A stretch of 64,000 nt of DNA from contig CAWDTA010000004.1 in NCBI GenBank assembly GCA_963805085.1, positions 352,001-416,000 on the forward strand, given 5' to 3'. Positions 1 through 64,000 of the stretch are shown here, piece by piece (the stretch's first letter is position 1; every line of letters starts with the position of its first letter). A program made the position numbers and the translations under genes. Source of the stretch: an uncultured Veillonellaceae bacterium. GTDB lineage: Bacteria; Bacillota; Negativicutes; JARBTT01. The notes below the pieces were generated by a model that saw only the letters and a list, made by a program, of their open reading frames with translations, did not search any database and had not been told where the DNA came from.

Positions 1-723
1 TCTGCTAACGCCAATAAAATCGTTGAGCAATCCTCACAAACATCCGAAAAAGCCACCGAAGGCAATCAATCCGTAAATAAAGCAGTAAATCAAATGACTT
101 CTATCGAAGAAACGGTTACTTCCTCCGCCGTGGTAGTAGCGAAATTAGGAGAACGTTCCAAAGAGATCGGTCAAATTGTCGATACTATTTCCGGTATTGC
201 TGGACAAACAAACTTATTAGCGTTAAATGCCGCAATTGAAGCTGCGCGCGCTGGTGAACAAGGGCGCGGTTTCGCTGTAGTCGCTGAAGAGGTAAGAAAA
301 CTTGCTGAACAATCCCAAGATGCAGCCAAACAAATCGCTGAATTGATTAGTGAAATTCAACAAGATACCGATAAAGCCGTCAGTGCCATGAGTGATGGTA
401 CTAGAGAGGTTAAACTCGGAACTGAAGTTGTGAATTCATCAGGGAAAGCTTTCCAAGAAATATCAATTGAAATCAAGGAAGTATCCGAACAAATAAGAAA
501 AATATCCGATGAAATCGATCAAGTTGCTACTGGAAGTCAGAAAATCGTTCAATCTGTGACTCAAATTGACGAACTTAGCAAGCAAACCTCAGGAGAAACA
601 CAAACAGTGTCCGCAGCAACAGAGGAGCAATCAGCCTCGATGGAAGAAATCGCTTCCTCTAGCCAAGCACTCGCTAATTTAGCGATGAAACTTAGAGAAG
701 CAGTTGCCAAATTCCAAATGTAA
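1..723 (+). CDS. Methyl-accepting chemotaxis protein, C-terminal signalling domain (5'-truncated by window edge)
   Basis: Frame open from base 1; MCP hairpin motif [40 protein letters not shown]. Confidence 0.95.
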
Positions 724-793
724 TAAAAAAAATATGAAGCATCTTCAAAGCAATATTATACCTTGTACTTTACAACGCCATTAAAACAAAACC

Positions 794-826
794 AGCCGTT
801 GACTACTTTTTTAGTAGTCAACGGCT
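794..826. terminator. Hairpin between convergent genes (copy A of repeat family)
   Basis: AGCCGTTGACTACT-TTTTT-AGTAGTCAACGGCT perfect 14-bp stem. Confidence 0.8.
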
Positions 827-903
827 TAAATTTTTAACCCATATTTGCTTTTCTATAATAACACGATGGTATAGTTACGATATTGCCTATCCAATCACAA
901 CAA

Positions 904-2184
904 TTAATCTTCCAACATAATTTTGATAATCTCCGAATCTGTAGTTCTCATACCATTACATGCAATTCGACCAACAGCGGTAATAGTTTCTTCGATATCA
1001 TTTTTTAAAATACCATTGCCAGGTTGATAATATCTTCCATTCACAGCTAACACATGTGACATATATGCAGCATCTAGAGCAGAAGCAATTTTAGCGGCAC
1101 AAGATGGTTTGGCCCCATCGCATATAATTCCTGATACATTGGCTAGTGTATTACTAATCGTTAAATTAACTTCTTCCAAGCTACCACCTGCAAGATAAGT
1201 TATCGCTGCTCCGCTGGAGCAAGAGGCGCTAACACCCCCACAGAAAGCCGATAATCGACCTATCAATGTTTTCTGGTGAATTGTCAATAAGTTAGAAAAC
1301 ACTAGTCCCCTATATAGTTTTTCTTCCGATAATTTATGTCCTCTGGCATAAACAATAACAGGAATTGATGTCGCAATTCCTTGATTACCACTACCAGAAT
1401 TCGTTATAACCGGCAATGCACAACCACTCATTCTAGCCTCTGAGGCAGCAGCAGTATAAGCTTTCATCTTGACTCGTAATGGCTCATCATTGCACCCTAT
1501 ATCTAATAATGTCTGACCGATATTTACTCCGTAGTCTCCTGCTAAGCCTTCCTCCGCAATTTTGATATTATAATCAATTTGTTTTGTAATAAGCTCACCC
1601 AATGCTTCCAAAGGAACAGTATTAGCAAATTCATAAATATCTTTTACGCTAAGTACACTTCGATCAGTAAAACTACCTAGATATTTGCTAGAATCGTCAT
1701 CATTTTGATAAATAATTTTACCATTTTTTTCAATTTTACATATATTGGTATGATCATACTTAATTTCTACTATAACAGAGTCTTGCCCAGCTTTTACTAT
1801 CATAATTAGATGCAGGTTGATTTCAGTTTCCAATAATTCTAAATCACCAAAATTTCGATCCAATAATTTCTTTACCACAACCAAATCTTCTTTCGTCAAT
1901 TGTGATAAAACTTCCATTTTTTTATTTACTTTACCACCAACTAAGCCTGCCAACATACTAGCCCTAATACCTGTCAATCCATCTGTATTAGGTACGGTGA
2001 CACTTTTAACATTTTTTAAAATATTCCCACTGCATTTCAACAAAACTTTCTCGGGAAAATGACCTAACATTTCTCTTGCTTTAGCGGCAATATATGCAAT
2101 AGCAATTGGCTCTGTACAGCCTAATGCCGGAACAAGTTCTTCCTTTAAGATCTCAATATAATTGTTGCTGATTTTAGTATCCAT
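904..2184 (-). CDS. L-cysteine desulfidase CyuA/YhaM-like Fe-S lyase (serine dehydratase alpha family)
   Basis: PALGCTEP, NSGSGNQG, GRLSAFCG, ICDGAKPSCA motifs; GGAGG RBS before ATG at 2184 (ORF track start 2202). Confidence 0.85.
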   Translation of the reverse strand: MDTKISNNYIEILKEELVPALGCTEPIAIAYIAAKAREMLGHFPEKVLLKCSGNILKNVKSVTVPNTDGLTGIRASMLAGLVGGKVNKKMEVLSQLTKEDLVVVKKLLDRNFGDLELLETEINLHLIMIVKAGQDSVIVEIKYDHTNICKIEKNGKIIYQNDDDSSKYLGSFTDRSVLSVKDIYEFANTVPLEALGELITKQIDYNIKIAEEGLAGDYGVNIGQTLLDIGCNDEPLRVKMKAYTAAASEARMSGCALPVITNSGSGNQGIATSIPVIVYARGHKLSEEKLYRGLVFSNLLTIHQKTLIGRLSAFCGGVSASCSSGAAITYLAGGSLEEVNLTISNTLANVSGIICDGAKPSCAAKIASALDAAYMSHVLAVNGRYYQPGNGILKNDIEETITAVGRIACNGMRTTDSEIIKIMLED

Positions 2185-2300
2185 CTTTACTGCCACCTCC
2201 ATTTACTTTTACTCTTACAAAAAAAAAAGAGATTTATAAACTACATAAACATATATTCTACAATAGCAGTTAAAAGATATCAGTAAAGCTATCTTACTTA

Positions 2301-2627
2301 CTATTTACTTTTCTTTAATTCATTAATTTCATTTTGCATACAAATCATTTTTTCAATGATATCTTTTGCCAGAATAGAAGTCATTAAATGATCTTGCGCA
2401 TGTATCATTAATAAACTAAGTTCAGTCTTATCTCCACTAGATTCTTTCTGAATTAATTCTGTTTGAATTTTATGTGCTTCTAATAGCCCTTCCTTTGCCA
2501 TACATACAAAACTATTCGCTTTATCCATATTGCCATTTTGCGCTGCCGCTAAAGCTTCAAAAACAGTACTTCTTGCATCGCCCGAATTGGTGATTAATTG
2601 AAAAATTCTCAATGTTAATTCGTCCAT
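2301..2627 (-). CDS. PTS lactose/cellobiose family EIIA
   Basis: SGDARS and LLMIHAQDHLM motifs; AGGAGG RBS. Confidence 0.93.
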   Translation of the reverse strand: MDELTLRIFQLITNSGDARSTVFEALAAAQNGNMDKANSFVCMAKEGLLEAHKIQTELIQKESSGDKTELSLLMIHAQDHLMTSILAKDIIEKMICMQNEINELKKSK

Positions 2628-2662
2628 AATAACCTCCTATTAAAAATCGTTGCCATAATATA

Positions 2663-2723
2663 AACAATCTTCCTTTCTGATCTAAATAGTTTTATTACCA
2701 TTCTTGCAGTAAGGAAGATTGTT
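2663..2723. other. 13-bp intergenic inverted repeat (possible mRNA stem-loop)
   Basis: AACAATCTTCCTT ... AAGGAAGATTGTT between the GH4 and EIIA genes. Confidence 0.5.
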
Positions 2724-2782
2724 ATCCTATCCTATCTACATAACTATATCATTTCTAACAATGCCCAAATATCCTTTTTGCT

Positions 2783-4129
2783 TTATAATGAATTATTTTT
2801 TTCTATTTCTTCTATTACTTTTGTAAATTGTGGCAAATGATCCTTATGTGCTAATAACATTTCATTTAGTATCGTTTTAGCAATTTTGCCAGACGGAATT
2901 AACGGATTAAGAATAAATGCTTGTAAAGCTTTCGCATAACTGCCAGTAACAGCAGCTTCAACCGTTACTTCTTCCATAGCTTTCATCAATTGCACCATAC
3001 CACGCATAGCAGGTTTAAATTTTCCAAAAGTGATCGGTCTAGGTCCAATACCTGTTATAATACTACTTACTTCTACAACACATCCATAGGGTAAGTCTGT
3101 TAATGCTCCATTATTACGAGTGCTTACAACCATCTCAGTCTTTTTATTGTTAAAAATCGAACAAATAAGTTCACATGCAGCATCCGAATAATGAGCTCCA
3201 CCACGCTTACTTAATTGTTCTGGTTTTTCTTTTAGATTTGGATCTTTGTATAATTCAAATAACCCATCTTCTAATTTTTTTACTACCTCTGCACGTGTAG
3301 TGTTTTTTTCATATTCTTCCAATTCTTTATTTACCATATCATCAGTCAAATAATAATACTGATGATAGCTGCATGGTAACATTCCTAAATCACGAATCTG
3401 TTCTTCAAAGAAAGGAACAAAATCAATATTTTCCATCGTACTTTCTTTCGCTTCAAACAATTTTTCCATGACTAATGCTGTTAAATCCTCACCAGATTTG
3501 TCATATATTTTGTGCCAATGATGATGATTCAAGCCTGCATATTGGAATATTAATTCATCCGGTGATTTTTCAATTAGTTTAGACTCACGAACATTATGAT
3601 TTATTGGGACATTGCACAAACCAACCACTTTTTCAAAATTCCCATAATTAAGTACTGCTTCTGTTATCATCCCAGATGGATTTGTGAAATTAACAAGCCA
3701 TGCATTAGGACATAATTTTTTCATATCATTAACAATATCTAGAATTACAGGTATTGTCCTCAAAGCCTTAAAAATTCCTCCAGCTCCATTTGTCTCTTGT
3801 CCTAATACACCATATTTTAATGGTATTCGCTCATCTTTAATTCTAGCCTCTAATAATCCAACCCGAAATTGAGTAGATACAAAATCAGCATCTTTTAATG
3901 CTTCTTTTCTATCCAAAGATAAATGAATCTCCCAATCCAATCCAGCTTTTTCGACCATGCGTTTTGCTAGATTACCGACAATTTCTAATTTTTCTTTTCC
4001 AGCTTCAATATCAACCAACCAAATTTCCTTTATTGGCAACTGATCTTTTCTAACGATAAATCCTTCTATCAACTCTGGAGTATAGCTTGATCCTCCTCCA
4101 ATAGTAACAATTTTAATTTTTTTCATCAT
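2783..4129 (-). CDS. celF: 6-phospho-beta-glucosidase, GH4 (CelF/ChbF/LicH type)
   Basis: KIVTIGGGSSYTPE, GQETNGAGG, NFTNP, GLCNVP, GLNH motifs. Confidence 0.93.
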   Translation of the reverse strand: MMKKIKIVTIGGGSSYTPELIEGFIVRKDQLPIKEIWLVDIEAGKEKLEIVGNLAKRMVEKAGLDWEIHLSLDRKEALKDADFVSTQFRVGLLEARIKDERIPLKYGVLGQETNGAGGIFKALRTIPVILDIVNDMKKLCPNAWLVNFTNPSGMITEAVLNYGNFEKVVGLCNVPINHNVRESKLIEKSPDELIFQYAGLNHHHWHKIYDKSGEDLTALVMEKLFEAKESTMENIDFVPFFEEQIRDLGMLPCSYHQYYYLTDDMVNKELEEYEKNTTRAEVVKKLEDGLFELYKDPNLKEKPEQLSKRGGAHYSDAACELICSIFNNKKTEMVVSTRNNGALTDLPYGCVVEVSSIITGIGPRPITFGKFKPAMRGMVQLMKAMEEVTVEAAVTGSYAKALQAFILNPLIPSGKIAKTILNEMLLAHKDHLPQFTKVIEEIEKNNSL

Positions 4130-4176
4130 ATTTTCCTCACCTTATTAATTTTTCTGGATCATCCATTATAGAAATC

Positions 4177-5568
4177 TTATTTAACCACGTCATTAGAATC
4201 CTCAGTTTCTTGTTTTATACATTGTTTCTCATAAATTTTAAAGAATGGATAATATATTGCAAAATCGATTACAATTAAAAACAATATCAATACGGCTGCA
4301 CGCCAATCCATGGTAGCAAGGAAGGCACCTATAGGTGCAGGCGTTGTCCATGGCGCAGTAACAAAAGTAGCACCGACCATTCCCATCTTAGTAACAGTAT
4401 AGGCAATAACACCATTAATCCCCTGAATAAATACAAAAGGTAAACATAAGATAGGATTAAAAACCAATGGCAGACCAAAAATAATCGGTTCATTAATATT
4501 AAATAAACCAGGCAATAATCCGATACTGCCTATTCCCTTAAGTTGCTTTGATTTACTCCACAATAACATAAAGACTAATGCTAAAGTAGCACCAGAGCCA
4601 CCTAATTGCATATAGAAATCTTGAAATGGCGTAGTATAAATATGTTCTAAAGGCAATCCTGCAATTTTATCAGAAGCATTCACCAACAGATTACTATCTA
4701 AGAACGGTCTACTTACTCCACCTATAATTGCAGGCCCATGTAATCCTATAAACCACAATACATTCATCATAGTCGCTATTATAAATGTCCCCCCCGCACT
4801 ATCTACAGCCCCGACAAATGGCGCTAGAGCTTTCATAATAGCTTCTGGTACAAGCATTCCAAAACTTAATTTACATAATAAACCAATTACATGAAAACCA
4901 AATACACAAATAATTAATGGAATTAGTAATTCAAAAGAAGAAGCAACTGCTGGAGGTACACCTTTTGGCATTTTTATTACAATGTTTTTCTTTTTTAACC
5001 ACCGAGCAATCTCAACAACTAACAGTCCTACCAGAATTGCAGTAAACATCCCTTTAGCATCCATAAACTTTAAAGGTAAAGCATCTTGCCCTAATTTTGT
5101 TATTAAGGGATAGCCCATACTATCATTTATTTTAGAAAGAACTACTACAGTTTCAGAAGGTGCCGCAATCAACAAAAAAGTTGCAGCTGCAGTCATCGCA
5201 CCAGAAAGTGGATTCATCTTGTAAGAAATTGATAAATTATACCCTACTGCCATAGCAACAAATAAAGACATAATTCCCATAGTCATATTAAATGGTGCCA
5301 GAATCGCTGCCATATTAGCATTTGCCCAGCTATGCCACATTAAAAGCATTTGAATAAAAATATTCGTACTATCATTTACTCGAGCAGGATCAATTGGTGG
5401 AAAAGCCATGATCAAGCTTATCCCGCCAACAATCGTCAATGGAACAGAAGCTATAACGCCATTACGTACGGCTAAAATATGCTTTTGGTTAGCGAAAGAA
5501 GCAGCCAATGGTCCAATTTTTACTTCTAAAAATTGACTAAACTTTTCAAAAATACTCATTTGATTCAT
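4177..5568 (-). CDS. PTS cellobiose-family EIIC
   Basis: LWFIGLHG, GGSGATL, FNINEPIIFGLP, PWTTPAPIG, IYYPFFK motifs. Confidence 0.95.
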   Translation of the reverse strand: MNQMSIFEKFSQFLEVKIGPLAASFANQKHILAVRNGVIASVPLTIVGGISLIMAFPPIDPARVNDSTNIFIQMLLMWHSWANANMAAILAPFNMTMGIMSLFVAMAVGYNLSISYKMNPLSGAMTAAATFLLIAAPSETVVVLSKINDSMGYPLITKLGQDALPLKFMDAKGMFTAILVGLLVVEIARWLKKKNIVIKMPKGVPPAVASSFELLIPLIICVFGFHVIGLLCKLSFGMLVPEAIMKALAPFVGAVDSAGGTFIIATMMNVLWFIGLHGPAIIGGVSRPFLDSNLLVNASDKIAGLPLEHIYTTPFQDFYMQLGGSGATLALVFMLLWSKSKQLKGIGSIGLLPGLFNINEPIIFGLPLVFNPILCLPFVFIQGINGVIAYTVTKMGMVGATFVTAPWTTPAPIGAFLATMDWRAAVLILFLIVIDFAIYYPFFKIYEKQCIKQETEDSNDVVK

Positions 5569-5579
5569 CTTCTTACTCC

Positions 5580-5888
5580 TTACATCTTATTTTTATATAA
5601 CTCTTTAGCAGCCTGCAAAATTTTATCGCCTCTACAACGCCCATAATCCATGGTGTCAATTACCCCCACAGGAATATTTGCCCCTGCAACCTCTTGAAAC
5701 TCATCCTTTTTAAATCGAACTTGCGGGCCTAATAATACAACATCATATTCACTTACCACATCATGAAATTGCTCAGATGGCTCAGCGGAAATTACCCAAT
5801 CTTTTTCTTCTTCACTTAAAGCATCTTGCATGCTTTCTGCAACTAAACTAGTAGACATCCCGGCAGCGCAAACTAATAATATTTTCAT
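5580..5888 (-). CDS. PTS cellobiose-family EIIB
   Basis: KILLVCAAGMSTS, VLLGPQVRF. Confidence 0.95.
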   Translation of the reverse strand: MKILLVCAAGMSTSLVAESMQDALSEEEKDWVISAEPSEQFHDVVSEYDVVLLGPQVRFKKDEFQEVAGANIPVGVIDTMDYGRCRGDKILQAAKELYKNKM

Positions 5889-5935
5889 ATCTATATTCCT
5901 CTTTTCTATATAAATTTCTCTCCACTATATACTTA

Positions 5936-5952
5936 TGCAAATATCATGCCAA
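5936..5952 (-). promoter_or_regulatory. Sigma54 (-24/-12) promoter of the PTS operon
   Basis: Minus strand TTGGCATGATATTTGCA, GG-N10-GC spacing, next to a sigma54 activator gene. Confidence 0.85.
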
Positions 5953-5962
5953 CTTTTAAAAT

Positions 5963-6005
5963 AAAAAAAAGTGAGAGTTTTCCTAAAGAAAGCACCTCAC
6001 TTTTT
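5963..6005 (-). terminator. Intrinsic terminator of the activator gene
   Basis: AAAAAGTGAG...CTCACTTTTT stem with U-run on minus strand. Confidence 0.6.
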
Positions 6006-6015
6006 CACAGTTAAA

Positions 6016-6077
6016 CATACGCTATTAATACACTATTGTTTTTTTCACTATTAATCATACACTATCAATACACTAAG
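6016..6077. promoter_or_regulatory. Candidate upstream activating sequence (tandem repeats)
   Basis: CATACGCTATTAATACACTATT and CATACACTATCAATACACTAAG, 40 bp apart, upstream of the sigma54 promoter. Confidence 0.5.
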
Positions 6078-8829
6078 ACTGTTTTATAATTTGTAAAATA
6101 AAACAAATCTCATCAATATTAATGTCAATCGAATATATTTTTTCAATAGTAGATAGCATCTGCTTTATTTTATCAATATCTACAATATATTTTTGCAACA
6201 TATCTTTTTTATTTTTACACTCACGGGTTTTTTTACCATCCAACAAAGCATCAATCGCACAAGTTACATGAAAAATCAATCCTACCATGGTATCTTTATC
6301 TAAAAAAACATGCAAATCATCTTCCAAACTTTTCATAAATAAATCAAAATATTGTTTAAATTCATCCACATCAATGTGTCTTAATTTTTCTTTAATTGCA
6401 TCAAAGACTTGATTTTTAATTTTAATCATGTCCACTGTACTAACCTCTGTAATAACTTGTGCATTTTTCACTAAATTCCGAATTTTATCATAACGATTTA
6501 ACATAATCAAATCCGATAACGAAATAAATGGAATCCCATAAAAATGTGGGTTTATTGTGCCTACAATTGCAACAATTGTACGATCATTTGCAACTTTTTG
6601 TAATCTCTTTTCTAGCTCATGAGGATCACTAATGGACATAGGTAAAATTTCTACATGATCATCTTTAAAATCCACATTATCTTCAATTAAGTTTTTAATT
6701 TTCACAGCACTACCTTCGCCAGTCACACAAAGGGTAATAATCACAAATTCACTATTTATTTTAAAATCCTTAAATAATTCTGTACCATAACTTAATGACA
6801 TTGGAACTTTATCACGAATTGATTGACATATAATATCAATGTTATTTTCTACCTCTACTTGCCGTGCAACCTCTAATGCCATAACAGTAGTAACTAAATC
6901 AATGACTCGCAAATCAATTTTTAATTCTTCACTAATTAACTCACCAAAGGTTCCAAGAGATCCCATATCAACAAGTAAAATCACACTGCTAGGATTATTA
7001 ACTTTTATTAATTGTTTAAGTTCCTCATAACAAACTTTTGAGCTTTTATCTAGATTCATATCATAAGCTAGCACAGACTGAATTCCCAACAAGCAATTAA
7101 CCACTTCAGCCATTGAACTTGCTGTACTTCTACCATGCATAGCAATAACTAACAATGGATGATTTTTCTGGTATTCGCCCTCTATTTTATCAATACTTAA
7201 GAACATTGCAATAAAGGCAACTTCCTCGACAGGTATTTTCACATCATATTCGTGCTCTAACTTACGACAATAATCATGTACAACTTTAAATTCTTCCGGA
7301 TACTTTTCTAGAATTTCTCCAAATTTATGGTTAATGATTGGTTTTCCAATTCGCATCCTTTCTAAGCTAGCCTGCATATGTAAACACAAGCTATGGAAAA
7401 CTTTCACAGGAAAAACTTTATGCAATTCTTTTCCAGCATAACCTAACAAACCATCAACAAATTTAATCGTATTTTCATTTACAATTTTAGAAATTTCAAT
7501 TGTATAGTCTTCAAAATTTCTGATATATTTGTTAAAATAACCTTCAATTTCCGTAACCATTATAAGTCGAATATCTTCTTCACTATATTGACGTCTATGC
7601 AACTCTTCCAATTTTTTTTCAATCTGCCCATAAAAGTTATTTTTATATTTATCTATATGTTTTTCATTAAAAGATCCTAATTCTTTATCAGTAAAAGAAA
7701 ACAATTGCTTATCCTGAAGGATTTCTTCTATCTTTTCAGAATGATCTTTCAGGTACAACATTCCTTGTTTAACATAATCAGGGAGGTGATGTAATTCAAT
7801 TGTAACTTTTTTTTGCATCTCACTAATACAATCTAGAAAGGCATTTGCACAGGTTAATTTAATATCACTTTTTAATTGGCCTACATTTCCTATACACGGA
7901 TATAATAATAAGCTTTTTATCACTTCATCATTTACAATGATTCGCCTATTTACCTGTCGCGACTCTTTCTGAAAAAAATCACTTATTAACAAAAATCGTT
8001 CTTTCAAAGTCCGCTCTTTCAATGATGAAATATAAATCGTCATAGGAATTCTGCGTTTAAATGTTTGCAATAAAGACGTATCTACTTGTTCTGTAGTCGC
8101 ACACAACAACAGTACGTTGACTTTCTTTTTTACTGTATCTCCCAACGGACAAAATTCACCTTTATCTATTAAATAAAATAAAAGTTCTTGCCCCTCGGCT
8201 GGCAAACGATGAATTTCATCTAAAAATAGTACTCCTCCATCAGCTTTTTCAACTATACCGCGATGTTCTCTATCCGCACCAGTATATGCACCTTTTTTAT
8301 ATCCAAATAATTGTCCTATGAGTAATTGTGGATTATTTGAATAATCTGCACAATTAAATTCAATAAACGGAGAATTCAAAGGCATCACACCATTTTCAAT
8401 AGCAAATTTATGCATTAAGCTAGCAAACATGGTTTTTCCAACACCTGTCGGTCCTAAAATTAAAGTGTGAATTCCATTAGGGGGATAAAGCACAGCAGCC
8501 TTTGCCTGACGAATTGGCTTTTTTAAACTTTCACTACTCCCAATCAATGTAGAAAAACTAGTCTCATTACCAGTCATATATATTGTTTTTTCTACTTTCC
8601 CAGAAACACCATATTTAACTGGACGACCATCCATTTTTATAAGTCGCCCTTTTCGATAGAGCTTATTTAGTATAGCACTCACATTACTCCGAAGTACTCC
8701 TATTTGCTCAGCAATCTCCTTAGTTGTATGCCCTATTATCACTTGTTCGTTTTTATTTTTTGCACTCTCGGCCACTAGAAATCCAAATACCTTTTCTTCT
8801 AAATTTTGCTCCCCCATAAAATCCTCCAT
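6073..8829 (-). CDS. LevR/CelR-type sigma54-dependent PRD-containing transcriptional activator
   Basis: N-terminal HTH, Walker A GPTGVGKT, GAYTGA loop, FLDEIHRL, PRD domains, EIIA-Man-like AMHG, EIIB-like CVTGEGSA. Confidence 0.92.
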   Translation of the reverse strand: MEDFMGEQNLEEKVFGFLVAESAKNKNEQVIIGHTTKEIAEQIGVLRSNVSAILNKLYRKGRLIKMDGRPVKYGVSGKVEKTIYMTGNETSFSTLIGSSESLKKPIRQAKAAVLYPPNGIHTLILGPTGVGKTMFASLMHKFAIENGVMPLNSPFIEFNCADYSNNPQLLIGQLFGYKKGAYTGADREHRGIVEKADGGVLFLDEIHRLPAEGQELLFYLIDKGEFCPLGDTVKKKVNVLLLCATTEQVDTSLLQTFKRRIPMTIYISSLKERTLKERFLLISDFFQKESRQVNRRIIVNDEVIKSLLLYPCIGNVGQLKSDIKLTCANAFLDCISEMQKKVTIELHHLPDYVKQGMLYLKDHSEKIEEILQDKQLFSFTDKELGSFNEKHIDKYKNNFYGQIEKKLEELHRRQYSEEDIRLIMVTEIEGYFNKYIRNFEDYTIEISKIVNENTIKFVDGLLGYAGKELHKVFPVKVFHSLCLHMQASLERMRIGKPIINHKFGEILEKYPEEFKVVHDYCRKLEHEYDVKIPVEEVAFIAMFLSIDKIEGEYQKNHPLLVIAMHGRSTASSMAEVVNCLLGIQSVLAYDMNLDKSSKVCYEELKQLIKVNNPSSVILLVDMGSLGTFGELISEELKIDLRVIDLVTTVMALEVARQVEVENNIDIICQSIRDKVPMSLSYGTELFKDFKINSEFVIITLCVTGEGSAVKIKNLIEDNVDFKDDHVEILPMSISDPHELEKRLQKVANDRTIVAIVGTINPHFYGIPFISLSDLIMLNRYDKIRNLVKNAQVITEVSTVDMIKIKNQVFDAIKEKLRHIDVDEFKQYFDLFMKSLEDDLHVFLDKDTMVGLIFHVTCAIDALLDGKKTRECKNKKDMLQKYIVDIDKIKQMLSTIEKIYSIDINIDEICFILQIIKQS

Positions 8830-9019
8830 ACTACCGAAAAAACTATCTAATTATTTTCATTATATCATTCTTTTCTTCACCATTCTTTAGTTTTAACAGT
8901 ATCTTTATAAAATAACCGCCAGTTTCAGACCTTAGATAACGAAATAGCTACTTCCCCACAGTAACTGCTTCTTTTATATCTGAATACAAAATCATTCATC
9001 AAATTAACTTAAGCCTGAA

Positions 9020-9335
9020 TTCTTCATTGAGAAAGCCATCATAACAAACCAGTGGATGATAGCCATCTGCTGAGTAATGATAGTTAAAAGCTTCGCCTTT
9101 CTGCTTTCCATAGATTAGAAGAAGCGTTGAATCAAAATCCAGAAGAAGGCCTGATGGATAGGCAATAGAATAAATCCGTTTGCGTAAATTACCTGTAATT
9201 CCATGAAGTTGCTCCAATGTAAATTCGTCTAAACGAGATCCAAAGCGTGAAATAGTAGGCTGAGAAGCAGTCGACTTTTTCTAAGACAAGTTGTGAAAAC
9301 AGGATCACTAGAAAGTTCATCAGATACATCGTCGC
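9020..9335 (-). pseudogene. IS1380-family transposase internal fragment, frameshifted
   Basis: Across frames: DDVSDELSSDPVF, ASQPTISRF, LRKRIYSI, LLDFDSTLL..YGKQKGEAFNYHY..GYHPLVCYDG. Confidence 0.8.
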
Positions 9336-9345
9336 TAAATTAAAT

Positions 9346-9380
9346 AAGCAATTGACAACTTTTTTAGTAGTCAATGGCTT
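9346..9380. repeat. Degenerate copy B of the 794-826 hairpin
   Basis: AAGCAATTGACAACTTTTTTAGTAGTCAATGGCTT. Confidence 0.75.
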
Positions 9381-9499
9381 ATTTTTTACCCATCTCCGAT
9401 TTCCCCTTGCTCTATAGCATAATTCGCCTAGAAACTCTGAGAAAATGGAACATATTTTTACATAATTGAGCAAAGACTACATTAATCGCTTAAATAACA

Positions 9500-10852
9500 T
9501 TGCAGACAGGAGATGACTACAAATTGAGCTCATTTAGTAAGACAGATTTTATAGTCATGGCATTCGGAAACATTATCGGTTCTGGCATTTTTCTTGCCAG
9601 TAGTCTTGTAATTACCATTGCTGGTTCTTTAACACCACTAGCCTATTTACTGGGCGGGCTTGTCATGATGATGGAAGTTGCCTTCATTATTGAGATGGCA
9701 ATCGCAAATCCAGTACCAGGTTCATTCAAAGTATGCGCGCAAGAAGTATTCGGTGACTGGTGGGGATTTGTTAATGGTTGGATGTTTTGGGCTAGTGGCG
9801 TTCTCGGGATGGCCAGCGAAGTTACCGCTTGTGCAATTTTCACCCGTTTTTGGATCCCTAATATTCCACTATGGATTCTCAGCCTTTTATTTTCTGTAGC
9901 AATTACAATAATAAATTTTAATGATTTAAAAGGGCTAAGTAAAATTGAACTTGGATTATCGTTGACAAAGATACTTACGCTCATACTATTTATTTTCATT
10001 GGAACTTTATTGGCTATTGGAGTCCCAATTGGACATGCGAGCGAAAATTTACTTTTATTACCACCACTTGATCAATCCCCTTATCAAAGCATAATGGGGC
10101 TTTTAGGTTCCATGTTACTAATTTTTTTCGCCTATACCGGTACAGGCATTATTGCAATGGCGGCAATAGAAACCGAAAATCCAGAAAAAACAGTGCCACC
10201 AGCAGCTAAAATAATTACGTTGACAATAATTTTATTATATACGCTAGCCGCTTTTTTCATGGTGATTTTACTCCCAACTGAGCTTGTTGATTCAAAAGTC
10301 AGTCCCTTTGTGCAGTTGTTTACAATGTTTCAAATACCATATGCTGGCGATATCATAAATTTTATTTTACTGACATCTGCATTATCCGCACTAAATTCAC
10401 AAGTATACTCTGCTTCCCGTATGCTTTTTTCTCTCGCAAAACACGCTCAAGCACCAAAGGTTGTTGGATACCAGAATCGTGAAAATATACCTGTTATCGC
10501 AATCGCTATTAGCGGAACTGTTCTTCTTCTTACCGCGATGTTATCTTATATTTTGCCGGAGCAAATCTTCATATACACGGTCAGCGCAAGTGGTTTTCTA
10601 GCGCTCGTAAATTGGCTGAGTGTATCAGCGACCCATTACTATTATCGCAAAAAACTACTTATAACCTCACCGGAAAAACTAAAATACAAAGCCCCGGGAT
10701 ATCCTTATCTTTCCTGGCTATGCTTTGGCTCTGTACTTATCGCAATCCTTTCAATTCCTTTATATCCAGACCAGCTACCTGGTTTATATTCGGGTTGTAT
10801 ATTGCTCTTTATTATCAGTACCTGTTATTTTATCGTTCATGCAATAAAATAA
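9500..10852 (+). CDS. APC-family amino acid permease
   Basis: GNIIGSGIFL, FAYTGT, ETENPEK, ~12 TM segments; true start may be TTG at 9524 after AGGAGA. Confidence 0.9.
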   Translation: MQTGDDYKLSSFSKTDFIVMAFGNIIGSGIFLASSLVITIAGSLTPLAYLLGGLVMMMEVAFIIEMAIANPVPGSFKVCAQEVFGDWWGFVNGWMFWASGVLGMASEVTACAIFTRFWIPNIPLWILSLLFSVAITIINFNDLKGLSKIELGLSLTKILTLILFIFIGTLLAIGVPIGHASENLLLLPPLDQSPYQSIMGLLGSMLLIFFAYTGTGIIAMAAIETENPEKTVPPAAKIITLTIILLYTLAAFFMVILLPTELVDSKVSPFVQLFTMFQIPYAGDIINFILLTSALSALNSQVYSASRMLFSLAKHAQAPKVVGYQNRENIPVIAIAISGTVLLLTAMLSYILPEQIFIYTVSASGFLALVNWLSVSATHYYYRKKLLITSPEKLKYKAPGYPYLSWLCFGSVLIAILSIPLYPDQLPGLYSGCILLFIISTCYFIVHAIK

Positions 10853-10902
10853 CAAACTTTTCACTATGTAGACTTCATCTATTTCCAAAAACAAAAAAAT
10901 TT

Positions 10903-10928
10903 AAGAGGCTGTTATGAAACAGCCCCTT
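10903..10928. terminator. Terminator between convergent genes
   Basis: AAGAGGCTGTT-ATGA-AACAGCCCCTT. Confidence 0.65.
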
Positions 10929-10946
10929 GTCTATTATTATTTCTAT

Positions 10947-12020
10947 CTATTTGCACATCTGAGAAAGTACAGCAACAACCTCGTCGCCAACTTCATTTGT
11001 TTTTGCCTGTCCATCCATATCTGGTGTAAGCGCTTTCTTTTCTACCATAACTTGCTCAATCGCTTTTAAAACCTGACTGCCCCACTCTTCATGACCAAAG
11101 AAATCAAGCATCTGGCTAACGGACCAAATCGAAGCTAACGGATCGGCAATGCCCTTTCCAGCAATATCAGGTGCCGAGCCATGAATAGGTTCAAACATCG
11201 ATGGATATTTTCTTTCTGGATTTACATTTGCCCCAGCAGCAAGTCCCATACCGCCTGAGATCGCAGCGCCTAAATCCGTAAGAATATCACCAAATAAATT
11301 TGATGTTACGACAACTTGGAACCGCCCTGGATCTTTCACAAAGAACATACTAGCAGCATCAACCAAATAAGAATACGTCTTCACATCTGGGTATTCCTTG
11401 CCAACTTCAGCAAATATTTGATCCCAGAAAACCATCGAATAAATCAAAGCATTTCCTTTACTGATGCTAGTTAATGTTTTACCAGTCTTACGCGCCTCTT
11501 CATAAGCATAACGGATAATACGCTCCGTACCTTTACGAGAAAATACGCCTGTTTGCAAAACAACTTCCTCGGGTTTGCCTTTAAATAACCACTCGCCAGC
11601 CCCTGCATACTCGCCTTCGCTATTTTCTCTGATCACAAGCATATCAATCTGATCCCGCGTGATATCCTTCAAAGGACATGGCGCACCATCAAGCAATTGA
11701 ACTGGACGTATATTCACATACTGATCAAAGCCTTTTCTAATTTTAAGTAATAAATCACAAAGAGAAATGTGATCGGGAACACCAGGATACCCCACTGCGC
11801 CTAAATATATCGCATCAAAAGCTTTTAGCTTTTCTAATCCATCATCATCCATCATTTTGCCATTTTTTAAATAATACTGGCAACCCCAAGGAAAATAAGT
11901 AAAATCAAATTTAAAAGCTCCAGATAATTCAGATACTTTATTTAAAATTTTTATACCTTCAGCCAATACTTCGGGACCAATTCCATCTCCAGCAATCACT
12001 GCAACTTTATATTCTTTCAT
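10947..12020 (-). CDS. Tartrate dehydrogenase / D-malate dehydrogenase (decarboxylating)
   Basis: AGDGIGPEV, RENSEGEY, NLFGDILTDL, SMFEPIHGSAPDIAG; PDHISL and FDQYVN favour TtuC/DmlA over LeuB. Confidence 0.85.
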   Translation of the reverse strand: MKEYKVAVIAGDGIGPEVLAEGIKILNKVSELSGAFKFDFTYFPWGCQYYLKNGKMMDDDGLEKLKAFDAIYLGAVGYPGVPDHISLCDLLLKIRKGFDQYVNIRPVQLLDGAPCPLKDITRDQIDMLVIRENSEGEYAGAGEWLFKGKPEEVVLQTGVFSRKGTERIIRYAYEEARKTGKTLTSISKGNALIYSMVFWDQIFAEVGKEYPDVKTYSYLVDAASMFFVKDPGRFQVVVTSNLFGDILTDLGAAISGGMGLAAGANVNPERKYPSMFEPIHGSAPDIAGKGIADPLASIWSVSQMLDFFGHEEWGSQVLKAIEQVMVEKKALTPDMDGQAKTNEVGDEVVAVLSQMCK

Positions 12021-12185
12021 CTAAGTATCCCTCTCTCTTATGAACTATCGATTGTCTCTTTTTTAGAGTACCATGACTCGCTTTTTTATTCAAGCCAAAC
12101 TCCCCTTCACTTCGTCTATTTTATCCATGATTTCAGGACAACTCTAATTTGCTGAGCTCGTAGTCTTGACGAAGTCAATATGCAT

Positions 12186-12225
12186 AAAATGAAAGTGAGC
12201 CAAATCATCTGGCCACTTTCATTTT
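12186..12225 (-). terminator. Intrinsic terminator
   Basis: AAAATGAAAGTG...CACTTTCATTTT. Confidence 0.7.
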
Positions 12226-12230
12226 AAGAC

Positions 12231-13412
12231 TTATATTGCAAGTCGGTAAATCGCTTCAACATCTTTTGGACCAAGTGGCATGAATCCACCAATCTTATTA
12301 TGCTCAGTAACCCCGAGATGTTTTACTAAAGCAGGAATATCTTCTTCTTTTGCACCTAACTCTTCAAAATTAGCCGGCATCCCAATAGAACCTAAGAAAT
12401 TACGGAAACGCTTAATCCCTTCAGTTGCAGTAAGCCCTGGATTGGCAAAATTTATATCACAGCCCCATACCCGCACTGCAAATTGCGCAAAACGATTGAT
12501 GTCATGGTTCATCACATAGGTCATCCAAGCAGGCATAATTACTGCTAACCCCGCACCATGCGCCACGTCGTATAAAGAAGAAAGTTCATGTTCAATATCG
12601 TGACTGCTCCAATCCTGCTGCCGACCAACACCACATAAATTGTTGTGCGCGACCATCCCCGCCCACATAATGTTGGCACGTGCCTGATAATCCTGTAAGT
12701 TTGCCATAACTTTTGGTGCTTCTTCAATCATCGTTTGCAAAATTCCCTCACATAGACGATCCGTTACTTCTACATCTTTAGTCTTCGTGAAATAGCGTTC
12801 GCATACATGCGCCATAATATCAGTAATACCACAAGCGGTCTGATAAGCGGACAAAGTACAGGTTGACTCTGGATTCAAGATGGAGAATTTCGGACGCAAA
12901 GCTTCCCCTGTGGTGGCACGTTTCAACATACCATTTTCATGGGTAATCACGGAATCTGCCGAACCTTCACTACCTGCGGCAGCAATCGTCAAAACTGTGC
13001 CTATCATTAAAGCTTTGTCTACCGTTTTTCCAGTTCCATAATACTCCCAGAAATCGCCGTCATAAACAGCACCAGCAGCAATTGCTTTTGCCGAATCAAT
13101 AGAACTTCCGCCACCGACTGCTAGTACAAAGTCAACACTTTCTTTACGGCAAAGTTCAATTCCTTCATAGACTAAGCCACTTCTTGGGTTTGGCATAACC
13201 CCGCCCTGCTCGACGTAAGAAATCTTTGCTTCTTTTAAGGATGCAGCCACTTTATCAAAAACACCATTTCGCTTAATAGAACCTCCACCATAGTGGATTA
13301 AAACTTTCGTTCCACCAAAACGTTTTACCAATTCTCCGATATTACTTTCACTGTCTTTACCAAAGCAGAAATACGTTGGAGCATAAAATCTAAAATTATC
13401 CATACCTATCAT
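12231..13412 (-). CDS. Iron-containing alcohol dehydrogenase (butanol dehydrogenase BdhA/B type)
   Basis: YGGGSIKRNG, VGGGSSID, HDIEHELS, HGAGLA. Confidence 0.92.
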   Translation of the reverse strand: MIGMDNFRFYAPTYFCFGKDSESNIGELVKRFGGTKVLIHYGGGSIKRNGVFDKVAASLKEAKISYVEQGGVMPNPRSGLVYEGIELCRKESVDFVLAVGGGSSIDSAKAIAAGAVYDGDFWEYYGTGKTVDKALMIGTVLTIAAAGSEGSADSVITHENGMLKRATTGEALRPKFSILNPESTCTLSAYQTACGITDIMAHVCERYFTKTKDVEVTDRLCEGILQTMIEEAPKVMANLQDYQARANIMWAGMVAHNNLCGVGRQQDWSSHDIEHELSSLYDVAHGAGLAVIMPAWMTYVMNHDINRFAQFAVRVWGCDINFANPGLTATEGIKRFRNFLGSIGMPANFEELGAKEEDIPALVKHLGVTEHNKIGGFMPLGPKDVEAIYRLAI

Positions 13413-13691
13413 CTCCTTCCCCTATTCTACTTTATAGTATACATGTTAAAATTCACCAACGCTACCTTAGAAAAAACACAATACTGCCTTGCTAGAAATA
13501 TCTAGAGAAAACAGTATCTGTATCCCCACTAGCATAGTCAAAAGACCTGCATATAATAATAAACGCTAAAAATACCTTTCCACAGAAAAATGGTTACATT
13601 GATAATTGTCTGCTTGAACATCGTTATGATAATATCCCTGGGCGCTATTGCTAATCAAAATGCCTATAACAATATCCTTTAGTTTCAAAAA

Positions 13692-13719
13692 AAGCGTAGG
13701 CGATACAATCGCCTACGTT
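13692..13719 (-). terminator. Terminator of the uxu/uxa operon
   Basis: GCGTAGGCGAT-ACA-ATCGCCTACGT preceded by an A-run (U-run on minus). Confidence 0.75.
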
Positions 13720-13792
13720 CCGTGCTTTGCTTTCGCGCACTTTTAAATTTTTTGAATTCATTACATTCAGCAAACCCAAGGGGATTTTATTA

Positions 13793-15196
13793 TTAAAATT
13801 CAAAATATTTTTTTACATTATGATATGAAATGTTTTCTACCAAGTTTCCTAAAAATTTCATATCAGCGGGATATTCCCCTTTTTCTACCCACGTACCAAT
13901 CATATTACAAAGAATACGCCGAAAATATTCATGCCTTGTATAGGACAAAAACGATCTTGAATCTGTTAGCATGCCAATAAAATTTCCTAAAATAGATAAA
14001 CTTGCTAAACTTGTAAGCTGATCCAGCATCCCTGTTTTACTATCATTAAACCACCAAGCAGCTCCATGTTGAATTTTCCCAGCAATCTCACTTCCCTGGA
14101 AAGATCCAATTATAGAACCAATTAATTCATTATCATTTGGATTTAGTGAATAAAGTATTGTTTTTGGTAACTTATTCTTTTTATTAAGTGCATCTAATAA
14201 TTTTACAATTGCATCCCCACAATGATGAGCTGCAATGCAATCAAATCCTGTATCTGCTCCCAACATTTTTAATGCCAATGAATTTCCGTTGCGCTGTGCC
14301 GAATAATGAATCTGCATCCCCCAATTTTTTTTGCTGTATTCCTGCCCTAAAAACAGTAGAATTCCTGTTTTATAAGCTTCAATCTCCTCTGCTGTTAATT
14401 TCTCTCTGTGAAGCGCTTTCTGAAATATCTTATTAAGCTCGGTATCTTTTACTTCCCGAAAAAACACATAATCCAATCCGTGGTCTGAGGCTCTACAACC
14501 CATTTTATGAAAAAATTCTATACGATTTTCCAATGCTTGATAAACATCTTCTATAGTCTGTATTTTTATCTTAGATGCTTTATTAAGGCGTTCAATATAC
14601 GATATAAACCCTTCTTTTTCAATCGCCATTATTCCATCAGGGCGCATTGTCGGTAAGACCTCAGCCAAACATTTTCCATCTTCCTTTATCTTTTTATGCC
14701 AATGTAAATCATCTGCCGGATCATCTGTTGTACAAATCACTTTCACATTAGAAGCTTTAATAATCCCCAACACGGACATTTCTTTTTCTTGTAATTTTTT
14801 ATTGCAAAGATTCCAAATCTCTTCCGACGTCTCTCCATTCAAGGGTATTGAACAATTAAAATACCGCTGTAGTTCCATGTGTGTCCAGTGATAAAGCGGA
14901 TTTCCTATTGCTCTTGGTAACGCTTCGGCAAATTTTTGAAATTTTTCACGATCCGTCGATTCTGTACCCGTAATATATTTTTCTTCGACCCCATTAGAAC
15001 GAATCATGCGCCATTTATAATGATCCCCCCCCAACCATGCTTCCGTAATGTTTCTAAAAACATGATTTTCAGCAATTTGCTGCGGATTTATATGACAATG
15101 ATAATCAATAATCGGCATTCTAGTGGCATGCTGATGAAACAAAATCTGCGCGGTTTCATTTTCTAACAAAAAGTTTTTACCCATGAATTCTTCCAT
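13793..15196 (-). CDS. uxaC: Glucuronate isomerase
   Basis: IIDYHCH, WLGGDHYKWR, GAAWWFND, LTDSRSFLSYTRHEYFRR. Confidence 0.97.
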   Translation of the reverse strand: MEEFMGKNFLLENETAQILFHQHATRMPIIDYHCHINPQQIAENHVFRNITEAWLGGDHYKWRMIRSNGVEEKYITGTESTDREKFQKFAEALPRAIGNPLYHWTHMELQRYFNCSIPLNGETSEEIWNLCNKKLQEKEMSVLGIIKASNVKVICTTDDPADDLHWHKKIKEDGKCLAEVLPTMRPDGIMAIEKEGFISYIERLNKASKIKIQTIEDVYQALENRIEFFHKMGCRASDHGLDYVFFREVKDTELNKIFQKALHREKLTAEEIEAYKTGILLFLGQEYSKKNWGMQIHYSAQRNGNSLALKMLGADTGFDCIAAHHCGDAIVKLLDALNKKNKLPKTILYSLNPNDNELIGSIIGSFQGSEIAGKIQHGAAWWFNDSKTGMLDQLTSLASLSILGNFIGMLTDSRSFLSYTRHEYFRRILCNMIGTWVEKGEYPADMKFLGNLVENISYHNVKKYFEF

Positions 15197-15208
15197 TAAA
15201 AATCATCC

Positions 15209-17005
15209 TCATATATTATTTTCTTTTGATTTTTTTCCAATTACACTTTGTAACGCCTGATAAACATTGCTAACTTTTTGCCCCAATGCCACCTGAAGCT
15301 GTTCTCCAACTATAATAGCATCTTTGACACCATCTAAATTCTTTAAAACTTCGCAATTTGCCGCCGTATTATCTGATAATGTAATTCTAATCCGCGTAGC
15401 GCAATACGTATAATAATCAATATTATACGCTCCGCCGACATTTGCCAAAATTGCATTTGCTAAAATTAATTGATCATCTTCTGCATCTTTTAGATTGTCT
15501 ATTTTAATTGAATGACTCCAAATCTCTTGGTATTTGTATCCTGTTAGTTCTTCAACAATTGCCTTAGTTTCAGCACTAACATCATCCTTACTTCCACCAG
15601 CTTTTAAACGATCAATTTCTTGAATCAAGACAGCATGTGTCTGTTTGTTCAGCTTAAAATGCCATGCGAAATACAACGCAATTGCAATTAGGCCACCGGT
15701 GCCTATGAACAATGTATTAGCGATTGTATGAATAGCTTCTGGGGTCTGTATTAATTGTCCTTTAATAAATCCACCTTCCTGTAAGACAAAACCTACAATT
15801 ATCGTAGCAACTGCGACTGTAGTTTTCCTCGCAAAAGTCATAACTGCAGCAAACAACCCTTCTCTTCTTTTCTGCGATATAATTTCATCTACATCTGGAA
15901 TAAAAGGAAAAACATTCCATGGTGTGAATTCAAGAAGCTGACGCCCTACTTGATAAAAAAGGCCTAATGCATATAAAACAACCAATTTAGAACCAGGATC
16001 ATAAAGATATACTACAAAAAATCCTATTAAACAAACAAGCATTGTTATATAAGAAGTTTTAAACAAATTACTCGGCCCAATTTTAATCAATAAGAATCCT
16101 CCAGCAATCGTTGCTGGTATTCCAATAATACTTAACGAAAGTATATCAGCAGCATTTGACGATGGAATGTTTAAACAGAATACCGCAAAGAAAACAAATA
16201 CCGTATTAAAAACGTCTTTTCCCGTAAAAGAGCAAATATAGATCAATAAATGCTGACGAAAAGCTTTAACTTTCAAAGTAGACCAGTATTCTTTAGTGAT
16301 ATGAACAAAACTTTGGCACTTCTCAGCAAAACTTTTAGGCTGTTCGGTCTGAAGAAGTTCTTCTTTCATTTTTGCTGTAAGTTCTCTTTCCCAGGTTACT
16401 TTGTAACTAATAAAAATGCAAATAGCAAACAGTACCGCAAAAATTGTACCATTTAAGGAATATGCATACGCATTATTTTCCCCAAAGTGACGAATTAAAA
16501 TTGCTGGGACAAATGTAGCTAAAAAAGTGCCCGTAGATGATATAAACATACGGCAGGTAGAAAGTTTTGTCCTCGCATTAAAGTCCGTTGTCATTTCCGA
16601 TGGCAAAGTTTCCCAAGGAATCAATACCATTGCTGCAATAATTTCAAATGCTAGATAGCAAGTTAAGTAATACCAATAACTCATTCCTGTAAGCCAAAGC
16701 ATAGCATAAACAGCCATCAACGGTGATCCAATCAGTAAGAAAAATCGACGACGGCCAAAACGTTTTCCAAGCTTATTCTTGAAAAAATTATCTGATACGC
16801 TACCAATAGATAAACTGACGATTGCATCAACTATTCTGGCAATTCCGACAATTGAAGCTGCTTCTAGCGGTGTTAAGCCAGCATATGTTGTATAAAAGAA
16901 AAGTAGCCACGCCCCTATAATTGTAAATGCACCACCACCCATCAAGTCTGTTAAACCAAAACCTATACCAATCGGAATTGTAATTTTTCTATTTTTCTCA
17001 GCCAT
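15209..17005 (-). CDS. GPH/MFS oligo-uronide-type transporter with C-terminal PTS EIIB (Glc family) domain
   Basis: GPH motifs (FGRRRFFLL, PWETLPSEMT, FIPDVDEI..RREGLF); tail ILANVGGAYNI...CATRIRI...QLQVALG matches EIIB. Confidence 0.85.
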   Translation of the reverse strand: MAEKNRKITIPIGIGFGLTDLMGGGAFTIIGAWLLFFYTTYAGLTPLEAASIVGIARIVDAIVSLSIGSVSDNFFKNKLGKRFGRRRFFLLIGSPLMAVYAMLWLTGMSYWYYLTCYLAFEIIAAMVLIPWETLPSEMTTDFNARTKLSTCRMFISSTGTFLATFVPAILIRHFGENNAYAYSLNGTIFAVLFAICIFISYKVTWERELTAKMKEELLQTEQPKSFAEKCQSFVHITKEYWSTLKVKAFRQHLLIYICSFTGKDVFNTVFVFFAVFCLNIPSSNAADILSLSIIGIPATIAGGFLLIKIGPSNLFKTSYITMLVCLIGFFVVYLYDPGSKLVVLYALGLFYQVGRQLLEFTPWNVFPFIPDVDEIISQKRREGLFAAVMTFARKTTVAVATIIVGFVLQEGGFIKGQLIQTPEAIHTIANTLFIGTGGLIAIALYFAWHFKLNKQTHAVLIQEIDRLKAGGSKDDVSAETKAIVEELTGYKYQEIWSHSIKIDNLKDAEDDQLILANAILANVGGAYNIDYYTYCATRIRITLSDNTAANCEVLKNLDGVKDAIIVGEQLQVALGQKVSNVYQALQSVIGKKSKENNI

Positions 17006-17085
17006 ATTAATTCCCCCTACATTTTTATTCGTATTGTTATATTAAAGCTGTAAAATCTGAAATGGTAACTTTCCAATTTTTATAT

Positions 17086-18693
17086 TTATCCTACATATTT
17101 CCTTAATGTATTCTTAACAGACTCCGGTCCAACGCTCATTTCTTTAAAATAATCTTCAATCAAGACTCCTAACTCAACTTTATACAAATCTGAACCAAAA
17201 ATAGTGATATCGCTAAGAATTGGCTTTAATACAGCATGAACATCAAAGCTTTTACCTAAATGTACATCTGCCAATTTTTTCTGTAAATCTGGCAATAATG
17301 GATCAGGACTCACCGTAAATCGCTTACCAGAATCATCAACTCCTAATAAATAACGACACCAGCCAGCAATAACCAGAGGAATATACTTAAGAGTTCTCAC
17401 ATCTAATTCCGATGAGTCCTGATAAGCCTTAATCGTTTCACCGAAACGCACACCAAGTTTTTGTGACGTGTCACAAGCAATACGCTGAGGCGTATCTGGT
17501 ATTGCTGGATTAGGAAAACGCTCGGTCAAGCATTCTCGTAAAAAATCTCGTGGATTCAGTACCCCTGGATCTGCGACAACCTTCATCCCTTCTTGATAGC
17601 CGATTTTTTCAACAAATTGCTGCAGCAACGGATTTTTCATTTCATCGGCAATCAATGTATAACCTAACAAGCAACCAAAAATCGCCAATGCTGTATGCAG
17701 TGGATTCAAACAAGTGCAAACTTTCATTTTTTCCACACAATCAACCGTCTGACGGTTGGTAAAAATTACACCTGTTTTTTCTAAAGGAGGTCTGCCATTT
17801 AGAAAATTATCTTCGACTACCAAATATTCTGTCTTTTCCGCATTCACAAAGGGAGCATAACAGCCGCCACGATTACTAGAAATAAACTCCATATCCGTAA
17901 GTCCATCTTTTAGAAGCTCTTTTTGTATTTTTTCTGATGGACGCGGTGTTATTTTATCAATCATGCTGCATGGATAGGCAACTTTCTGCAGTAAATACTC
18001 TATAAAACCTTTTTCTACCAGGTCTTTTTTCTCCCAAGCATAAGCAATCTCTCTAATCGCATTTTGTAATACAATTCCATTATGTGAACAATTATCCATA
18101 CTCAAAAGAGTTAACGGAAAAGCACCTGCTAAATAACGTTCATGTAATAAAGAAACCAATCTTGCCAAAAAACTTTGCGGTGCTTTTGGTCCGTTCATCA
18201 GATCAGTAGCAATATCGGCCAAATATGCACCATCATTATCCTTGGTTTTATACCCCTTTTCTGTAATAGTAAAACTGATAATCTGCAGCGATGGGTTACG
18301 CAAAATTTCTTGTAAATGCTGCCAATCTTTCTTTTCTTCCGTATGGCAGGTTAAACTTTCAGCGATACTGCCAATTACTTTTTTACGAGTACTCTGATCT
18401 GGATACAGCGTAACCAATAAGCTTAAATTATCATGTGGCTGATAAATTTTATCAATTACTTCGCAATTATTAGTTGCTACTGCTATGATTCCCGTTTTCA
18501 CAAAACCTTGGTTCAGTAAGCTCTGCTGCAACGAAGCCACAAAAGCGCGAAATATATTTCCCGGGCCAAAATGCAACCATTCTGGACGTTTCGCTGTTTC
18601 CTGCAGCATTTTACTACGATCAAACCTTGGTAATTCTATCCCCTTACCTTGCCAAGCTAGTACATTTTGCAGGTTCTTCGCATTAAGTTTCAT
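17086..18693 (-). CDS. Mannitol dehydrogenase family oxidoreductase (probable fructuronate/D-mannonate reductase, UxuB-like)
   Basis: HFGPGNIFRA, FTITEKGY, SMDNCSHNG, MIDKITPRP, KVCTCLNPLH; between uxuA and uxaC. Confidence 0.85.
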   Translation of the reverse strand: MKLNAKNLQNVLAWQGKGIELPRFDRSKMLQETAKRPEWLHFGPGNIFRAFVASLQQSLLNQGFVKTGIIAVATNNCEVIDKIYQPHDNLSLLVTLYPDQSTRKKVIGSIAESLTCHTEEKKDWQHLQEILRNPSLQIISFTITEKGYKTKDNDGAYLADIATDLMNGPKAPQSFLARLVSLLHERYLAGAFPLTLLSMDNCSHNGIVLQNAIREIAYAWEKKDLVEKGFIEYLLQKVAYPCSMIDKITPRPSEKIQKELLKDGLTDMEFISSNRGGCYAPFVNAEKTEYLVVEDNFLNGRPPLEKTGVIFTNRQTVDCVEKMKVCTCLNPLHTALAIFGCLLGYTLIADEMKNPLLQQFVEKIGYQEGMKVVADPGVLNPRDFLRECLTERFPNPAIPDTPQRIACDTSQKLGVRFGETIKAYQDSSELDVRTLKYIPLVIAGWCRYLLGVDDSGKRFTVSPDPLLPDLQKKLADVHLGKSFDVHAVLKPILSDITIFGSDLYKVELGVLIEDYFKEMSVGPESVKNTLRKYVG

Positions 18694-18712
18694 CTTATAT
18701 CACATCCTTTTA

Positions 18713-19792
18713 TTATTTTCTGCTGTTTTCACGGCAAATTGCATCCCATAAACCGCACAAATAATTTGCCCCTAACGCTCTATCATATAATCCATATCCA
18801 GGACGTCCTTTTTCATTCCAGATCATTCTTCCATGATCTGGTCGAATTGGGCCAGTAAAACCAATATCATGTAAAGCCTTCATTATCGCATAAATATCTA
18901 AAGAACCATATTGGGATTTATGAGCAACTTCATTGAATACCCATGGTTCATGTACCTGGACGTTTCTAATATGAGCAAAAGCTACACGTCCCATTTTGCC
19001 GAAATGCCGAATAATATCGGGGATATCATTATTTAAATTGGCTCCTAATGAACCACTACAAATTGTCAAACCATTACTTGGGCTATCAACCATACCGACA
19101 ATCCGCTCCAAATTATTTTTTGAAATAACAATACGTGGTAAACCAAACACCTTGCAAGGTGGATCGTCCGGATGAATTGCCATTTTTATGCCTACTTCTT
19201 CGGCAACTGGTACAACTGCTTTCAAAAAGTATTCCAAGTTTTTAAATAATTCTTCTTCATCAATATCTTTGTATAAATCAAACAACTTCGTTAACTCTTT
19301 TAATCTCTCTGGCTCCCAGCCTGGAAGCGAAAAACCATTGGCATTCTTTTGCACTTCTTCAACCATTACTTGTGGATCTTTCCCAGCAATCAAATGATAA
19401 TCATAAGCGAGTGCTGTGGAACCATCAAATAATACTTTAGCTAAGTCCGTTCTCGTCCAATCAAATACTGGCATAAAATTATAACAAACAACATTTACAC
19501 CAACCTTACCAAGATTTCTCAAAGAAATAATATAATTTTCTATATAGCGGTCGCGACTTGGTAAACCTAGTTTAATATCCTCATGTACATTTACACTTTC
19601 TACTGTTTCAAAAGCTAAACCATAGTCTTCAATTTCATTTTTTAACTGCATAATTTTTTCCATTGGCCATGCTTCACCAACGGGCACATCAAATAAAGCG
19701 CCTACAACTCCTTGCATTCCTGGGATTTGCCGAATATTTTGAAGTGTAATTTTATCTTCATCTTTTCCATACCATCGAAATGTCATCTTCAT
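18713..19792 (-). CDS. uxuA: Mannonate dehydratase
   Basis: [45 protein letters not shown]; start set at ATG 19792. Confidence 0.97.
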
Positions 19793-19832
19793 TATCAAAT
19801 TCCCCCATATCATTTATAGTGCTCAAGTTCTT

Positions 19833-19864
19833 TACTGATATACTACCATACTAGTATATCAGTA
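19833..19864. promoter_or_regulatory. Palindromic operator, likely for adjacent GntR regulator
   Basis: TACTGATATACTA-N6-TAGTATATCAGTA perfect 13-bp inverted repeat just upstream of uxuA. Confidence 0.7.
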
Positions 19865-20089
19865 TCAAATTCTATTTATAATAGAAAAACAGTCGATTTT
19901 ATGCTTTTTTCACATCAATCCTTTAAATATTAGCCTTTTTCTTCTTATTCTGAAATTTTTAAATTATTTGATATTTAAATAAACACACAAAAAAAGCACT
20001 TTAATCAACTTGTCAAAGCACTTCCTTTTATGTTTTTAATTTTCATATTCAAAATTTAATACACAGATAAATTTTGACAGTAAAATATT

Positions 20090-20776
20090 TTACTTAAAAT
20101 AACCTTTATATGTTTGTTTTAATTCCTCAATATCAGTAATTACTTTATTAATATGCAACCCAATTATTTTTTCACATAATCCTTGATCTTTCTGAATAAT
20201 CGCTTCTACAATCTGTCGATGCTGCCCAAATAATTTTGGCAGTTCATAATAGCCTTTCGTTAAAGTGAGCATTCGCACGCGATTATAATTTAAACTCATC
20301 TGTTTAATCATTTTCCAGATGCGCTCCTTATTACAAGCTTTAAATATAAGGCCATGCATGGTATCATCTAGCTCAAAAAACTTCATATAATCTTCTTTAT
20401 TTACACATAATTCTTGTAAATCTAAACAAGCTTGCACTTGTAATAATGATTCCCTAGGAAACCCATGACAAACCAGTTTGATTATAGCATTTTCCATCGT
20501 TGCCCGCAAAAATCGTGATTCGGCAACCTGCTCTAAATCTATCTTTGCCACATAGGTGCCCTTTTGCGGTAGAATATCCAATAAATTTTCTTGAGCTAAG
20601 CGAATAAAGGCTTCTCTGACTGGCGTACGACTAATTTGCAGTAATTCAGCGATGTCTTTCTCCGACAATGCAGTTCCTGGCACTAGATTCAAGCTGAGAA
20701 TATTTTTAATCAACAATCTATAGGCATACTCTCCTATTGAATCTTGTGGTAATTTATCAGAAATGTTAAAGTTCAT
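20090..20776 (-). CDS. GntR/FadR-family regulator (FCD domain)
   Basis: ISRTPVREAFIRL, PQKGTYV, FFELDDTMH, QHRQIV. Confidence 0.93.
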   Translation of the reverse strand: MNFNISDKLPQDSIGEYAYRLLIKNILSLNLVPGTALSEKDIAELLQISRTPVREAFIRLAQENLLDILPQKGTYVAKIDLEQVAESRFLRATMENAIIKLVCHGFPRESLLQVQACLDLQELCVNKEDYMKFFELDDTMHGLIFKACNKERIWKMIKQMSLNYNRVRMLTLTKGYYELPKLFGQHRQIVEAIIQKDQGLCEKIIGLHINKVITDIEELKQTYKGYFK

Positions 20777-21054
20777 TTTATAGCTCCCATCTTCTTCACT
20801 ATCTTATTATACTACCATATTAAGATCAAATTCGTCACTAGCTCAAACGAAATTGAGTTAATAGACGCTCTTCCTCTTTACGGTCGCAATTTATTTGATT
20901 CGCCATACTGTATAAAAAAGCCTTTCAACATCACTGCTGCTATCTTTCATAGTCTATATTTACACTATTCAGCACCTCAAATTTATATAGCTAGGAAAAA
21001 AGTTGAATTTTCATTGTAAATAAACTAAAATAAAGGTTCAAAGGAGGTAATAAA

Positions 21055-21480
21055 ATGAAAACTAACGCCGAAAATCATGTGGGCTATTTAATACAACAAA
21101 TTTCACATTTATTAGAGCAATTATTCAATAAAAATCTAGCAAATGAAGATTTATCTGTTTCACATGCAAGGTTAATTTATCTGTTATATAAAAATGATGG
21201 TATGACACAATCAGAACTTCAGCAAGATTTGCTGATTAAACCGTCTTCTATTACAAAATTAATTGATGTATTAGAAAAAAAAGGTTTGGTTAAAAGAGAA
21301 GCTTCTAATGAAGATGCACGAATTAAGAGAATTTATTTAACCAATGAAGGTAAGAAAAAAGAAGAAATATTATGTAATATTAAAGAAAAAACAGAAGTCA
21401 ATTTATTGATAACTATTTCCGAAAGTGAGCATCAAGACCTTATCCGAATTTTGAAATCAATTAAGCAAACATTGCAATAA
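21055..21480 (+). CDS. MarR-family regulator
   Basis: TQSEL, LEKKGLVKR, DARIKRIYLT; AGGAGG RBS. Confidence 0.93.
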   Translation: MKTNAENHVGYLIQQISHLLEQLFNKNLANEDLSVSHARLIYLLYKNDGMTQSELQQDLLIKPSSITKLIDVLEKKGLVKREASNEDARIKRIYLTNEGKKKEEILCNIKEKTEVNLLITISESEHQDLIRILKSIKQTLQ

Positions 21481-21569
21481 AATATTCTGATAAATAGTTT
21501 AGTTTCCTAACTAAATAAATTATGCTATGATAATTACATGACATAATTTATTCTACGGAGGCGTATTCT

Positions 21570-22769
21570 ATGAATTCCACAACTCACAACTCGGTACCAC
21601 ATAATCGTTTATGGACGGCGATTATATTAGGCTGTTTAGCCGGTATTGGCCCGCTTTGTACAGATTTATATTTACCTGCATTACCTCAAATTGCAACTAA
21701 TTTGAACACGAGTGCATCGTTAGTACAATTCAGTTTAACAGCTACGCTACTCGGTGTAGCCATCGGACAGATTTTTATTGGCCCTAACAGTGATATTAAC
21801 GGTCGAAAAAAACCATTGATACTATCATTGATCATTTTCATTATTTCATCCTTTATGTGTTCTTTCGCGACTTCGATTTGGGAACTCATTGCTTTTCGTT
21901 TTATTCAAGGTCTTGCGGGTTCAGGAGGTATCGTATTATCAAGGGCAATTGCTTGTGATCTTTATTCCGGCTCAGAATTAACAAAGTTTTTTTCATTGTT
22001 AATGTTAATTAACGGAATCGCACCTATTTTTTCACCAGTTATTGGTGGGCAAATTCTGGCATTGAGTGACTGGAAAGGGATATTTTTTATACTCGGCCTA
22101 TTTAGTATTGTATTAACTTTGGCTGTTATTTTTGGTATGAAAGAAACTTTACCATTGGAGCAACGTAAGGTTGGAGGCTTGAAAGCAACTTTTGTTACTT
22201 TTAGACAACTGTTATCTGATAAGAGTTTTGTTGGCTATGTTTTAGTGCAAGCCTTTATCATTGCCGGTTTGTTTGCCTACATTGCAGGTTCACCATTCGT
22301 ATTACAGACGATTTACGGCTTATCAGCAGAAAAATTTAGTCTATGTTTTGCGATTAACGGAATCGGCATTATGCTATTTGCTCAACTAACAGGACATTTC
22401 ACAGGCAAGTTTAATGAAAAACAAATACTCGTCTTTGGACTAAATCTAGCCCTATTGTGCAGTATACTATTACTTGCTATGAGTATAATGAAGGCATCTA
22501 TCATTTTTATCTTGATTCAACTATTTATCATCGTATCATGTATCGGAATCACAACCACGGCCAGCTTTTCTCTAGCTATTCAGCGTCAACCAAATTCAGC
22601 TGGCAGTGCGGCTGGATTAATCGGTGTCGTAACATTTATATTTGGCGCTATCGCTTCTCCCCTTGTTGGTTTAGGTGACGGAACAAACGCTATCCCTATG
22701 GGTCTGGTAGTAACACTTGCCAATTTATCGGCATTTATAAGTTATTTCAAATTGGCGAAGACAGAATAA
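21570..22769 (+). CDS. Bcr/CflA-family MFS efflux transporter
   Basis: TDLYLPALP, SDINGRKKPL, RFIQGLAG, APIFSPVIGG. Confidence 0.93.
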   Translation: MNSTTHNSVPHNRLWTAIILGCLAGIGPLCTDLYLPALPQIATNLNTSASLVQFSLTATLLGVAIGQIFIGPNSDINGRKKPLILSLIIFIISSFMCSFATSIWELIAFRFIQGLAGSGGIVLSRAIACDLYSGSELTKFFSLLMLINGIAPIFSPVIGGQILALSDWKGIFFILGLFSIVLTLAVIFGMKETLPLEQRKVGGLKATFVTFRQLLSDKSFVGYVLVQAFIIAGLFAYIAGSPFVLQTIYGLSAEKFSLCFAINGIGIMLFAQLTGHFTGKFNEKQILVFGLNLALLCSILLLAMSIMKASIIFILIQLFIIVSCIGITTTASFSLAIQRQPNSAGSAAGLIGVVTFIFGAIASPLVGLGDGTNAIPMGLVVTLANLSAFISYFKLAKTE

Positions 22770-22873
22770 ATACACTTGACGAAACACGACTCATCTTTTG
22801 CATATTTTATCATTCAATACGTATTTTCTTATCTGCAATTTGCATGCATTAATATTGTAATCAAGCTAAAGCA

Positions 22874-22977
22874 AAAGATGTCTATCACTAAGAAAGTTAA
22901 ACTTTCTTAGTGATAGGCATCTTTCTTAATAATTTAAGCCGTTACTAAGTACATTTTTGCACCTAGTAACGGCTTAA
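22874..22977. terminator. Two tandem hairpins between convergent genes
   Basis: ~24-bp stem 22874-22924 (AAAGATGTCTATCACTAAGAAAGT/ACTTTCTTAGTGATAGGCATCTTT) and TTAAGCCGTTACTA...TAGTAACGGCTTAA 22934-22977. Confidence 0.8.
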
Positions 22978-23038
22978 CATTTATGTAAGCACTATTTTTT
23001 GTGAGACTATTTATCAAAATATAATATTAAGATTAATA

Positions 23039-24901
23039 CTATTCTTGAATATACAGTTCTACATCATCAAACGAACCCCAGTTTCCTGCGTTTGCTTGAT
23101 TATCGACACCAATTGTGATCTGACCATTCGTAACATTAATGTCCTTAATCGTCCATTGATGCCACTTGCTCCAGCCATCATTTGTAATTGTAACTGTCAC
23201 TTCACTACCACCATAGTCACTAGCAAACAGTTGAATTGCTTTTTCACCGCCACCGCCTTGTGTCCATACGGATAGTGTATATTTACCATCTTTTAATCCA
23301 GTAATCGTTTGCGTTGCATTAAAGGCGAATGCTTTATCAGACCAATAGTGCATAGCACTCTTACCGCGCACATCGCCGGCAGAGCCTGAAATATTAACTG
23401 CACTAACATCACCTTTGACTGCCCATTGATCTAAAGTACCAGTTTCAAAGTTACCATTTTTCACAAGATTGACTTTATTGATCACATTGATTTTAGCAAT
23501 CGCTGCTTCGTCAGTACCAACAACTGTACCAGTAACTCGATAGTTACCTACCGTATCATAAACTGGTGTTTCTGTATTCCAAGAAACAGGAAGTTCTTTT
23601 GTTGAATCATCTGTATAAACAGCACTGATTACCTTTGGTAATTCTGTTGATATGCCAACATTACCAAGAACATCAACTGGTTCTAATTCTTTCACCGTTG
23701 CTTGTACAAATTGATTATTTTTATCGGATACAAGGTTGAACACATTTAGAGATTCTAATGCATTGCCTTTGAAATCAAACATTGCAAGGTTTTCCCATTC
23801 GTTACCTTCTCCATGTTTCCAACCAACTCCTGGAGTTGGAATCCAATCTGGTTCCCAATAGAATACACCCATACCACGTTTATTATTTACCTTGCTGACA
23901 GCTTCCATGATGTCTCTCATTCCAGTTGCCTGACCTTGTACGGAGCTCTTATATCCACCGATTTTTTCTTCGTTTGGACCATAGCAGTTTTTCTGAGCAT
24001 CAAAGCCATCATTGGTAAAGCCCATTGCTGTTTCTACAACAACAACATCTTTATTATACCGTGCACTAACATCGTTCATGTTGTTTTCTAGTTGTTCCAA
24101 CTTGCCATGCCAGAATGGATAGTACGAAAGCCCAATGATATCAAAATCATTTACTTTATTTTCTACAATCAAGGAATCAAAGAAACTACGGTATAACGCA
24201 TTGTCGCCACCATTTGCTAAATGAACCATAAGTTTGATGCTTTTCTCTGGATCATTATCACGAACAGCCTTCAAGCCTTGGCCAATCATATTTGCAAGAT
24301 TTTTATAACCTTCTGGACTCGTAGTTTTACCTTCTGGCCATAACATCCCGTTATTAAGTTCGTTACCGATTTGTACCATGTCAGGTTTAATACCTTTGGC
24401 TGCAAAATCTTTGATCACTTTGCTGGTATATGTATAAACATCTTTTCCAAGTTGTTTTGTATTATGATTTGCCCATGCTGCTGGTTTATTTTGTTTGCCT
24501 GGATCAGCCCAGAAATCACTGTAATGGAAGTCAATTAGTACTTTCATACCTTTTGATTTTGCCCGCGTTGCGATTTCCAATGCTTTTGCTTCATCGGTAT
24601 TACCGCCGCCAACTTCTACACCATTTACAATTGGATTATTCCATATTCTAAGGCGAACCCAGTTGATCCCATGTTCTTGTAAAATATCTAAACAATCTTT
24701 TTCTATACCTTGATCGTAGAATTTGCCACCTTTTAATTCGAGTTCTTTTAACATCGAAATATCGGCGCCTTTCATGAAATCAGAGCGAATCCCATCGATT
24801 GGATTCACCTGAATTGCAGCTTCTGCATTTGGTACACTAAACATAATGCTACTCGCCATCAATGCTGACAGTACAAGCGAAGTTAATTTACTTTTTTTCA
24901 T
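23039..24901 (-). CDS. Secreted endo-1,4-beta-galactanase GH53 with Ig-like domain and C-terminal CBM
   Basis: Signal peptide ending AEA; KGADIS, DFHYSDFWADPGKQ, VQIGNE, LSYYPFWHG, VVETA, FYWEP; NLVKNGNFE CBM-like tail. Confidence 0.92.
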   Translation of the reverse strand: MKKSKLTSLVLSALMASSIMFSVPNAEAAIQVNPIDGIRSDFMKGADISMLKELELKGGKFYDQGIEKDCLDILQEHGINWVRLRIWNNPIVNGVEVGGGNTDEAKALEIATRAKSKGMKVLIDFHYSDFWADPGKQNKPAAWANHNTKQLGKDVYTYTSKVIKDFAAKGIKPDMVQIGNELNNGMLWPEGKTTSPEGYKNLANMIGQGLKAVRDNDPEKSIKLMVHLANGGDNALYRSFFDSLIVENKVNDFDIIGLSYYPFWHGKLEQLENNMNDVSARYNKDVVVVETAMGFTNDGFDAQKNCYGPNEEKIGGYKSSVQGQATGMRDIMEAVSKVNNKRGMGVFYWEPDWIPTPGVGWKHGEGNEWENLAMFDFKGNALESLNVFNLVSDKNNQFVQATVKELEPVDVLGNVGISTELPKVISAVYTDDSTKELPVSWNTETPVYDTVGNYRVTGTVVGTDEAAIAKINVINKVNLVKNGNFETGTLDQWAVKGDVSAVNISGSAGDVRGKSAMHYWSDKAFAFNATQTITGLKDGKYTLSVWTQGGGGEKAIQLFASDYGGSEVTVTITNDGWSKWHQWTIKDINVTNGQITIGVDNQANAGNWGSFDDVELYIQE

Positions 24902-25124
24902 ATCTTCACCCCATATATTTATTTAAACTATACCATTTTTATTTTCGTAAATTCTCTTACTTTATGCGAGAGGATTTCCAGTATCTATCAAGAATATCTC
25001 TGATAAGAGACTTGTTTATAACGCATCTATAGGTTAGCCTGGCCGCTGTCTATCAAAACGCGTTTCGTAACAAGTTTCTTTTTTTGTCCACTTATCATAA
25101 AATTCTCTCCTTGTTTATTTTTGA

Positions 25125-26552
25125 TTAGAAGCTAACGGTTAAAGCCGCATAAGCTGTATCTTCATATTTGCTGAAACCGGATTTAGCTTCATCATATGGT
25201 TTAAGCTTATAGTAAGTAACTTCAAAATTTGTATTACTAGCTAACATATAACTTGCACCAAGCCCCCAACCTTTATCACCATCGCCATTAAATCCATTAC
25301 CACCAGCTATATTCAATCTATGTCCCCAGTACGTAGAATCTACTGCTGCGTTACCAAGGCTGAAATATTCCGCATATACCTTCCATGTATTGGCTTTATT
25401 CCATACTTGATTACCATAAGTTAACCTTGTCCAATAACCATGATCTTGATCTGCTGCATCGGCATTATTTTTTACATATTCCGCAAGCAAATTCACTTTA
25501 TCACTTATTTGCGAATTAAAACCAACTGCATATTGATCAAATGCATATGGTTGTTCATTCCAGACTGTCGTAGCTACAGGTGTTTGTATCCAACTACCAT
25601 CAGTTAATTGCACCCACTTATTTTCATATGCTGTACTAGCCGTCTTTAATTTATCATTTGTCTTTAAATGGGCAACTGTAACATGCGTAGCAGGACTCGT
25701 CGCTACATCAACATTTGCTAGGAACGCTCCCATATTCGTATTATGCCAACCTTCAGCTGCTAAATCTCCCCAACCGGCTGATACTTTTACCTTGTCACCA
25801 AATTGGTGCGTAGCATAGATACCATCAATTTGGTTTTCCCACCAAAGAAGACCTTGTCCAAGATTTAATTCCAGCCGCCCAACAGAAATGTTTGTATTTG
25901 CATGATTCCAATCAACACTAAACTTGTCAAGTCTAAAAGAGTTCTGATCTCTGGTGCTATTATCCCAAGAATTGAAATTCTGATTTTTATTACCCCAACC
26001 ATCATTTACTTTAATTTCATTTTCATATTTAATACGGCCATTTATGGATATATTCTCTGCTGGTTCGCCATAAAAGCCAAGGCGTACACGTTCTTCAAAT
26101 TGGCTGGAATTTTCTTTATGTCCATCGTTGGTATCTTTCATCTTATTTGCTTTATTTTCAAAATACCGCATACGAGCATCACCATACCATTTAAATGAAG
26201 ACATTTTATCTTCTACTTTTTTTAGACGTACACCCATATTGGCTAATTCATCAGAGTATTCTTTTGATAAACGATCTAAAGCTGCTTTATTGGCATCATC
26301 TGCTTTATCAACGTTAGACATTGCTTTGGCAACTAGCTCTGCCATTTCATAGCGGCTAATCGCTTTTTCACCGCGGAAATCTGCATCACCATAGCCATCT
26401 ACGAGACCTGCTTGTACTAGTTTTTCTACTGCACCATATGCCCAATGGTCTTTTGGTACACTCGTAAATGGATTTGCTGTTGCTGCCATAGCAACACTAG
26501 AAAAGCTAAGAGCACCTAGAGCTACTGCAGATACAAGAAACTGTTTTTTCAT
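25125..26552 (-). CDS. OmpM-like outer-membrane porin with N-terminal SLH domain
   Basis: Signal peptide, NPFTSVPKDHWAY..GLVDGY...SRYEMA SLH, coiled coil, amphipathic beta strands, terminal Phe; AGGAGG RBS before ATG 26552. Confidence 0.88.
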   Translation of the reverse strand: MKKQFLVSAVALGALSFSSVAMAATANPFTSVPKDHWAYGAVEKLVQAGLVDGYGDADFRGEKAISRYEMAELVAKAMSNVDKADDANKAALDRLSKEYSDELANMGVRLKKVEDKMSSFKWYGDARMRYFENKANKMKDTNDGHKENSSQFEERVRLGFYGEPAENISINGRIKYENEIKVNDGWGNKNQNFNSWDNSTRDQNSFRLDKFSVDWNHANTNISVGRLELNLGQGLLWWENQIDGIYATHQFGDKVKVSAGWGDLAAEGWHNTNMGAFLANVDVATSPATHVTVAHLKTNDKLKTASTAYENKWVQLTDGSWIQTPVATTVWNEQPYAFDQYAVGFNSQISDKVNLLAEYVKNNADAADQDHGYWTRLTYGNQVWNKANTWKVYAEYFSLGNAAVDSTYWGHRLNIAGGNGFNGDGDKGWGLGASYMLASNTNFEVTYYKLKPYDEAKSGFSKYEDTAYAALTVSF

Positions 26553-26666
26553 TTGAATTCCTCCTAAAATAATAAATAAATTCTTTTTGAGCCAACTATT
26601 AGGAGCACGAACATTGTTGTCCATGTTGCCAATATTCTGACTTCTTCTAGTCACCTCTTATTTAGA

Positions 26667-26734
26667 CACCAATGGAGCAGCCAAGTTTTTTCAACAGTGG
26701 ATACTGTTTTATTTACTTGGCTGATCCAATGGTG
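26667..26734. other. Long intergenic stem-loop between lacG and the porin gene
   Basis: CACCA/TGGTG, TGGA/TCCA, CAGCCAAGT/ACTTGGCTG, inner AACAGT/ACTGTT. Confidence 0.6.
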
Positions 26735-26741
26735 AGAAAAA

Positions 26742-28169
26742 CTAAATTTCTACATCGTTGACATCGACCAGCTGTTTCGTTTTGGAAATTTTCTTAAACC
26801 AATATGCACTTTTTTTCGGATACCGCTTTTGTGTTTCAAAGTTTACATAAAATAGACCATAGCGCTTGTTATAGCCATTTGACCAAGATAATACATCCAT
26901 CAACGACCATACATAGTATCCTTTTACATTTACGCCTTCTTGAATTGCTTTCAATATGTAATTGAAATGTTTTCTAATATATTCAATACGCGGCGTATCA
27001 TCAATCTTTCCATTAATGAAATCATCTTTATATCCCATGCCATTTTCAGCAATATAAATCTTTTTGTAATTTGGATAGTCTCTTTTGATTCTAACGAGCA
27101 TATCATACATGCCCTGCGGATAAATCGGCCAATCCCAATCCGTCGTTTCAACATCTGGCTTGCTTACGCGTGCGCCAATTCCCTTTAAAGCAAATACACT
27201 TGTACCTTTTTCGCCAGTTCCGTTATGATGCATTTTACTTTCGCCATCATAGCCTTGTAGAAAATGACTGGAATAATAATTCATGCCTAAGAAATCAATA
27301 TCTTTAGCCGCAGCTTCGATAGCATCCATATCGCCATCATACACAGTAAATGTTCCATGATTCTTTTTGAGAATTTCATGAATCGTTTCTAACGTGTCTT
27401 TAGCGTATTCACCTTTAAAGCATGCATCCAGCATAAATTTATTGGCAATGGTATCATCTAAATAAGCCGCTCTTTTGTCCTCTGGCTTATCGCTGATCGG
27501 GCACTTGCCTTCTAGCGTATGAACGATACCAATTTCACCTGGCAGATTCATACTTTTATATACGTTGAGAGCTTGTGCATGCGCAGCCATCATATTGTGC
27601 ATGATCTGAACAGCTTTCGGGATATCAAATTTTATACTAGGTGGGAAGTTCCCAATGATATAGCCATTTTGTGCAATTGACCAAGGTTCATTAAATGTAG
27701 CCCATTTTTTTACACGATCGCCGAAGTTTTCAAAACAAACCTTAGCAAACCTAACAAAGTGTTTAATATTCTCTCTATTTAACCAATCGCCATTTTGAAA
27801 AAGTGTTAGCGGCGTATCGAAATGATGTAAGGTAACAAATGGATCTACACCATTTTTGATACATTCATCAATTAGATTATTATAAAACGCAATTCCTTTT
27901 GGATTGATCTCACCAAAACCATCCGGAATAATCCGACTCCAAGAGATCGAAATACGAATGCCATTAATGCCAAATTCATTCGATAACTCAAGATCATCTT
28001 TGTATGTATGATAAAAATCACTTGCTTTATCACCATTGAAACGGCTGCCTGGTCTATTCAAATATTCATCCCAACAACACGGCCCCCTGCCGTCTTCCCT
28101 CGTTGCACCTTCTACTTGAAAAGCCGCCGTTGCACCACCAAATATAAAATCATCTGCAAATTGCTTCAT
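26742..28169 (-). CDS. lacG: 6-phospho-beta-galactosidase, GH1
   Basis: FGGATAAFQVEG, TFNEP, IYIAENGMG, WSLMDVLSWSNGYNKRYG; HNGTGEKG loop typical of LacG. Confidence 0.93.
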   Translation of the reverse strand: MKQFADDFIFGGATAAFQVEGATREDGRGPCCWDEYLNRPGSRFNGDKASDFYHTYKDDLELSNEFGINGIRISISWSRIIPDGFGEINPKGIAFYNNLIDECIKNGVDPFVTLHHFDTPLTLFQNGDWLNRENIKHFVRFAKVCFENFGDRVKKWATFNEPWSIAQNGYIIGNFPPSIKFDIPKAVQIMHNMMAAHAQALNVYKSMNLPGEIGIVHTLEGKCPISDKPEDKRAAYLDDTIANKFMLDACFKGEYAKDTLETIHEILKKNHGTFTVYDGDMDAIEAAAKDIDFLGMNYYSSHFLQGYDGESKMHHNGTGEKGTSVFALKGIGARVSKPDVETTDWDWPIYPQGMYDMLVRIKRDYPNYKKIYIAENGMGYKDDFINGKIDDTPRIEYIRKHFNYILKAIQEGVNVKGYYVWSLMDVLSWSNGYNKRYGLFYVNFETQKRYPKKSAYWFKKISKTKQLVDVNDVEI

Positions 28170-28198
28170 GTTATTGACCGCCTTTTATCTATATTGAT

Positions 28199-29884
28199 TT
28201 AATTTTGATGAATTAAATCTAATGCAAAGTTGAATGCAGCTTCAGATTCTCTAGTTAATTTAACGTATTCTTTACCAGAAGTTGTCGCTGATTTTACACC
28301 TTTTGCATCACAATCACGTTTCAATTCATCGTACATAGATGCCATTTGTGGTGCTAATACAATCAAATCAAAATCAGTAATTTTTTCTTTATGCTGACCA
28401 TATGCCATAGCAATAGAATCCATGTTAAATTTCTTTTCCTTTGCCCCTTTAGCGATTGATTTTGCAAGCATACTACTCGTTGCACCACTTGCACAAAGTA
28501 CCAATACTGCTAATTGTTCTTCAGGGCTTTGACTAGCTACTGTCTGCTGAGCAGATTCCTTTATTGAAGTAGTTGGGACTTGCACTATTTTACGGTCTTC
28601 TTCGACTTCACCATTATTTTCAGATTCTCTAATTACCAATTGTTTGTCATAGACTTTAAAGAATGGATAATACATTACAAAATCAATAATCAATAATAGT
28701 GGAGCTAAGATAAACGACAATTTCGCAAAGCCAGTACCTAAAATCAAACCGATTGTCCCTGGAGTTGTCCATGGTAAAATATAGACAAAACCATTCATGC
28801 CCAAATTATCAATGAAGAATTTAAACAACCAAACATTTAGAATTGGTGTCAAAATAAATGGTACAAAGAACACTGGATTTAATACGATTGGAGCACCGAA
28901 TAAAATTGGTTCATTAACAGCAAATAATACTGGAACAATCGAAGTTTTTCCGACTGCCTTTAGCTGTTTTGATTTTGCAATAAATGCACACATTGCAGCA
29001 AACATTAGAGTTGCACCTGTACCACCTAATGTCGCGACGAAATAAGAAGTACCATGTGTCAATACATTCGTCGCATGCTCGCCCGCTTGAAATAAATTTA
29101 AGTTTGCTTCAATATTTGCAATATAGATTGCTGTTACTGCTGGTTCGACAATGGAAGGGCCATGAATCCCGATAAACCAGAACATTGCCATTGCTCCATA
29201 AATGATCGCAACACCGATGTATCCATCTGCCGCCGAAAACAACGGTTTGAATACTTCCAAAATCCATGCACTAAATCCCATGCCAACAAGATATTTAAAA
29301 AATATACTAAATATCCAAAAGATTAAAACCGATACTGCTAACGGAATTAAATCTGCAAAAGTTTGTGAAATATTATGCGGTACTTCATCCGGCATTTTGA
29401 TGGTAATATTGTTTTTCACGCAAAATTTATAAATATTAGGTATGATAAATGCTACAACAAATGCGGATAACAAGCCTTTTGTTCCCATGTATTCACTAGA
29501 AAATCCACCTTTAACAGACTCAACACTTAATAAAAGGAAACAAATAATAGCTACAATCATGACAGATACCGGATTGATTTGTCTCAATTTCGGTAGTAAA
29601 TTATTAAAATTATCAGTTAAACTTTTTGAAATGGTTGCTACCATGAGCACTGCCAAAATCCCCATGGAATAGTTATAAGCTTTCCATAGTACCGCACTGA
29701 TACTATCTGGCCAAATATAACCGAAAATATTCGGAACACAGGCAACCAAAATAAACATACTAGAAAATAGAACTACTGGAATACAACTGATAAAGCCATC
29801 TCTGATTGCTCTAAGATACGGATTATTTGAAACTTTTTCAAACGTCGGTTTCATCGTTTCAATCAAACTTATTAATTTTTCCAT
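28199..29884 (-). CDS. lacE: PTS lactose-specific EIICB
   Basis: YLRAIRDGF, FWFIGIHGPSIVEP, C-terminal VLVLCASGATS EIIB. Confidence 0.93.
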   Translation of the reverse strand: MEKLISLIETMKPTFEKVSNNPYLRAIRDGFISCIPVVLFSSMFILVACVPNIFGYIWPDSISAVLWKAYNYSMGILAVLMVATISKSLTDNFNNLLPKLRQINPVSVMIVAIICFLLLSVESVKGGFSSEYMGTKGLLSAFVVAFIIPNIYKFCVKNNITIKMPDEVPHNISQTFADLIPLAVSVLIFWIFSIFFKYLVGMGFSAWILEVFKPLFSAADGYIGVAIIYGAMAMFWFIGIHGPSIVEPAVTAIYIANIEANLNLFQAGEHATNVLTHGTSYFVATLGGTGATLMFAAMCAFIAKSKQLKAVGKTSIVPVLFAVNEPILFGAPIVLNPVFFVPFILTPILNVWLFKFFIDNLGMNGFVYILPWTTPGTIGLILGTGFAKLSFILAPLLLIIDFVMYYPFFKVYDKQLVIRESENNGEVEEDRKIVQVPTTSIKESAQQTVASQSPEEQLAVLVLCASGATSSMLAKSIAKGAKEKKFNMDSIAMAYGQHKEKITDFDLIVLAPQMASMYDELKRDCDAKGVKSATTSGKEYVKLTRESEAAFNFALDLIHQN

Positions 29885-29917
29885 ACAAAATCCCCCATCT
29901 TATTTTATTGTAGTAAC

Positions 29918-30232
29918 TTAATTTACTTTTTTATATAAATCAACAAAATTTTTCACGAGATCTCGTAGTAGCATCACTGTCATTAGATGATCTTGTGCAT
30001 GTACTGTTAAAAAGTTTACCTTGATGTTTTCACCGGAAGATTCCATTTGCAAAATTCTAGTTTGCGTATTATGTGCTTCTGTAATCAAATCATTGCCTTC
30101 TTGAATCATTTCTTCAGCCTTAGCATAATCGCCATCATTCGCTGCTGTTAAAGCTCCCACGTATTTTGATCTTGCATCTCCCGCATAAGCAATAATCTCA
30201 ACTGTAGTCATTTCAATTTCTTCATTTGTCAT
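29918..30232 (-). CDS. lacF: PTS lactose-specific EIIA
   Basis: YAGDARS, VHAQDHLMT; adjacent to lacE. Confidence 0.92.
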   Translation of the reverse strand: MTNEEIEMTTVEIIAYAGDARSKYVGALTAANDGDYAKAEEMIQEGNDLITEAHNTQTRILQMESSGENIKVNFLTVHAQDHLMTVMLLRDLVKNFVDLYKKVN

Positions 30233-30418
30233 CTTATTCTTCCTCCAAAATTTAATTCATCATGATATTCTCTTTTTTCTAATTTTTCAGTTAATTTATC
30301 AAGTAGATATCATTCAAGCATTTATTATACTATCTATTCATCCGCAATTTCAGTCTTTCCAAACACGTTTTGATATATTTTGTCGAAACCGTAACATTAT
30401 TTTATTTATTTCAAAATC

Positions 30419-30457
30419 GACAGCTAAGGTTTTTATCTACCTGGTGACTTAGCTGTC
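30419..30457 (-). terminator. Hairpin after the lacC pseudogene
   Basis: GACAGCTAAG...CTTAGCTGTC. Confidence 0.6.
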
Positions 30458-30494
30458 AATTCACTATTTTATATTGACGTAAGGAATTACCGTT

Positions 30495-31391
30495 ACTTGC
30501 TTTGAAAACTCATCTATCTGCTAGGATCAATCTGTCCTATACCTTCCATTGGAACTTCCGCAACCATTTGCAAATTTCAACATATCAAGGATGTTGTAAT
30601 CTTCGTGTAATGCGTACGCTAAACCAGCAACTAGAGAATCTCCACAACCAACTGTATTTACTGCTTCCACTGTTGGAATGTTGATGATAAATCTTCCCAA
30701 ACTTCCATTTAACATCATGCCCCGCTTACCTAACGATACGCGAACATTCTCAGCGCCCATTTCCAGCACCTTTTATGAAGCTAAAAATACATCTATCCGT
30801 TTTAACTGAAACACCAGCAAGATATTCGAGCTCTTCCTCATTTGGTTTGATCAAATATGGTCTGTCTTTGATAGCTAAACGTAAGCTTTCACCAGAAGAA
30901 TCCAAGATAAATTTTATATTATTTTTCATGCAAATTTTTGCAATTTTCCCATAATAGCCTTCGGGAAGACCTTGCGCCAAACTACCAGAAGCAACTAAAA
31001 TTTTTGTATCTTTTATCACTCTCTGCAATTCTTGCTCAAATTGTTCTATTTCCTGAGGCATAATTTCTGGCCCGCCTTCAAGGACTTCAGTAGATATACC
31101 ACTTTTATCTCTAAAATTCATACAAATTTAGGCTGTTCCTTGAATCGAGGTAAAGCGATTGATTTAACCTTCTACCTCAATTTCTCTCTTGATAAAGCCG
31201 CCGGTAAAATCACCGAGAAAACCTAGACAGCAAATTTTTCCACCGATATAATGAGCAACTCTAGAGACATTAAGACCTTTGCCTCCTGCTGTGGCGATGA
31301 CACTTTTGGCTCGTTGAACTTTTCCAGTTATAAAATCATTAAGCACATAGGAACGGTCGATAGATGGATTCATTGTAAGTACCGTAATCAT
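30495..31391 (-). pseudogene. lacC: Tagatose-6-phosphate kinase (PfkB/LacC) pseudogene
   Basis: TMNPSID, GGKGLNV, SGSL, IKPNEEEL, NTVGCGDS motifs interrupted by TAA at 31164, 31128, 30773 and frameshifts near 30795 and 30548. Confidence 0.9.
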
Positions 31392-31393
31392 AG

Positions 31394-32251
<858 letters not shown>

Positions 32252-32277
32252 TTATTTTACTTCCTTTATTTAAAATA

Positions 32278-33690
32278 TCAATGTTGCTTTCCTGCCGCTA
32301 ATTCAACATTTCTCTTTTTCATTTGTCTTGCATACCAGATGAATAACCCTAAGTACACAGCTAAAGAAGTTATCATTTTAATTGCATTTTCAATTGTCAT
32401 GTTTCCACCGAATTTACCAACTGCAATCGCAATGAACTTTTCCACAGGTCCTTCTAGTGTAGAATGCGTAATCATCTGTGTTTCTGCAAGTCCCGGAGGA
32501 AATGCTCCTACTAGAAGAGCTGTCTTTGTTGCAAATTCTGCAATTGCAGTACCTGCTAATAAGAATACAGGTAACATTAAAGTTCCAATGATGATCATAC
32601 GCATCATTCTGCCTCTCGTAACAACCAATAAGGATGGAGTCATCCCCATAGCGATGATACCACCTAACGGCAGTACACCATTGCCTGGTAAAAACAATGC
32701 TTCAATCAACATAATTGGTGCAAGTACATTTGCTGCTGCCCAAATTTCTGCTCTAGATGCTAAAAACGGCCAATCAATACCAATATTGAACTGTCTGCCA
32801 GCAAATCTTTTGCTCATAAAGTCTGTAATTCCCTGAGATAGTGGTTCAACAGCTGCGATAAACCAGCTGCCCATGAAAGAAAATAATTCCAAACAAACGC
32901 CGCCCGTGAAGGCTAGACTAAAAATAGATTTTATATCCTGTTGTCCTAAGATACCAACAAATACTCCTAAATAACAACCAATGGCAAACTTACTGCCCCA
33001 GAAGCCAATTTTTTTATTTAAAGTTGCTGCATCAAAATCATATTTATCGACAAATGGTAAAAGGACATCAAAAATTTTATTCAATACCATCACAATCGGG
33101 TTAAACATAAAGTTCAAATGAGTTGTCGTTGTCGGATTGGATTCCGGCATATTTACTAATTCATTAAATGTCGGTTTCATCAAATCTGAATTGATGAATT
33201 TAAGAACGCCGATGAACAGAACCAAAAGTGAGGCAAGGAATAAATTATCATTAGAATAATACATAACAAGTAATCCAACTACAGACAAATGCCAAACATC
33301 AAAAATATCTACATCTAATGTGTTTGTTTTATTCATCGCAAGCATAACAATGTTCAAAATAACTAAAAGCATTAAGAAATACAATGTATATGCAGAGCCC
33401 CAAGTAATCGTTGCAAGTGGGGCCCAACCAACGTCTGTGATTGATAGCTGAATTCCTGTGGATTTTACAAATCCCTGTAATGCCGGTGCGAATGCACCAG
33501 TTAAAATACCAATGATTGTACCCATACCGGTGAGAGCAATAGCTAATTTCATACCACCTTCTAACGCACGTGTGAATTTCACCTTCATGATTAGAGCTAG
33601 TAAAGTCAACACGATGAACATTACAGGAGGGCCACCTAACGACAAAATTGGTTTGAAAAATTGATTAGAAAACGAAATTAAAATATCCAT
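32278..33690 (-). CDS. PTS galactitol/galactose-family EIIC
   Basis: TDVGWAP, TLDVDIFDVWH, IGIDWPF, LPGNGVLP; start uncertain (33690/33702/33726). Confidence 0.92.
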   Translation of the reverse strand: MDILISFSNQFFKPILSLGGPPVMFIVLTLLALIMKVKFTRALEGGMKLAIALTGMGTIIGILTGAFAPALQGFVKSTGIQLSITDVGWAPLATITWGSAYTLYFLMLLVILNIVMLAMNKTNTLDVDIFDVWHLSVVGLLVMYYSNDNLFLASLLVLFIGVLKFINSDLMKPTFNELVNMPESNPTTTTHLNFMFNPIVMVLNKIFDVLLPFVDKYDFDAATLNKKIGFWGSKFAIGCYLGVFVGILGQQDIKSIFSLAFTGGVCLELFSFMGSWFIAAVEPLSQGITDFMSKRFAGRQFNIGIDWPFLASRAEIWAAANVLAPIMLIEALFLPGNGVLPLGGIIAMGMTPSLLVVTRGRMMRMIIIGTLMLPVFLLAGTAIAEFATKTALLVGAFPPGLAETQMITHSTLEGPVEKFIAIAVGKFGGNMTIENAIKMITSLAVYLGLFIWYARQMKKRNVELAAGKQH

Positions 33691-33783
33691 AAGAACATCC
33701 ATCCCTAATATATAAATTTTATTCAATTAATGTTTATGTAAAATCATCTTTATCGACAAATCAATTTGATATTTACTTTTCTA

Positions 33784-34086
33784 TTATTTGTTTAATCCTT
33801 TAATAGCTTCTTCTAAATTATCAAAAACTGGTCGACTCATTGCTGGAATGCGATATAATATCGGTCCTGCTTCTACAATAGGAATATTGATTTTGAAACC
33901 TACATCTGGCGTTGATATTGGCGTAAAAATATCATATTTTGAAAGCAACTCTTCTGTAATATCCTTTATCATTACAGCATCGGCTTGTACCTGATATCCA
34001 CGGTTGCTCATTTCTTCTTCAATTGCACTTTTGATTTGATGGCTAGAATTGACGCCAGCTCCACAAGCTGCTAAAACGTTAATCAT
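33784..34086 (-). CDS. PTS galactitol/galactose-family EIIB
   Basis: VLAACGAGVNSSHQIK. Confidence 0.92.
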   Translation of the reverse strand: MINVLAACGAGVNSSHQIKSAIEEEMSNRGYQVQADAVMIKDITEELLSKYDIFTPISTPDVGFKINIPIVEAGPILYRIPAMSRPVFDNLEEAIKGLNK

Positions 34087-34121
34087 AATAAAACACTCCT
34101 TATTTATTCTCTATTTGATAT

Positions 34122-34601
34122 TTATAATTTATATTTCTCAACAACTTTATAAAGACTTTCTATCGTCTCCGCTTTTTCTAATGCGTTGATATCATCGACA
34201 TTTGTCACAATCCCCATAATTTTACTTAAGATACCTGCTTGTTCACTATCTGCACTATTGAGAATCATAAACAAATACCGTACATTCTGTAATCTTTGTA
34301 CTGGATTCATCATATTGCCAATTGAAATGCCTTGATTAAGCTTCACCAATACGACTTTTGTCACTTTGCAATGTTCACGTTCCGTATGAGGAATTGCAAC
34401 ATTAGGCAAACATCCTCCGATAATACTTAAATCAATTCCTGTTGGGAATTCTTTCTCACGTTTTTTTATCGATTCTTCATACGAATTTTTCACCAAATTT
34501 GCTTGGGCAAACCTTTTAGCCATTGTACCAAAAGCTTCATCTATATCTTTAAAATCTTCTTGAAATATCAAATTTTCTTCAAATAATTGTTGCTCTGGCA
34601 T
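34122..34601 (-). CDS. PTS galactitol/galactose-family EIIA
   Basis: REKEFPTG, NVAIPHT. Confidence 0.92.
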   Translation of the reverse strand: MPEQQLFEENLIFQEDFKDIDEAFGTMAKRFAQANLVKNSYEESIKKREKEFPTGIDLSIIGGCLPNVAIPHTEREHCKVTKVVLVKLNQGISIGNMMNPVQRLQNVRYLFMILNSADSEQAGILSKIMGIVTNVDDINALEKAETIESLYKVVEKYKL

Positions 34602-34625
34602 ATCGACAACCTCCTACTTCATAAA

Positions 34626-35141
34626 TTAATCGTGGTAAAATCCTTCATCCCATTTTTTCTGAATTTCATCGAAGATTGCGTCGTTTTCGATTGCATCATT
34701 CTCGCCGATTAATCCATCAATTTTCTGAATTAATGCTTGATTTTCAGCGGTTGGTTTATATTTCGCAGCAATAAAGGCATCCAATATATACTCAATTGTA
34801 CCTTCACCCACGACTCTACCACCTACGCCGATTACGTTTGCATTGAGTTCTTCCTTTGCATAAACAGCAGTTTGTACATCTGTGACTAACGCACCACGTA
34901 CACCTTTGATTTTTTCAGCTGCCATATTAATTCCTACCCCAGTACCGCAAATACATACACCCAAATCTACTTGCCCCTTGACAACAGCTACGCCAACTTT
35001 TCTACCAAAAATCGGATAATGTGTACGAACAGAATCATAGGTTCCACAATCTACAACTTCGTGTCCTTGTCCTTGTAAGTATTTTACGGCTTTATTTTTT
35101 ATATCTGTAACGATATGATCACAACCAACTGCAATTTTCAT
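34626..35141 (-). CDS. lacB: Galactose-6-phosphate isomerase subunit B
   Basis: [32 protein letters not shown]. Confidence 0.95.
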
Positions 35142-35158
35142 TTTTACTCTCCCATCCT

Positions 35159-35578
35159 TTATACTATTTTGTTCAGCATATCAATGCGAACTTGATGTCT
35201 GCCACCATCATATTCAGATTTAGCAAAATTCAAAGCCAATTGACAAGCAAGTTTTTCTGCTGAAATATCTGAACCTAACGTGATGATCTGTGTAGAATTA
35301 TGCATCCTTGTCATTTTTGAAGTATAATCCTCATAAACGGGTGCGCAGATGATGCCATGATGTTTATTCGCAATCATAAATGGTGCAACACCATATTCAT
35401 CAATGACAATTCCTTTATCTGCTGTTTTATTTTTTATTGCTTCAACGACATTGATTGTAGCTTCAAAAATATTAGAAGTAGATTGATCCATCATTTCATA
35501 ATGATTCTTGGCTAAAAACGTTTTAATTTTTTCTTTTAATACCGTGCCTTTTTCATTGGCAGCTATCGCTATTTTCAT
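35159..35578 (-). CDS. lacA: Galactose-6-phosphate isomerase subunit A
   Basis: [27 protein letters not shown]; start probably ATG 35578. Confidence 0.93.
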
Positions 35579-35721
35579 CACTAAGACCTCACTCATCAAA
35601 TTTCATTAATTGTTTTGTTAAGTTTTATTTATTAACCCTGACTTCATTATATTTCATTTAGACTCGGTTTTGTTTTCGGCTTTTGGAACAGTTTTCATCA
35701 CAAGAAATAACAGCTTTTTCA

Positions 35722-35750
35722 TTGACAAAGTTCTTATTTCTTCTTAGAAT
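35722..35750 (+). promoter_or_regulatory. SigmaA promoter of the RpiR regulator
   Basis: TTGACA-N17-TAGAAT. Confidence 0.7.
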
Positions 35751-35811
35751 AAATAGGGGATTTCTATTCTTATACTAACTATCTCCATGAAACAGGAGGG
35801 TATTTGTATTT

Positions 35812-36555
35812 ATGTTAATCAAAATAAATCATTCCTTCTACGATAAGCTTACAGCGACTGAAAAGCAGGTTATTACCTTTATCAATGCAAATACCGATAA
35901 GATCGCTAATATGTCTATCGGCGCGGTGGCCGAGCAGACATTTTCTTCACCAGCAACCGTATCTAGAACCATAAAAAAGTGCGGGATTGATGGTTTCGCT
36001 GAACTGCGATATTTGCTATCTAAAAAAAATTCTGAATCAGAAAATTCCATTCAGGTAAATGAAATCTTAAAAAAATCATTAATGGAAGTAACCAATACGA
36101 TTGAACACATATCAATCGACCAAATTCTCAAATCAGTCGAGCTGATAAAAAAAGCGCCTCGCATTTATATTTTATCTAGAGGCTTAACAATCTTGGTCGC
36201 GCAGGAATTTTCATTAAAATTGCAATTATTGGGATATAATATTTTCCAAATTTCTGATGCCGCCATTATGAAAAAAGTTTCTGCCGATATAAAATTCGAT
36301 GAATTGATGATTATTTTCTCAATCTCTGGAACGACAGAGGAATTGGTAATATCAGCAGAAAACGCAAAGTCAGTCGGAGCAAAATTAATCACTTGCACCT
36401 GTGCTGCAGATTGCCCGCTAGTGAATATGTCCAACATCCCCCTCTGGGGTTATAAACACAAACATACTTCTATCACAACAGTGGATGTAACTTCCCGTTT
36501 TCCTTTGTATGTATTATCAAGAATCCTCATTGACTATTTAATAATACAAAAGTAA
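35812..36555 (+). CDS. MurR/RpiR-family regulator (HTH + SIS)
   Basis: LTATEKQV, SPATVSRTIKKCGIDGF, FSISGTT. Confidence 0.93.
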   Translation: MLIKINHSFYDKLTATEKQVITFINANTDKIANMSIGAVAEQTFSSPATVSRTIKKCGIDGFAELRYLLSKKNSESENSIQVNEILKKSLMEVTNTIEHISIDQILKSVELIKKAPRIYILSRGLTILVAQEFSLKLQLLGYNIFQISDAAIMKKVSADIKFDELMIIFSISGTTEELVISAENAKSVGAKLITCTCAADCPLVNMSNIPLWGYKHKHTSITTVDVTSRFPLYVLSRILIDYLIIQK

Positions 36556-36565
36556 ACGATACAAG

Positions 36566-36609
36566 AAATGCACGGAATAACTAATCATTAGTTATTCCGT
36601 GCATTTTTT
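36566..36609 (+). terminator. Intrinsic terminator
   Basis: AAATGCACGGAATAACTAAT/ATTAGTTATTCCGTGCATTT + T-run. Confidence 0.85.
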
Positions 36610-36681
36610 ATATCGCTAACCTAACTTACTTCTCCTTTACGAACATACAGGAGAATTTTTATTTTATCTCAATTTAATAAA

Positions 36682-36736
36682 TTAACAAAATCATAATATT
36701 TACTTAATACATTTTACCAGCACTTTCAATTATAAT
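36682..36736 (+). promoter_or_regulatory. Pho-box-like 11-bp periodic repeats plus -10 TATAAT
   Basis: TTAACA 36682, ATAATA 36693, TTAATA 36704, TTACCA 36714; TATAAT 36731; no consensus -35. Confidence 0.4.
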
Positions 36737-36771
36737 AAAATTAAAGTAAATGAATTTGCGAGGTGTTTAGA

Positions 36772-37860
36772 ATGCATACCGTATTGATTTTAACTGTTTC
36801 AATTGGCAACGGTCATAATCAGGCAGCCTTCAACATCAATCAAAAACTTCACGCTGCTGGTTATGAAGTAAAAACAATTGACCTACTACAAACTGAGCAC
36901 TATGGCTTCAATACCTTTTTAAGCAAAGCCTACCAAAAGCTGATTGAATACAAACCAGAACTTTTTCGTCATATTTGTAAAATGAGTAAAATCGACAAAT
37001 TTGATAATGTAAAATATATGCTAGCAAAAATGAATCAGCGCATCATTGACAGATTGGTTAAAAAGTACCAACCTGACATGATTATTTGCACCCATTTTTT
37101 TCCTCTAACTGCTGCAGCAGCATACAAAAAAAAATACTGTTCTTCATTTAAACTGGTTGGCATTGTAACGGACTATATTGTTCATCCCATATGGGAGGTT
37201 GCAAATGTTGACCAGTATTTTGTTGCGCATTCTTCCTTAGTGAAACAATTTAAGCACTGCATTGCCCCTTTAACTATAGTCATTCCCAGTGGCATCCCGA
37301 TCGGCTTAGACTTTATTCCGACGATTAGATCAACCGATATAAATAAAATTTTAGTCATGACGAGTGGTCAAACTGACCAAAGTATGCTGGATATGCTCAC
37401 TGTACTCCAAACATTACCTCGTCATATTGAGATCAGTTTTATTACAGGAAAAGATACAGAACGCAAGAAACAGTTAGATCAACTGACGGCGGACAATACA
37501 AATTTCAAAATATACGGTTTTACCAATCAAGTAGCTTCGTTGATGAAAACTACCGGCCTATTGATCACAAAACCCGGCGGATTAACTGTGACTGAAGCTC
37601 TAGCAACTGCAACGCCATTATTGGTATTTTCACCAATTCCAGGCATTGAGGAAGATAATGCCCGCTTTTTAGAAATGAACCTTTTAGGCTATTGGGCTAG
37701 AAATAAAAATCAGCTAAACGAACTGATCACCGAGCTTTTACAATCTCCTGAAAAACGAATGCTCATATCGCAACGAATGTTGACACTTCAAAACTCTCAA
37801 GCTACAAATAGCATCGTAAATCATTTAACTGCCGATATGGATCATAAGGTGGCATTATGA
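36772..37860 (+). CDS. UgtP/MGDG-synthase family diacylglycerol glycosyltransferase (GT28)
   Basis: SIGNGHNQAA, ICTHFFP, VTDY..HP.W, SGIPI, ITKPGGLTVTEA, PIPG.EE.NA. Confidence 0.9.
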   Translation: MHTVLILTVSIGNGHNQAAFNINQKLHAAGYEVKTIDLLQTEHYGFNTFLSKAYQKLIEYKPELFRHICKMSKIDKFDNVKYMLAKMNQRIIDRLVKKYQPDMIICTHFFPLTAAAAYKKKYCSSFKLVGIVTDYIVHPIWEVANVDQYFVAHSSLVKQFKHCIAPLTIVIPSGIPIGLDFIPTIRSTDINKILVMTSGQTDQSMLDMLTVLQTLPRHIEISFITGKDTERKKQLDQLTADNTNFKIYGFTNQVASLMKTTGLLITKPGGLTVTEALATATPLLVFSPIPGIEEDNARFLEMNLLGYWARNKNQLNELITELLQSPEKRMLISQRMLTLQNSQATNSIVNHLTADMDHKVAL

Positions 37861-38573
37861 TAAAAGCTTCAGTACGCTATCTAAATTTTGGTCTATCTAT
37901 GCTCGGCACATTTTCCGCCCCTATACAATATCTCTTAGAATATCCTCATGACCCTAAATACTTGTGCATCACCCACAAAGCCTGTAATCTGGAAGCATTA
38001 AAACTAATTAAGGCAAGCGGTAATGTGGAGACTTCTGCAATTCTTGAAGACAATTTACTACAATTACAAGAAGGTGTAAAATGGGCAGATTTAGAGTTTA
38101 AAAATATCAATCATTTCTTTGACCCGGTTACACGTAAAGGATTATGGCGCTTCTCACCTAGTGTCTATGACTTTTCCGTCTATCTAAGCAAAGCCTGTCG
38201 CCATGCAAATAACCAAGATATTTCCAGCAGTTTCTTTTACCTAGGTGCTGCTACACATTTATTGCAAGATATGGCTGTTCCCCATCACGTATGTGGTTAT
38301 TTATTCAATGGGCATAAAAAGTTTGAAAACTGGGTGCAATGCCATCTTGAAGAATTTTCTTGTCCTCCAAACCAAATAAAGCAAGTGAAAAAGCCATTAG
38401 ATTTGTTGCTTCATAGTGCTACGATCGCTAGAGAATTCATGTCGCTCGTGGGCGAATCAGCAACCGAAAACCAATATAGGTACGCTGCGCAAAATTTACT
38501 CCCAATTGCGCAAGCCAGCTCCGCTGATTTATTCGAATGGTTTATAAAAACAAAAATATTATTAAAACGTTAA
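37857..38573 (+). CDS. Zinc-dependent phospholipase C family protein (no obvious signal peptide)
   Basis: THK, GVKWAD, NHFFDP, YLGAATHLLQDMAVPHH, HKKFE zinc-ligand pattern; ATGA overlap with upstream gene. Confidence 0.85.
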   Translation: MIKASVRYLNFGLSMLGTFSAPIQYLLEYPHDPKYLCITHKACNLEALKLIKASGNVETSAILEDNLLQLQEGVKWADLEFKNINHFFDPVTRKGLWRFSPSVYDFSVYLSKACRHANNQDISSSFFYLGAATHLLQDMAVPHHVCGYLFNGHKKFENWVQCHLEEFSCPPNQIKQVKKPLDLLLHSATIAREFMSLVGESATENQYRYAAQNLLPIAQASSADLFEWFIKTKILLKR

Positions 38574-38582
38574 ACATATATG

Positions 38583-38623
38583 AAAAAGGTGATTGCCTCT
38601 TTATTTGGCCAATCACCTTTTTT
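38583..38623. terminator. Bidirectional terminator
   Basis: AAAAAGGTGATTG...CAATCACCTTTTT. Confidence 0.85.
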
Positions 38624-38638
38624 GTATCTTAGTAATAT

Positions 38639-40468
38639 TTATCGTAATGAACTAAACTTAATTTCTCCTTCCTGGACATAAAGAGAAACGTATTTCAATG
38701 TATCTTTAAGAGTTTTTGTCGACGACCCTATCGATATTTTTGTACCAGGATAAATAAAATCAGAAACACGAATTCTACCTGATTTAAGCAGACGAAGAAG
38801 ATTTTCAATGTTCGTTATACGTTGTCTGTTTTCCTCTATTCTTTCTGGCAGAACCTGAAATTCAGCTTCATTCTTTTTGTAACGTTCCAGTTTTACGGCA
38901 ACAAGCCGCTCAACACCTTGTTTTCGAATAAATGAAATTGATCGATCCAATTCTTCATATAAAGTCTCATCTTTTTGGATTTCCGAACGAAGCTTTAACA
39001 ATTCATCCTTTAAAAACGGGTTTATCGAAACTTCAAGTTCTGTAATAACACCTGATTTATTGCCAACGGTAGCAGCACGGATTACTTGTCCCGCTGATAT
39101 CCTTCCGCCACGAATAAGTCCGCGCCGCCCCTCTATTATAACCCTACTACCTGCAAATACATTGCTATTCATAATAAAATCACTGACGATGACATCCTCA
39201 TCAGCATAGACAGTCGCATTTTCTATAAAACCTACTACAAGGCGCTCACGAGCCTTGATAACACCACGGCTCATTCCCTGAATACCATTGCGAACAATAA
39301 TACTATTTGCTTCTACCGTCCCTCCACAAATATTGCCACAAACTTCGACGTTTCCGCCCGCTTTTACACAAAAGTCAGGTTGTACTGTCCCCTTTACAAT
39401 CACACTGCCTTTGAAATCTATGTTTCCCGTATTGTAGTCAACATCGCCTTCAATTACTATAATAGGTATTACATTGATACGCTTGTCGAGAAATACATGT
39501 AAATGTCCATCTATAGCAGCATAAAGACGCCAATTATCAACACAAATAGTATTCTTGCCAACAGGCATAGGGACATCTTTCCCTGGCTTCGGTAAGATTT
39601 CTTTACCAAACACATCTATTCCTGATACACCAGGAGTTGCAGGAACTTTCTCAACTAGAAGCTTTGCTTCTTCCACACAAAGAAAATTATTAGTTTCTTT
39701 AAAATCAACTCGCCCATCTTCCTGTTCCTCTGGGCGCCCTTGGCTATCAGCATCAAAATAATATTTTAAATAAGCCTTTTCTCCACTACGAGGCTCAATA
39801 CCACGAGCACAAACGATATTTTGTGCAAAACGTGTTTGCGTCAAAGTCCCAAGAATACAGTTGTCAATGCCATAGACTACACCAGCATCTCTTAACTTAT
39901 CTGTAAGTTGTGAGATTGTGGCTGTAGGAGCATCCTTAGCTATAGAAATATCAATCATAGCTTCTAGCCGATTGCTTCTTACTTTAACACTAATATTCTG
40001 CACCGGCTCAATTGATGATGAATTAATAATAAGTGCAGGTCTACCACTAGCCTCTTTAATCACATTAAAAACAAAAGTCTGATCAAAATCAGTCAATTTT
40101 CTTTCGCTCAGTTCTTGAAGTATACTGCCCCTTAATACTGCTTTTCCTCCATTTACAGGTGCCCAGACGCAGAGAAAAACTTCCTTATCCGTGATAGTAA
40201 TTTGATACCGTCCATCTTTTTTCAGTAAGCAATTCATAATAAGTGCAGGCATTCCCATAGCTTCCTTAATAACGGTAGAGATGAACGCATGATCAAAATC
40301 CAATAATTTTTTATTCTTTAAATCTTGAATAATAGCAGCCTTTGATACTGGTATTCCGCCGTTAACCGGCGGCCAAACACTGAGAAAAACTTCTGTATCA
40401 GTAACAGCAATCTGATACCGACCGTCCTTAGTCGAGAGAATTATTTTATCCATAAAATACCGCCTCAT
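38639..40468 (-). CDS. FapA (DUF342) family protein with duplicated N-terminal module
   Basis: DGRVDFKE, GDVDYNTGNIDFKGSV, IRGGRI, IYPGTKI; start may be 40453. Confidence 0.85.
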   Translation of the reverse strand: MRRYFMDKIILSTKDGRYQIAVTDTEVFLSVWPPVNGGIPVSKAAIIQDLKNKKLLDFDHAFISTVIKEAMGMPALIMNCLLKKDGRYQITITDKEVFLCVWAPVNGGKAVLRGSILQELSERKLTDFDQTFVFNVIKEASGRPALIINSSSIEPVQNISVKVRSNRLEAMIDISIAKDAPTATISQLTDKLRDAGVVYGIDNCILGTLTQTRFAQNIVCARGIEPRSGEKAYLKYYFDADSQGRPEEQEDGRVDFKETNNFLCVEEAKLLVEKVPATPGVSGIDVFGKEILPKPGKDVPMPVGKNTICVDNWRLYAAIDGHLHVFLDKRINVIPIIVIEGDVDYNTGNIDFKGSVIVKGTVQPDFCVKAGGNVEVCGNICGGTVEANSIIVRNGIQGMSRGVIKARERLVVGFIENATVYADEDVIVSDFIMNSNVFAGSRVIIEGRRGLIRGGRISAGQVIRAATVGNKSGVITELEVSINPFLKDELLKLRSEIQKDETLYEELDRSISFIRKQGVERLVAVKLERYKKNEAEFQVLPERIEENRQRITNIENLLRLLKSGRIRVSDFIYPGTKISIGSSTKTLKDTLKYVSLYVQEGEIKFSSLR

Positions 40469-40785
40469 GATAATTTATTATATATTCTTGTCTATGCTAC
40501 ACTTACCGACTGGCTCTAACACTGTTATTTCGCAAGTATATTACTACGACTATAAGTACACTAATTTATTTTCTGCGCTATCAAAGCGATGAATGAAAGC
40601 TTTTATAATATATACCTAGATACTCGTGATAAGACTGCTATTTCTTAATAGGAATTTTATCCTAAGTAGGAAAATTACTATAGAACTTTAGTATGTTTTT
40701 AACTAAATTTACATTTTTTGATATTTAAAGTCTCATAAATTCTTTCTTCGAAAACTATAAAATAAGGACTGATAAATCACAAAAG

Positions 40786-40813
40786 AAAAAGCGCGGTTCA
40801 TTAAAACCACGCT
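40786..40813 (-). terminator. Terminator of nucleoside operon
   Basis: AGCGCGGTT...AACCACGCT (G-U pair on minus) with U-run. Confidence 0.6.
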
Positions 40814-40848
40814 AAAAACTTATTGTCCGTATTCTCTTTTATTCTATT

Positions 40849-42153
40849 TTATGCCGTTATAATATCATGGATTAACCGCGGCACATCAGCCTTGTCTTCA
40901 ATATATATATTTTGATAGATCTTTTCTACAACCTCAGCTACCGCTTCCTGGTTTGCATGAATCGTGGCCAACGATTCTCCTTTGCTAACTTTGTCGCCAA
41001 CTTTTTTATGCAATACTAAACCGACCGCCAAATCAATTTTCGATTCCTTCGTTGCTCGCCCTGCTCCGAGTAACATTGCCGCTGTTCCAATAGCATCAGC
41101 TACGATTCTGGCTACCACACCATCCTTTTTCGCAGGAACTTCAATTCGATAATTGGCCTGTGGCAGCTTATCTGGATAATCAACCACTTCTGGATTGCCA
41201 CCTTGATTTATAATAAACTCTTTGAACTTCGCCAAAGCTTTTCCATTTTGCATTACTTCTTGTAGCATTACTTTTGCCACTTCTAACGAAGTGGCTTTTC
41301 CTGCTAAATAGGACATTTGACTCCCCAAAACTAGGCAAAGTTCCTCCAAATCTTTCGGTCCTTTCCCCTGCAGGGTATCAATTGCCTCTTTGACCTCTAA
41401 TGCATTGCCTATCGCAAAACCTAACGGCTGACTCATATCCGAAATCACTGCCATCGTTTTCCGACCAACATTATTTCCGATCCGCACCATAGCTTCTGCC
41501 AATTCTTTCGCATCTTCTTCAGTTTTCATAAAAGCACCAGCGCCAGTTTTGACATCCAAAACAATAGCATCTGCGCCTGCTGCAATCTTTTTACTCATAA
41601 TCGAACTAGCAATCAAAGGAATGGAGTTAACGGTTGCAGTCACATCACGCAAGGCGTAGAGTTTTTTATCGGCTGGTGTTAAGTTACCACTCTGCCCAAT
41701 AACAGCAATTTTATGATGATTCACCAAATTAATGAATTCTTCTTTTGCAATCTCCACATGAAAACCAGCAATCGACTCTAACTTATCAATCGTACCACCC
41801 GTATGACCAAGCCCGCGACCTGACATCTTTGCCACTGGGACGCCGATAGCCGCCACGAGTGGTGCAAGCACCAAAGTAGTCGTATCACCTACACCACCAG
41901 TAGAATGCTTGTCAACCTTAATTCCTTCAATCGCTGATAGATCGATCGTATCCCCTGACTCAACCATTGCCATCGTTAAATCGGCACGCTCTTTCTCAGT
42001 CATATCTTGAAAAAAGATTGCCATTGCCAAAGCACTCACTTGATAATCAGGTATTGTGCCTTTTGTATAACCTTTAATAATAAAGTTAATCTCAGCGGTT
42101 GTTAGCTCTTTTCCATCCCGTTTTTTCTCGATCAAATCTACCATTCTCATCAA
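40849..42153 (-). CDS. pdp: Pyrimidine-nucleoside phosphorylase
   Basis: [38 protein letters not shown]. Confidence 0.97.
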
Positions 42154-42171
42154 AAATTCTCTCCCCTCGAA

Positions 42172-43356
42172 TTAGCGTAACTCTTGTAAAAAGCTCGTAC
42201 CATGACTTGGCAATTTAACTGCAAAATTTTCCGCCACAGTAGCCCCGATATCCGCAAAAGACTTCCGAACAGCCAGCTCACTGCCACCAGTAAACCTTGG
42301 CGAATATACAAGTAAAGGTATATATTCTCGCGTATGATCTGTTCCCCGGTATGTTGGATCATTGCCATGATCGGCCGTAATAATCAGTAACTCTTCTTCG
42401 GTCAGTTTAGCCAATACCTTTGCTAGTTCTACATCAAATTCTTCAATTGCTCGTCCATACCCTTTGGCATCACGACGATGTCCAAACATAGCATCAAAAT
42501 CAACCAAATTCATAAAGCATAGCCCAGTAAACTCTTCGCCCAGCAAAGCAATAAATTTATCCATGCCATCTTTATTAGATACAGTACGAATTGCTTTTGT
42601 AATCCCTTCACCATCAAAAATATCGGCAATTTTACCAATCGATATCACATCGTTCTTTGCTTCTTTCAATGCATCTAGCACCGTAGGCGCTATAGGTTTC
42701 AAAGCATAATCATGCCGATTGGAGGTACGAGTAAAATTGCCATATTTACCCACAAAAGGGCGCGCAATGATGCGTCCTAATTTATATGGCTCATCAAGCG
42801 TAATCTCCCTACAGAATTTACAGATATCATAAAGTTCAGTAAGCGGCACGACCTCTTCATGCGCGGCAATCTGCAATACCGAATCAGCCGATGTATACAC
42901 AATAATCGCACCTGTTTCCATATGCTCCGCGCCCAGTTCATCAATAATCGCTGTGCCACTGGCTACTTTATTACCAATCACCTTACGCCCCGTTTTTTCC
43001 TCAATCCGCGCAATCAATTCAGCCGGAAAACCTTCAGGAAAGACACGAAAAGGTTTTTCAATATAAAGCCCCATCATCTCCCAATGCCCCGTCATCGTAT
43101 CCTTACCATTAGAAATTTCCTGTGCCTTTCCGTAATAAGCCAACGGCTTCTCTACTGGCAGTATGCCCTCTAATGGCCGAATATTACCAATCCCCAACTC
43201 CGCCATATTCGGTATATTGAGCTTGCCACAAGCCTTCGCAATATTCCCAAAAGTATCCGCCCCACTATCATCAAACTTCCCAGCATCGGGCGCTTCTCCT
43301 ATGCCAAGTGAATCTAAAACAATAATATGCACACGTTTAAACGTCATCGATTTCAT
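42172..43356 (-). CDS. deoB: Phosphopentomutase
   Basis: [45 protein letters not shown]. Confidence 0.97.
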
Positions 43357-43403
43357 ATTTCGTTACCTCCAACCGTCTTTTCATTCTATTATACTAGAAT
43401 ATG

Positions 43404-44582
43404 CTAGAAAAAGAAGCCAGAAACAGTAGCTGATAAAATACTAACTAAACTCGCTCCATAAATAAGTCTTAAACCAAACCGCGCAACGATGTCCCCTTGC
43501 TTTTCTTGTAAAGCTTTTACCGCCCCAGCTATAATTCCTACCGAGGAAAAGTTGGCAAACGATACGAGAAAAACAGAAACGATACTGACAGTTCGTGGTG
43601 AAAGCGCTGTACTTTTTCCTAAATCCAGCATCGCAACAAATTCATTGGCTACCAATTTCGTTGCCATGATACTACCTGCACCCACCGTTTCATGCATCGG
43701 TATTCCCATTACGAACGCAATCGGAGCAAAGACGAACCCTAACATATGCTGAAAGGTAACTCCGAAAACTGCTGCAAAAATCCCGTTTACCATGCCAATT
43801 AACGCTACGAAACCAATCAACATCGCTCCTACAATAACTGCTACACGAAAGCCATCCATAATATATTCACCCAACATTTCAAAAAAGGATTGCTTCGTTT
43901 CTACCTCTACTTCCAAACTATCCTCCTGCGCCGTTACTTCATAGGGATTGATAATGGATGCAATAATAAAGCCCCCGAAGAGATTAAGTACCAATGCAAC
44001 CACCACACACTTAGGTTCAATCATTTTCATATAAGCTCCAACAATCGACATAGACACAGTAGACATTGCCGAAGCGCACAACGTATATAAACGATGCTCA
44101 GGCAATAATCCCAGTTGCTTTTTCACCGAAATAAATACTTCGGATTGTCCTAAAATTGCCGATGCGACCGCATTATAGGATTCCAACTTTCCCATGCCAT
44201 TAACCTTACTTAAAACAATCCCAATATATTTTATGACAAAAGGTAAAATTTTAGTATATTGTAAAATACCAATTAATGCAGAAATAAAAACAATTGGCAA
44301 TAAAACGCTAAAAAAGAATGCTACCTGCTCACCTTTCGCCAGACCACCGAAAACAAAACCAATACCTTCCATAGCAAAAGAAATTAAAATTGAAAAAACA
44401 GCGGCAAACCCACCGATGAAAACCTCTCCGATCTCCGTATTAATCAATACGAACGCCAATAAAAATTGCAATATCAACATGATAAAAATAGAACGATAAC
44501 GAATCTGTTTTCTACTGTTACTTGCAACATAAGCAAGCAAAAACACCACGAGTAAACCTACCACCGCCAACAAATAGTTCAT
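43404..44582 (-). CDS. nupC: CNT-family nucleoside transporter
   Basis: LGQSEVF, TKLVANEFVAM, SFANFSS. Confidence 0.95.
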   Translation of the reverse strand: MNYLLAVVGLLVVFLLAYVASNSRKQIRYRSIFIMLILQFLLAFVLINTEIGEVFIGGFAAVFSILISFAMEGIGFVFGGLAKGEQVAFFFSVLLPIVFISALIGILQYTKILPFVIKYIGIVLSKVNGMGKLESYNAVASAILGQSEVFISVKKQLGLLPEHRLYTLCASAMSTVSMSIVGAYMKMIEPKCVVVALVLNLFGGFIIASIINPYEVTAQEDSLEVEVETKQSFFEMLGEYIMDGFRVAVIVGAMLIGFVALIGMVNGIFAAVFGVTFQHMLGFVFAPIAFVMGIPMHETVGAGSIMATKLVANEFVAMLDLGKSTALSPRTVSIVSVFLVSFANFSSVGIIAGAVKALQEKQGDIVARFGLRLIYGASLVSILSATVSGFFF

Positions 44583-44592
44583 GATATCCCCC

Positions 44593-44997
44593 TTAGCTAT
44601 TATTTTTTATCATATCACTTGACTTAAATGAACCGGGTAATAATTGTTCCATCGTCCATTCCTCATTATCACCATGTAAATTAGCCAAATAAATTTTGGT
44701 ATCTCCTGTACAAAATTCGGATAAAACTTGTCGACAAGCACCACAAGGAGAAACTGGTTCTTCGGTATCTGCAATCACGGCTAACGCTTCTATTTTATTT
44801 TCACCTTCAGAAATTGCTTTGAAAATTGCTGTACGTTCAGCACAGTTGGTCAATCCAAAAGATGCATTTTCAATATTACAGCCATAATATATTTTATTAC
44901 TGCCACCAAGTACCGCTGCGCCTACCTTAAAATGAGAAAATGGTGCATAAGCATACTCACGTGCAGTTTTAGCCACTTGAATTAATTTTTCTTTCAA
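44593..44997 (-). CDS. cdd: Cytidine deaminase
   Basis: GCNIENAS, CAERTA, PCGACRQV; TTG start after GGAGG. Confidence 0.96.
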   Translation of the reverse strand: MKEKLIQVAKTAREYAYAPFSHFKVGAAVLGGSNKIYYGCNIENASFGLTNCAERTAIFKAISEGENKIEALAVIADTEEPVSPCGACRQVLSEFCTGDTKIYLANLHGDNEEWTMEQLLPGSFKSSDMIKNNS

Positions 44998-45070
44998 AGT
45001 AATCGTCCTCCTAATAATCGCAATTTTATTATTTTTACTCGTTACAAGACAAAAAGCTCCTACTCCTTAT

Positions 45071-45757
45071 TTAAATTTCTTTAACGACAAGAAGTAATTT
45101 AGCATATTGCTCTTTACTAATATAAATTTTTCCTCTCCTCAAAAAAATCAATCCAGCTCTGTTTAACTTATCAATACATCTATTGATCGTTTTGACACTT
45201 ACCCCTATTTCATCAGCAATTTGTTGCCTCTTTTTATCAACGAGCAACACCTCTATATCCTTTTGTTTCTCTTGATAATATTTAATAATATAAGCCTGAA
45301 TCTTATGTATCCCTAACAAAAAATTAGCGGTTCCCGTTTTGCTTGCTGTAGAATACATTTTCTTCGCAAGCTTTTGGGATATTCTCAATAAAACCGCGTG
45401 ATCGCATGTAATCCATTTAGCAAAATCTTTAGCAGAAATCACCAGCACGCTGCAATTATTAACAGTTTCAACCGTACTAACATATTCCATCTCACCAGCC
45501 AGAATCTCCAATTCACTAACGAAACTAATCGGTCGTATACGCTCAAAAATATAAATCCGCCCGTTTTCAAATTCATTAATGACCTTCAATTCACCTCCAA
45601 TAAGAATATAAGCATACTCTACCTTTTCCCCTTTTCTTACCACAGTCTCTCCAGCAGGTATTTTTTTTAAAAAAACTTTTTTTCTTATCTCCTCAGGCAT
45701 TCCTACTAGTACTTCCTGCAATTGAGACCCACTGAAAAAATCATCATCGAACTGCAT
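45071..45757 (-). CDS. Crp/Fnr-family regulator
   Basis: cNMP-binding-like N-terminus; HTH RQQIADEIGVSVKTINR. Confidence 0.9.
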   Translation of the reverse strand: MQFDDDFFSGSQLQEVLVGMPEEIRKKVFLKKIPAGETVVRKGEKVEYAYILIGGELKVINEFENGRIYIFERIRPISFVSELEILAGEMEYVSTVETVNNCSVLVISAKDFAKWITCDHAVLLRISQKLAKKMYSTASKTGTANFLLGIHKIQAYIIKYYQEKQKDIEVLLVDKKRQQIADEIGVSVKTINRCIDKLNRAGLIFLRRGKIYISKEQYAKLLLVVKEI

Positions 45758-45899
45758 ACATTAACCCCACAAAATTCAAATTATATCTGTACATCAATCT
45801 GTACATTCTTAGAATTATGGAAAACAATTTCTTCTCATAAAATTATTTATTATTTGAAACTGGGCTCACCATTCATTCTAATTGTTCTAATAGTCTTTT

Positions 45900-45919
45900 A
45901 AAAGGTCACGTGTCCTTTT
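45900..45919. promoter_or_regulatory. Palindromic candidate operator
   Basis: AAAAGGTCAC|GTGTCCTTTT (9/10 symmetric) upstream of the Crp/Fnr gene. Confidence 0.45.
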
Positions 45920-45935
45920 TGTCAAATTATAACAT

Positions 45936-46153
45936 GATTATGATTCATACTAAAAAATTGACTATTACCAACATGTAGGATTGACTATCTCCTAGGTAGA
46001 GTAACCTCATTTAAATCTACATCACAACCAACAGATATATCACAAGATAATTTGAATCTACTTCGTAAACTTAACAACCTTCCAGATGCAGATCGTAAGG
46101 AAATCGAATCCTATATCCAATATAAAGAACGTAGTAAAAAGGACAATGATTAA
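45936..46153 (+). pseudogene. XRE-family HTH repressor remnant (3' half)
   Basis: Frame from 45980 reads IDYLLGR...LLRKLNNLPDADRKEIESYIQYKE*; upstream degenerate DYDS..KI.DYY; no start codon. Confidence 0.65.
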
Positions 46154-46192
46154 TCTAAATGAGCATAGTACCCTTGATAAAAGGTAACAGTA

Positions 46193-46221
46193 TTTACATT
46201 ACGTATAAAATCACATATAAT
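46193..46221 (+). promoter_or_regulatory. SigmaA promoter firing antisense to the small ORF
   Basis: TTTACA-N17-TATAAT. Confidence 0.65.
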
Positions 46222-46223
46222 AA

Positions 46224-46373
46224 TCATATACTAAATAAACCAAAAACGCCCTGTAGCAAGCAGGACGTTTCGGTGAGTAGGTTGCTCTTACCTGCAAGTT
46301 CAAATAGCGTTGCGAGCGCTAAAATGAATTTGCTAGAAATTGTTAGTTTAAGCTTTCCAACTTCTAACTGCAT
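46224..46373 (-). CDS. Unannotated 49-aa hydrophobic peptide, candidate type I toxin
   Basis: AGGAGGTGATACC-ATG; MQLEVGKLKLTISSKFILALATLFELAGKSNLLTETSCLLQGVFGLFSI; -10 TATAAT at 46432-46427. Confidence 0.6.
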   Translation of the reverse strand: MQLEVGKLKLTISSKFILALATLFELAGKSNLLTETSCLLQGVFGLFSI

Positions 46374-46429
46374 GGTATCACCTCCTATTCAGTTTTAACA
46401 GGCTAGTTGACGCTAGCCTGTTATTTATT
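46228..46429 (+). ncRNA. Candidate cis-antisense RNA (antitoxin)
   Basis: Bounded by the promoter at 46193-46221 and 11-bp hairpin TAACAGGCTAG/CTAGCCTGTTA + TTTATT at 46396-46429. Confidence 0.45.
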
Positions 46430-46491
46430 ATAACTTAATATGACTAATTTTGACAGTTTGAATCTTAGACTGTCTTTTTCTTTTGACGTAA

Positions 46492-46531
46492 AAAATGAAC
46501 TGACTAACATCTCTGCTAGTCAGTTCATTTT
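46492..46531 (-). terminator. Terminator, repeat-family copy D
   Basis: AAAATGAACTGACTAAC-ATCTCT-GCTAGTCAGTTCATTTT. Confidence 0.8.
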
Positions 46532-46561
46532 CTACATATATTGAATGAAATTTATATTGCC

Positions 46562-47140
46562 TTATTTCTGATAGAATCCTAACTTGTTCATCTTATACCA
46601 TTCGTCAATTTCTGGGGCGGTCTTTGCATTTAAACACAACATAATTTTCCTAGCGAATTCTAACGAAGCCGTACCATTTGCAGTTATGATATCCGAATCA
46701 CAAACTGCTTGTTGTTCGAGAAAATTGCAATCGCCTTTGTAATGCGGTGCTTGTGCTTTCATATAAGCCAATGTGTTGCCTGTATGTTTGATCGTATCCA
46801 GATATCCGCTATCTGCCATAAAGTTGACGGCATTGCAGATTGCTGCTACCGGAATATGCTGTTGAGCAGCGTACTCAACCATAGGTTGAATGGCGTTATT
46901 TTTTTGTTCCATCCAAGCGTAGCCGCCAATCAATAGTAACATAGCGAAATTTTCAGGGTAATCACTAACAGAATAATCAGGAATGACTCGAAAACCTCCC
47001 ATAGAAATTTTAGGGTCTTTATCCAGACTTAAAGTTTTTACAATATACTCCGATTCTGGTGAATTGAGTTCTGCACAAATATAAGCGCTTTCCCAATCGG
47101 CATATCCATCGAAAATGAACACAAGTACTTCTTTTTTCAC
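46562..47140 (-). CDS. DJ-1/PfpI family protein (YdeA/YoaZ type)
   Basis: DGYADWE, LLIGG, VAAICNA, HTGN, IITANG; GTG start. Confidence 0.92.
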   Translation of the reverse strand: MKKEVLVFIFDGYADWESAYICAELNSPESEYIVKTLSLDKDPKISMGGFRVIPDYSVSDYPENFAMLLLIGGYAWMEQKNNAIQPMVEYAAQQHIPVAAICNAVNFMADSGYLDTIKHTGNTLAYMKAQAPHYKGDCNFLEQQAVCDSDIITANGTASLEFARKIMLCLNAKTAPEIDEWYKMNKLGFYQK

Positions 47141-47165
47141 TATTTAGCACGCCCTTTCTTCAATG

Positions 47166-47199
47166 ATTATACAGTAAAAAAGATGACAACTATGTGTCA
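47166..47199 (-). promoter_or_regulatory. Promoter with TGACA-N6-TGTCA palindrome over the -35 region
   Basis: TATAAT 47171-47166; palindrome 47184-47199. Confidence 0.55.
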
Positions 47200-48137
47200 C
47201 CTTTATAGAGTGCATTTATTGTTTTTATTTGAGTTTTTACTGCTTCTTTTAGGTCAGGTGGTGCTATAACTTTAACTTTGTCTTGCAGACTGAAAACTAA
47301 ATTCGTAGCCCATTCTAAATTAGAAACAGAAAATCTAATCTGCCCCTTTTCTTTTGCACTGCTAGCCCTGTGGAAAAATTTCGCATCGATCTTATCTGTT
47401 AGGAAAAATTCATTGGTAGCATCATATTCTAGTATAACCTCAACCAATGAGGTCGGGTCTTGTGACGAAAACAAGCCCGCACCAAAATCCTTGCCAAACT
47501 CTATTTTTTCAACTGCCTTACAATTGAAACTTGCATCCATAATTTTATAAGTGGCAATTCGATTGACCTTAAACAAGCGGAACTCCTGATTCTCCTCGCA
47601 AAAAGCGTATAAATACCAGCAAGACTCTTTAAAAACGAGTTTATGAGGCTGAACGATTCTTGCTGAACGTGACCAATTGGAGATATATTCTAGATAAATA
47701 CAATTTCGATTTTTAATTGCCTTATGCAAATCGGATACCTTTTCGTGTGTAATACTGTCTTGAAACCATGAGGACAAATCAATTACATAATCACTTTCTG
47801 AAAATACCGTGCTTGTTTCTTCTGGGATTAACTTCGCCATTAGATTGGTTAAAGAGGGGTTTTCATCTATACTCATCAGTCCATTAAGTGCAGTAAAAAC
47901 ATTTTTTATATCGTTCTTGGAAAGAATATTTCTTTTGAGCTTATACCCCTCCATAATGGCTACCCCGCCACCAATTCCTGAATAGGTAACAATGGGAACT
48001 CCTGACTGATTCAGCGTATCCAAATCGCGAAAAATTGTACGTTTGGAAACTTCAAACCTTTCCGCTAATTCTTGTATTGTAATTCTATCCGTATTGGCAA
48101 GGACACTTAAAATCCCTAATAGTCTATCGATTTTCAC
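47190..48137 (-). CDS. YafY-type HTH-WYL-WCX transcriptional regulator
   Basis: KIDRLL, LAERFEVSKRTIFRD, WYLYAFC...FRLFKVNRI. Confidence 0.93.
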   Translation of the reverse strand: MKIDRLLGILSVLANTDRITIQELAERFEVSKRTIFRDLDTLNQSGVPIVTYSGIGGGVAIMEGYKLKRNILSKNDIKNVFTALNGLMSIDENPSLTNLMAKLIPEETSTVFSESDYVIDLSSWFQDSITHEKVSDLHKAIKNRNCIYLEYISNWSRSARIVQPHKLVFKESCWYLYAFCEENQEFRLFKVNRIATYKIMDASFNCKAVEKIEFGKDFGAGLFSSQDPTSLVEVILEYDATNEFFLTDKIDAKFFHRASSAKEKGQIRFSVSNLEWATNLVFSLQDKVKVIAPPDLKEAVKTQIKTINALYKGDT

Positions 48138-48215
48138 GATAACACGCTTTCCCCATTCTATTTCAATACTTCATTTTACTTACAAATTTCAAAATATTTT
48201 TGTGCTGTTAACCTA

Positions 48216-48527
48216 TCAATCATTATCATACGCCTCTAGCGCAATTGGTAACGCTGCAATCACTTTGTTACCAATTGCAGGTAGTGGCAATAATACTGCA
48301 CTTTTAATTTCTTCTCTTGTAGCACCAAGTTCTTTTGCATGTTTGACATGAAACGGAATCCCACTTAAGAGTCCCGCTGTCGTCAGTACCGCTATATAAG
48401 CTATCTCTTCAGTTTTTGAATCTAACGCGCTTGCTCCGTCAAGTTTTTTTACCGTTTCTAGCCATATTTTTGCCTGTTCAGGTGTCTCTTTCATAAAGCA
48501 TTCAAACGCATTGCTAACTTGCTTCAT
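48216..48527 (-). CDS. Carboxymuconolactone decarboxylase (AhpD-like) family protein
   Basis: SALDSKT, FHVKHAKELGATREEI. Confidence 0.88.
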   Translation of the reverse strand: MKQVSNAFECFMKETPEQAKIWLETVKKLDGASALDSKTEEIAYIAVLTTAGLLSGIPFHVKHAKELGATREEIKSAVLLPLPAIGNKVIAALPIALEAYDND

Positions 48528-48590
48528 TTTAATTCCCCCACTATTTTAGTACATTTATATATATTATCAAAAAACAAACTATCGTAAATC

Positions 48591-49352
48591 TTAAACAAGG
48601 AACACTTCAACTCCTTGATTTTTTAGTTCTTTAATTATTTCAGGGTCAGCATCTTTATCCGTCACAATTGTATCAATTTCTTTCAAGGTAGCAACTGTCA
48701 TAAAAGAACTACATCCTAACTTGGTATGATCAATTACAAGCACAATCCTCGTTGCTTGCTTAACCAACGAACGTTTTGTTTCTGTATCAATGATATCTGG
48801 ATTCGTTGCTCCCTGCTTAATATCAAGACCATCGGCTCCAAGAAACAATATATCAATCCTAAATTTACTGATAAAATCACTTGTCATTTGTCCAAAAAAT
48901 CCCTGTGGTTTTTCTCTAAATACACCTGGTGCCATAATTAACTTGATGCTTTTTGCTGTGCTGAGTATGTTACTAACAGGTAAGGAGTTGGTCATAACAA
49001 CAATATTTTTTTTTTGTACAATCGCCTCAGCAATTTCTTTTGTTGTAGAACCACAATCAATAAAAATTGAGGATCCTTCATTAATTAAATTTGCGCAAAA
49101 GCTGGCAATACGAATTTTTTCTTCTCGCAATTTTTCTTCTCTAAAAGGCATGTTATGTACAAGTGTAGCCCCACGGTTCAAAACCGCACCACCATGAACA
49201 AGTGTAACAACACCTTGTTCAGCAAACAAATTTAAATCACGCCGAACCGTCATTGAAGACACATCCAGTATTTCTGATAGCTCTGTAATGTTTACAGAGT
49301 TATTTTTTTCTAATTCATCCAAGATCTCTTTACGCCGCTTTATCGTTTTCAT
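48591..49352 (-). CDS. DeoR/GlpR-family regulator
   Basis: VSSMTVRRDL, HGGA, IFIDCGSTT, MTNS, DHTK; start at ATG 49352. Confidence 0.93.
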   Translation of the reverse strand: MKTIKRRKEILDELEKNNSVNITELSEILDVSSMTVRRDLNLFAEQGVVTLVHGGAVLNRGATLVHNMPFREEKLREEKIRIASFCANLINEGSSIFIDCGSTTKEIAEAIVQKKNIVVMTNSLPVSNILSTAKSIKLIMAPGVFREKPQGFFGQMTSDFISKFRIDILFLGADGLDIKQGATNPDIIDTETKRSLVKQATRIVLVIDHTKLGCSSFMTVATLKEIDTIVTDKDADPEIIKELKNQGVEVFLV

Positions 49353-49679
49353 TTTATTTACCCCATTTAGAATTCTTACTTTTAATATAGTATTATCTAA
49401 CATTTTTGTCAATTTTAAATGTTACATTTTCTCAACATTTTAACTTCCACATTGTTTTGTTACATTTTTGTTATTTTATTGTGTTTTTTATAGATATAAT
49501 AACATTTTTACATTACTTTTTGATAATTTCTATCAAAAATATAACAAAATATATTGACTTTATCTATACAAAGCGAGTATTATACAGTCAAGGAATCAGA
49601 TTTCTATAAATAACGATAGCGCGCTAAAAATTTTAAACTTTAAAACTACAAAATAAAATTTTGCTAGGAGCGAATCAAT

Positions 49680-50084
49680 ATGAATTTATTAATTTTATCA
49701 AACGGGAATTTTGCCAAGGAACTCTATCATTCTATGAAAAGATTCTATTCCAATCCAGATATTGATTACATTGTTTTAAAGGATACAGATATCCATCAAT
49801 ACAGCGTAGAAATTCAGCGCTATTTGATTGAGCACACAGACGATTTACTTATACTATGTGATGTCTATGGTAGTACAGCTTTTAATGAAGCAGCAATTGA
49901 AATAAACAAACTGAATAGAACTAGCAATACTGCTATAATATGTGGGATGAATCTACCAATCTTATTTAAATTATATGGTCTAAAAGATACTTGGGATATT
50001 GAAAATATAAAATCATTTTATAATCATTCAGAAAAAAATGGTGTGATTGTATATTCACCAATCATCACGAACAATGAACTCTAG
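49680..50084 (+). CDS. Orphan PTS mannose-family EIIA-like protein lacking the phospho-His
   Basis: LLILSNG (SHG expected), LCDVYGSTAFN, CGMNLP; AGGAG RBS. Confidence 0.78.
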   Translation: MNLLILSNGNFAKELYHSMKRFYSNPDIDYIVLKDTDIHQYSVEIQRYLIEHTDDLLILCDVYGSTAFNEAAIEINKLNRTSNTAIICGMNLPILFKLYGLKDTWDIENIKSFYNHSEKNGVIVYSPIITNNEL

Positions 50085-50144
50085 TAAAGTGCCTACATAG
50101 ATTGAATTGCTGGTAACAATAACTTTATAGATCTAGATATAAAA

Positions 50145-50178
50145 AACTGACTAACATTTTTGATAGTCAGTTCATTTT
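50145..50178. terminator. Terminator, repeat-family copy E
   Basis: AACTGACTAAC-ATTTTT-GATAGTCAGTTCATTTT. Confidence 0.7.
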
Positions 50179-50236
50179 ATGTACTAGTTCTATTTATTAT
50201 TTAGAAATTGCCAGTTTTATGTACTATCTCCTTGGC

Positions 50237-51190
50237 TTACAACGTATTTCCCAGCTTAATATAGAAAAATAAGATTGGAAATACAATCAGCAGATAAATT
50301 GCAGTAGTCAAAATAAATGCAGCAATAGATAAATCAACATTAAGTTTAAACAGCCTTGTTGTAACAACTGCATTAATTGCTGTTGGAGTCATGGCTAGTA
50401 TCAGAATCGTACCTAATACGATTTGATCTGTAAATAAAAACCGGATAATGCAATACGTCAGAATCGGCGTAGCAATAAATTTAATCGGAAGCAAGTTCCA
50501 GATAACTCGATAATATTTGCGTGCTTTCTGAAAATCAATCAAATATCCTACCGGAAGAAGCGCCAACCATGCCCCGAAATGAATCAGCGCCTCAAATATC
50601 GTTGCCAAAATGGGTGGACGCGGCACATCATATAAGTAAAGGAACATACCAAGGAGCATCCCAACGAGCGGCAGTTGATTCCAACTCAAGAACATTTGCC
50701 TCAAACTAAGTTTCATATTTTTCTTTTCTGCTGAACTTTCATAACACTGATAATAATACTCTGCTAATGGAAAGCAGAAAAGCAGCAGTACTAGATTCTG
50801 AAAAACCCCTACCATTTGTGCATAGGCAAAACCAATTTCTCCATAAAGGATAAACGCACAAAGTCCACCTAATGTACCAATATTGGAAAGCATTGCCGAG
50901 GACAGATAACTCCCCCGATCCAATGGATTCTCATAAAGCTTGGCAAACATCAGATAACCAAGTATGCCTGGGATAATACATAAAATAATCCCCAGCATGG
51001 GTAGCCAAATTAGGTCCAGGGTCAATGGCAATACCCAAAAGCTTAACACCGATAAAATAGTACCAACAACAACAATATTAAACGAAATCAACTGATTGCA
51101 GATTGTGCCGTTAATCAAATTTCTTTTATGTAAATAATAACCAAGTATTAACGGTAATATCAAATCTGTGAGTACATATATAATTCGCAA
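50237..51190 (-). CDS. AEC (auxin efflux carrier)-family transporter
   Basis: ~10 TM; SNIGTLGG, IKFIATP, MTPTAINA; TTG start after AGGAG. Confidence 0.8.
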   Translation of the reverse strand: MRIIYVLTDLILPLILGYYLHKRNLINGTICNQLISFNIVVVGTILSVLSFWVLPLTLDLIWLPMLGIILCIIPGILGYLMFAKLYENPLDRGSYLSSAMLSNIGTLGGLCAFILYGEIGFAYAQMVGVFQNLVLLLFCFPLAEYYYQCYESSAEKKNMKLSLRQMFLSWNQLPLVGMLLGMFLYLYDVPRPPILATIFEALIHFGAWLALLPVGYLIDFQKARKYYRVIWNLLPIKFIATPILTYCIIRFLFTDQIVLGTILILAMTPTAINAVVTTRLFKLNVDLSIAAFILTTAIYLLIVFPILFFYIKLGNTL

Positions 51191-51239
51191 ACGAACCTCG
51201 CTCCTTTTAATATAACAAACTTTATCGCAAATAAACTCT

Positions 51240-51791
51240 TTATACTTCTAGATTACTATGAGCACGAAAGGCATCTTTGGCACTCACTTTACAAAGCTCT
51301 GCATAAAATAAGCACATGCTATCGAAAACAATATGTGCGCTCTGGTCAAATAAAGAGCCTAGCGGTTGGATACTCATAGCCTCTCCCGCACTCCGAAATT
51401 TCGTCGCTGCGGGTATCAACAGACAGGTATCTGCCGTTTCCGCCAATAGACTTTCCGCGTTTGCCGTCAAGGCGAGTATAAATACCCCTGTTTTCTTTGC
51501 TTTTTGCGCTGTCCAAACGACGTTATGTGTTTTACCTGAACCAGAAATTGCTACCAAGATATCTTGAGGCGCAATCGCTGGAGTAATGGTTTCACCGATC
51601 ACGTAACTTTGTGCACCAAGGTGCAACAGACGCATAGCAAACGCCTTTGCCATAAGTCCTGAGCGCCCCTCGCCAATAACGAAAATACGCTTTGCCTTTA
51701 CCAAAGAATGCGTAGCCTCACGTACACTATGTTCATCCAGCTGTTCAAGCACTTGTTGGATTTCGCCTAAAATCTTTATCCCTATCTCCAT
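51240..51791 (-). CDS. hxlB: 6-phospho-3-hexuloisomerase
   Basis: GEGRSGL, FAMRLLHLG, GETITP, ISGSGKT, QPLGSLFDQ, HSNLE. Confidence 0.95.
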   Translation of the reverse strand: MEIGIKILGEIQQVLEQLDEHSVREATHSLVKAKRIFVIGEGRSGLMAKAFAMRLLHLGAQSYVIGETITPAIAPQDILVAISGSGKTHNVVWTAQKAKKTGVFILALTANAESLLAETADTCLLIPAATKFRSAGEAMSIQPLGSLFDQSAHIVFDSMCLFYAELCKVSAKDAFRAHSNLEV

Positions 51792-52438
51792 TATTTCACC
51801 TGCTCCTTAACCATTCTTTGAAATCTAATCGCTTGCTGAAAAGCTTGTGCCGCCTGCTCTACATTTTCTTCTCCAGTAATGGCACCACCAACAATAAAAA
51901 GTTCCGGTTGATAAATTTTAGCTAGTTTTGGCAAAGTAGCTAACGTGACACCACCTGCAATGGCAAGGCGATAACCATTCCATTTAAGCATTGTCGTTCT
52001 TAACTGAGAACCACGTTCTTCTTGCTCGTCTTTGCTGGTATGCAGACAAAGAATCGTTTTCGGAAACATTGTCCTCAACTTTTTCTGATCTTCCTCATTT
52101 GTATTTAGCAGATCGATAATCACTTGTTTTCCTGCTTTTTTTGCTTCTTCTTGCACCATAAGTAACGTAGGCGTTGGCGCTGCCCCCATTACCGTTATCA
52201 CATCCGCTCCAGCCTGAAAAGCAAGCTGACATTCATAGCAAGCATTGTCGCTTATTTTCATATCTGCCAATAAGGTATGATCGGGAAACGCCCTACGTAA
52301 CTTTCGTACACTCTCCATGCCAAACTCTTTAATTAAGGACGTTCCCACTTCAATCCACTCTACATACAAAGCCGCTTTTCCCGCTAACTCAATTGCTGAT
52401 TCTATTGATACTCGATCCAAAGCCAATTGCAGTTTCAA
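51791..52438 (-). CDS. hxlA: 3-hexulose-6-phosphate synthase
   Basis: MKLQLALD, IEVGTSLIK, ADMKI, IAGG, VGGAIT; coupled to hxlB. Confidence 0.9.
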   Translation of the reverse strand: MKLQLALDRVSIESAIELAGKAALYVEWIEVGTSLIKEFGMESVRKLRRAFPDHTLLADMKISDNACYECQLAFQAGADVITVMGAAPTPTLLMVQEEAKKAGKQVIIDLLNTNEEDQKKLRTMFPKTILCLHTSKDEQEERGSQLRTTMLKWNGYRLAIAGGVTLATLPKLAKIYQPELFIVGGAITGEENVEQAAQAFQQAIRFQRMVKEQVK

Positions 52439-52722
52439 TCAACGTCACCCTTTCGCATTGAACTATACTTAGCATCTTTTTTGGATTATCAAGTGATAAC
52501 TCAAAAATATACTTTACAAATTTTTATCTTTAACTAAATAGTTTCACTAAACTTACACTTCACCATAAAAAATAAACTTCCTGCCAAATTCATACAGCAT
52601 CCACAAAAACTTTTATCGCTGATTCTAAATCGAAACATCTACCATAAAAACACAAAACACTTGCAAAAATTCTCAATAGAATTCTCGCAAGCGTTTATTA
52701 CATGCTTTACATTCTCTTATCA

Positions 52723-53400
52723 CTAGAAACTTATTAAATTGACCTTCGTCAAGATCACCCAGTTTCTTGTTCCTGGGGCATTAAGCATATGCCAAGCTGT
52801 ATACTGTTCCGCATAAAGATTGTCAGCCGAAATGCCTTCAATAGGGATAACAACCCGATAACCTCGAAGAATAGCACTAGTAGCCGTATTAAGAACGGCA
52901 CCATTCGCAGCAGTACCAGTAATAATAACTGTTTTTATGCTGTGCTCATGCAGGATTTTATCTAAATCAGTGTTGTAGAACTTATCAACACTAGCTGCTA
53001 CGATAGGATCGTCAATGGCAGGTGCAAGTTCCGGTACAATATCAGATAGTTTTCCTGTTGATAACAAGCTATAGACAACCAAGATGTCTTCTGCCCGCGC
53101 CTTACTTAATAACTGATTGATTTTAGGAATGGATGCTATACTACGAGGGCTTTTGCACAAAGCAGTTTGCATATCTAAAATTAACAGTGCAGTTTTTTTA
53201 TCAGCGCTGACTGACTTTAACTTCGGCACTGGAGGAGGAACAATCGTTTCCCATTCTTCCACAATTGTTTGACCAACCGTTGCTTCATCGTAATTTTCTG
53301 AAGCATGCTCTTTTGGCAACCTATTCGCACATCCTACTAAGAACATCGTTACTAGCAAACCGATAACCAGTATCTTAAATTTTTTCCAATGACGTTTCAC
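52723..53400 (-). CDS. Isochorismatase-like lipoprotein lacking the catalytic Cys
   Basis: AGGAGG + GTG 53400; lipobox LVGC; TALLILDMQ, FYNTDL, GTAANGAVLNTA. Confidence 0.8.
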   Translation of the reverse strand: MKRHWKKFKILVIGLLVTMFLVGCANRLPKEHASENYDEATVGQTIVEEWETIVPPPVPKLKSVSADKKTALLILDMQTALCKSPRSIASIPKINQLLSKARAEDILVVYSLLSTGKLSDIVPELAPAIDDPIVAASVDKFYNTDLDKILHEHSIKTVIITGTAANGAVLNTATSAILRGYRVVIPIEGISADNLYAEQYTAWHMLNAPGTRNWVILTKVNLISF

Positions 53401-53465
53401 CCTATTACCTCCTAACGTCATTCCATTGATGCTTAACATCAAAAACGCAGCAAGCTTTTTTCACT

Positions 53466-55430
53466 TTAGAGATAACATGCATATAATTTCATTGACACCC
53501 TAGAATTTTTTCCCCCATTCGGTGCAGTGTTTTCCTGCTCTGATTTTTTCTGCCATTCGGACTCCGGCACAAGTGTCCCATGAGCATTTACCCACTCATC
53601 AATATCAGGTTGTTGGTTATTAGTTGAACCAACCAAAATATAACGAACCTGCCCACTACTCACCAATTCTTCTAGACTTCTGGCATTCAATATCTTCTCC
53701 GACCCCATAAATCCACCGTAAGTAATGACCGGCTCTCCAGTACCAATTATGATTGGCGATGCCACGTGCGCGTTCGGTACGGCAACGATATATTTTTCTC
53801 CATTTCTATGAGACATCAAGAAATCTTCTAGCTTAGCCGTATCGACTGTAAACCTGTTAGATAAATTAAAAATGCCCCCCGGTGCATTCGATTGTCCCAA
53901 CTGCGTATTTAAATCTGGACCCGCAAACGGAAAAGCTGCATTTCCAGAACCATATAATGCCGGTGTAATTGACCACGTAAAAGGGGCAATTACTAGAATA
54001 AGAAATGCCAGACCATAAGGCACATACTGGTACTTTTTTCGCTCGCCCTGACCTCTTATCGCTTGCCAAACCAACAAGATGGCTCCTAAAACACCTGCTC
54101 CTATAACCAGTGGTAACATCCAGGAACGCCATTCATTATATCCTGCAATAATTGTTGCTTGAACTGCGACATTCACAAACATCGCACCAGCTAAAAGATA
54201 GCGTATCCTTCCTGCACCTTTAGACCAGTTCACTAACGTAACATAACTAATTCCAACTAAGGCAGCTATTGAAGGCGCCATCATGACCAAATAATATCGA
54301 TGCGTTCCTTGCGCAATACTAAAGAAAATCATTTCTGGGATAAGCCAGCACCCCCAGAAAAATAAGTTTATTTTGTTTTGTTTCGATAACATTTTCAATT
54401 TAACTTGATATAGCGCAGCAAACACTCCAATTAGTGCAAATGGTAATAACCAGCTGATCTGCCCACCTAATTGATGATTAAAGAGTCTGATCGGACTGGG
54501 CAAACCAATTTCTCCTCCTAGTTTTCTTGCATTGTTGGTAGCCCCAGGTGTTAAATTATTTACATTAGCGCCCGAAAACGTATTATTCTGGGACTGGGGA
54601 TTGATTGGTTGTCTCGTCTGTCCTTGTCTGCCTGGTCTTTGGACTCCATACCCTAGAAAATGGCCAAGGCCGTTATATCCAGTTGCCAGTTCAAGCTCCG
54701 AGTTATTTTCACTACTACCGACATAAGGTCGCTCTTCTGACGGAACACTGTCCACGGCTAAGTACCATGGCAGGGAACTAGCTATCAAAATTAATGTAGC
54801 CGCCGAAAGATGGACTACTTTCATTTTTAGTCTCCTATTTGGAACAAGCAGATATGTAATATAAAAAGTTGGCAAAATTAAAAATGCCTCAAGGCTTTTT
54901 ATATTAAAACCAACCCCAATCAGAAAAAAAACAAATAATAGTTTTTTAAAGTTTGATTCTTCAATTGCTTTCAAAAACACCAATGCTGCCAATAATACTA
55001 CCGTTACGAGCAGGGTATCTATCGTATTATTACGACTGGCAGCAACAAAAATTGGAGTAATTGCTAATACAAGAGCCGAGATTAGTCCCGCCCATTCTCC
55101 ATAATATCGTCTAACAAGAACATAAATTAAATATACAGATATTACACCACCCAATGCCTGTGGAAGAATAATACTCCATCCCTGAAAGCCGAAAATTTTT
55201 GCACTTAGCGTCTGCAACCAAAATCCAAGTGGTGGCTTATCGATTGTAATAAATCCACCTGGATCAAACGAGACAAAGAAAAAGTTATGCCAATTCATCA
55301 GCATGCTTTTGACCCCTGCAGCATAATAAAGGTTGGCTAATCCTTCCTGTCCTAACCTAATAAAATTCAATAAAAAAGATAATATCAATATAAATACTAT
55401 TCCCAATCGTTGCAAATTTTTTTCCCCCAT
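53466..55430 (-). CDS. GT-C membrane glycosyltransferase (GT39/ArnT/PMT-like, YkcB type)
   Basis: NLYYAAGVKSM, SFDPGGFITIDKPPLG, RNNTID, GFNIK, RPYVGSS. Confidence 0.88.
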   Translation of the reverse strand: MGEKNLQRLGIVFILILSFLLNFIRLGQEGLANLYYAAGVKSMLMNWHNFFFVSFDPGGFITIDKPPLGFWLQTLSAKIFGFQGWSIILPQALGGVISVYLIYVLVRRYYGEWAGLISALVLAITPIFVAASRNNTIDTLLVTVVLLAALVFLKAIEESNFKKLLFVFFLIGVGFNIKSLEAFLILPTFYITYLLVPNRRLKMKVVHLSAATLILIASSLPWYLAVDSVPSEERPYVGSSENNSELELATGYNGLGHFLGYGVQRPGRQGQTRQPINPQSQNNTFSGANVNNLTPGATNNARKLGGEIGLPSPIRLFNHQLGGQISWLLPFALIGVFAALYQVKLKMLSKQNKINLFFWGCWLIPEMIFFSIAQGTHRYYLVMMAPSIAALVGISYVTLVNWSKGAGRIRYLLAGAMFVNVAVQATIIAGYNEWRSWMLPLVIGAGVLGAILLVWQAIRGQGERKKYQYVPYGLAFLILVIAPFTWSITPALYGSGNAAFPFAGPDLNTQLGQSNAPGGIFNLSNRFTVDTAKLEDFLMSHRNGEKYIVAVPNAHVASPIIIGTGEPVITYGGFMGSEKILNARSLEELVSSGQVRYILVGSTNNQQPDIDEWVNAHGTLVPESEWQKKSEQENTAPNGGKNSRVSMKLYACYL

Positions 55431-55579
55431 TTGAATATTTACAGCCCGTACAAATTGAATGTTTACTTCAAGTATTTTGCATGTATACTATCCTTCTAAA
55501 AATAGTATAACAGACGATATATCTATTTATTCGTAAAAGTCTTTGGCTTTTTATTGCTTCTACCTTTCAATATACACCT

Positions 55580-55600
55580 CAAATATGACAAGATTATGAA
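55580..55600 (-). promoter_or_regulatory. OmpR-type 11-bp direct repeat upstream of the ykcB-like gene
   Basis: Minus strand TTCATAATCT-T-GTCATATTTG. Confidence 0.4.
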
Positions 55601-55624
55601 ATTTTTATTGATTGTAATAAAAAG

Positions 55625-55657
55625 AAGAACTGACTACATTTTTGCTAGTCAGTTCTT
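55625..55657 (-). terminator. Terminator, repeat-family copy F
   Basis: AAGAACTGACTAC-ATTTTT-GCTAGTCAGTTCTT. Confidence 0.78.
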
Positions 55658-55753
55658 TCTCTATTTAAATCATATAAACATACCTATTCTATCTATGACC
55701 GTCATACAAAACATCCTACCGATCGATTCACCAACAGGATGCTTTATATTTCA

Positions 55754-57757
55754 TTACATTCTAAATTGATGTACAGCTTTTTGTAGTTCTTCAGCCATTT
55801 TTGCCAAGGCATTACTAGATGCCACAATCTCTTCCATCGAGGCAGATTGTTCTTCTGTCGCAGCCGAAACGGTCTGTGTATGAGCTGCTGTCACCTTGCT
55901 TATACTGTCAATTTCTTGCATAGACGATACAATTTGTTGGCTACCATTCGCCATTTCTTGAATCGCGCTTGAAATTTCCCCAACCTGACTAGATACTTGA
56001 CCTACCAGTGTTGTTATTTCGTTAAAGGAACGACCTGCCGTATTAACAACTTCTGTTCCAATTTTAACCTCACGTGTTCCTTCATCCATTGCAATTACTG
56101 CTTTGTCTGTCTCCCCTTGGATTTCTCCAATAAGTAATGCAATTTGCTTAGCTGCATTTTCAGACTGCTCGGCTAGTTTACGAACCTCTTCTGCTACGAC
56201 CGCAAAACCACGCCCTTGTTCACCGGCACGTGCTGCTTCTATGGCTGCATTTAAGGCAAGTAAGTTTGTTTGCCCTGCTATGCCGGATATCGTATCAATG
56301 ATTTGTCCGATTTCCTTTGATCGTTCGCCAAGTTTCATCACTACATTTGCAGAGTTGGTCACTGTTTTTTCTACATTTCCAATCTGCTGAATAGCTTGCG
56401 CTACTAATTTGCCACCTTCTTGCGCCGCACTAGCAGTCTTATCCGAAGTACGAGCTACCTCTTTGGAGTTCATTGCTATTTGTCCAATACCAGTCGATAT
56501 ATGTTCCACTACTTCGGTTGCACCATGGACTGATTTGACTTGTTTCTCACTTCCATTTGCAACTTCTGTAATGCTTTCAGCAACTTGTCCAGCGGCTAAA
56601 GCCGATTGCTCTGCACTCGCAGTTAACTGCTCAGATGATGCCGCCACCTGCTCAGCTGAATGAGCTACACGACTGATAAGTCCACGCAGACTTTCCAGCA
56701 TCGTATTGAAAGCCGCTGCCAACTTACCAATTTCATCGCGACTTTCAATGGTAAGCGGTGATACACCGAGATTTCCACCTGCCACTTCGCGGAATTTAAC
56801 CAGTAACAACTGGATTGGCTTCAACATCCGACGTGTAAAAAATATTACGCCAGCAAGCACTAACAAGAGTGCAACAGCTGAAACGCCAAGGGTTTGATAA
56901 ATAATTTGATTGGTAACCCCTTCTATGATCGAATTTTGTTTTCCGGTAAATACAATTCCAATAGGTTTTCCGGTTGCTCCTATTAATGGTCCATAGGCAA
57001 CAGTATAGTCATTACCTGCAATCTTATTTGATCCGATATACTTCTTCCCTTCAGTAAGTACTTTCTGGATAATCTCTTGATTTTCAAGAAGCGTACCGAC
57101 CATTCGTTTTCCTTCTGTATTCTCAATTGTGGTTGCTACACGTTCGTTCTGCAAAAACAAAGTAAACTCAGAACCAAACATCTTTTTGGCACTATCCACA
57201 ATCTCATTTTGACTGATCACATATCCCGTTGAAATAACACCAACCAAAGCACCTGTTTCATCATAGAGTGGTGCTCCAGCGCGAACCGAAAGCTTAACCA
57301 CTTTTCCTTCCTCAATACCAACAAAAGATTTTCCATTGATCGCCTGTGCTACATTCATCTGGTTGGCTATACTATCATCAGCTTTAGGGATTTTCCCAGG
57401 TTCATGCGTCCGAATGATAGCAAAACCTTTTGGGTCAGTAATGACCATATAATCAAGTTTACCCTCTTTCATTATCGGAGTTGTCAGGGCAAACAGCGCC
57501 TGTGTATCACGCCTTTTAGCAGCATCAATAATTTGCGAATTCTTCGCAAGCACATTTACATGCGCTTGTGCATTCGTTTTATACATGTCAAGCATTTGCA
57601 ACATTCCTTGATATTGCTCCTCCGCAGATTGCCGAGCATCTTGATTCAAGTAGTTTCTTGTTGTGTATATCGAAAATCCGGCGATTAGGAAAGACACAAG
57701 AACCAAGCTAACTGTAATTCCTAATATAATTCGAAACTGAAGACTATTTTTATTCAT
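55754..57757 (-). CDS. Methyl-accepting chemotaxis protein (Cache sensor domains, HAMP)
   Basis: Two TMs, TLFLQNERVATT Cache motif, DEIGKLAAAFN HAMP, signalling hairpin; start ATG 57757 after GAGGAG. Confidence 0.95.
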   Translation of the reverse strand: MNKNSLQFRIILGITVSLVLVSFLIAGFSIYTTRNYLNQDARQSAEEQYQGMLQMLDMYKTNAQAHVNVLAKNSQIIDAAKRRDTQALFALTTPIMKEGKLDYMVITDPKGFAIIRTHEPGKIPKADDSIANQMNVAQAINGKSFVGIEEGKVVKLSVRAGAPLYDETGALVGVISTGYVISQNEIVDSAKKMFGSEFTLFLQNERVATTIENTEGKRMVGTLLENQEIIQKVLTEGKKYIGSNKIAGNDYTVAYGPLIGATGKPIGIVFTGKQNSIIEGVTNQIIYQTLGVSAVALLLVLAGVIFFTRRMLKPIQLLLVKFREVAGGNLGVSPLTIESRDEIGKLAAAFNTMLESLRGLISRVAHSAEQVAASSEQLTASAEQSALAAGQVAESITEVANGSEKQVKSVHGATEVVEHISTGIGQIAMNSKEVARTSDKTASAAQEGGKLVAQAIQQIGNVEKTVTNSANVVMKLGERSKEIGQIIDTISGIAGQTNLLALNAAIEAARAGEQGRGFAVVAEEVRKLAEQSENAAKQIALLIGEIQGETDKAVIAMDEGTREVKIGTEVVNTAGRSFNEITTLVGQVSSQVGEISSAIQEMANGSQQIVSSMQEIDSISKVTAAHTQTVSAATEEQSASMEEIVASSNALAKMAEELQKAVHQFRM

Positions 57758-57877
57758 ATGTAAAGGCTCCTCTCTAGTAAAAAACATGTATTTTTTCCTA
57801 TTATTGAAATTTATAAACTAATCTGAACAAATCTATAATATTTATTATATACTAGCAAGTAAAAAAGGAAAAGTACT

Positions 57878-57904
57878 ATATCGACTCACTTTGACATAGT
57901 ATAA
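57878..57904 (-). promoter_or_regulatory. Possible sigma28/SigD promoter
   Basis: Minus strand TATA-N14-GTCGATAT upstream of an MCP gene. Confidence 0.4.
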
Positions 57905-57916
57905 TCCTTCACACAC

Positions 57917-57953
57917 AACAAATGGACTAACATTTTTTGCTAGTCCATTTGTT
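57917..57953 (-). terminator. Hairpin, repeat-family copy G
   Basis: AACAAATGGACTAAC-ATTTTTT-GCTAGTCCATTTGTT. Confidence 0.72.
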
Positions 57954-58118
57954 ATCTCTATATAATGAAACCAAGACACTAAATTCTGTCTTTATAAAAA
58001 ATAAAGATGCTAAATCCATATGTATTCCTTCTTAAAACATAATTATAATATTTGTTTTTATTCATTTTAAAACCGCATTTTTCAAATACAGCTACCACTT
58101 TCTTGGTTGAAAGAAAAT

Positions 58119-59345
58119 CTAAAGTTCCCCTGTTAGAATAACTGATACGGCTTGTCCTTTTACCAAAGGCTCCGTTCCCGCTGGAATATCAATGAGCGCA
58201 TTGCAGCCAATCATTGATTTTAGTGCCCCATTGCTTTGACTGTCTGCCAATGTAACAGAATTACCAGCATAATCAATCTTAAATATACCCCGTAAAAATC
58301 TGCGTTGCGGGCTATTTTTTTTAAAATCATTCATCAAAACTGCTTTCGTTGTTGTTGAAAAACACTCTTTTAATCCCATTAATCTTTTTATCAAAGGAAT
58401 CGCGATTAATTGAAATGTCACCGTTGCTGCCGCTGAGTTTCCTGACAAAGCAATAATAAACTTATCTTGTTTCTTTGCCACAATAATTGGTGAACCAGGT
58501 TTCAATTTTACCCTTTTAAAAATAATACCAGCATTAATTTCTAGTATTGCATCGGGAACAAGATCATAATCGCCTACAGATACACCACCTGTAGTTATTA
58601 CTATATCAGAAATTTCTAATGCTGCTAATAGTTTATTAACAATTTTTTCTTTATCATCAGGCACTATCCCCATCATGATCGGATTGGTTGCTAAATTTAG
58701 ACAAGCTGCTCTTAAACCGTGCAAATTGCTATTGTATATCTTTCCTACTGGTAATTGTTCTGAAGGCTCTACCAGTTCATCACCGGTACTTAAAATGGCA
58801 ATATCCACTTTCTTATAAACTGGCACCATAGCTATCCCGACTGCCGCTAGTGCACCAACCAATGCCGGAGTTATGACATCGCCAGAATTTGCAATGACTT
58901 CATCAACAGCTACATCTTCACCAGCAAAAATGACATTGCTATCTTTTTTAAGCGGCTGAAAAACTCGGATAACGTCTCCGGTTCTTTCAATATCTTCATA
59001 CTTTATCACAATATCGGCACCCTTTGGCATCGGTGATCCTGTCATAAGTTTAATCGTTGTGCCTGTTACGACTTCACTTTTCGCCACATAACCTGCATGA
59101 ATTTCCTCAACTACCTTAATAATTGTAGGCTCAGCTGGAGTTGCCTGCTTGATATCCTCAGCTCTTAGTGCATACCCATCTAGTGGAGATTTACTAAACG
59201 GCGGCAATTGGTACGGTGCCTTTATGGGCTTAGACAAAACCCGTCCTACTGATTCTTCTAAACACACGGATTCTTCAAGTTCACTTGGTTTCGCTAACGC
59301 TAATAAAGTCTCTTGCGCCTCTTCTAATGAAATATTAGTTTTCAT
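58119..59345 (-). CDS. moeA: Molybdopterin molybdotransferase
   Basis: PPFSKSPLDGYA, MTGSPMP, STGDEL, TTGGVSVGDYD, KPG, LSGN. Confidence 0.95.
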   Translation of the reverse strand: MKTNISLEEAQETLLALAKPSELEESVCLEESVGRVLSKPIKAPYQLPPFSKSPLDGYALRAEDIKQATPAEPTIIKVVEEIHAGYVAKSEVVTGTTIKLMTGSPMPKGADIVIKYEDIERTGDVIRVFQPLKKDSNVIFAGEDVAVDEVIANSGDVITPALVGALAAVGIAMVPVYKKVDIAILSTGDELVEPSEQLPVGKIYNSNLHGLRAACLNLATNPIMMGIVPDDKEKIVNKLLAALEISDIVITTGGVSVGDYDLVPDAILEINAGIIFKRVKLKPGSPIIVAKKQDKFIIALSGNSAAATVTFQLIAIPLIKRLMGLKECFSTTTKAVLMNDFKKNSPQRRFLRGIFKIDYAGNSVTLADSQSNGALKSMIGCNALIDIPAGTEPLVKGQAVSVILTGEL

Positions 59346-59362
59346 GCTCTAATCCCTCCTAT

Positions 59363-60385
59363 TCACGCACCTGTGCCGAATGCACACATTGGATAATGGC
59401 ATTCTTCACACTCTAAGCACAAACCACCTAAGCCTAACTTAACCACCATTGGCCGGGTAATTTTTTGTCCTGTCAAAGCCAATGGCAAGAGTAAATCAAA
59501 CACCGTAGTTTTATGATACATTACACAACCTGGTAAACCTAAAATAGGAACTCTGCCAAGGTAGGCGACCATTAACATGGAGCCAGGTAAAACCGGCGCC
59601 CCATAGGTAACAATGTCAGCCCCTGATTTTTTTATTCCGCTCGGTGTCACATCATCTGGATCAACTGACATTCCACCTGTAGTTAAAATCAAATCCACCC
59701 CTTTTCCTATTAATGATTTCACTGCAGTTGCAATTTGCTCTACATCATCATCAACAATAGTATGCGCAATGACTTCACTGCCGAATTTTTCTACTTTAGC
59801 TTTTACCACCGGACCAAATTTATCTTCAATTCGTTTATGATACACTTCACTACCTGTTGTTATCACACCAACTTTACACTGGTGAAATGGCTTAATCTGA
59901 ACAACACATTTATCTTGTAACATTTGTTCAATTGCATTAATTTTTTCTTCATCGATAACCAGTGGAATCACTCTTACACCAGCAACAATATCACCCTTTT
60001 TTACAACACGCCGCTGATTGACCGTGGCAGCAACAATTTCTTCTATCATATTAACCTGAAATAAAAGCTCCTCATCAATCTGACATAAACCATCTTGTTC
60101 GGCAACGAGTGAGACTTTTCCTTCGTTTGGTTCAGTCAAACGAAGACTTGGTCCTACAATCGCTTTAGCCAACCTAATTCCAGCTTCATTTTCATGAATA
60201 AAGCCTTTTTTTAGTTCCCAAACGTAGAGATGTTCTTTGCCTAATTTTAAAAGTTCAGGAATATCCTTCTGCGTTACAATATGCCCTTTTTTAAAGGCTC
60301 TTCCTTTGAACTCACCAGGTACGATTTTCGTAATATCTTGGCATAAGATACTGCCAACAGCATCTTGTACGTTAATCAACTTCAT
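59363..60385 (-). CDS. Molybdopterin-binding protein (MoeA-related)
   Basis: FKKGH, TTGSEV, TGGMSVDPDD, PVLPG, GLPGC, C-terminal CxxCxxC..C; start probably ATG 60385. Confidence 0.85.
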   Translation of the reverse strand: MKLINVQDAVGSILCQDITKIVPGEFKGRAFKKGHIVTQKDIPELLKLGKEHLYVWELKKGFIHENEAGIRLAKAIVGPSLRLTEPNEGKVSLVAEQDGLCQIDEELLFQVNMIEEIVAATVNQRRVVKKGDIVAGVRVIPLVIDEEKINAIEQMLQDKCVVQIKPFHQCKVGVITTGSEVYHKRIEDKFGPVVKAKVEKFGSEVIAHTIVDDDVEQIATAVKSLIGKGVDLILTTGGMSVDPDDVTPSGIKKSGADIVTYGAPVLPGSMLMVAYLGRVPILGLPGCVMYHKTTVFDLLLPLALTGQKITRPMVVKLGLGGLCLECEECHYPMCAFGTGA

Positions 60386-60422
60386 TGTTGTAGTACTTCC
60401 CCTCATAGACTAACAAATGTCT

Positions 60423-60872
60423 TTACTTTTCTATTATAACTTCAATGCTATCACCAGATCTGATCCAACCCGACTCGAGTACTTCCGCAAAAATTCCTTC
60501 TTTAGGCATGATACAGTCACCGGTTTTTTGACGTATCGCACAACCTATATGACACTTTTTCCCGATTTGTGTAACTTTCATGATCGTTTCGCCAATTCTC
60601 ATTTTCGTACCAATCGGTAATTCGTACAATACAATTCCTTCTGTCGTAATATTTTCAGCAAAATCACCAGATTTTAATTCATCAAGCCCCATTGACCGCA
60701 TTTTATCAATACTTTCATTTCCCAACAAGCTTACCATTCTATGCCAATCACCCGCATGAGCATCGCCTTTCAAGCCACAATTTACTTCAAAATAGCCTTG
60801 TTCAATCGTTGTCTTAGGTACCCCTTTTAGTTCACTAATATTAATTGCTACTACTTTCGCCATGATATTCAC
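60423..60872 (-). CDS. MOSC-domain protein
   Basis: GDAHAG, GDFAENITT, TQIGKKCH..C, DCIMPKEGIF. Confidence 0.92.
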   Translation of the reverse strand: MNIMAKVVAINISELKGVPKTTIEQGYFEVNCGLKGDAHAGDWHRMVSLLGNESIDKMRSMGLDELKSGDFAENITTEGIVLYELPIGTKMRIGETIMKVTQIGKKCHIGCAIRQKTGDCIMPKEGIFAEVLESGWIRSGDSIEVIIEK

Positions 60873-60892
60873 GCTCCCTTATGATAGATTTA

Positions 60893-61390
60893 TTAACCTT
60901 TCCCACATTCAACCGCTGATCCAGAAATAATACCGAGCGCATGATCTAGAACTGGCAAAATCGCTTCTAAGGATTCACGCACACCTTTAACACTCCCAGG
61001 CATGTTAATGATCAGTGTATTTTTTCTTATCCCAGCTACAGCTCTAGAAAGCATAGCTTTTGGTGTTTTAGCAAGTCCATAATAACGCATCGCTTCTGGT
61101 ATGCCTGGAATCACTCTATCAATCACTTCTAATGTCGCATCAGGAGTTACATCCCTTTTAGAAAATCCAGTTCCACCTGATGTAAGCAATAAATCTACAG
61201 CCACTTCATCACAAATATGACAGATTTCTTTCTTAATTAATTCTTTTTCATCAGGAATCAAATTGTAATAACTAACGCTATATTGCTCTCCAAGGCACTC
61301 ACGGATTTGTTTACCACTTAAATCTTCTCGCTCTCCTCTGGAGCCTTTATCACTTAAAATAAGAATGCCTACATTGTACATGCGTACCAT
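60893..61390 (-). CDS. mog: Molybdopterin adenylyltransferase MogA/MoaB
   Basis: SDKGSRGEREDLSG, TSGGTGFSKRDVTP, AMLSRAVAG, NMPGS. Confidence 0.92.
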   Translation of the reverse strand: MVRMYNVGILILSDKGSRGEREDLSGKQIRECLGEQYSVSYYNLIPDEKELIKKEICHICDEVAVDLLLTSGGTGFSKRDVTPDATLEVIDRVIPGIPEAMRYYGLAKTPKAMLSRAVAGIRKNTLIINMPGSVKGVRESLEAILPVLDHALGIISGSAVECGKG

Positions 61391-61429
61391 CTCCTTACCT
61401 TTTTATTTAGTTACAAATTTTGGAAAAGA

Positions 61430-61472
61430 AAGCTTGTCCAGGACGCTCACTATGAGAATCCCGAACAAGCTT
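61430..61472 (-). terminator. Long hairpin between the fdh and mog genes
   Basis: Minus strand AAGCTTGTTCGGGATTCTCA-TAG-TGAGCGTCCTGGACAAGCTT followed by TCTTTT. Confidence 0.55.
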
Positions 61473-61577
61473 ATCAAAAAATCTTTAAGCCTATTTTATT
61501 ATACTACAATCTCAAATAATCGCGCTCAATATTACAATAGACGAGGCCATTCAATTTGAAAATTAAGTCCAATAAAA

Positions 61578-62297
61578 TCAACCTATTTTTGTGTTCGGTT
61601 TTTCTTGATTTATACCAATTGCTTTATCCACTTCTTCACGAGTGATTTCACCTTTGGCGATCAATTCATCAATCCATTTTCCATGATGGGCACTGGCATA
61701 ACGGGCATCAATATTGCCTTCTTGCATACCACGCATGGAATCAGGGTTAACCGATGCCGCCAAATAAATATGGCCAATCGCTGCTGCAAAGCCGATGCCA
61801 GCAGCAATGCTATGTAGCGGGATCATCCAAGCAAGCGTTTCTTTGCCGATCAGTCCGTTACCAAACCAGATTACCAGACCAGAAACGACCAAAAGAAGCC
61901 AGATTATCGCCTGCAGACTTATATTCATTTTCTCGCCGCCATTATAGAAAGTCTGTTTTGGCATTCCTGATGGATGAACACCGATGAGTTCAGGTGGGAA
62001 CTTCTGCATGAAAACCATATCATCTTTATCGAAACTGAGGACTTCCTTGGCCAAGGTACCAAAACCTTTGCGAGCAATCAACATGCCAATTAGAGGCGTC
62101 GCAATGAAGACGACAGCAAATACGCGGTGCAAGATCTGCAGTGTATGTGCGCCAAAGACATCATAGAGGAAACGGAACGTATCCGCATAAAGTGGCAAAG
62201 CCGTCAGAAAAAGCATTAAAAATGAAAATGCATTCAGCCAATGACAGATGATAAAGCTTTTTTCATGACGTGGCACATATTTTTTATCAATCAACAT
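61578..62297 (-). CDS. Formate dehydrogenase cytochrome b (gamma) subunit
   Basis: CHW, LHR, YNGGEK, LHS, GHIY heme-ligand pattern, HHGKW; start 62297 or 62309. Confidence 0.9.
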   Translation of the reverse strand: MLIDKKYVPRHEKSFIICHWLNAFSFLMLFLTALPLYADTFRFLYDVFGAHTLQILHRVFAVVFIATPLIGMLIARKGFGTLAKEVLSFDKDDMVFMQKFPPELIGVHPSGMPKQTFYNGGEKMNISLQAIIWLLLVVSGLVIWFGNGLIGKETLAWMIPLHSIAAGIGFAAAIGHIYLAASVNPDSMRGMQEGNIDARYASAHHGKWIDELIAKGEITREEVDKAIGINQEKPNTKIG

Positions 62298-63108
62298 GCG
62301 AATCCCCACCTTTCCCGTTTTCTTGATGTTCCTTTTGCTTTTTCGCGATGACCTTGCTCAAGGTATAAGCCCCAGCACAGCCGACAATGGCAGCAACGCC
62401 TGCGACCTTTCCAATCGGGCGGATGATATCTTTCCATAAATTCATCGCATCCGATGTCTTAGGATCATCTGGCAGACCATAAACAGAAGGTTTATCGGTC
62501 AAAATGTACGTCATATGAGTCCCGCCTACACCATTTTTATCTACGCCATAAAGCTGAGCATTGGGAAAAGAAGCTTTAACCGCAGTTAAACGTTCTTGAG
62601 CCAAAGCGCTCATTTCTTCTTTTGTTCCAAAATTGATTGCGCTTGCTGTACAAGTCTGTGCACAAGATGGCACCATCCCGTTATCGATACGGTCTACGCA
62701 AAGATTACATTTTGTTGATTTATGCGTTTTTTCATCAATTTTTGGCACGTCAAACGGGCAATTGATGGCGCAATAACCGCAGCCGACACATTTATCCCGA
62801 TCGATCACAACAGCGCCCGTATCAGTTTTACTGATCGCATCTTCCGGGCAGCCCTTCATACAGGCAGGATTCTCGCAGTGCATGCACTGCACTTTGATCA
62901 TATCCCAATGAAACTTGCCGTCTTCGACGCGTTCATTCATTTTCACCAAATTATAAGTCTTCGAGCTCAGACTCTTATGTGACTGGTATTCGCCATCGAA
63001 CGGCGTATTCTCAGCCGGGAGATTTTTCCACTGTTTACAAGCTACCATACAGGCACGACAGCCGGTACATCTTGAAACATCATGCAGCATGGCCATTTCT
63101 TTTGCCAT
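62287..63108 (-). CDS. Formate dehydrogenase 4x[4Fe-4S] (beta) subunit
   Basis: CTGCRACMVAC, CMHCENPAC, CVGCGYC, KCNLC, C-terminal TM anchor. Confidence 0.92.
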   Translation of the reverse strand: MAKEMAMLHDVSRCTGCRACMVACKQWKNLPAENTPFDGEYQSHKSLSSKTYNLVKMNERVEDGKFHWDMIKVQCMHCENPACMKGCPEDAISKTDTGAVVIDRDKCVGCGYCAINCPFDVPKIDEKTHKSTKCNLCVDRIDNGMVPSCAQTCTASAINFGTKEEMSALAQERLTAVKASFPNAQLYGVDKNGVGGTHMTYILTDKPSVYGLPDDPKTSDAMNLWKDIIRPIGKVAGVAAIVGCAGAYTLSKVIAKKQKEHQENGKGGDSHVD

Positions 63109-63133
63109 GTATACCACTCCTTTATCTTTGAAA

Positions 63134-63988
63134 CTATATTAGAGAGTTACCTTTTTGCTTAAGTCCTTCTTCTTCTGCTACCATATCCAAATGAAGCGTT
63201 GTCCAGTCGGCCAGATAAATCGCTTCTTTACCTTCATTTAGGTAAGTTTTGATGTAAGACTGGCATTCATCGCATACATCTATTCGCATTTCCGGTTCTG
63301 CTTCGCTTTCGAGCAAGCGAAGTTTATTCAAATCCTCGTTGCCACAACAAACGCAGCCGATACGCTTATAATGCCAAATCTCATGGCAATTACCGCAGAC
63401 AAGGTGGCGTTCACGCCCTTGGTTCTTTTTCTTGAGCTGTGCCAATACTGGCAAAGAACCGCAAACTGGACAATAATTTCGATCCCAGTTAAGGTCTTTT
63501 TGCCATTCGTCTTTTTCCTTCTCTAATGGCACCAATACACGCGAAACTGCAAGCCATACGATATAACTCAAAGCGTTTGCGTTCAGTTCTTTCTTTTCAC
63601 AAAAACTACGAATACTATCCCCTTCTTGACAAAGGACATAACCGATCATTTCTGTTGCGGCGTTTTCAGCCAGATATCCCTCTAGCGATTGGCAAAAGCT
63701 TTTTAAGGCTTCTGGAATCTCCTCTTTTAGTAACCCCTGAATCAGTTTGCGCATCACATTTTCAACAGGCTTGCCTAATGCTACCTGAAAATCTGCATGC
63801 TGTAACAGCGGGATTCCTTGTTTAAAATCTTCTGCATAAGCAGAAAAAGACGGCAAAGAAAATTTTTCCACATCAAGCTCAGCTAAAATCGCTTCCGCTC
63901 CTGTATGGAGCTTACCGATTTCCTGCAAAAAAGGATGTTTCTCAAGATATGCCGAGAGCAGTTCCTTTTTCCCGTTATTACTATTCAT
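63134..63988 (-). CDS. fdhE: Formate dehydrogenase accessory protein
   Basis: CPVCGSLP, RHLVCGNC...W..KRIGCVCCG, CDECQSYIK, TLHLD. Confidence 0.92.
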   Translation of the reverse strand: MNSNNGKKELLSAYLEKHPFLQEIGKLHTGAEAILAELDVEKFSLPSFSAYAEDFKQGIPLLQHADFQVALGKPVENVMRKLIQGLLKEEIPEALKSFCQSLEGYLAENAATEMIGYVLCQEGDSIRSFCEKKELNANALSYIVWLAVSRVLVPLEKEKDEWQKDLNWDRNYCPVCGSLPVLAQLKKKNQGRERHLVCGNCHEIWHYKRIGCVCCGNEDLNKLRLLESEAEPEMRIDVCDECQSYIKTYLNEGKEAIYLADWTTLHLDMVAEEEGLKQKGNSLI

Positions 63989-64000
63989 TCTTTATCCACC

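Follow-up and report, generated by a model that had tools for sequence, protein, structure and literature searches.

Results

Organisation of the uronate operon

The window, meaning the whole 64,000-nucleotide stretch of DNA that was analysed, comes from an uncultured Veillonellaceae bacterium and carries a glucuronate-utilisation operon arranged as GntR / uxuA-uxuB-carrier-uxaC. The carrier gene runs through 598 uninterrupted codons to its stop. The features of the operon and of the carrier protein are as follows.

13695-13717, minus strand: terminator-like hairpin directly after uxaC, 10-bp stem with 6 GC and a T-run (consensus scan only)
13793-15196, minus strand: uxaC, glucuronate isomerase, last operon gene, 12 nt after the carrier (PF02614, E 3.5e-203; NF002794, 611 bits, cut-off 387)
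15209-17005, minus strand: whole gene for a GPH/MFS_2 carrier fused to a PTS EIIB domain, 598 aa (ORF, Pfam and NCBIfam)
15236-15463, minus strand: Glc-family PTS EIIB domain, residues 515-590 (Pfam, NCBIfam and structure matches)
15401-15403, minus strand: C535 codon TGC, predicted phospho-acceptor in a C-x-T-R-x-R loop (sequence and alignment)
15464-15514, minus strand: variable linker, residues 498-514 (pLDDT, dN/dS and length differences in the alignment)
15515-15646, minus strand: conserved cytoplasmic C-terminal helical tail, residues 454-497, NKQTH...LTGYKYxxxW (alignment and model)
15647-16960, minus strand: MFS_2 carrier body, residues 16-453, 12-TM MFS fold (Pfam; AF2 model and Foldseek)
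17086-18693, minus strand: uxuB-like mannitol-dehydrogenase-family reductase, fructuronate reductase-like (profile matches, below the equivalog cut-off)
18713-19813, minus strand: uxuA, mannonate dehydratase, first operon gene (profile matches)
20090-20776, minus strand: GntR/FCD regulator upstream (profile match)

A preliminary description of this DNA had placed a GPH/MFS carrier and a Glc-family EIIB domain in a single frame and in a uronate context. Both points were borne out, as the frame is open, matches MFS_2 and PF00367 and contains the peptides quoted at the time, and the carrier is flanked by uxaC, the uxuB-like reductase, uxuA and the GntR/FCD regulator. No glycosidase, phospho-sugar enzyme, or pectin or oligogalacturonide enzyme was found in the carrier operon. 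The same genome holds two paralogous uronate modules (GH67; GH28/GH88), both with unfused carriers, and the carrier of the GH28/GH88-uxaABC module is a different MFS_2 protein, 32% identical to the fused carrier. The window was also scanned for CcpA cre-like operators using a consensus with at most one mismatch. This returned 5 matches against 6.8 expected, none of them in the uxuA or GntR promoter regions, and gives no evidence for cre control of the operon.

The carrier body belongs to a divergent GPH subfamily

Pfam assigned residues 16-453 to MFS_2 at E 2e-40 (139 bits against a cut-off of 27). The AF2 model had MFSD2A and MelB as its top Foldseek matches (TMt 0.83-0.85, E 1e-15 to 1e-9), demonstrating an MFS_2 / MelB-like fold. 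The score against TIGR00792 (gph) was 132.3 bits, below the curated cut-off of 231.35, and the carrier is therefore placed in a divergent GPH subfamily. The body also scored below the equivalog cut-off of the glucuronide transporter UidB/GusB (NF007353; 102 bits against 528). Charged residues that are invariant in fused and unfused carriers are all kept (D20, D60, D72, E121, R145 and R152).

The body is 63-68% identical to unfused carriers of 496-514 aa from Paenibacillus, Clostridium, Kluyvera, Citrobacter and Dickeya oryzae, homologues that JGI and NCBI name TogT-like oligogalacturonide transporters. The Dickeya oryzae protein (L026), at 64% identity to the carrier, is a putative TogT only. 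TogT-like proteins share the conserved cytoplasmic tail and a linkage to uxaC, uxuAB or uxaB genes, whereas the present carrier has the extra EIIB and a uxuA-uxuB-uxaC context without pectinolytic genes. The carrier is probably a GPH-type symporter of a hexuronate (probably glucuronate) or small uronide with a cation. It had earlier been called a uronide transporter. As the operon has no glycosidase, the term uronide is uncertain, free glucuronate being no less likely as the substrate.

The C-terminal extension is a complete EIIB domain

The helical tail behind the body (helices at residues 454-468 and 478-488 in the model) is also present in the alignment of unfused relatives. It leads into a linker that differs in length among the aligned homologues and is predicted to be flexible, with pLDDT below 50 at residues 500-507 of the AF2 model.

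What follows is a complete Glc-family PTS EIIB domain on the carrier's cytoplasmic end. A profile check and a structure prediction had been proposed for this part in the preliminary description, and both returned EIIB. Pfam PTS_EIIB (PF00367) matched residues 518-550 at E 7.7e-9 and 35.3 bits against a cut-off of 27. In NCBIfam, residues 515-595 aligned to the EIIB at the N-terminus of PTS permeases for beta-glucosides, sucrose and trehalose, with 81-residue alignments to the EIIB of TIGR01995 and others, and TIGR01995 was the best EIIB match (E 1.4e-18). Among solved structures, the sequence matched 8 distinct EIIB sequences at E<=0.01 (3ipj at 1.4e-6; 1o2f, 1iba, 3bp3 and 3bp8 at about 1e-4). 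Its AF2 model (pLDDT 88.1) superposed on 3bp3, 3ipj, 3bp8 and 1o2f with an rmsd of 1.1-1.2 A over 74-81 columns and a TMt of 0.79-0.90, demonstrating the EIIB-Glc fold.

The active-site loop C535-A-T537-R538-I-R540 is intact. The C535 codon TGC lies at 15403-15401 within ...YYTYCATRIRIT..., the predicted phospho-acceptor Cys and the TRxR motif are retained as first described, and C, T, R and R are kept in 16/16 full-length fused homologues aligned. We compared the domain with 45 PTS or free EIIB relatives, in which 18 columns were at least 85% conserved. It is identical at 16 of the 18, including G524, N528, C535, T537, R538 and R540. The two deviations are an L to I change and a clade-wide H to Y change immediately preceding the Cys; this position holds Tyr or Phe in the fused clade and His in 41/45 canonical EIIB relatives.

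The domain thus shares its fold, the C-x-T-R-x-R loop and conserved Gly, Asn, Asp and Gln positions with the EIIB of Glc-family PTS permeases (PtsG, BglF, ScrA, TreB). It differs from them in the Tyr or Phe before the Cys and in its place, C-terminal on an MFS protein and neither joined to nor beside an EIIC. No EIIC (PF02378) was found in the fused protein or the operon, and the nearest EIIC genes (4177-5568 and 28199-29884) belong to Lac-family units that each have an IIB. The best EIIB paralogue in the same genome is only 39.5% identical to the domain, which rules out a recent duplication of a resident EIIB.

The fusion is conserved in a few Negativicutes lineages

The fusion is genuine and conserved. 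It was detected in 26 of 120 homologue clusters among the matches listed, from Propionispira, Pelosinus and Selenomonadaceae MAGs, the Propionispira and Pelosinus homologues being named from isolate genome records. The worry that it might be unique to one assembly was dispelled, as it recurs in many independent assemblies, and this conservation rules out an assembly or frameshift artefact. One apparent fused homologue, from Kluyvera (L067), with a match to residues 1-595, was discarded because tblastn had over-extended the alignment; a query with just the EIIB tail found nothing there at 1e-5.

In the phylogenetic tree the fused proteins form a single clade (support 97/91), within which 3 unfused members are nested. 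The tree requires 3 or more state changes, and EIIB was secondarily lost at least twice. The carrier therefore works without EIIB, as expected if the domain is an accessory regulator. The EIIB part is nevertheless under purifying selection, with a dN/dS of 0.06-0.20 in 9/10 pairs (dS >=0.6) and no non-synonymous change in the tenth (L001-L004). The body gave values of 0.004-0.08. The linker, for which 9/10 pairs were computable, gave 0.17-0.97 and is under almost no constraint.

Only a few lineages of Negativicutes carry the fusion. It was found in 4 of 251 Selenomonadaceae genomes sampled, and no carrier orthologue was found in 400 other genomes sampled from the class of the window genome. 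Sampling by its family and order comprised 2 genomes each and was uninformative. A phmmer search with the EIIB tail only, over 1.84 billion representatives, gave 2218 hits, and the sole near relative among the best 150 of these was a 138-aa fragment of a fused protein. Twenty hits were scanned with Pfam (12 PTS EIIB(C)(A), 7 EIIB alone, of which 4 had at least 2 repeats, and 1 with no EIIB match) and none had an MFS domain, in what is a similarity search and not a domain-architecture census. A word-indexed search with the tail returned 11 fused orthologues and nothing else, and no ESM Atlas cluster of at least 50 members was listed with MFS_2 plus EIIB, neither of these being an architecture census either. 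We found no published description of an MFS-EIIB fusion, although surveys of MFS C-terminal fusions (e.g. Willson et al. 2019) may list the architecture. A Glc/Scr-type EIIB is also C-terminal on a non-PTS protein in the triosephosphate isomerase / PTS EIIB fusion (NCBIfam NF011497), to which the tail aligned at positions 279-353 of 357 (E 6.2e-7). The partner there is a soluble glycolytic enzyme, not a transporter.

Candidate PTS partners are encoded in trans

EI and HPr are both encoded in the genome, which also has 7 matches to EIIA_1 and 8 to EIIB. As had been noted before, no Glc-family EIIA lies nearby: the contig of the window (C4) has no PF00358 match, and all 7 are on C2 or C5. One is a free-standing EIIA of 156 aa (PF00358, E 1.1e-50), and one EIIB of the genome lies in a 453-aa frame with no EIIA match adjoining. 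Together these indicate that a trans-acting EIIA is already in use. EIIA_1 was present in 5/5 related genomes tested (4 fused, 1 unfused), and asking whether the fused EIIB tracks EIIA-Glc therefore does not discriminate; the single genome examined in which the orthologue is unfused has kept EIIA-Glc domains.

Discussion

A proposed regulatory role for the tethered EIIB

We propose, with a probability of about 0.5, that the tethered EIIB is phosphorylated in trans and serves as a regulatory domain, linking uronate uptake to the availability of PTS sugars. A GPH symporter would have gained a PTS EIIB on a flexible cytoplasmic tether. Because the domain lacks both an EIIC and a sugar to act on, we propose that phosphate passes reversibly between C535 and P~EIIA-Glc-type donors whose genes lie elsewhere in the genome, for example the free 156-aa EIIA. 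The phospho-state of the domain would report the uptake load of Glc-family PTS sugars and may alter carrier activity, the carrier being, for instance, active if the domain is phosphorylated and throttled once preferred PTS sugars drain the relay. The outcome would be built-in inducer exclusion for the glucuronate operon. The preliminary description had argued for a regulatory switch, not a sugar kinase. This putative role fits the missing EIIC, the enzymes for unphosphorylated acids, the repeated losses, the purifying selection and the donors in trans; for the Mlc-like docking variant of the same claim there is no specific support, as the regulator next to the operon is GntR/FCD and not ROK.

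Some findings count against a regulatory role, namely the replacement of His by Tyr or Phe before the Cys throughout the fused clade and the restriction of the fusion to few Negativicutes lineages. The domain losses, together with the EIIA-Glc kept in the genome with an unfused orthologue, indicate that any advantage is not universal. Inducer exclusion in Bacillota is usually attributed to HPr(Ser-P), and an EIIA/EIIB route would therefore be unusual.

Comparison with LacS and LacY

As outlined in PMC10710835, transport by the GPH carrier LacS is modulated by way of a fused EIIA-Glc-like domain that HPr phosphorylates, and the MFS carrier LacY is inhibited by EIIA-Glc in its dephospho form. 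On that outline the present protein resembles LacS/RafP as a GPH/MFS_2 secondary carrier with a linker-joined cytoplasmic C-terminal PTS phosphocarrier domain that has no role in substrate phosphorylation. It differs in that the domain is an EIIB (Cys acceptor, about 80 aa) and not an EIIA (His acceptor, about 160 aa); no PF00358 match was found in the fused protein. The expected donor would therefore be P~EIIA rather than P~HPr, one relay step lower. The carrier also belongs to a uronate-linked subfamily. The proposed control resembles LacY inducer exclusion, as described in the same source, in being a PTS-state-dependent post-translational control of an MFS sugar carrier. In LacY, however, a soluble EIIA acts in trans on the cytoplasmic loops, whereas here another PTS domain is covalently built in.

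Alternative explanations

The EIIB could instead be a docking or tether module that recruits dephospho-EIIA-Glc, which would block the carrier as in LacY, or sequesters a transcription factor as in Mlc/PtsG-EIIB, its phospho-state setting partner binding and not controlling the carrier directly. We consider this rather unlikely. EIIB-Glc is a known docking surface, the Mlc/EIIB complex (3bp8) and the IIA-Glc/IIB-Glc complex (1o2f) rank with the nearest structural matches, PMC13482132 and PMC13421365 describe in outline how Mlc and MtlR are sequestered at the membrane, and a conserved GntR/FCD regulator adjoins the gene. But this regulator is neither a ROK (Mlc-like) nor a PRD protein, and one of the same length also lies beside unfused orthologues (L011 of Clostridium magnum) and beside the paralogue without EIIB in the same genome, so that nothing ties it specifically to EIIB. 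A complex prediction between the body (residues 1-499) and the EIIB (residues 508-598), run without controls, scored 0.00 and bears neither way on docking.

It is improbable that the carrier-borne EIIB~P serves as a signal output, passing information or phosphate to, for example, a PRD-type regulator so that occupancy of the uronate carrier feeds PTS-dependent gene control. PRD regulators are phosphorylated by the EIIB domains of Glc-family permeases, and a PRD-containing sigma-54 activator is encoded at 6073-8829. This activator, however, is grouped with its own Lac-family PTS and GH4 genes, its sequence had no match in the 8-kb flanks of the fused orthologues L001-L004, and the operon's own regulator has no PRD.

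A shade less probable still is that the domain is a remnant or structural appendage with no phosphotransfer role, aiding folding, stability or oligomerisation, or neutral. The losses of EIIB with the carrier kept and the H to Y change adjoining the Cys are consistent with this. The low dN/dS of the EIIB at dS >=0.6 and the retention of the active-site and family-conserved residues argue against it, as the active-site loop would not be kept in a neutral remnant.

Very improbable is a strict dependence on the domain, with transport obligatorily gated by C535~P or with EIIB phosphorylating the substrate on its way out of the MFS cavity. A hybrid group translocator, with the MFS carrier in the EIIC role and C535~P phosphorylating the incoming substrate, can be largely dismissed: substrate phosphorylation is what an EIIB canonically does and the Cys loop is intact, but the acids on which UxaC, UxuB and UxuA act are unphosphorylated, no phospho-sugar enzyme is encoded in the operon, near relatives and nested descendants function without EIIB, hexuronates have no 6-OH, and the long tether is predicted to be flexible.

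Significance

The fusion is a clade-restricted variant of the LacS principle, and if the regulatory role is true, this GPH carrier, whose EIIB is conserved and maintained by selection, would add a second case with a different mechanism. Because the input would come from the EIIA/EIIB level of the relay, the response would be specific to the flux of Glc-family PTS sugars. EIIB is usually thought to be tied to an EIIC, and the domain would then be reusable as a portable regulatory module. If the EIIB were to phosphorylate the substrate, a major-facilitator protein would for the first time be seen to carry out group translocation, and an EIIB to work without an EIIC. The system is readily testable, as natural tail-less relatives and the two unfused paralogous uronate modules of the same genome offer controls. 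Its practical interest lies in the carbon-source hierarchy of anaerobic Negativicutes, between PTS sugars and plant- or host-derived uronic acids.

A complete EIIB domain is fused to an MFS_2 carrier

The minus-strand frame at 15209-17005 is open over 598 codons. Pfam placed MFS_2 at residues 16-453 (E 2e-40) and PTS_EIIB (PF00367) at residues 518-550, above the cut-off (35.3 against 27 bits, E 7.7e-9), and residues 515-595 aligned with the EIIB domains of beta-glucoside, trehalose, sucrose and cellobiose PTS permeases in NCBIfam (best TIGR01995, E 1.4e-18). The fusion of an MFS transporter to an EIIB domain claimed in the preliminary description was therefore confirmed, and the peptides it quoted are present in this frame. 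Eight distinct solved EIIB chains (3ipj, 1o2f, 1iba, 3bp3, 3bp8 and three full-length PtsG entries) matched the C-terminal tail by sequence at E<=0.01. Modelled with AlphaFold2 (pLDDT 88.1), the tail had the EIIB fold, superposing on 3bp3, 3ipj, 3bp8 and 1o2f with 1.1-1.2 A across 74-81 columns, and matched only six PDB entries at E<=0.001, all six of them EIIB. By sequence, motif and fold the tail is an EIIB, and the body is an MFS_2 protein. The full-length model (pLDDT 80.5) ran from the MFS body through cytoplasmic helices 454-468 and 478-488 and a low-confidence linker (500-507) to the EIIB, with MFSD2A and MelB as top structural matches. The EIIB is attached to a two-helix cytoplasmic tail of about 45 residues following TM12 (residues 454-497, window 15515-15646; NKQTH...RLK...LTGYKYExLW) that is common to fused and unfused carriers of the subfamily from Bacillota to Enterobacteriaceae.

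The candidate phospho-acceptor C535 (codon TGC, 15403-15401) lies inside YYTYCATRIRIT. The tail was compared with 45 EIIB relatives, of PTS or free-standing type, taken from a tail-only search, and was identical at 16 of the 18 columns conserved in at least 85% of them, including G524, G525, N528, C535, T537, R538, R540, D545, Q569 and Q571. The Cys and TRxR motif described as retained are thus intact, and C, T, R and R were kept in all 16 full-length fused sequences aligned. The two deviations were a conservative L to I at 539 and a His to Tyr at 534, directly before the Cys; the latter was common to all five fused tails in the alignment with the 45 relatives, and P0020, a homologous protein, has Phe at this position.

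The fusion is conserved, falls in one clade and is under selection

At E<=0.001 a homologue search returned 1030 proteins, of which the 120 best were examined. Precomputed annotation placed PF00367 on 24 of these and the C-x-T-R-x-R motif identified two more (P0023 and P0024), so that 26 of the 120 have an EIIB. These were 68-97% identical and came from NCBI, JGI, ENA and Logan assemblies, so the fusion is not unique to one assembly; it is real and conserved. Named hosts were Propionispira arboris, P. raffinosivorans and Pelosinus fermentans (5.38 Mb contig). The UniRef name of the Pelosinus protein, 'Phosphotransferase system EIIB/cysteine, phosphorylation site', indicates that automated annotation had already flagged the domain. 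Unfused relatives (496-514 aa, 63-80% identity; Paenibacillus, Clostridium, Kluyvera, Citrobacter, Megamonas) stop a few residues past the conserved cytoplasmic tail ...LTGYKYExLW, so the EIIB was added onto a complete carrier.

For the carrier body, a tree was built by maximum likelihood from 31 rows (14 fused, 17 unfused) picked from 121 proteins, with fragments and near-duplicates excluded. Every fused protein fell in a single clade of 17 rows (support 97/91) in which three unfused proteins were nested. The tree requires at least three state changes, consistent with a single gain and two or more losses. The taxonomic range is narrow: an orthologue at E<=1e-150 was found in five of 251 sampled Propionispira-family genomes (four full-length fused, one unfused, in Megamonas); 400 further genomes sampled within the window genome's class yielded none at this threshold. 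The surroundings of the unfused Megamonas gene, out to 8 kb, contained no EIIB-coding remnant at E<=1e-5. Selection was assessed by pairwise Nei-Gojobori dN/dS using the window gene and four orthologous loci. With dS at 0.64-1.1 for window versus Propionispira loci and close to saturation in the most distant pairs, dN/dS was 0.004-0.08 for the carrier body, 0.06-0.20 for the EIIB in nine pairs (the tenth, L001 against L004, had no non-synonymous change) and 0.17-0.97 for the linker in the nine computable pairs.

The carrier belongs to an apparent uronate operon lacking a glycosidase

The carrier lies in an apparent operon with intergenic gaps of 19, 80 and 12 nt.

Features of the uronate operon
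20090-20776, minus strand, GntR/FCD regulator, upstream of uxuA
18713-19813, minus strand, uxuA, first gene
17086-18693, minus strand, uxuB-like, second gene
15209-17005, minus strand, fused carrier, third gene
13793-15196, minus strand, uxaC, fourth gene
13717-13695, minus strand, terminator-like hairpin

Both Propionispira species keep the order GntR-uxuA-uxuB-carrier, and one MAG has GntR-carrier-uxaC-uxuA-uxuB. The unfused orthologue is in an equivalent cluster in Clostridium magnum and adjoins uxaC in Dickeya and Kluyvera. Downstream of the operon, an Iso_dh-family protein (10947-12020, minus strand) above the tartrate dehydrogenase cut-off (TIGR02089, 486 against 470 bits) adjoins an Fe-alcohol dehydrogenase.

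Two more uronate modules occur in the genome (G000), and each has an unfused MFS_2 carrier of its own.

Paralogous uronate modules
Contig C5:364142-374700 (L080:6143-16691), GntR/FCD, uxuA, uxuB-like, MFS_2, GH67 alpha-glucuronidase, 452-aa protein without Pfam match, GDSL esterase
Contig C3:123300-133780 (L082:2303-12781), pectin-type: LacI, uxaB-like, uxaA, uxaC, GH28, LUD, GH88, MFS_2

The C5 module, whose MFS_2 is 46% identical to the fused carrier, looks like an aldouronate (glucuronoxylan-oligomer) unit; the C3 module (MFS_2 32% identical, second uxaC 66% identical) looks like a pectin-oligomer unit. Only the window's module is missing a glycosidase, and its context therefore suggests that a uronide is no more likely to be the substrate than free glucuronate. 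Of the earlier term 'uronide transporter' the uronate context stands, with uxuA, uxuB-like and uxaC adjoining, and the uronide is uncertain; 'oligogalacturonide transporter', the source name for homologues, is doubtful here.

PTS components are encoded elsewhere in the genome

G000 encodes one EI, HPr, eight PF00367 matches and seven PF00358 (EIIA) matches. None of the seven EIIA matches is on the window's contig, all being on other contigs, in agreement with the observation that no Glc-family EIIA lies near the carrier. A free-standing 156-aa EIIA-Glc (contig C2:661653-662123, L081:6653-7123) adjoins nagA-like, nagB-like and RpiR-like genes; two IS200-type transposase ORFs follow directly downstream. 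One EIIB lies in a frame of 453 aa that has no adjoining EIIA match, indicating that EIIA already acts in trans in this host. The best identity of the tail to any resident EIIB was 39.5%. Two matches in short frames, one to EIIB with an internal TAA (C2:1637707-1637802) and one to EIIA_1 with an internal TAG (C2:1632021-1632218), may be decayed genes of Glc-family PTS. Four metagenomic proteins (P0123, P0125, P0127, P0186) that were among the tail's best matches consist only of tandem EIIB repeats, without EIIC, EIIA or other domain; Pfam found 3, 4, 2 and 2 PF00367 stretches, respectively, and in the P0123 sequence five repeats can be seen, their loops reading WC[ST][ST]R or WCFTK.

Many genes of the window belong to Lac-family or Gat-family PTS or to the tagatose-6-phosphate pathway. 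A few kb away from the uronate operon, Lac-family IIB, IIC and IIA and a GH4 glycosidase form a PTS regulon of their own (2301-8829, minus strand), together with an upstream sigma-54 activator containing PRD and EIIA-Man domains (DagR-like, 538 bits, below cut-off). Within the lactose-PTS/tagatose-6-phosphate cluster, a 123-aa ORF (30750-31121, minus strand) matching only positions 94-203 of the 305-position 1-phosphofructokinase/tagatose-6-phosphate kinase models is probably a broken pfkB/lacC gene. A 509-aa protein (25125-26654, minus strand) combines an SLH domain at the N-terminus with a long C-terminal stretch lacking any Pfam match; an SLH-anchored outer-membrane porin would fit a diderm Negativicutes host.

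The EIIB tail as a candidate regulatory domain

Full-text literature searches found no report of an EIIB fusion to an MFS or GPH carrier; older PTS genomics reviews or an MFS-fusion survey may already list the architecture. Willson et al. 2019 reportedly surveyed C-terminal fusions to MFS proteins. The available excerpt of a 2026 glycoside-transporter review mentions TogT and the PTS without the word 'fused' (PMC13543919). Another review describes LacS as a GPH carrier whose fused EIIA-Glc-like domain is phosphorylated by HPr, and inhibition of LacY by dephospho-EIIA-Glc (PMC10710835). By analogy LacS is the closest known principle. However, the fused carrier has an EIIB rather than the EIIA domain that defines the LacS type, a predicted acceptor Cys rather than His, and EIIA rather than HPr as expected donor, and unlike a functional PTS EIIB its tail is not associated with an EIIC. 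It is best classed as a further variant among the known PTS-domain-regulated GPH carriers.

The tail is a complete, selectively maintained EIIB with an intact phospho-acceptor loop, joined to the carrier's cytoplasmic end by a tether that is flexible in the model; the carrier retains the charged residues invariant among unfused relatives. EIIC is absent from the protein and the operon, the operon's catabolic enzymes act on unphosphorylated acids, tail-less descendants occur naturally and PTS donors are encoded in trans. From the intact EIIB, tether, missing EIIC, enzymes, tail-less descendants and trans donors we infer a phosphorylation switch. Less probably, the tail might instead be a module to which EIIA or a regulator docks, or, less probably again, a signal output to a PRD-type regulator. 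A structural remnant is slightly less probable still, as the selection data on the tail speak against it, and phosphorylation of the substrate by an MFS-EIIB hybrid is very improbable given the pathway and the natural losses. In the switch reading, to which we assign a probability of about 0.5, C535 would have no sugar acceptor and would equilibrate with the P~EIIA pool, so that its phosphorylation state would report Glc-family PTS sugar flux. The tethered domain, phosphorylated in trans, would then tune the carrier and so subject the glucuronate operon to inducer exclusion in cis.
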